Assembly (NCBI GenBank): GCA_949299585.1
Contig: CASGCC010000001.1
Location: forward strand, 1 to 24,000
DNA: 24,000 nucleotides
Reading direction: 5' to 3'
Source of the DNA: an uncultured Bacillota bacterium
Lineage (GTDB): Bacteria > Bacillota_I > Bacilli_A > Erysipelotrichales > Erysipelotrichaceae
The notes below the pieces were generated by a model. That model searched no databases. It saw only the letters and a program-made list of their open reading frames with translations, and was not told the origin of the DNA. Positions within the stretch are counted from its first letter, which is position 1. The number at the start of each line of letters is the position of its first letter. Made by a program: the position numbers and the translations under genes. Below are positions 1 to 24,000 of the stretch, in pieces.

Positions 1-69
1 CAATTGCCATGCCAAATTTTCTCATGCACCATTCTAGAAGGCTTACATTTGTTGCCTTCTTTTATTGTA

Positions 70-139
70 AAAGCGGATTATGCCTATGCACAATCCGCTT
101 TCTTAAACTTTCTTGGGGTGATATTAACCCCAAGAAAGT
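70..139 (-). terminator. Two tandem stem-loops just downstream of the TraX-family gene (candidate terminator region)
   Basis: Stem ACTTTCTTGGGG/CCCCAAGAAAGT (107-118/128-139) starts 4 nt after the stop codon. A second stem AAAGCGGATT/AATCCGCTTT (70-79/92-101) follows. Only a short T tract follows on the minus strand, so activity is uncertain. Confidence 0.35.
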
Positions 140-142
140 TTA

Positions 143-676
143 CTACTTTTTTTCTGTCGCCCCATCCATTTTTAGAGCGCCAAAATAAAAAATATATAAT
201 AATGGTAACAATTGTAAAGCGCCTTCACAAAATGGAATAGTTATCATACTTAACAAAACTCCAACAAATAACCAACCAAACCGTAAGAAATTAGCTTGCT
301 CCTTAAATTCTTCTAAGCATTTCAATATCAATAAAAATATTGCATAAGTTAATAAGATATTATTTCCAGCAATCAAGGAATAAAAATCCATTTCCCCAGT
401 TAAATAATCTACATTATGAAAAACAATATTAATGGCAACATTCCCCATTAGTGTTAACATCGCAAATCCAAAAGTTCTAAGAAAATATCTTTTTCTACTA
501 CTTGTATGCATAAAACCTTCTACAATAAAAAATAAAAACAATGGTGCTACAAAACGCGTTATTGCACCGGTCCAAACAAGGCCTATATGTAAATAAGTAT
601 GAATATGATCGATAAGCATAAATATCAATCCAACGATTTTTAATTGATAAGATGATAAAGTATTAGCTATTTTCAT
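143..676 (-). CDS. TraX family membrane protein
   Basis: 177-aa polytopic ORF. The N-terminus (LSSYQLKIVGLIFMLIDHIHTYL) matches the TraX-family signature (LK..A...MliDH). Hydrophobic throughout. Confidence 0.7.
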   Translation of the reverse strand: MKIANTLSSYQLKIVGLIFMLIDHIHTYLHIGLVWTGAITRFVAPLFLFFIVEGFMHTSSRKRYFLRTFGFAMLTLMGNVAINIVFHNVDYLTGEMDFYSLIAGNNILLTYAIFLLILKCLEEFKEQANFLRFGWLFVGVLLSMITIPFCEGALQLLPLLYIFYFGALKMDGATEKK

Positions 677-741
677 TTGATTACCTCACACGCTGATTCA
701 TTATATATATCAAATCTTAAATTTTTATTAAGAAAAATCTT

Positions 742-776
742 AAAAAAAACAAAGCTTCTAAAAGCTTTGTTTTTTT
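742..776 (-). terminator. Intrinsic terminator ending the long minus-strand operon (bidirectional shape)
   Basis: Perfect stem ACAAAGCTT/AAGCTTTGT (749-757/762-770) with loop CTAA. It is flanked by an A8 run on one side and a T7 run on the other, directly after the stop codon at 778. Confidence 0.8.
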
Positions 777-777
777 G

Positions 778-1653
778 TTATTCAATTGGTTTTAAATAGA
801 AATGTCCAAAGAAATTTTCTGTTTTAAAAGCATTTACGATGACATGTGGATCAACCTCGCGTAATAACTCAACAACTTCAGAAACCTCATAGCTTGATAC
901 TACTGTATGCAAGATGCTCATTGGTGCCTTGCTATAGCCACCATGACCATCTAAGCGGGATAAGCCATGACGATAATGCTTGATATATGCCGCAATTACC
1001 TCGTCTGGCTTGCTGGTTGTTATCTGCAAGGTCATACGTTCATAACGATGGTAGAAGGAATCAATAGTCTTGGTAGAAATAAATTGAAATAAAATTGAGT
1101 ATCCAGCATATTCCCAGCCAAACATTGCTCCAAAAATTATGATCAAGCAAGCATTGAAAATAAATACTTGTCCCCAGATTGATTTACCCTTTTTATTGGA
1201 AATATACAAAGCAACAAAATCTGTTCCACCAGTTGAAGCATTACCTTTCAAAGCTAATACCGTCATTAAACCATAACTAAAACCACCAAAAATGATATTC
1301 AAAAGTGGGTCATCAAATAATGGCCCAAACTTTAATACCCTCAAGAAAAAGCTAGCACAAAAAACCTGGATCAAAGAAAATATGGTAAAACGCTTGCTGA
1401 TAGTCTTGCTACAAAATAAAGCAACTGGAATATTTAAAGCCAACATTCCTAACGAAGTAGAAAATGAAAAACCAAAGAAAGTACTTGTAATATTTTCTAT
1501 TAGGATAGCAACTCCAGTAAAACCACTAGATAATAGATTCATCGGTTTCATAAAAACCTGAATGATCGCAGCTTGAAAAAAACCAGCTAGCACTACACAA
1601 ACAAGCGTGTATAGTGCACGTGCTTTTTTATTGCTTCTTAATTGTTTTAACAT
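778..1653 (-). CDS. YitT family membrane protein with a DUF2179-type C-terminal domain (paralogue 1, last gene of the operon)
   Basis: 291 aa. The membrane N-terminal part carries GGTDF, and the soluble C-terminal part resembles YitT/DUF2179 proteins. The start ATG overlaps the CutC stop (ATGTTAA), implying translational coupling. About four-fifths identical by eye to the ORF at 14391-15266. Confidence 0.8.
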   Translation of the reverse strand: MLKQLRSNKKARALYTLVCVVLAGFFQAAIIQVFMKPMNLLSSGFTGVAILIENITSTFFGFSFSTSLGMLALNIPVALFCSKTISKRFTIFSLIQVFCASFFLRVLKFGPLFDDPLLNIIFGGFSYGLMTVLALKGNASTGGTDFVALYISNKKGKSIWGQVFIFNACLIIIFGAMFGWEYAGYSILFQFISTKTIDSFYHRYERMTLQITTSKPDEVIAAYIKHYRHGLSRLDGHGGYSKAPMSILHTVVSSYEVSEVVELLREVDPHVIVNAFKTENFFGHFYLKPIE

Positions 1654-2390
1654 ACACTTTTAACGATTTGTTCAACTAATTCTTTCTTAACGACATCATA
1701 GTTATTTTCATTTGGACTAGCTGCATAACAATAATTTACCGCTTTACCAGTTGTAGTTGGATCATTGACCCATCCTTTGCATGAACTATGAACTTGCGAA
1801 ATACCTGTTTCATCCATCATCTGTTTCGCATTAGTTGCATTCATTCCGCTTCCTGCTAACAATTCGATCTTATCACCATATTTGCTTTGCAAATCTTTGA
1901 TCAATTCCATACCATCCATAGCTTTTGCTTGCAAACCACTAGTTAATATCCTATCAACCCCTAATTCGATCAATAGTTCAATTGTTGCATATGGATCTTT
2001 TACACAATCAAATGCTCGATGGAAAACTACTTCTTTACCATAGCTTTTGATAATAGCGATGATTTCTTTAGTTTGTTCAACATCAACATTACCTTGATCA
2101 TTCAAACAACCAAAAGCAATGCCATCAGCCCCATTTTCTAACATGATCTTAGTATCTTCCTTCAAGGTCAAATAATCGGCTTCACTGTAACAAAAACCAG
2201 CGCCTCTTGGTCTGACCATACAAATAACTTTTAATGCAGTATTAGCTTTGGCCAAACGCAAAGCTGCTACTGAAGGTGTTAAGCCTCCTAGATATAAAGC
2301 GCTGTTCAATTCAATACGTTTAGCTCCTCCACGATATGCCGCCAAGGCATCTTCATAGCTTCCGCAACAAACTTCGATCATTCTTTTCAT
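1647..2390 (-). CDS. cutC: CutC family protein (copper homeostasis protein CutC-like TIM barrel)
   Basis: 247 aa. The N-terminus IEVCCGSYEDALAAYRGGAKRIELNSALYLGGLTPS is the typical CutC signature. Confidence 0.85.
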   Translation of the reverse strand: MKRMIEVCCGSYEDALAAYRGGAKRIELNSALYLGGLTPSVAALRLAKANTALKVICMVRPRGAGFCYSEADYLTLKEDTKIMLENGADGIAFGCLNDQGNVDVEQTKEIIAIIKSYGKEVVFHRAFDCVKDPYATIELLIELGVDRILTSGLQAKAMDGMELIKDLQSKYGDKIELLAGSGMNATNAKQMMDETGISQVHSSCKGWVNDPTTTGKAVNYCYAASPNENNYDVVKKELVEQIVKSVC

Positions 2391-2399
2391 AACTTACCC

Positions 2400-3491
2400 C
2401 TACCTTATTTCTATTTTAAAACTATAACGTGGCTTAATGCAATCTAAGATCAACTGTTCATCATCATTGATATGGCCGACTAAGTTATAATTTTCTTTAG
2501 CTAAAATATCTTGTAGCACGATCATAAGTTCTCCGCGATAATGTTTTAAATTATCATTAACTATGATCACATCACCTTTTTTAAAATATGCTTTACTTGT
2601 TTTGCGTGGTACGATCGCATGTTCCTTAAAGATCATCCGAGGCATGCTAGAACGTACGACCAATTCATTGCAATCATCACGTGATGCATGATAATCACAA
2701 GTAATGATTTCTTTTTCAATATCTGTTGCATGAGGGTCAACATCGATCTTCAAAGTGATCTTATTTAGATTTACCTTAGCCATTGCCGCTAATTCTTCTT
2801 CACTTGCAAATGCATTACCAATAAAGAAATCATTATCATATCCTAATGCAACCAAATGACGTAATTGTAGATCAATTGGTAGATCACGATGGCATTCTAA
2901 AGTTGGTAGCCCTTCATATACAGGCCAAGGTCCATGAGTATCCTTTTGTTGAGAACTTACAAACGCTGCATTGTTTAGACCCAATGGCTGATATAATTCA
3001 TTCAATTCCTTGAAACGTTCTAAGCCCATACCAGTATATCTTTGTGGATAAAAATTAGAGCATATACACATATTGCTACGATTTGCACCTGTTTTGATCA
3101 TTAGATCCAAGCTCATCGTACAACTAGCATTATATTCGATCATGATATTATATGGATTTTTAGTAATCTCGATGTCCTCAAATTCTCCAAAATGACCATC
3201 TAAACGAATGATATCAACGCCCATCTTTGCAAATACGCTTAGATCAAAAGGTGTTGCATCTAATTTTTTAAATACTTGTGGATTGGTATCTACTGATACG
3301 ATCAATCCATTTTCATGTGCTACTTCACAGAATTTACTGAAGTTCGCAATAATATCTTCTTTACTTTCAGTAACTGATAATAAACAAGTAAATACTCGTT
3401 TAAAGCCATATTTACCAGCTAATGCCATGTAATCGTAACAAGCTTGATTACCTGCATGCTCTGGATATACTGATATTCCTAATCTTTTCAT
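2400..3491 (-). CDS. DUF871 / MupG-like protein (putative 6-phospho-beta-glycosidase acting on a PTS product)
   Basis: 363 aa. It starts MKRLGISVYPEH, typical of the DUF871 family to which the 6-phospho-N-acetylmuramidase MupG belongs. A TIM-barrel-like N-terminal part is followed by a beta-rich C-terminal domain. RBS AGGAGG lies upstream. Confidence 0.7.
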   Translation of the reverse strand: MKRLGISVYPEHAGNQACYDYMALAGKYGFKRVFTCLLSVTESKEDIIANFSKFCEVAHENGLIVSVDTNPQVFKKLDATPFDLSVFAKMGVDIIRLDGHFGEFEDIEITKNPYNIMIEYNASCTMSLDLMIKTGANRSNMCICSNFYPQRYTGMGLERFKELNELYQPLGLNNAAFVSSQQKDTHGPWPVYEGLPTLECHRDLPIDLQLRHLVALGYDNDFFIGNAFASEEELAAMAKVNLNKITLKIDVDPHATDIEKEIITCDYHASRDDCNELVVRSSMPRMIFKEHAIVPRKTSKAYFKKGDVIIVNDNLKHYRGELMIVLQDILAKENYNLVGHINDDEQLILDCIKPRYSFKIEIR

Positions 3492-3499
3492 AATCCTCC

Positions 3500-4624
3500 T
3501 TATTTTAAGCCTTGCATCAATTCATATAAGGCATAGGCATATATTCGTGTATTAGCTTCGATATCGCATATACGCATCCATTCGTTAGGCAAGTGTCCAA
3601 TTCCTTTTTGTCCTTTGAAACTAGGACCAAATGGTACGATATTCTTAACTACTTTAGCATATGTACCACCTGTAGTTGTAACTGCGCTACCATCATCATC
3701 CATCATCGTTTCATATGCACGTTCTAAACATTTGATCAAATATGTATCCTTTGGAAAATAAACTGGATCGATGTTTGAATCTAATGAAAGCTTCATATTT
3801 TCACTCAAATTAGCTTTTAAAGCTTTTTCCATTTCTTCCAATTTATAAGAAGCAGGATAACTAGATACCAAGGTAAGGCCACAACTTTCAGCATCATGGA
3901 ACATCTCCACTTTTCTTACTTGATTCTTACCAAATTCCGCATCACTATAGTCAACACCTAAGCTAACTGCAAGATCGCTTTGATTTAGGATATAACTATT
4001 CATGAATTTATATAGTTCATCAACATGTTCATTACTAGTAGTGATTCGATAACAAGCTCTACCTCTTTCAGCATAAACAACTGGATATTTGCAATCAGGA
4101 GTAAAACCTAATTTAGGATATGCATGGTCTTTAAAATACCATTTCATATCTTCCATACCAGTTTCTTCATTGGTACCAAAGATGATCTTTACCTTTATTG
4201 GAAAATCATAATTTAGATCTACTAATGTTTTTAGGGCATATAAACATGACATGATAGGTCCTTTATTATCTAGAACGCCTCTGGCATATAAGGTCCCATC
4301 GATTTCTGTGCATGTAAATGGATCAGTTTTCCAGGTCCCATTGATATCAACGACATCTAGATGACCAACGCAAGCAATATATTCTGCACTATCTGGGCCA
4401 TATGAAGCAATGCCTACTTGATTGCCAACATTTTCAACTTCAAAACCTAAATTAGCAGCCAATTCCAAAGCTTTGTTCAAGCAATCTGTCACTCTTTGAC
4501 CAAATGGTGAATCCTCTGTAGCAACATCTTGACGAGAATCCATATTACAAACGGTTTTGATATCATAGATCAAAGATGGCATCAATTCATGAACCTTCGC
4601 AATAATTTGTTCTTTCATGATCAT
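3500..4624 (-). CDS. M20 family metallopeptidase (PepV/Sapep-like dipeptidase type)
   Basis: 374 aa with motifs GHLDVV, W..DPF, YARGVLDNKGP, GTNEETG and TTGGTYA. The start overlaps the upstream stop (ATGA). Confidence 0.8.
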   Translation of the reverse strand: MIMKEQIIAKVHELMPSLIYDIKTVCNMDSRQDVATEDSPFGQRVTDCLNKALELAANLGFEVENVGNQVGIASYGPDSAEYIACVGHLDVVDINGTWKTDPFTCTEIDGTLYARGVLDNKGPIMSCLYALKTLVDLNYDFPIKVKIIFGTNEETGMEDMKWYFKDHAYPKLGFTPDCKYPVVYAERGRACYRITTSNEHVDELYKFMNSYILNQSDLAVSLGVDYSDAEFGKNQVRKVEMFHDAESCGLTLVSSYPASYKLEEMEKALKANLSENMKLSLDSNIDPVYFPKDTYLIKCLERAYETMMDDDGSAVTTTGGTYAKVVKNIVPFGPSFKGQKGIGHLPNEWMRICDIEANTRIYAYALYELMQGLK

Positions 4625-5586
4625 TCTTCCACCGGTGCCATTCTAGTTTTCATGTAATTATCTAACCATTCTTGGCTAGCTTCTTCAAATACGCAATGAC
4701 CATCTTCTTTACGCGTTACCAAATAGACGATTGGCGCAAGATCGGCTGTAGCAACGGAGAATGAGAAGCCTTCAATATTTGTTGCACAACCAAATTCACC
4801 TTTATTATTCATCGCAACAACGCTTAGATCACCAGCTTTGCCACGTTTTGCGACCAATTTAGCATCTAATTCGTTAACTGCTTTTTCACAAGCTGCTTGA
4901 GGGCTCAATCCTTCTTTCATCAATCTAACGATTTCATAAGAGATACAACCTTTCATCAAATCTTCTCCAAGTCCGGTAGCTGTAGCTCCCCCTACTTCGC
5001 TATCTGCATAGAAACCAGAACCAACTAGCGGAGAATCACCCACACGTCCACTACGTTTCATAAACAAACCACTAGTACTAGTTGCCGCTGTAACTGTTCC
5101 ATGATCATCAACACAAACCATACCAACAGTATCATGACCATCATATGGACGTAATTCATCTTGCGCAGCTAGTTCTTTTTTCTTTTTACGATAGAAAGCT
5201 TTTGCACGATCGGTCAACATTTCTTTTTCTTCGAACTTAAATTCACGTGCATATTTAGCAGCACCTTCGCCAACTAATAAGTTATTAACTTTTTCTTCGC
5301 TTAATTTTTTAGCAATGCTTACCGGATTCGCAAAATCTTGGATCGCTGCAATAGCTCCAACGCTCATCGTATCGCCATCCATGTATCCCGCATCTAACTC
5401 AACTACTTGTTCTTCATTTGGTAAACCACCATATCCTACTGATTTATAATATGGGAAATCTTCCACAGCGCGAATAGCTGTTTCAATTGCTTCACCTGCA
5501 GTTTTACCTTCTTTTAACATTTTATCGCTTAATTCGATACCTTCTTTGGCCATACGCCATGTCGCAATTATTCCATGCATGTTCAT
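4621..5586 (-). CDS. Ntn-hydrolase of the glycosylasparaginase type, N4-(beta-N-acetylglucosaminyl)-L-asparaginase-like, cytoplasmic
   Basis: 321 aa. The autoprocessing site GHDTVGMVCVD is HDT as in AGA, not the GTVG of isoaspartyl peptidase or plant-type asparaginase. TSTSG...GRVGDSPLVGSGFYAD...ATATGLGEDLM parallels the human and Flavobacterium AGA beta-subunit. No signal peptide. Confidence 0.75.
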   Translation of the reverse strand: MNMHGIIATWRMAKEGIELSDKMLKEGKTAGEAIETAIRAVEDFPYYKSVGYGGLPNEEQVVELDAGYMDGDTMSVGAIAAIQDFANPVSIAKKLSEEKVNNLLVGEGAAKYAREFKFEEKEMLTDRAKAFYRKKKKELAAQDELRPYDGHDTVGMVCVDDHGTVTAATSTSGLFMKRSGRVGDSPLVGSGFYADSEVGGATATGLGEDLMKGCISYEIVRLMKEGLSPQAACEKAVNELDAKLVAKRGKAGDLSVVAMNNKGEFGCATNIEGFSFSVATADLAPIVYLVTRKEDGHCVFEEASQEWLDNYMKTRMAPVEE

Positions 5587-5594
5587 ATTCTCCT

Positions 5595-6653
5595 TTATTG
5601 TAAATTTTCGTATTTTTCTTTATTTAGATTCTTAACCAAAGCACATAACAATTCAATACAGTTTTCCACATCATCTTCATGGATGATACTATGATTGGTA
5701 TGCATATAACGAATAGGTATAGATAAGGTCATATTGATGATACCTTCATATGTTTTATGGATGTTACCACTATCTGTTCCACCTTTATTGAATACCGCAT
5801 ATTGATAATTGATATCATTTTTTTTAGCTATTTTCTCAACATAATTGACTAGCTTGCGAGGTGCGATCGAATTTGAATCGATCATTGATAACACGACACC
5901 ACCACCAAGCTTACAAATATTTTTATTCATTGGTGTATCACCAGCCAATGTCGTATCAATTGCAAAAGCAATATCAGGATGAACGACATGCGTAGCTGTT
6001 CTTGCCCCTCTTAAACCTGGTTCTTCTTGAATCGTATTAGCTAGATATAGACCTTCATGTTTGATTCCTTGCAAACGACGGGCAACTTCTACCATGATAT
6101 AGTTACCGATACGATCATCAAAAGCTTTACAGCTAATATATTTTGGATCATTCATTTTTTCAAAACGTGCCCAAGGTACCACCATATCACCTATATCGAT
6201 GCCTAGATCTAATACCGCTTGTTTATTGCTAACTCCAAGATCTAGATATACATCGGCAATATTAACGGTTTTATTACGTGCTTCAGCTGGAAGCCCATGG
6301 GTTGCCATGCTACCCATCAAAGCATTATATTTCTTATGATCTTTTGTAACGATCGTAAACCATTGTCCTAAGACCATATGGCTCCACCAGCTACCTATTG
6401 GTTGAACATAAATAAAACCATCATCAGTTATTTCTTTGACCATGAAACCTACTTCATCCATATGAGCAGCAATCATGATCTTAAGGTCTTTATCCTCAAC
6501 ATCCTTATAGCCAATCAAGCTTCCCAAACCATCAAACGATGTAGGAATGTCTAGCTTTTGATAAGCTTTTTTTATGATTTGTGCCACTTCTTCTTCACAC
6601 GAAGAAATACCGCTAGCACAAGCAATCTCTTCCATCAATTTCCAATCAGTCAT
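5595..6653 (-). CDS. M42 family aminopeptidase (FrvX/YpdE/TET type), catalytically intact
   Basis: All M42 metal-ligand motifs are present: AAHMDEVG, AFDDRIG, QEEPGLRGA, AIDTT, RYMHTNHS. The ORF track starts at 6689. I prefer the ATG at 6653 (MTDWKLMEE...), preceded by GGTG at 6-nt spacing, which gives an 8-nt overlap with the upstream gene. Confidence 0.85.
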   Translation of the reverse strand: MTDWKLMEEIACASGISSCEEEVAQIIKKAYQKLDIPTSFDGLGSLIGYKDVEDKDLKIMIAAHMDEVGFMVKEITDDGFIYVQPIGSWWSHMVLGQWFTIVTKDHKKYNALMGSMATHGLPAEARNKTVNIADVYLDLGVSNKQAVLDLGIDIGDMVVPWARFEKMNDPKYISCKAFDDRIGNYIMVEVARRLQGIKHEGLYLANTIQEEPGLRGARTATHVVHPDIAFAIDTTLAGDTPMNKNICKLGGGVVLSMIDSNSIAPRKLVNYVEKIAKKNDINYQYAVFNKGGTDSGNIHKTYEGIINMTLSIPIRYMHTNHSIIHEDDVENCIELLCALVKNLNKEKYENLQ

Positions 6654-7668
6654 TTTCATCACCAAAGCCACAATTATCGATGATTTCATTATTCAAATGA
6701 TGTAAATATGCATATAAACCATCTACCACAGCATTGACATCATCTTTCGCAACCATTTCATTTGCGCTGCCCATGTTAATTACAGGCATACCTACGCTAA
6801 CACAAGGGGTACCACCCAAGGTCTTATGGATAAACGAACCATCATTACCAGTAAAGCCAAAATATGCTTTTGGTTTTAATTGTGAACAAATATCAGCCAA
6901 TAGACGTTTTGAAGGTAACATTTGCTTATCATAATAACCAACGATGACCCCATCACCTAAAGTTACATCATTATTAGCACCATCAAAGCCTGTTAAAGCA
7001 ATTGCCATATTTGGCTTGATCACATAAGTAGCTGTTTGTGTACCACGATAGCCAATGGTCGATTGAGCGATACATCCCAAAGCAATGTTGTATTCAAATT
7101 CCTCATCTTTGATTTTTTCTAACAAAGCCATCGTTACTTCATTTAAGCTACGAATAGCCAAAGCTTTGCCCATCATGATTTCGCCATCAACAAAGTTTGC
7201 AGCATAACCAACTAGATCCCCTGGTCTTACCATTTCCAAAACTTTTTCTTTTGGCAATGCACATTTGATACAAAGATCATCTGCAGTTTTTATTTCACAT
7301 TTATCTTCTAAAACTTTTTTCTTCGTGCTTACGACCCCGTAAATACATTTGTTATCTCGAGTCAAAACACAAACCCTTTGATTCAAGAAAGAATTCAAAG
7401 CAAATCCTTCTAATTGAATGAATGATAAGCTACCATCTTTCCTAACTTCACTAACCATACAACCAAATTCATCCAATGGTGTTGCAATCATCAATGTTTT
7501 TGCGTTTTCAGCCTTACTAGCTTTATATGCAAAAATAGAACCTAAACGATCTTTCTTGATTGAAACATCTTGTGCTTCATAATTTTCTTTTATTGTTTTA
7601 GCAACCGCTTCTTCTGCACTGCTTACCCCTAAAGTTGCGATCAATTTTTCTAATCTATCTGTATTCAT
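6646..7668 (-). CDS. M42-family paralogue lacking all metal-binding and catalytic residues (pseudo-peptidase)
   Basis: 340 aa, collinear with the adjacent M42 protein. The motifs read ATPLDEFG (H lost), KALAIRS (DD lost), AQSTIGYRG (EE lost), AIALTGF (D lost) and VINMGSANE (H lost). Confidence 0.75.
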   Translation of the reverse strand: MNTDRLEKLIATLGVSSAEEAVAKTIKENYEAQDVSIKKDRLGSIFAYKASKAENAKTLMIATPLDEFGCMVSEVRKDGSLSFIQLEGFALNSFLNQRVCVLTRDNKCIYGVVSTKKKVLEDKCEIKTADDLCIKCALPKEKVLEMVRPGDLVGYAANFVDGEIMMGKALAIRSLNEVTMALLEKIKDEEFEYNIALGCIAQSTIGYRGTQTATYVIKPNMAIALTGFDGANNDVTLGDGVIVGYYDKQMLPSKRLLADICSQLKPKAYFGFTGNDGSFIHKTLGGTPCVSVGMPVINMGSANEMVAKDDVNAVVDGLYAYLHHLNNEIIDNCGFGDEND

Positions 7669-7683
7669 ATTTCTCCTTTTAAT

Positions 7684-8595
7684 TTAACGTTTGACAGATT
7701 TTGCCATGCTCATATACGTATGTCTTGCACCACGAATAGCTAAGCCATAATGATAGATATTGTCAAAACGTTCAACATTTGCATCTCCAATATGATGAAT
7801 ATCCGTTCCGCTCATCTTGCACATCAACGCTATTTGATTTATTGTTTCCTTGCTAGCTCCTTCTTGTGAAGTGCCAATGGCTGTCATTGTCAAAGCCCCT
7901 AAAGCATGAGCATATTTGACCATTTTTTGGATATAGTCTAATCCAATACCAGGAACTGTCCCAGGTGATGGCATGCAGATGATATCTGCGCCAGCATCTA
8001 CAAGTTCTTTGATAAGACCTTCGTTGATGATATTTTCTCCAGCATCATCTACGCTACCTGCTGCATGCATCTTACCTGCCATCAATATTATCTTGTCTTG
8101 GCAAAGTGGCTTGATCTTCTTTAAGGTTTCTACAATTTTCGCATTGGTTACGCCTGTTCCTGGATTTCCCGTTAATAAAATTATATCTGCGCCTAATTCA
8201 ATAGCTCTTTCAACGGTCTCAACAGTAGCCAAACGTCCTTTAGCAATTTCATCAATTTCCCCCATTGCTACAACTTTGGGATCGACCGGTTCTAAATTCA
8301 CCCCAACTATCCTACCTGTAAGTTCTTTAACACGTTTAATAGCTAAAGACTTATCTGTAACATCGAGACCTGGAATCATTGGATCAAATACATCTAGCCA
8401 ATTATATAGGATGATATCCGCGCCAAATGCACTCTTAAGTTCAGCATCTGTTATTCCATGTATTACTGATGCTGGCGAAATTACTGTTGATTCAGTAGCA
8501 ATTATCCTTCCTTCACTTGCTCTAATGCTTTCTAGCATCTCTTTAGGTGTCATTTTCGCTATTTGAGAAGCATAACAATTCAATAATCTTTTCAT
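7684..8595 (-). CDS. Conserved hypothetical protein, probably a (beta/alpha)-barrel enzyme of unknown function
   Basis: 303-aa ORF with RBS AAGAGG 5 nt upstream. It shows an alternating strand/helix pattern with Gly-rich loops (LLTGNPGTGV, MPSPGTVPGI, AGKMHAAG). I could not assign a family from memory. Confidence 0.5.
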   Translation of the reverse strand: MKRLLNCYASQIAKMTPKEMLESIRASEGRIIATESTVISPASVIHGITDAELKSAFGADIILYNWLDVFDPMIPGLDVTDKSLAIKRVKELTGRIVGVNLEPVDPKVVAMGEIDEIAKGRLATVETVERAIELGADIILLTGNPGTGVTNAKIVETLKKIKPLCQDKIILMAGKMHAAGSVDDAGENIINEGLIKELVDAGADIICMPSPGTVPGIGLDYIQKMVKYAHALGALTMTAIGTSQEGASKETINQIALMCKMSGTDIHHIGDANVERFDNIYHYGLAIRGARHTYMSMAKSVKR

Positions 8596-8614
8596 GATAA
8601 CCTCTTTTTTTCCT

Positions 8615-8642
8615 AAAAAAGGCCTTATTGAATAATAAGGCC
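8615..8642 (-). terminator. Intrinsic-terminator-like hairpin inside the operon, between the transporter module and the enzyme module
   Basis: On the minus strand: GGCCTTATT-ATTC-AATAAGGCC followed by TTTTTT, beginning 7 nt after the stop at 8650. The RBS and ATG of the next gene follow within about 20 nt. Confidence 0.6.
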
Positions 8643-8649
8643 CTTTTTG

Positions 8650-9180
8650 TTAATAACAAACTTCAGCTTTAACCTTTTCTAAATCTGCAGTGTTATTTAC
8701 GGTATTATAGATCAATCTGCATAATGCAGCATAACTATCATTCAATCCTGTTCCACCTTTTTTAGGCATGATAACAATTGGTGTCTTATCTTTATATTCT
8801 TCGATAACCCCTGCATTTTCTTTAGACATCATTGCACAAGATTTTACAGTAGTTTTTGATAATATGTTAGCCGAAATCATTGCAGCCATCTTGGCATAAT
8901 CAGGGAAATTGAAGCAAGGGCCACATACCACGAAGTCAGGATTCAATTTTTTGCACATTGCCGTCATCTTGGTAATTACTTCATCTTGATTATTTAAGAA
9001 ATATTCATTTCCACAATATAAGGTTGCAACTACTTCAGCTCCGATTTCTTTAAAATGAGATTCGATCATCAAAGCTGAACCGATTCCGCCTTTAGCAGCA
9101 TTTAATCCCACATTAGGATTTGATTTCCCACCAGCGCCTGCTAAACCCTGGTCAAACACTAACACAATTTTCATAATCAT
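8650..9180 (-). CDS. Small protein resembling the N-terminal domain of the glycine/sarcosine/betaine reductase component B (GrdB) family; function unknown
   Basis: 176 aa. KIVLVFDQGLAGAGG, ATLYCGNEYF and PDFVVCGPCFNFPDYAKMAA resemble remembered GrdB N-terminal motifs (FAGIGGEE, CGD.YF, PD..IAGPAFNAGRYG). The ORF ends at TAA, and the Sec-containing C-terminal part is absent. Its ATG shares a base with the EIIC stop (TAATG). Confidence 0.5.
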   Translation of the reverse strand: MIMKIVLVFDQGLAGAGGKSNPNVGLNAAKGGIGSALMIESHFKEIGAEVVATLYCGNEYFLNNQDEVITKMTAMCKKLNPDFVVCGPCFNFPDYAKMAAMISANILSKTTVKSCAMMSKENAGVIEEYKDKTPIVIMPKKGGTGLNDSYAALCRLIYNTVNNTADLEKVKAEVCY

Positions 9181-10532
9181 TAATCCAAACTTAGATCGTC
9201 AAATGACAAATCATCTAATTCATCCACAGTGTCACTTTGTTTGCTTTCATCTTCTAGATAACGTTTATCTAATAATTTGAAGAATGGATAGTAAATAGCG
9301 ATATCAACAATTAGCATTACGATTTGTACGATAGATCCCATTACAGAACCAGTAACTAAGTATCCAGAGAATACGATTGGAGTGGTCCATGGTAATTGAA
9401 CACCTGATGTAATAGGCATGATACCAGTAATTGTTGCAACATAACCAATAATTGTATTAATACATGGTGTTAAGATAAATGGAATTGCCATCAATGGGTT
9501 TAATACGATTGGTAAACCGAAGATGATTGGTTCGTTGATACCAAAGATAGCAGCTGGTAATGATAATCTTCCTAAGTTCTTCAAACGGTTTGATTTACCT
9601 AAGAATGCCATCATGATAACTAGACCTAATGTAGATCCTCCACCACCGAAGTTACAGAAGAAATCAGAGAAACCAGCTGTGAAGATGTTAGTCATTTCTA
9701 AACCAGCAGCTGCAGCTTCGTAGTTTTCTAATGTCAATGCTTTATGGATAGGACCAAAGATCGTATTTGTAACAGCTGGTCCATTGATACCGAAGAACCA
9801 GAATAATGTTGACAAGAATTGATAGATAACTTCAAATCCAGACAATCTTCCTAAACCAACAAGTGGAGCTTGTAAGATTTCATAAATGAAATAATGAGCA
9901 TACTTATATGGAGTCATTGCAAAAATAATGCCAACAACAAAGAAGAATGTCATTGAAATAGCAGCAGGGATCAAAGATGCAAATGAATCCATAACTGCAG
10001 GCGGAACTCCATCAGGAAGCTTGATAACTAAGTTTTTCTTAGTTGCCCAGCAGAACAATTTTACAGAAATAATTGCAACGATCATTGCAAGGAACATACC
10101 AGCTGTTCCTAAGAATGTGAAACCTAAACCACTGAATTTTGCAGCTTCAGCAGCACCTTCAACCACAACTTCCATTCTTTGAGGAGTAATGATCAAGAAA
10201 GATACTAATGCAACAACTCCACCAGCGATCTTATTTTCAACACCTTGTTCACGAGTATAGCAGTAACCAATACCTAAGCAGCTTAATAATGCAGTACAGT
10301 CAAATGCAATTGCACTAACTCGGCCTAAATATGCATCCCAACCTGCACCAAAGATAGATGTCATTAGATCCAAGAAACCTTGAACTGGGAAGTTAGAAAT
10401 CAATAAGAAGATTGAACCAACGATAGTAATAGGAACTGTAACCAAGAAACCATCACGGATCGCTGATAAGATTTTGTTTTTTGATAGCGCGTTAGCAACC
10501 GGCATCAAAAACTTTTCAAGTTTTGCCATCAT
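9180..10532 (-). CDS. PTS EIIC, lactose/cellobiose/chitobiose family, with an acidic C-terminal tail
   Basis: 450 aa. The N-terminus (LEKFLMPVANALSKNKILSAIRDGFLVTVPITIVGSIFLLI) is typical of CelB/ChbC-type EIIC. About 10 TM segments. The C-terminus is EDESKQSDTVDELDDLSFDDLSLD. Confidence 0.9.
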   Translation of the reverse strand: MMAKLEKFLMPVANALSKNKILSAIRDGFLVTVPITIVGSIFLLISNFPVQGFLDLMTSIFGAGWDAYLGRVSAIAFDCTALLSCLGIGYCYTREQGVENKIAGGVVALVSFLIITPQRMEVVVEGAAEAAKFSGLGFTFLGTAGMFLAMIVAIISVKLFCWATKKNLVIKLPDGVPPAVMDSFASLIPAAISMTFFFVVGIIFAMTPYKYAHYFIYEILQAPLVGLGRLSGFEVIYQFLSTLFWFFGINGPAVTNTIFGPIHKALTLENYEAAAAGLEMTNIFTAGFSDFFCNFGGGGSTLGLVIMMAFLGKSNRLKNLGRLSLPAAIFGINEPIIFGLPIVLNPLMAIPFILTPCINTIIGYVATITGIMPITSGVQLPWTTPIVFSGYLVTGSVMGSIVQIVMLIVDIAIYYPFFKLLDKRYLEDESKQSDTVDELDDLSFDDLSLD

Positions 10533-10537
10533 AAGCG

Positions 10538-10858
10538 TTAATTATTCCTTTCCTTATAAAGTTTTAATGCTTTTTTCAACACACGTTCACCATCAACATT
10601 ACCATAGTCAACGCTGTCAATAACTGATACGACATGTTCTTTGCCATATCTTTCATTTACTTTATCGTATAAGTGTTTAACCTGTGGGCCCAGCAAGATT
10701 ACTTCAGGATTAAACTCATTTACGATATCAGCCATCTGAGAATCTGGATAAGCCTTGATCTCAACTGGCAGTTTGTTTGCGTCTGCAACCTTTTGCATCC
10801 GGCTTGCCAATAAGCTGGTAGACATTCCGGCGTTGCAGAATAGATAAAATCGTTTCAT
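10538..10858 (-). CDS. PTS EIIB, lactose/cellobiose family
   Basis: 106 aa. The active-site Cys sits in the context YLFCNAGMSTSLLASRM. A strong RBS (AAAGGAGGG) lies upstream. Confidence 0.9.
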   Translation of the reverse strand: MKRFYLFCNAGMSTSLLASRMQKVADANKLPVEIKAYPDSQMADIVNEFNPEVILLGPQVKHLYDKVNERYGKEHVVSVIDSVDYGNVDGERVLKKALKLYKERNN

Positions 10859-10891
10859 CTATATCCCTCCTTTTGTACTTAAATGATAGCG

Positions 10892-10897
10892 ATTTTA
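10892..10897 (-). promoter_or_regulatory. Candidate -10 box (TAAAAT) of an internal, probably activator-dependent promoter for EIIB-EIIC
   Basis: TAAAAT on the minus strand lies about 30 nt upstream of the EIIB RBS. The corresponding -35 position reads AAAAGT (poor). A palindromic motif is centred about 44 nt upstream of the predicted start. Confidence 0.35.
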
Positions 10898-10913
10898 AAC
10901 TTGTTAAAGAAAT

Positions 10914-10939
10914 CACTTTTTTCCTATTTGTTAGGAAAT
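10914..10939. promoter_or_regulatory. Palindromic motif copy 2: TTTCCTA-N5-TAGGAAA followed by AAAGTG (candidate operator/activator site)
   Basis: Minus strand ATTTCCTAACAAATAGGAAAAAAGTG. It overlaps the stop codon of the RDD gene and shares TTTCCTAA....TAGGAAAAA(A)GTG with the site at 14279-14306. Confidence 0.5.
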
Positions 10940-11458
10940 CTTTGCATGATCGATTACTTTAGTATGCACAATACGATCGTGGATCATCCTAAATCCATGT
11001 CGATGATCAACAAATAACATGATCAAGCTTGCACAGCTCAAAATGATCATTGCATAATTTAGCAACAGCAAACATATCTTAAAATCCGGAATTAACAACA
11101 ATAAAGAACTACGGATATTACTTGAAGGAATAAACAGCATGCCTTCCATGATCAAGCATCCCAAAAAATAGCGAATCATTAAAATTTTAAAGTTGATATC
11201 TTTATCATTATCCCTAACGATTCTTAGATACATTGCCCTTTTCATCAAGGTTTGACCTTTCCAGATCTTGTCAGGAACCAAGACATAATAAAGATAAGCA
11301 ACGACCAATGATGATATGATGATAGCGATATAAATGCCATTCGCAAATCCCATGAACTTACTAATCCCATTAGCCAACAGATTGATCAAAATGGCAGAAA
11401 TATACCAATCTGCGCCAAAAGCAAAGAATCTTCTAACTAAATAAGCAAAAATTTTCAT
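10931..11458 (-). CDS. RDD family membrane protein (copy 2, more divergent)
   Basis: 175 aa. RRFFAFGADWYISAILINLL at the N-terminus, G.TL.KR...LRIV in the middle and 3-4 TM segments give an RDD-domain-like layout. Confidence 0.6.
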   Translation of the reverse strand: MKIFAYLVRRFFAFGADWYISAILINLLANGISKFMGFANGIYIAIIISSLVVAYLYYVLVPDKIWKGQTLMKRAMYLRIVRDNDKDINFKILMIRYFLGCLIMEGMLFIPSSNIRSSLLLLIPDFKICLLLLNYAMIILSCASLIMLFVDHRHGFRMIHDRIVHTKVIDHAKIS

Positions 11459-11464
11459 GATTTA

Positions 11465-11770
11465 TTATTTATTTTTATAAAGGTCGATGATTTCATTAGC
11501 TAAGATCTTGATCGTTTCAGCAGCCATCAACTGATCTTCAGCATGCATCAACAACAAACATACTTCGGTCTTTTCCCCTGCTGCTTCTTTTTGGATCAAA
11601 CCTGCATGAGCATGATGACCATTGATAAACACGCTTTCTCCATGTTTTATCAATTCCTCAGCTTTAGCAAATTCCCCTTTTTTTGCTGCCTCGATTGCGG
11701 CGATATAATCACTTTTTGCTTCGCCAACAGCTGAAATAATTTTAAAACACAATAATTCCATATCTTCCAT
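11465..11770 (-). CDS. PTS EIIA, lactose/cellobiose family
   Basis: 101 aa all-helical protein. Motifs are LLCFKIISAVGEAKS, GHHAHAGLIQKEA (phospho-His region) and LLLMHAEDQLMAAE. Confidence 0.9.
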   Translation of the reverse strand: MEDMELLCFKIISAVGEAKSDYIAAIEAAKKGEFAKAEELIKHGESVFINGHHAHAGLIQKEAAGEKTEVCLLLMHAEDQLMAAETIKILANEIIDLYKNK

Positions 11771-11782
11771 ATCATTTACCTC

Positions 11783-12349
11783 CTATTCCGTGGTTTTTTC
11801 TACCACAATGCTATGGGCTAAAATATCATGAATAGCTTTTTGTTTTCTGATTACCAACAAACAAGAAATCACAAAAACTGCCAACATCATGTAAGTAATG
11901 ATTGTTCCTGCCTCTTTGATCGTAATCATTCCCACCATTTGCGCAATATAATTCCCTGCCAAGATAAACGAGCTCTCAGCTATCATTACTCCTAAAATTT
12001 GCCGAATTGCCAATGCTCGAGCATTTAACTTGCCGCCATTTTCATCAACGATCCGAATGCCTAAGAATTTTTTACCTAATGTTTGACCATCTTTAATCAA
12101 CGGGAAAACATAATAATACAATATTCCAAATAAGACCCCTAACATCCCAGCAATAAATCCATACGGATGTTCAAATAGCGTAATATCTGTATTAATTTCC
12201 ATCTTTTGCGTTATTAGGGTCCACATATATGCAACAGGTATAGCTGTAAATACCCATCCCAGATACCAATCGATCAAATATGCAAATATGCGCTTATTTA
12301 ATGGAGCATTTTTCAAAAGTTGTCTTTTTTCCTTTTTCATTTTAAGCAT
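11783..12349 (-). CDS. RDD family membrane protein (copy 1)
   Basis: 188 aa. NKRIFAYLIDWYLGWVF and DGQTLGKKFLGIRIVDENGGKL are RDD-domain hallmarks. The start region overlaps the regulator stop by 8 nt; an alternative ATG lies at 12340. Confidence 0.7.
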   Translation of the reverse strand: MLKMKKEKRQLLKNAPLNKRIFAYLIDWYLGWVFTAIPVAYMWTLITQKMEINTDITLFEHPYGFIAGMLGVLFGILYYYVFPLIKDGQTLGKKFLGIRIVDENGGKLNARALAIRQILGVMIAESSFILAGNYIAQMVGMITIKEAGTIITYMMLAVFVISCLLVIRKQKAIHDILAHSIVVEKTTE

Positions 12350-14240
12350 CCTTACCTTTTATCAATTGAATGAATTGCTTGGCTGATTTTGCTTCAGTAA
12401 TATTAGCCATGAGCATGGCATTATCACTAATATCGCCAAACCAATCAAAAAATACTTTTAGCAAATTTTTTTCATCATCTTTTATGGCTAACAATAGAAC
12501 AAATTTAACCATATAATCTCCCCATTTGATTGGTTTTTTTAAGATGGCAATCCCTATGGTTGACTTTAATGTCGCATAATCCAGCGGATGCGGGATAGCA
12601 AATCCATAATTAAATGATGTGTGTGCTATTTTTTCTCGTTCAAATGTCGATTGTTTAAAATTGCTCTTGACTCTTTTATTGGCATAAAGCTTATCGCACA
12701 TGATATTAATTACTTCCTGATAGTCTTCACATTCCAAGTTATAGAAATAGCATTCATCGCTTACAAGCTCTTTGACACAAGAATAGAAAAGATCACGGCT
12801 CCGTCGGCTATCTAATTCGTTTATCGCTTTTGAAATCTTATATTCATCATTAGAATTTACAAACATGCTGATATTAACGACCGGAATGGTTAAATTTGAA
12901 GTAAGATGCACGGTAGTTAAGATCAAATCAAGATTCATCCGTTCAAGCATATTATCTTCATAATAATCGGTTACTTCATCAATGACCAAGCGATCGCCAA
13001 ACTTATCACTGATTTTCTTATAACAAATACTAGAAAGCATGCGCCCATTAGGCTGAATCAAGATAGCATGATAGTATCGTTTGGTATTTAAACGGTCATA
13101 TGCAGCTCCGATATGAATCGCAAGATATCCTAGCTCATCTTCTTGAATCTTGATATCTACCATATCTTCAATTATTCTGCCGATAAATATGCTCATTTCA
13201 AATACCAAAGGATAATTCTTTTTTATTTCATTAAGATATACATTAGAAACAGCAATACCATTAGCAAGGCGTTCTAATAAATTTTGAATATGAATATTTA
13301 AACCATTTTGAAAAAAAGAATCATTTGAAAAATCAATGTCATATTGTTTCTTGATGCCTTCAATGATCATTGCCGTAATTTCTTCGGCAAGCTTGCTATA
13401 TACCTCGCTAGAAATAAACTCTTTAGCTCTTCTTCCTAACAACAAACTAGCAAACAGCTCTACTTCATTATCATTGATTTCGATTCGTAAGAAACTAGAT
13501 ATTTTTTTAAAAAAATCAGCTGCTATGAGATATTCGATCGTTTCTTTGATTTCATGCTTTCTTTTGATATCAATATAATTTGCATTGATCATTCTTTCGA
13601 TAGCTACTCCTACATGAATGATCAGCATTGGATAAGATTCTTTACGAATGCTGTAATCATATTCCTGCATGATATTTTCCAATTCATCTTTGACCCTTAT
13701 CAAATTAAGATTTGGAAACAATTCTGCAATTTTATTAATATTTACAAAATCTCCTTGCGTTTCACTAGCAAGCATTTGTCGATACAATGAACGTTTGCTT
13801 ACTTCAGTTCCCACCAATGAAATATAATTCCCATCTTTTATTAGCTCTAGATCTTTATAATTATCTAAAGTTTTAACAATTGTTTTCAGATCGTGCTTAA
13901 GGGTAAATTCACTGACAAATATTTCATCTTGTAGATCAATCAAGTTCAGACGATTTTTCTTGAACAATAGCTCTACGATAATATATTTACAGCGTTCTTG
14001 TGCGGTTTGCGGAATATCATTTTTGGCAATAAGATTGCTTTTTATCAGTAGATCCTTTTTTACACAATAACCATTACGCACATTCGACAAGATCAAACCT
14101 GGATATTCATTATTTATCGCTTCAATGTCATTACGAATCGTCCTGTCAGATACGTTAAGCATTAAGGCTAATTCCTTTCCTGTTATCCATTGACCTTTTT
14201 CATTTAATTTCTCGATGATTTTGTATTGTCTCTTATTCAT
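12342..14240 (-). CDS. PRD-containing transcriptional regulator of the LicR/MtlR/ManR type (HTH, PRD1, PRD2, EIIB-like domain, EIIA(Mtl/Fru)-like domain)
   Basis: 632 aa. The N-terminal HTH is ITGKELALMLNVSDRTIRNDIEAIN. PRD His contexts are LIIHVGVAIERM, LNIHIQNLLERL and YLAIHIGAAYDRL. The C-terminal EIIA-2 motif is GFAIPHP. Confidence 0.85.
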   Translation of the reverse strand: MNKRQYKIIEKLNEKGQWITGKELALMLNVSDRTIRNDIEAINNEYPGLILSNVRNGYCVKKDLLIKSNLIAKNDIPQTAQERCKYIIVELLFKKNRLNLIDLQDEIFVSEFTLKHDLKTIVKTLDNYKDLELIKDGNYISLVGTEVSKRSLYRQMLASETQGDFVNINKIAELFPNLNLIRVKDELENIMQEYDYSIRKESYPMLIIHVGVAIERMINANYIDIKRKHEIKETIEYLIAADFFKKISSFLRIEINDNEVELFASLLLGRRAKEFISSEVYSKLAEEITAMIIEGIKKQYDIDFSNDSFFQNGLNIHIQNLLERLANGIAVSNVYLNEIKKNYPLVFEMSIFIGRIIEDMVDIKIQEDELGYLAIHIGAAYDRLNTKRYYHAILIQPNGRMLSSICYKKISDKFGDRLVIDEVTDYYEDNMLERMNLDLILTTVHLTSNLTIPVVNISMFVNSNDEYKISKAINELDSRRSRDLFYSCVKELVSDECYFYNLECEDYQEVINIMCDKLYANKRVKSNFKQSTFEREKIAHTSFNYGFAIPHPLDYATLKSTIGIAILKKPIKWGDYMVKFVLLLAIKDDEKNLLKVFFDWFGDISDNAMLMANITEAKSAKQFIQLIKGKDA

Positions 14241-14278
14241 ACTTCTATCTTACTTTCTTTAGCTTGTATATAGCTTCA

Positions 14279-14306
14279 CACTTTTTCCTAGCTATTAGGA
14301 AAAAAA
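14279..14306. promoter_or_regulatory. Palindromic motif copy 1: TTTTTCCTA-N5-TAGGAAAAA followed by GTG, in the leader of the regulator gene
   Basis: 9-bp perfect arms (14282-14290/14296-14304). It lies between the predicted promoter (14325-14352) and the regulator ATG (14240). Confidence 0.5.
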
Positions 14307-14324
14307 CTGCAATTTAGCAAAAGC

Positions 14325-14352
14325 ATTATACCAAAGAGTTTTTTACGTTCAA
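14325..14352 (-). promoter_or_regulatory. Sigma-A-type promoter of the regulator/PTS operon
   Basis: Minus strand: TTGAAC (14352-14347), 16-nt spacer, TGgTATAAT (extended -10; TATAAT at 14330-14325). It sits directly downstream of the yitT-2 terminator. Confidence 0.65.
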
Positions 14353-14370
14353 ATACCACAAAATATTCTC

Positions 14371-14392
14371 AAAAAAAAAGCCCGTAGGCTTT
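14371..14392 (-). terminator. Intrinsic terminator of YitT paralogue 2
   Basis: Minus strand: AAAGCC-TACG-GGCTTT followed by T6. The stem overlaps the stop codon. Confidence 0.65.
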
Positions 14393-15266
14393 AATCAATA
14401 GGTTTCAGATAGAAATGACCATAGAAATTTTCCGTTTTAAAAGTATTGATGATCGCATGAGGATCAACTTCCAAGATAAGCTGAGCAACATCTGCGACTT
14501 CATAGCTAGAAACTACGGTATGCAGCAAGCTCATCGGAGCCTTGCTATAACCGCCAGTTCCATCTAAACGCGATAATCCATGGTGATAATGCGTAATATA
14601 TGCTTCGATGACTTCATCAGCTCTTGCTGTGGTAATCTGCATCGTCATCCGTTCATAGCGATGATAAAAGGAATCGATCGTCTTGGTTGAGATCAACTGA
14701 AATAAGATCGAATAACCTGCGTATTCCCAGCCAAACATTGCACCAAAGATGATGATCAAGATCGTATTAAATACGAAAACTTGTCCCCATATCGACTTTC
14801 CCTTTTTATTTGAGATATATAAAGCGATAAAATCTGTACCACCTGTCGAGGCATTGCCTTTTAAGGCCAAAACGATCATCAAACCATAAGCAAACCCGCC
14901 AAAGATGATATTTAAAAATTCCCCATCAAATAACGGCCCTAGATCTAATACCCGCAAAAATAAGCTAGCACAAAATACCTGCAACAAGGAAAAAGCTGTA
15001 AAACGCTTGCTGATGGTCTTGCTGCAAAACCAAGCTACTGGGATATTCAACGCTAACATCCCCAAAGATGTAGAAAAAGAAAAGCCAAAAAAGGTGCTGG
15101 TAATCTTCGATATCAAGATCGCTACTCCAGTAAACCCACTAGATAACAAATTGATCGGATCCATAAAGATCTGGATTATGGCAGCTTGTAAAAAGCCAGA
15201 CAAAACCACACAACAAAAAGTAAATAACCAGCGAGCTCTTTTATCATTACGTAATTTTTGGATCAT
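14391..15266 (-). CDS. YitT family membrane protein with DUF2179-type C-terminal domain (paralogue 2, monocistronic)
   Basis: Collinear, without gaps, with the ORF at 778-1653. The ORF track begins at 15296, but the ATG at 15266 (MIQKLRNDK...) is preceded by GGAGGG at 6-nt spacing and gives the same 291-aa length as the paralogue. Confidence 0.8.
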   Translation of the reverse strand: MIQKLRNDKRARWLFTFCCVVLSGFLQAAIIQIFMDPINLLSSGFTGVAILISKITSTFFGFSFSTSLGMLALNIPVAWFCSKTISKRFTAFSLLQVFCASLFLRVLDLGPLFDGEFLNIIFGGFAYGLMIVLALKGNASTGGTDFIALYISNKKGKSIWGQVFVFNTILIIIFGAMFGWEYAGYSILFQLISTKTIDSFYHRYERMTMQITTARADEVIEAYITHYHHGLSRLDGTGGYSKAPMSLLHTVVSSYEVADVAQLILEVDPHAIINTFKTENFYGHFYLKPID

Positions 15267-15351
15267 CGATAGCCCTCCATAAATATCACTCAACAATTAT
15301 AGTATCCTAGCTTTGAAAATATCTTCCCTTTTAGCAGATGAATGACCACTT

Positions 15352-15379
15352 CAAAAGAAAAAGTGCACCAAGTGCACTT
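15352..15379 (-). terminator. Intrinsic terminator of dps
   Basis: Minus strand: AAGTGCAC-TTG-GTGCACTT followed by TTTCTTTT. It overlaps the stop codon. Confidence 0.7.
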
Positions 15380-15809
15380 AATCAGCAAACATCTGTTTGA
15401 TCATCCAGATGTTTTTACCAAATTGCTGGATATAATTATCCATCAATGATGATATACCATAATTTTCTTCAGCATCAGCTTGTTTTTTGATAGCTTTTGC
15501 GGATGCTAACAAATATTCAAAATCTGCTAATACTGCTTCAAAGATCGCTTTATATCCTATATATTCTGCTTCAGCTTCTTTGATCTTAGCATGTGCTAAG
15601 AATTCTTTGATATTAGCTAAAGGCTTGCCTTCATTGATCAAGATATTTTCAGCAACCTCATCGATAGCGCCATTGATACCATCATATAATTCTTCTAGTT
15701 TGGCATGGATCGTAAAGAAATTCTTTCCTTTGACATACCAGTGGAAATTTTGTAACTTATGATATTCTACCACAAGATCTGCAAGATAATTATTCATCAA
15801 TTCATTCAT
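15378..15809 (-). CDS. dps: Dps family DNA-protecting ferritin-like protein
   Basis: 143 aa. LADLVVEYHKLQNFHWYVKGKNFFTIHAKLEELYD...DEVAE is the Dps ferroxidase-centre signature. Confidence 0.9.
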   Translation of the reverse strand: MNELMNNYLADLVVEYHKLQNFHWYVKGKNFFTIHAKLEELYDGINGAIDEVAENILINEGKPLANIKEFLAHAKIKEAEAEYIGYKAIFEAVLADFEYLLASAKAIKKQADAEENYGISSLMDNYIQQFGKNIWMIKQMFAD

Positions 15810-15848
15810 TTCATAACCTCCTGTTAGTCTTAGCTAACTTATGGCTAT

Positions 15849-15876
15849 ATTTTATCATATCTTGTGGTTACTGCAA
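15849..15876 (-). promoter_or_regulatory. Candidate sigma-A promoter of dps
   Basis: Minus strand: TTGCAG, 16-nt spacer, TGaTAAAAT (extended -10), about 35 nt upstream of the AGGAGG RBS. Confidence 0.5.
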
Positions 15877-15890
15877 TCATTATGCTCTTT

Positions 15891-17063
15891 TTATTGCTTG
15901 GTATATGCTAGTTTTCCCTGTACGAAGGTTCTTTGGACATCTGCCTTATGATCCATCAGGATGATATCCGCATCCTTGCCCGGCGCTAAGGTGCCTTTGA
16001 ACTTATCAACCATGGCAACGATGCTTGGATTTACGCAAGCCATCTGCACGATTTCTTTGATGCTGCAATTACTGATAGCCATCATGCTTTTTACCATATC
16101 ATTCATCCCATAGGCTGAGCCCGCTATCCTGCCGGTTGCTTTTACGCGCACATGTTTTCCTTCTTTTTTACATCTTAAGCCACTAAAAATATATTCTCCA
16201 TCTGGCATATCCTTACCTAGCATGGCATCAGTGATCATAACGATGCGCTTAGCACCAAATTGTTTATAGGTTGCTAGAACGACCGCTTCATCGACATGAA
16301 ACCCATCACATATCAGCTCTGCAAAGGTTTCTGTTTCGATCATTGCCCCGGTAACACAGCCGGGATCTCGATGCAGATGCTGGCTCATCGCATTATATAA
16401 ATGCGTAAAGCCTGTAGCTCCGGCTTTGACGGCATTTGAGACATCTTTGGCCCTAGCATTGCTATGGCCAAGCATGATAATGACATCATGCGCCACAGCA
16501 TAAGCTATGAACTTTGCCATGTCCCTTAATTCCGGAGCAACCGTCATGATCTTCAAACGCCCTTTGGCATGTTCTAACATTTCGCTAAATTCTGCGATCG
16601 AAGGATCTTTGATATAACGCTCATCCATCAAAGCCTTATATTCTTTGCTGATAAAAGGACCTTCCGCATGCACGCCTAATAAATTTGCTCCATTTTCGAT
16701 TGGTTCTATCTTGGCATAACGATCAAGGATCGCCAACATCCTAGGATGATCTACCACCGTTAAGCTTGCCATGAATGATGTACAGCCATCTTTTACGATA
16801 TTTTTAGCCACCGTAGCAACAGCTTCTTTAGTACCTTCGATCAAGTCTTTGCCCTTTGCGCCATGCATATGGATATCAATAAAACCAGGCAGGACATAAA
16901 GACCATGGGCATCGATAAATTCCCCATCACCATCAGCATATTGCTTATAACCATCTTCCTTGCCGATTGCGGCGATCTTATCATCAATTATGACGATATA
17001 TCCCTGATCATATTGGGTCTGACCATCTAGAACGATATTGCCATTATATATTATCTTTTTCAT
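15891..17063 (-). CDS. nagA: N-acetylglucosamine-6-phosphate deacetylase
   Basis: 390 aa with motifs GFIDIHMHGAKG, TVAPE, LGHSNA, THLYNAMS, DGFHV and ITDAM. Confidence 0.9.
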   Translation of the reverse strand: MKKIIYNGNIVLDGQTQYDQGYIVIIDDKIAAIGKEDGYKQYADGDGEFIDAHGLYVLPGFIDIHMHGAKGKDLIEGTKEAVATVAKNIVKDGCTSFMASLTVVDHPRMLAILDRYAKIEPIENGANLLGVHAEGPFISKEYKALMDERYIKDPSIAEFSEMLEHAKGRLKIMTVAPELRDMAKFIAYAVAHDVIIMLGHSNARAKDVSNAVKAGATGFTHLYNAMSQHLHRDPGCVTGAMIETETFAELICDGFHVDEAVVLATYKQFGAKRIVMITDAMLGKDMPDGEYIFSGLRCKKEGKHVRVKATGRIAGSAYGMNDMVKSMMAISNCSIKEIVQMACVNPSIVAMVDKFKGTLAPGKDADIILMDHKADVQRTFVQGKLAYTKQ

Positions 17064-17067
17064 GGCA

Positions 17068-17760
17068 TCATCCCATTTTTGCCTTGCTAAAATCTTCTAG
17101 GATCTTTAGGGCACTGCTAGTGCCGATACGTGTTGCCCCCGCTTCCAACATCTGCCTACAAGTTTCCCAATCCCGGATCCCTCCGGCCGCTTTGACCATT
17201 ACCTCATCTTGAACAACTTCTTTCATCAATCTAACATCTTCGACCTTAGCACCGCCACTTCCAAAACCTGTGCTGGTCTTGATGAAATCCGGCTTAACTT
17301 TCTTAGCAATTTCAGCTAATTTTCGTATTTCCTCGCATGTTAAATAACAGTTTTCAAATATCACCTTGCAGATGACCTTATGATCATGACATAGCTTGGT
17401 TATTTCTTTCATCTCTGTTTCGATATAAGCCCAATTATGCATCTTAGCTTTAGCAATATTGATGACATAATCGATCTCATCAGCGCCATCAGCAATCGCT
17501 TTAGCTGTTTCAGCAAGCTTGATCTCCAAAGTAGTTTGTCCTAAAGGAAATGAAATTGCCGCACCTACATGAACGTTTGCGCCTTTTAACAATTCTTTGC
17601 ATAATGCAACATCTGCAGAATTGATCGCAACCATAGCTGCGCCTATTTCCTTAGCTTCTTGACATAATTTCTTAAAATCATCATCCGTCGCATATGGCTT
17701 TAACAAAGTATGATCAAAATAGCTAGCTAGTTGTGCTTGAGTTAGATCTTGTATCTTCAT
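17068..17760 (-). CDS. deoC: Deoxyribose-phosphate aldolase family protein
   Basis: Motifs are YFDHTLLKPYAT, DEIDYVINI, the Schiff-base Lys in FIKTSTGF, KAAGGIR and GATRIGTSS. I chose the third ATG (17760), 7 nt after AGGAGG, over the ORF-track start at 17781. Confidence 0.85.
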   Translation of the reverse strand: MKIQDLTQAQLASYFDHTLLKPYATDDDFKKLCQEAKEIGAAMVAINSADVALCKELLKGANVHVGAAISFPLGQTTLEIKLAETAKAIADGADEIDYVINIAKAKMHNWAYIETEMKEITKLCHDHKVICKVIFENCYLTCEEIRKLAEIAKKVKPDFIKTSTGFGSGGAKVEDVRLMKEVVQDEVMVKAAGGIRDWETCRQMLEAGATRIGTSSALKILEDFSKAKMG

Positions 17761-17846
17761 CATCATTCCTCCTTTGTTCATATCTTAATTATATTTTACA
17801 AACAAATATCAAAGCCCAGCAAGCAAATAAAGACAATTAATTTCAT

Positions 17847-18572
17847 TTATTTTGTTGCTTTTGAAGGATGATTTTCGACCAGGTAAGCATTATATCCATA
17901 GGAACATATATGGATAAACCAAAGCAAGCAAATAATAAGCAAAGGTAACAACGAAAATCCTTCTAAACCAGATAACAACAAAAATATCGAAGCCATGATG
18001 GGATAAATCGAAAACATTAGCTGCGATGATCTAAAAGCAGCTTTTTCACTAATGGCTTTCAACGCCTCATCCATCTGATCGTTCCATTTTTGGGCAAATT
18101 TCATATCATAAATGGAAGCATTGATTTCCGGATGCAGATCTTTGGCAAGTTTTGCAACCTTAATTTCCATAAATATATTTATCAACAATAGACATGCTAC
18201 AACCGTTAAACAAATCAAGCTGATAAGCTTATTTATAGATCCCGTATATGTTGCGCTACAATAAAACAATAATGGCAACGCAACTAACGTTAAATTAGAA
18301 GCTATGCAAGCAGCCCTATTGGCAATATCATAATTATCATCGTTTATTCCATGTTTGATCAAGCGTTTGCTCTTTTGATAATAGCCCAATGATATGATCG
18401 TTATGATCAAAGCTATGACGCCACCAACACGCCCTATTGCCAATAAAATATATTCGATACTTATCTCATTCAAGCTTACAGCTAATGCATCCAACACGAA
18501 ATAAGCTATGGCACCCCCAATAGCACACAAACATAAAACCAAATAGAAAAAAGCCTTTTTACTCATCCTCAA
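17847..18572 (-). CDS. Polytopic membrane protein of unknown function, partnered with an XRE regulator (DUF3169-like arrangement)
   Basis: 241 aa with about 6 TM segments. Its start overlaps the upstream XRE gene by 14 nt. The family assignment is from memory only. Confidence 0.5.
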   Translation of the reverse strand: MRMSKKAFFYLVLCLCAIGGAIAYFVLDALAVSLNEISIEYILLAIGRVGGVIALIITIISLGYYQKSKRLIKHGINDDNYDIANRAACIASNLTLVALPLLFYCSATYTGSINKLISLICLTVVACLLLINIFMEIKVAKLAKDLHPEINASIYDMKFAQKWNDQMDEALKAISEKAAFRSSQLMFSIYPIMASIFLLLSGLEGFSLLPLLIICLLWFIHICSYGYNAYLVENHPSKATK

Positions 18573-18774
18573 ATTCTCCTTTCAGATAAAATACCGTTTC
18601 ACAAGACACATTAAATACATGAGCTAATTTTAAAGCTAATAATATCGAGGGATTATAATCTCCTCTTTCGATCTGACTAATAGTTTGCCTAGATACTCCG
18701 ACCATGCTTCCTAGCTCTTGTTGATTAATATTTAATCGTGCTCTTAATTCTTTGACTCGATTATATAGTGGCAT
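18559..18774 (-). CDS. XRE family helix-turn-helix transcriptional regulator
   Basis: 71 aa. NRVKELRARLNINQQELGSMVGVSRQTISQIERGDYNPS is the canonical Cro/C1-type HTH. Confidence 0.9.
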   Translation of the reverse strand: MPLYNRVKELRARLNINQQELGSMVGVSRQTISQIERGDYNPSILLALKLAHVFNVSCETVFYLKGEFEDE

Positions 18775-18813
18775 ATTGCTCCTTTCTTTAAAATGACAAA
18801 TATCATTAACTTT

Positions 18814-18866
18814 TTGACAACTATTCTTGTCATCATCATTATATTATTGACAACTTTAGTTGTCAA
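18814..18866. promoter_or_regulatory. Two TTGACAAC-type inverted repeats upstream of the XRE gene (candidate autoregulatory operators overlapping the promoter)
   Basis: A perfect palindrome TTGACAAC-TTTA-GTTGTCAA lies at 18847-18866. A degenerate copy TTGACAAC-TATT-CTTGTCAT lies at 18814-18833, 33 bp away. Both contain TTGACA. Confidence 0.55.
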
Positions 18867-18899
18867 TAACGATATTTATCTTCTTAAGATAAACGTTAT

Positions 18900-18925
18900 A
18901 AAAAAGGTGCACGCGTGCACCTTTT
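18900..18925 (-). terminator. Intrinsic terminator of brnQ
   Basis: GC-rich palindrome AAAAGGTGCACGCGTGCACCTTTT with a flanking A/T run. It overlaps the brnQ stop codon. Confidence 0.7.
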
Positions 18926-20240
18926 AATCAACAATCATCATATCTTTTATTTTAGCATATAGATAGCATGCTGCCGCAATGACCAGACCAACGATGCTCC
19001 AGCCAATGCCTAACTGATAAAATGGCAGCTTGGCGCAAATATCACTGATCAATGGCAAGCTGATATTTAAACCATCCAGGGCATAAATCACGCTAACGAT
19101 ACCTACTCCTAAGATCGTTAACGGGTAGATATATGGTATGTCTTTGATATGCTCATCACATAATCCCAAGATGATCAAGACGATAGCGATCGGATAAATG
19201 GCATTTAAGACCGGAACCGAAATGCTTAAGATCGTATTTAATCCCTGATTGCAGATTACAAAGGCAAAAAGCGTGATCATGACCACAAATTGACGATAGC
19301 TAAAGCGTTTGAACAAGCCCGCAAAATACTGCGAGATCGATGTAATCAAGCCTACGCAGGTCGTTAAACAAGCTAGGGAAAAGATCATCGCCAAGACGAT
19401 AGCGCCAAATGACCCAAAAACATCTTCAACGATACAGCGCAAGGTCCATGCTCCATTTTCCCTTAGCGCATATAAGCCTGAAACTTCCATGCCCATATAA
19501 GCTAACATCAGATAGATCAGTGCAAGGATGATGCCTGCAAAGATCCCACATACCAAGGTATAATGCATGATATCTTTCTTGCTTGAAATATTGAAAGAAG
19601 AGATGGTCGCAGCAATAACAAAACCAAAATTAAGGGCTGCGATCGTATCCATCGTATTATAACCTTCTAAGAAACCTACCACTGCTGGTGCATCCGCATA
19701 GCTTGCCTGTGGCAATGCTATGGCGCTATGACCTTTAAACAAAAAACTTACAAACAAGAAAATGATCAAGATCAACAAGCTAGGCGTCAAGACCTTACCG
19801 ATCCTTTCTACTAATTTATTCGGAGTCAACGCCAACCAGATCGCAATTGCAAAAAAGATGCCCGAATAGATCAGCATATACAAGGTCAAAGGACTACTTG
19901 CTGGTAAATATGGGGCAACAGCCATCTCAAAAGGTACCGAAGCCGCTCTAGGGATCCCTAATCCCGGGCCGATCGAAAGATAGATCAGCAAAGTAAAGAT
20001 CAAGGCAAATTGCGGATTAACCTTGGCAGCTAACTGCTGCAAACCATCAAATTTAGCCACGACCACAACACCTAGTACCGGCAATGCTACTGCGGTAATT
20101 AAAAAGAATAAAATGGCTACCGGCATGTTAGTGCCTGCATTTTGGCCTAAGAAAGGCGGAAAGATCAAATTACCAGCTCCAAAAAATAGAGAAAATAACA
20201 TAAAGCTGATCAAGATCATTTGTTTTTTTGTTAGTCGCAT
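18924..20240 (-). CDS. brnQ: Branched-chain amino acid transport system II carrier protein (LIVCS family)
   Basis: FSLFFGAGNLIFPPFLGQNAG and about 12 TM segments. The start is set at ATG 20240 (MRLTKKQ), 7 nt after AGGAGG, rather than the ORF-track start at 20273. Confidence 0.9.
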   Translation of the reverse strand: MRLTKKQMILISFMLFSLFFGAGNLIFPPFLGQNAGTNMPVAILFFLITAVALPVLGVVVVAKFDGLQQLAAKVNPQFALIFTLLIYLSIGPGLGIPRAASVPFEMAVAPYLPASSPLTLYMLIYSGIFFAIAIWLALTPNKLVERIGKVLTPSLLILIIFLFVSFLFKGHSAIALPQASYADAPAVVGFLEGYNTMDTIAALNFGFVIAATISSFNISSKKDIMHYTLVCGIFAGIILALIYLMLAYMGMEVSGLYALRENGAWTLRCIVEDVFGSFGAIVLAMIFSLACLTTCVGLITSISQYFAGLFKRFSYRQFVVMITLFAFVICNQGLNTILSISVPVLNAIYPIAIVLIILGLCDEHIKDIPYIYPLTILGVGIVSVIYALDGLNISLPLISDICAKLPFYQLGIGWSIVGLVIAAACYLYAKIKDMMIVD

Positions 20241-20290
20241 ATTCATACCTCCTTGCATGATCATCCACATCAATGCTTAGCATTTTTCCC

Positions 20291-20333
20291 CATAATATCC
20301 ATTGATATTATGTTAAATTTAGCATATAATTAA
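20291..20333 (-). promoter_or_regulatory. Candidate brnQ promoter with an overlapping perfect palindrome
   Basis: Minus strand: TTAATT (20333-20328), 17-nt spacer, TAATAT (20310-20305). The palindrome CATAATATC-N4-GATATTATG (20291-20312) covers the -10 box and the predicted start site. Confidence 0.35.
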
Positions 20334-20390
20334 AAACACAATTTTTCATTTTCCTACCATTTAGAAACCTTAAACCCCATGAACTTCTTA

Positions 20391-20399
20391 TGATAAAAT
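20391..20399 (+). promoter_or_regulatory. Candidate extended -10 promoter element of the antiporter gene
   Basis: TGaTAAAAT lies 25 nt upstream of the ATG. The -35 region is poor (TAAACC). Confidence 0.35.
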
Positions 20400-20423
20400 G
20401 TTAGAAATAGGCAGGTGATAACG

Positions 20424-22037
20424 ATGAATGAACCTCTTTTACTGGTAGGATGCGTCATTTTTATATCTATATTACTTAATAACTTATTAGCAAAAGTGCC
20501 TGTCCCTTCATTATTGATCTTTATTGGTCTAGGCATGCTTTTTGGTGAAAACGGCATCTTAAGGATACCTTTCAATGACTATGAAGCCGTCAATGTAGTA
20601 TGCTCCGTTTGTTTGATCTTCATCATGTTTTATGGCGGATTTGGCACTAATATCAAAGTAGCTAGACCTGTCTTGCTGCCGTCCGCCTTGCTTTCAACCT
20701 TTGGGGTAGTGGCAACCGCTGGCGCAACAGCCTTATTTGCTCATCTTGGGCTTTCGTTGCCTTGGTTAGAAAGTTTTCTTATTGGCGCCGTCATTTCTTC
20801 CACGGATGCTGCTTCGGTATTTAATATCCTGCGTTCACAAAAACTAGCTTTAAAATATCATACTGACTCCTTGTTAGAAGTTGAATCTGGTTCTAATGAC
20901 CCCATGAGCTATATGCTTACCGCCGTCGCTGTAGCCTTGCTTAGCGCCCAAACGCTCAATGTGCCGTTGTTGCTTATTCGCCAGATTGGCATCGGCGTCA
21001 TTTGCGGCATAGCGATGGGCTATCTGGCAGTAAAGCTTCTTCATCAACAGTTGCTTCCTAGCCAACAAGATCATACGATCTTTCTGCTAGCCATCATGGT
21101 CCTAGCTTACGCTATCCCCGCTTATTGCGAAGGCAATGGTTATCTGAGCGTATATCTATGTGGGATCTGGATCGGCAACGCTAAACTAGCGCAAAAGAAA
21201 TACTTAAGTCACTTCTTTGATGTATTGACCCATGTGGCTCAGGTCCAGATCTTCTTTTTGCTAGGCTTGCTAGTAACCCCGATAGAATTACCCGAAGTGA
21301 TCTTGCCCGCCATTATCTTGATGCTTTTGCTTACCTTAGTGGTACGTCCCGCTGTTTGTACCATAATATTGCTGCCATTTAAGCCAAAGCTCCAGCAACT
21401 AGCGATGATCTCCTGGGCCGGGTTGCGTGGGGCATCTTCCATCGTATTTGCGATCAGTGCCGTACTTAGCAACGTCAGCATTACCTATAATCTGTACAAT
21501 CTGATCTTTTGTATGGTCATCATGTCCATTTCGATCCAAGGCACCTTGCTGCCTTGGGTCGCTAAGCAGCTAGCCATGATCGATGCTACCGCAGATATCA
21601 ATCATACCTTTAACGACTACCAAGAAGACAGCGATATCAGCTTCATCAAGATCCATCTAGATCCCACCCACAGTTGGTGTCAAAAAACCTTAGAACAATT
21701 GCGCTTGCCATCTGAACTATTGGTATCGATGATCATCCGCAAGGACAACATCGTCATGCCTACCGGCCAAACCATGTTAGAAGCTGGCGATCTGTTAGTT
21801 TTAGCAGCTCGCAGTTTTGATGATCGAGAGCATCTGGTCCTACGCGAAATCGTCGTCGGCCACAAGAAAGCCTACGCCAACATGACCCTTGCGCAAATTC
21901 CCCAAACCCAGACCTCGCGGATCATCCTCATCAAACGTGGCATTGACACCATCATTCCTTCAGGAACAACTATGATCAAACCTGGCGACATCCTGGTCAT
22001 GACCAAATTTTCATTAGAAAGATCCAAAAAGGCTTAG
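20424..22037 (+). CDS. nhaP2: K+/H+ antiporter, NhaP2/CvrA type (CPA1) with C-terminal RCK_C/TrkA-C domains
   Basis: Motifs are IGAVISSTDAASVF and LEVESGSNDP, within a membrane domain of about 12 TM segments. The C-terminus carries two GD(L/I)LV(L/M) RCK_C-like repeats. I prefer the ATG at 20424 (RBS AGGTGA 5 nt upstream) over the GTG at 20415. Confidence 0.9.
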   Translation: MNEPLLLVGCVIFISILLNNLLAKVPVPSLLIFIGLGMLFGENGILRIPFNDYEAVNVVCSVCLIFIMFYGGFGTNIKVARPVLLPSALLSTFGVVATAGATALFAHLGLSLPWLESFLIGAVISSTDAASVFNILRSQKLALKYHTDSLLEVESGSNDPMSYMLTAVAVALLSAQTLNVPLLLIRQIGIGVICGIAMGYLAVKLLHQQLLPSQQDHTIFLLAIMVLAYAIPAYCEGNGYLSVYLCGIWIGNAKLAQKKYLSHFFDVLTHVAQVQIFFLLGLLVTPIELPEVILPAIILMLLLTLVVRPAVCTIILLPFKPKLQQLAMISWAGLRGASSIVFAISAVLSNVSITYNLYNLIFCMVIMSISIQGTLLPWVAKQLAMIDATADINHTFNDYQEDSDISFIKIHLDPTHSWCQKTLEQLRLPSELLVSMIIRKDNIVMPTGQTMLEAGDLLVLAARSFDDREHLVLREIVVGHKKAYANMTLAQIPQTQTSRIILIKRGIDTIIPSGTTMIKPGDILVMTKFSLERSKKA

Positions 22038-22072
22038 CTGATGCTTTTTATCAAAAGTTATCAGCTTTTTTT
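22036..22072 (+). terminator. Intrinsic terminator of the antiporter gene
   Basis: AGCTGAT...ATCAGCT stem, extendable through CTTTT/AAAAG, followed by T7. It starts at the stop codon. Confidence 0.65.
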
Positions 22073-22086
22073 AATTCCATGACAAT

Positions 22087-22114
22087 AAAAAAATCGTCCT
22101 ATGCAAAGGACGAT
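22087..22114 (-). terminator. Terminator helix of the T-box leader
   Basis: Minus strand: ATCGTCCT-TTGCAT-AGGACGAT followed by T7. Confidence 0.85.
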
Positions 22115-22335
22115 ATATTACCGTGGTACCACCTAATTTCCCAAGTATGCTTGGCTTTACACATCTAACAATGTTCATCATCGCTAACGGGACTTGACGC
22201 CGGCTTCCTTACTTATTTCAGGTTGCTTCTAGAAGATGATTTGGGCATATCAGGTCTTTGATCATTTCCACCTGCCATGATCTCTCTGTTAAAGACTTAT
22301 GATAGCTTACTTATTCTTCATCATCGAATTTATAT
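22087..22335 (-). promoter_or_regulatory. T-box riboswitch leader (tRNA-sensing transcription attenuator), apparently complete
   Basis: Elements on the minus strand are listed below.
- GATGA K-turn-like motif and AGTA box.
- AG bulge AGAGA plus distal loop GGCAGGTGGAA (22289-22260).
- Specifier-loop region (22252-22232).
- A second AGTAAGG.
- F-box CCGTTA (22190-22185).
- Stem III CCAAG-CATA-CTTGG (22155-22140).
- T-box sequence AAATTAGGTGGTACCACGG (22139-22121).
- An antiterminator AGG[TGGTACC]ACG..CGTCCT that competes with the terminator. Confidence 0.85.
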
Positions 22336-22340
22336 CATTT

Positions 22341-22369
22341 ATTTTAAATGATGGCTCATGCATTTGCAA
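22341..22369 (-). promoter_or_regulatory. Sigma-A promoter driving the T-box leader
   Basis: Minus strand: TTGCAA (22369-22364), exactly 17-nt spacer, TAAAAT (22346-22341). It lies 12 nt downstream of the ABC ATPase stop codon. Confidence 0.7.
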
Positions 22370-22380
22370 TCCAGAATTAA

Positions 22381-23133
22381 TTATTTAAATAAATAAAATT
22401 CATGATCATCTTCGATACAGCGAATCTTTTGCATCTGAAAGATCTTTTCAGGGATATTATTTGCGATAAGCTGTTCAGCATCTCCCTGAAAGATCAATTT
22501 TCCTTGATCCATGACCAGGATGATATCAGCTAATTCTATGGCTTGATTGATATCATGTAAGATCGTTATCACGCTCTTTCCTTGCAAAGGACATGTCTTT
22601 AAAGCCTTAAGCATATGTTTGACGTAAGGAACATCTAAATTTGCCGTTGGCTCATCAACTAACAAGATCTTGCTTTGTTGACAAAGCATCATTGCAAAGA
22701 AAGCTTTACGCCTCTCGCCCCCTGAACACTGATCGATCCGCCGATCAGCAATATCCATCAACTGATGCTCAGCTAACAATTCATCAACGATCTGCTTATC
22801 CTTCAAACTTAAACGCCCACTATAACCAACATAAGGGTGCCGTCCAAAAGAAACTAGCTTACGCAAGCTAACTGGAGGCTGCGGCAAAGATTGCGGCATG
22901 GTTGCTATTACCTTTGCCTTTTCCAATAACGGCATTTTCTTGACATCCTGCCTATCGATCAGTACTTTGCCATCATAGCGGATATTTTGATTGATTGCGC
23001 GTAGCAAGGTCGTCTTTCCACTGCCGTTTTTACCTAATATGACCGCTAGCTTACCATCAGGTATCACAAAAGACACTTGATCTACCAATATCTTTTTATT
23101 TATCCTTACTGTAAGGCTTTCACATTCGACCAT
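22381..23133 (-). CDS. ABC transporter ATP-binding protein, FecE/FepC/BtuD-like (iron-chelate/cobalamin importer type)
   Basis: 250 aa. Walker A is GKNGSGKTTLL, the signature is CSGGERRKA and Walker B is ILLVDEPTANLD. It overlaps the upstream permease gene by 14 nt. Confidence 0.85.
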   Translation of the reverse strand: MVECESLTVRINKKILVDQVSFVIPDGKLAVILGKNGSGKTTLLRAINQNIRYDGKVLIDRQDVKKMPLLEKAKVIATMPQSLPQPPVSLRKLVSFGRHPYVGYSGRLSLKDKQIVDELLAEHQLMDIADRRIDQCSGGERRKAFFAMMLCQQSKILLVDEPTANLDVPYVKHMLKALKTCPLQGKSVITILHDINQAIELADIILVMDQGKLIFQGDAEQLIANNIPEKIFQMQKIRCIEDDHEFYLFK

Positions 23134-24000
23134 AACGATGCCTCCTGCTAATCAACAGATACAAGAAAAATGGTGCTCCGATCAATGCCATGATGATGCC
23201 AGCTGGTAATTCGCTAGGAGCAAATAATAAGCGTCCGCCAAGGTCAGACAATATCGTCAAAATCGCCCCGGCGATTCCCGACAGCCCTAACTGAAAACGC
23301 ATGTCATGCTGTGAAAAATAACGCGCGATATGCGGAACGATCAAACCGACAAAGCCTAGCAAGCCAGCAAAGGATACTGCCGCTGCACATAAGGCTGCAC
23401 TAGCTGTCAAGGCGATGATCCTAATGCTTTTGACATTGACGCCTAAGCTTTGAGCCATTTCATCGCCTAGACATAAGATATTTAATTTAGCAGCCAAGCA
23501 TTGCAAAACAATAAAAGCAGCCGCAATGATCACTGCCGGAAAAGCCAAGCGAACCAAAGATACATCCGCAAAGCCCCCAACGCTAAAAGCCGTATATGAA
23601 GTCAAAACATCAGGATAGCGCAATGACAAAAATGAAATTCCGGCATTTAAGATCGAAGAAATAGCTACTCCAGCTAAAACGATCGTGGTGCCCTGCGTAC
23701 GATTTCCCCCATAAAAAGCTAAAGACATCACGATAAATGTCGTTACCAATGCTCCTGCAAAAGCTCCGATCGGCAGCCATATCCATAACTTGCTCATGAA
23801 GCATAGCATTACCATGACCACAAACCCTGCCCCCGCATTGATACCGATGATATTAGGAGCGCAAAGATGATTGTTGGTAACATTTTGTAAAACAGCTCCT
23901 GCAACTGCCAAGGCAAAACCAGCCAAAGCTGCAGCGCAAACCCGCGGCAATCTAAGTTGTAATATGATGATATATGCCGTTGAAAATGGATCCTTTAATC
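23120..24000 (-). CDS. FecCD family ABC permease (iron-chelate/cobalamin uptake type), 5' end outside the window
   Basis: The reading frame stays open to position 24000. The canonical FecCD motif IILQLRLPRV..A...G..LA..G...Q spans the ORF-track start, which is a TTG at 23950 and not a real start. Confidence 0.85.
   Translation of the reverse strand, partial: LKDPFSTAYIIILQLRLPRVCAAALAGFALAVAGAVLQNVTNNHLCAPNIIGINAGAGFVVMVMLCFMSKLWIWLPIGAFAGALVTTFIVMSLAFYGGNRTQGTTIVLAGVAISSILNAGISFLSLRYPDVLTSYTAFSVGGFADVSLVRLAFPAVIIAAAFIVLQCLAAKLNILCLGDEMAQSLGVNVKSIRIIALTASAALCAAAVSFAGLLGFVGLIVPHIARYFSQHDMRFQLGLSGIAGAILTILSDLGGRLLFAPSELPAGIIMALIGAPFFLYLLISRRHRYGRM

Follow-up and report, generated by a model that had tools for sequence, protein, structure and literature searches.

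The window, by which we mean the whole stretch of 24,000 nucleotides that was analysed, carries on its minus strand a T-box riboswitch that lies between the last gene of a fec-type operon and the 3' end of a convergent gene for an nhaP2-like antiporter. Beyond the antiporter gene, and in the same orientation as the riboswitch, lies brnQ, which codes for a branched-chain amino-acid carrier. The features of the locus, in the direction in which the riboswitch is read, are as follows.

22381..23133, minus strand: gene for a FecE-like ABC ATPase, with which the upstream fec-type operon ends (Pfam, NCBIfam).
22341..22369, minus strand: predicted promoter of the T-box, with the -35 hexamer TTGCAA at 22369..22364, a 17-nt spacer and the -10 hexamer TAAAAT at 22346..22341 (promoter scan, 9/12 matches).
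22103..22333, minus strand: T-box leader, with Stem I, specifier loop, Stem II/IIA-B region, Stem III and antiterminator (RF00230).
22238..22240, minus strand: specifier codon AUC (Ile), with the conserved purine after it, an A at 22237 (Rfam alignment).
22121..22139, minus strand: T-box sequence AAATTAGGTGGTACCACGG with the UGGU bulge, which predicts a tRNA with discriminator base A (sequence).
22087..22114, minus strand: predicted intrinsic terminator of the T-box, with the stem ATCGTCCT/AGGACGAT (8 bp), the loop TTGCAT and a T-run (two terminator scans).
22036..22073, plus strand: predicted intrinsic terminator of nhaP2, a 12-bp bulged hairpin followed by T7 (fold and scan).
20424..22037, plus strand: nhaP2-like K+/H+ antiporter gene, 537 aa, with the start codon ATG at 20424 and the ribosome-binding site AGGTGA (Pfam, NCBIfam).
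20302..20330, plus strand: predicted promoter of nhaP2, TTGATA-17-TATAAT, within the insertion (promoter scan, 11/12 matches).
20256..22086, no strand assigned: lineage-specific insertion of 1,831 bp, taking the place of 7 nt (TGGCTTT) in the ancestral spacer that parted the T-box from brnQ (alignment to empty sites).
18924..20254, minus strand: brnQ, for a LIVCS branched-chain amino-acid carrier, with the Shine-Dalgarno sequence AAGGAGG at 20254..20248, the start codon ATG at 20240 and the end of the stop codon at 18924 (Pfam, NCBIfam).

When the whole 24-kb window was scanned with the Rfam models (cmscan), the T-box model RF00230 gave the only RNA match above the gathering score. The match, at 22333..22103 on the minus strand, scored 99.5 bits, above the gathering score of 93 (E=3.8e-21), and its alignment spans model positions 1-219 of 219, that is, the full model. 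In this alignment, Stem I shows all the features of the family (the GAUGA K-turn, AGUA, ACAGAGAGA and the distal loop GGCAGGUGGAA), the specifier loop reads CAA-AUC-A, and AAAUUAGGUGGUACCACGG aligns to the antiterminator helix, with the UGGN bulge that marks members of the family. A sequence-only reading of the window had described a complete T-box with a promoter of its own and had named the covariance model as the check; the score over the full model and the 9/12 promoter bear it out. The motifs listed in that reading were all found, namely the GATGA K-turn, AGTA-I, the AGAGA bulge, the distal loop GGCAGGTGGAA, AGTA-II, the F-box CCGTTA and the T-box AAATTAGGTGGTACCACGG. Its pairing of antiterminator and terminator as mutually exclusive structures likewise holds, because the terminator stem itself, at 22114..22093 with the T-run after it, has its 5' arm in common with the antiterminator helix. 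The terminator region folds with -13.8 kcal/mol (z = -2.5). The minimum-free-energy fold of the whole leader (z = -1.07) was uninformative, as expected for a two-state RNA, and we therefore relied on the covariance model instead. We conclude that the element at 22333..22103 is a genuine Ile-specific (AUC) T-box riboswitch.

Just 3' of the T-box terminator lie only a 9-codon ATG frame (22080..22051), the terminator hairpin of nhaP2 and the nhaP2 stop codon. In the window, the T-box does not stand directly 5' of a same-strand amino-acid gene, a position that counts among the features of the family. The geometry is that of an antisense riboswitch, with a promoter of its own, at the 3' end of a gene and convergent to it; the last position of the switch is 22087 and that of the nhaP2 stop codon, on the other strand, is 22037. 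That no coding sequence directly follows the T-box, and that any read-through would be antisense to the antiporter gene, which faces the switch (20424..22037, plus strand), had both been recognised from the sequence, and both observations stand. On the other side, 11 nt separate the end of fecE from the -35 hexamer of the T-box, and in the stretch from the fecE stop (22381) to the T-box promoter the terminator scan gave no terminator-like site, in agreement with the earlier remark that the fec operon ends without a terminator of its own. The operon also lacks its own terminator at the locus of a sister species, L096, which is of the ancestral type; thus, this absence is not peculiar to the window genome. 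As the RNA has the features of RF00230 and its gene context is disrupted, we regard it as a member of the family in a disrupted context.

The same reading had held that the T-box has no gene to regulate. This could not be upheld, as the reading had overlooked brnQ, which is co-oriented with the T-box and lies 1.85 kb downstream (1,847 nt past the U-tract) with the opposite-strand gene in between. The brnQ product matches PF05525 (466 bits) and TIGR00796 (389 bits, cut-off 243), and a protein look-up showed that an identical BrnQ protein is also on record. Control of LIVCS/BrnQ carriers by T-boxes is an established pattern in Firmicutes (PMC2494555). Our comparison set consisted of 80 brnQ loci from species-representative genomes. 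Of the 80 loci, about 55 gave a match to a regular expression for the T-box core motif at a distance of 70-130 nt upstream of brnQ, and the specifier column of these T-boxes reads ATC in about 50 of the 55 and GTC in a few. With Rfam, each of the Erysipelotrichaceae, Bulleidia and Coprobacillaceae loci tested (10/10) showed a full T-box whose end lies about 40 nt short of brnQ; with L096 added, a T-box lies directly upstream of brnQ in 11 of the 11 relatives checked in this way, which are L001, L002, L096 and 8 others. The leader in the window is 92.9% identical to the brnQ leader of L001, the closest species by BrnQ (86% aa identity), and 86.2% identical to that of L002, for brnQ coding-sequence identities to the window of 79.7% and 75.3%, respectively. 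The hexamers of the T-box promoter are kept in both relatives (TTGCAA/TAAAAT in L001, TTGCCA/TAGAAT in L002), and the T-box sequence motif of L001, L002 and L096 is the same as in the window. On the basis of these comparisons with T-boxes adjacent to brnQ, we conclude that the T-box of the window is the orthologue of the brnQ leader. A CodY box was not found near brnQ; the motif is rarer in the window than expected by chance.

Alignment of the window to empty sites in L096 and L001 resolved the junctions of the insertion to the base. At L096, the gene order FecCD-FecE-T-box-brnQ-HTH-DUF3169 is that of the flanks of the window minus nhaP2, and the T-box scores 98.5 bits. The empty site reads ...AGGACGATTTTTTTTGGCTTTCAAGGAGGTAGGATATG in both L096 and L001, and the window reads ...AGGACGATTTTTTT, then 1,831 nt, then CAAGGAGGTATGAATATG; positions 1452 and 1460 of L096 correspond to positions 22087 and 20255 of the window. 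The segment is placed exactly between the U-tract of the T-box and the Shine-Dalgarno sequence of brnQ, in the opposite orientation, and leaves both the riboswitch and the translation-initiation region of brnQ whole. The insertion is also present in L081, L082, L088 and L095, which come from four samples (ERZ17292902, ERR10610566, ERR11533709 and ERR11531875) that were processed with different assembly pipelines, so that it is found in 5 assemblies in all. Identity to the window is 100% for L081 and L082 and 97-99% for L088 and L095; the T-box copies of the insertion-bearing strains score 99.5-100.4 bits with Rfam. The sister species L096 shares the metagenome ERZ17292902 with one of the window-type contigs, on a separate contig. 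For the case that related genomes had a normal ORF directly downstream of the T-box, the sequence-only reading had foreseen a misassembly or a recent rearrangement. Such an ORF, brnQ, is indeed there and points to a rearrangement, one that is real in the 5 assemblies, and not to a misassembly.

At the ends of the insert, we detected neither terminal direct or inverted repeats beyond those expected by chance nor a transposase. Protein searches with NhaP2 and BrnQ for older insertion-bearing lineages returned only members with at least 99% identity, and a metagenome scan for relatives of the insertion found nothing nearer than 78% identity and no T-box beside nhaP2. The sequence comparisons indicate that the insertion is the derived state, that it is confined to one species-level lineage and that it predates the divergence of its strains, which is roughly 3% at synonymous sites.

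The product of the inserted gene matches PF00999 (Na_H_Exchanger, 140 bits), PF02080 (TrkA_C, 68 bits) and NF003716 (527 bits, cut-off 355), and is of the NhaP2/CvrA type; an identical NhaP2 protein is present on contigs from other samples. The predicted nhaP2 promoter sits in a palindrome with 19-nt arms. The terminator hairpin, at 22037..22065, has a folding energy of -12.3 kcal/mol when read on the plus strand and of -11.4 kcal/mol when read on the minus strand, and a terminator was called on the plus strand only; on the minus strand, the T-run is offset by 5 nt. NhaP2 homologues outside the clade share at most 84% identity and are found in unrelated, T-box-free contexts, and none of the approximately 93 loci examined has a T-box near the nhaP2 homologue. 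The nearest homologue outside the clade, at L084, is 84% identical at the amino-acid level and 74.6% identical over the coding sequence at the nucleotide level, with flanks unlike those of the window. A divergently transcribed neighbour is common beside nhaP2 homologues (L084, L089, L094). The cassette may have arisen by intragenomic relocation or by horizontal acquisition.

Very probably, then, the T-box of the window is the Ile leader of brnQ, displaced from its gene by the backward insertion of an antiporter cassette. Its orphan and antisense look is due to a recent rearrangement, and is not evidence for a new kind of regulation. Ancestrally, as in sister species today, the T-box stood between fecE and brnQ, with some 20 nt from its U-tract to the Shine-Dalgarno sequence of brnQ; in the window species, a 1,831-bp segment bearing nhaP2, together with its own promoter and terminator, entered in the opposite orientation. 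The structure of the leader has taken no damage, so that, judging from what is known of the family, it should have kept its function as a T-box. With charged tRNA-Ile, the terminator would form and a leader RNA of about 245 nt would result. Uncharged tRNA-Ile would pair with the AUC codon and with the UGGU bulge, which would stabilise the antiterminator and allow RNA polymerase to go on, and this read-through would run antisense into nhaP2. Two terminator scans found no minus-strand intrinsic terminator between 22087 and 20241, and read-through could thus reach brnQ, 1.85 kb on. The promoter scan found no promoter with at least 9/12 matches upstream of brnQ inside the insert, and candidates with 8/12 matches are present, e.g. 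TTTTAA-17-CATAAT at 20336..20307; such weak, insert-borne promoters may account for the remaining expression of brnQ. Whether read-through still contributes materially to brnQ expression seems to us close to evenly balanced, leaning if anything towards a negative answer. We consider any effect on nhaP2 to be an unselected by-product of polymerase collision or antisense pairing.

Several properties of the locus would work against efficient read-through. The strong nhaP2 promoter (11/12) would fire head-on, the polymerase would have to cross the nhaP2 terminator hairpin in reverse, and Rho, should the organism possess it, could act on 1.8 kb of RNA that is not translated. Also, the 8/12 candidate promoters could free brnQ from T-box control.

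The locus can be set beside known systems. The Ile T-box leaders of LIVCS/BrnQ carriers (Wels et al. 2008, PMC2494555) belong to the same RNA family, have the AUC specifier and precede their cognate gene, whereas here 1,831 bp with an opposite-strand gene part the terminator from the ribosome-binding site of brnQ. The remark in the sequence-only reading that such antisense control is not known to be described for T-boxes is outdated, since a computational census of representative genomes published in 2023 counted 107 antisense T-boxes, as against 15,851 sense T-boxes, and found no enrichment (P = 1.00; PMC9943018). The authors of the census ascribe the cases that involve transposases to random insertion between the riboswitch and its canonical gene, and not to selected regulation (PMC9943018). 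In Bacillus thuringiensis YBT-1518, for example, a T-box is split from a Trp-transporter gene by a transposase gene (Fig 3A, PMC9943018). As in B. thuringiensis, a canonical T-box has been turned antisense to an inserted gene, and close relatives keep the pair of riboswitch and transporter. In contrast to that case, the insert in the window is a non-mobile, housekeeping-type antiporter cassette without repeats or a transposase; moreover, several strains have the insertion fixed, purifying selection still acts on both genes and the empty site is exactly resolved. The window locus is a further instance of the known antisense T-boxes that were displaced by an insertion.

How the parts of the locus have fared since the insertion was assessed from substitutions, polarised with L002 as the outgroup, and from variation among strains. 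The promoter and leader together acquired 9 substitutions on the window branch and 8 on the L001 branch, and no pair was broken; the corresponding figures for brnQ are 97 and 102. The six window-specific changes within the leader fall at unpaired positions or strengthen a pair (22281, G·U to A-U). Among three closely related insertion-bearing haplotypes, the 246-nt T-box core has one variable site, 22103, which is in the terminator loop. This proportion (1/246) is lower than that at local synonymous sites (31/1057; Fisher p = 0.01); against local intergenic sites (8/429) the difference is not significant (p = 0.10). As the neutral yardstick we used four flanking genes only. We discarded the synonymous rate obtained by pooling the entire shared region, because nagA, deoC and the DUF3169 gene are recombinant (pS 0.10-0.25). 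Between strains, pN/pS is 0.11 for brnQ and 0.19 for nhaP2; both genes are under purifying selection and hence presumably expressed. The low variability of the T-box core is suggestive of continued constraint on the riboswitch after the insertion. A recent insertion would by itself leave the T-box just as intact, and the insertion-bearing clade is shallow (local pS about 0.03).

The T-box could also be a decoupled relic. In that event, brnQ would be transcribed solely from a promoter at the right end of the insert (20256..20423), and the T-box would yield no more than a short terminated leader and, now and then, an abortive antisense RNA that has no function; its intact look would be a consequence of the recency of the insertion alone. 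We regard this as a substantial possibility, if a little short of an even one. Minus-strand candidates with 8/12 matches lie 60-100 nt upstream of brnQ, and the divergent neighbours of the homologues suggest that the 168 nt upstream of nhaP2 could hold a divergent promoter; however, none of the candidate brnQ promoters reaches the stringency of the scan. Similarly, convergent transcription and the long untranslated stretch disfavour read-through, but the path to brnQ is free of intrinsic terminators. The variation data bear on both sides. The shallowness of the clade, and the lack of significance when the T-box is compared with intergenic sites alone, agree with a relic, whereas the contrast with neighbouring synonymous sites, of which 2.9% are variable, and the position of the sole variable core site in a loop, argue against it.

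Rather unlikely, in our view, is a co-opted excludon gated by the T-box, in which limitation for Ile would, through uncharged tRNA-Ile, open the switch and lead to one transcript of about 3.4 kb that lowers nhaP2, either by collision or by duplex formation, and at the same time serves as an inducible brnQ mRNA. The geometry fits, in that the transcript would be antisense to nhaP2 and sense to brnQ, with no intrinsic terminator on the way; weak candidate promoters of brnQ are present as alternatives. The excludons of Listeria (Sesto et al. 2013; reviewed in PMC7154746) have the same geometry, with one transcript that is antisense to one gene and the mRNA for the next. However, the gene pairs of the described excludons are functionally opposed or related, and no such relation is evident for nhaP2 and brnQ. 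If the T-box did work in this manner, cation/proton homeostasis would be coupled to the cation-coupled uptake of branched-chain amino acids, and a T-box would for the first time have been shown to work at a distance and in antisense.

Less probable still is a dedicated, selected antisense regulator, in which uncharged tRNA-Ile would give rise to an antisense RNA that represses nhaP2. A complete switch with its own promoter is convergent to nhaP2, with the terminator 50 nt from the stop codon of the gene, and antisense-oriented T-boxes have been counted computationally (the 107 cases of PMC9943018). Moreover, riboswitch-gated antisense RNAs have been found experimentally: in Clostridium acetobutylicum, ubiG-mccBA has an S-box riboswitch downstream of it (PMC2566862), and in Listeria monocytogenes AspocR is driven by a B12 riboswitch; PMC7154746 reviews both, along with excludons. 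As in these systems, a terminator-type riboswitch with a promoter of its own is convergent to a gene, and read-through would give antisense RNA. In the S-box and B12 systems, however, the ligand is linked to the target and an effect of the antisense RNA was shown, whereas the arrangement described here has no such link and is not conserved. The sister species has the empty site, and no metabolic logic that would join the charging of tRNA-Ile to K+/H+ antiport is evident. Furthermore, the leader is the orthologue of that of brnQ and came to face nhaP2 through one insertion in one species-level clade (at most about 3% divergence), a T-box is absent from the approximately 93 other nhaP2-homologue loci examined, and the T-box shows no adaptation to its new context (the 9 changes on the window branch against 8 on the L001 branch). 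Dedicated antisense control of the antiporter, as put forward in the sequence-only reading, thus finds neither comparative nor functional support. Finally, a chimeric join that put nhaP2 between the T-box and brnQ in the assembly, a general possibility for metagenome-derived sequence that nothing specific favours here, has a negligible probability and misassembly is excluded, because four further assemblies, made from four samples with different pipelines, have the same junctions, two of them being haplotypes that have diverged by 1-3%, and because the empty-site sister species is a separate contig in ERZ17292902.

Displacement of the brnQ leader explains away an apparent anomaly, as the comparison with neighbouring genomes recovers both brnQ and the exact insertion that had hidden the target. 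When an orphan riboswitch is met, neighbouring genomes should be compared before a new mechanism is proposed. The locus is also a natural experiment, with empty-site and insertion-bearing species in one metagenome and with the switch and the transporter gene both intact. Given an isolate or a metatranscriptome, it could show whether a T-box can go on controlling its gene across 1.8 kb of head-on transcription, and whether an antisense RNA that is gated by a riboswitch by accident has effects that can be measured. Results of this kind would help to explain the origin of antisense-acting riboswitches and of excludons.

The boundary just upstream of the brnQ T-box differs between two loci that encode the same type of BrnQ. 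At the L001 locus, from the closest species, the fec operon is absent upstream of the T-box and only a 39-nt relic of the 3' end of fecE is kept (L001 5645-5683), whereas at L096, the sister-species locus, fecE is whole (L096 404-1156). We conclude that this boundary was rearranged a second, independent time. In the brnQ T-boxes of three loci, L034, L073 and L078, the specifier is GUC (Val) rather than AUC (Ile), a specifier switch inside one orthologous leader-transporter pair. Ordinary matches to the glmS ribozyme and the TPP riboswitch also lie upstream of brnQ, at a distance of a few kb, in L001 (1224-1371) and in the related loci L023 (3423-3522) and L026 (3401-3500); these have no relation to the displaced T-box.

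Within the species, the window was compared with L088 and L095, two strains that carry the same nhaP2 insertion. Against L088, the window shows a synonymous divergence of 0.02-0.05 in the neighbouring brnQ, nhaP2, fecE and fecCD, but of 0.10-0.25 in nagA, deoC and the DUF3169 gene (15891-18566). The higher divergence relative to the adjoining genes points to this segment being part of a recombination mosaic inside the species. A block of about 12 kb (2400-14390), which codes for PTS EIIA, EIIB and EIIC, a PRD-type regulator of 632 aa, M42 and M20 peptidases, an asparaginase-like protein and further products, is missing in both strains. It is bordered in the window by paralogous YitT/DUF2179 genes (778-1653 and 14391-15296), and in L088 and L095 a 59-aa DUF2179 remnant directly adjoins cutC. 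The block appears to be an island that varies between strains, having been acquired or deleted through recombination between the duplicated yitT-like genes.

Inside the insertion, a palindrome with 19-nt arms that are 79% complementary (20302-20333) spans the nhaP2 promoter, and its opposite strand gives a weak promoter candidate (TTTTAA, 17 nt, CATAAT) aimed at brnQ. Possibly, the palindrome represents overlapping, back-to-back divergent promoters, one for nhaP2 and a candidate one for brnQ.
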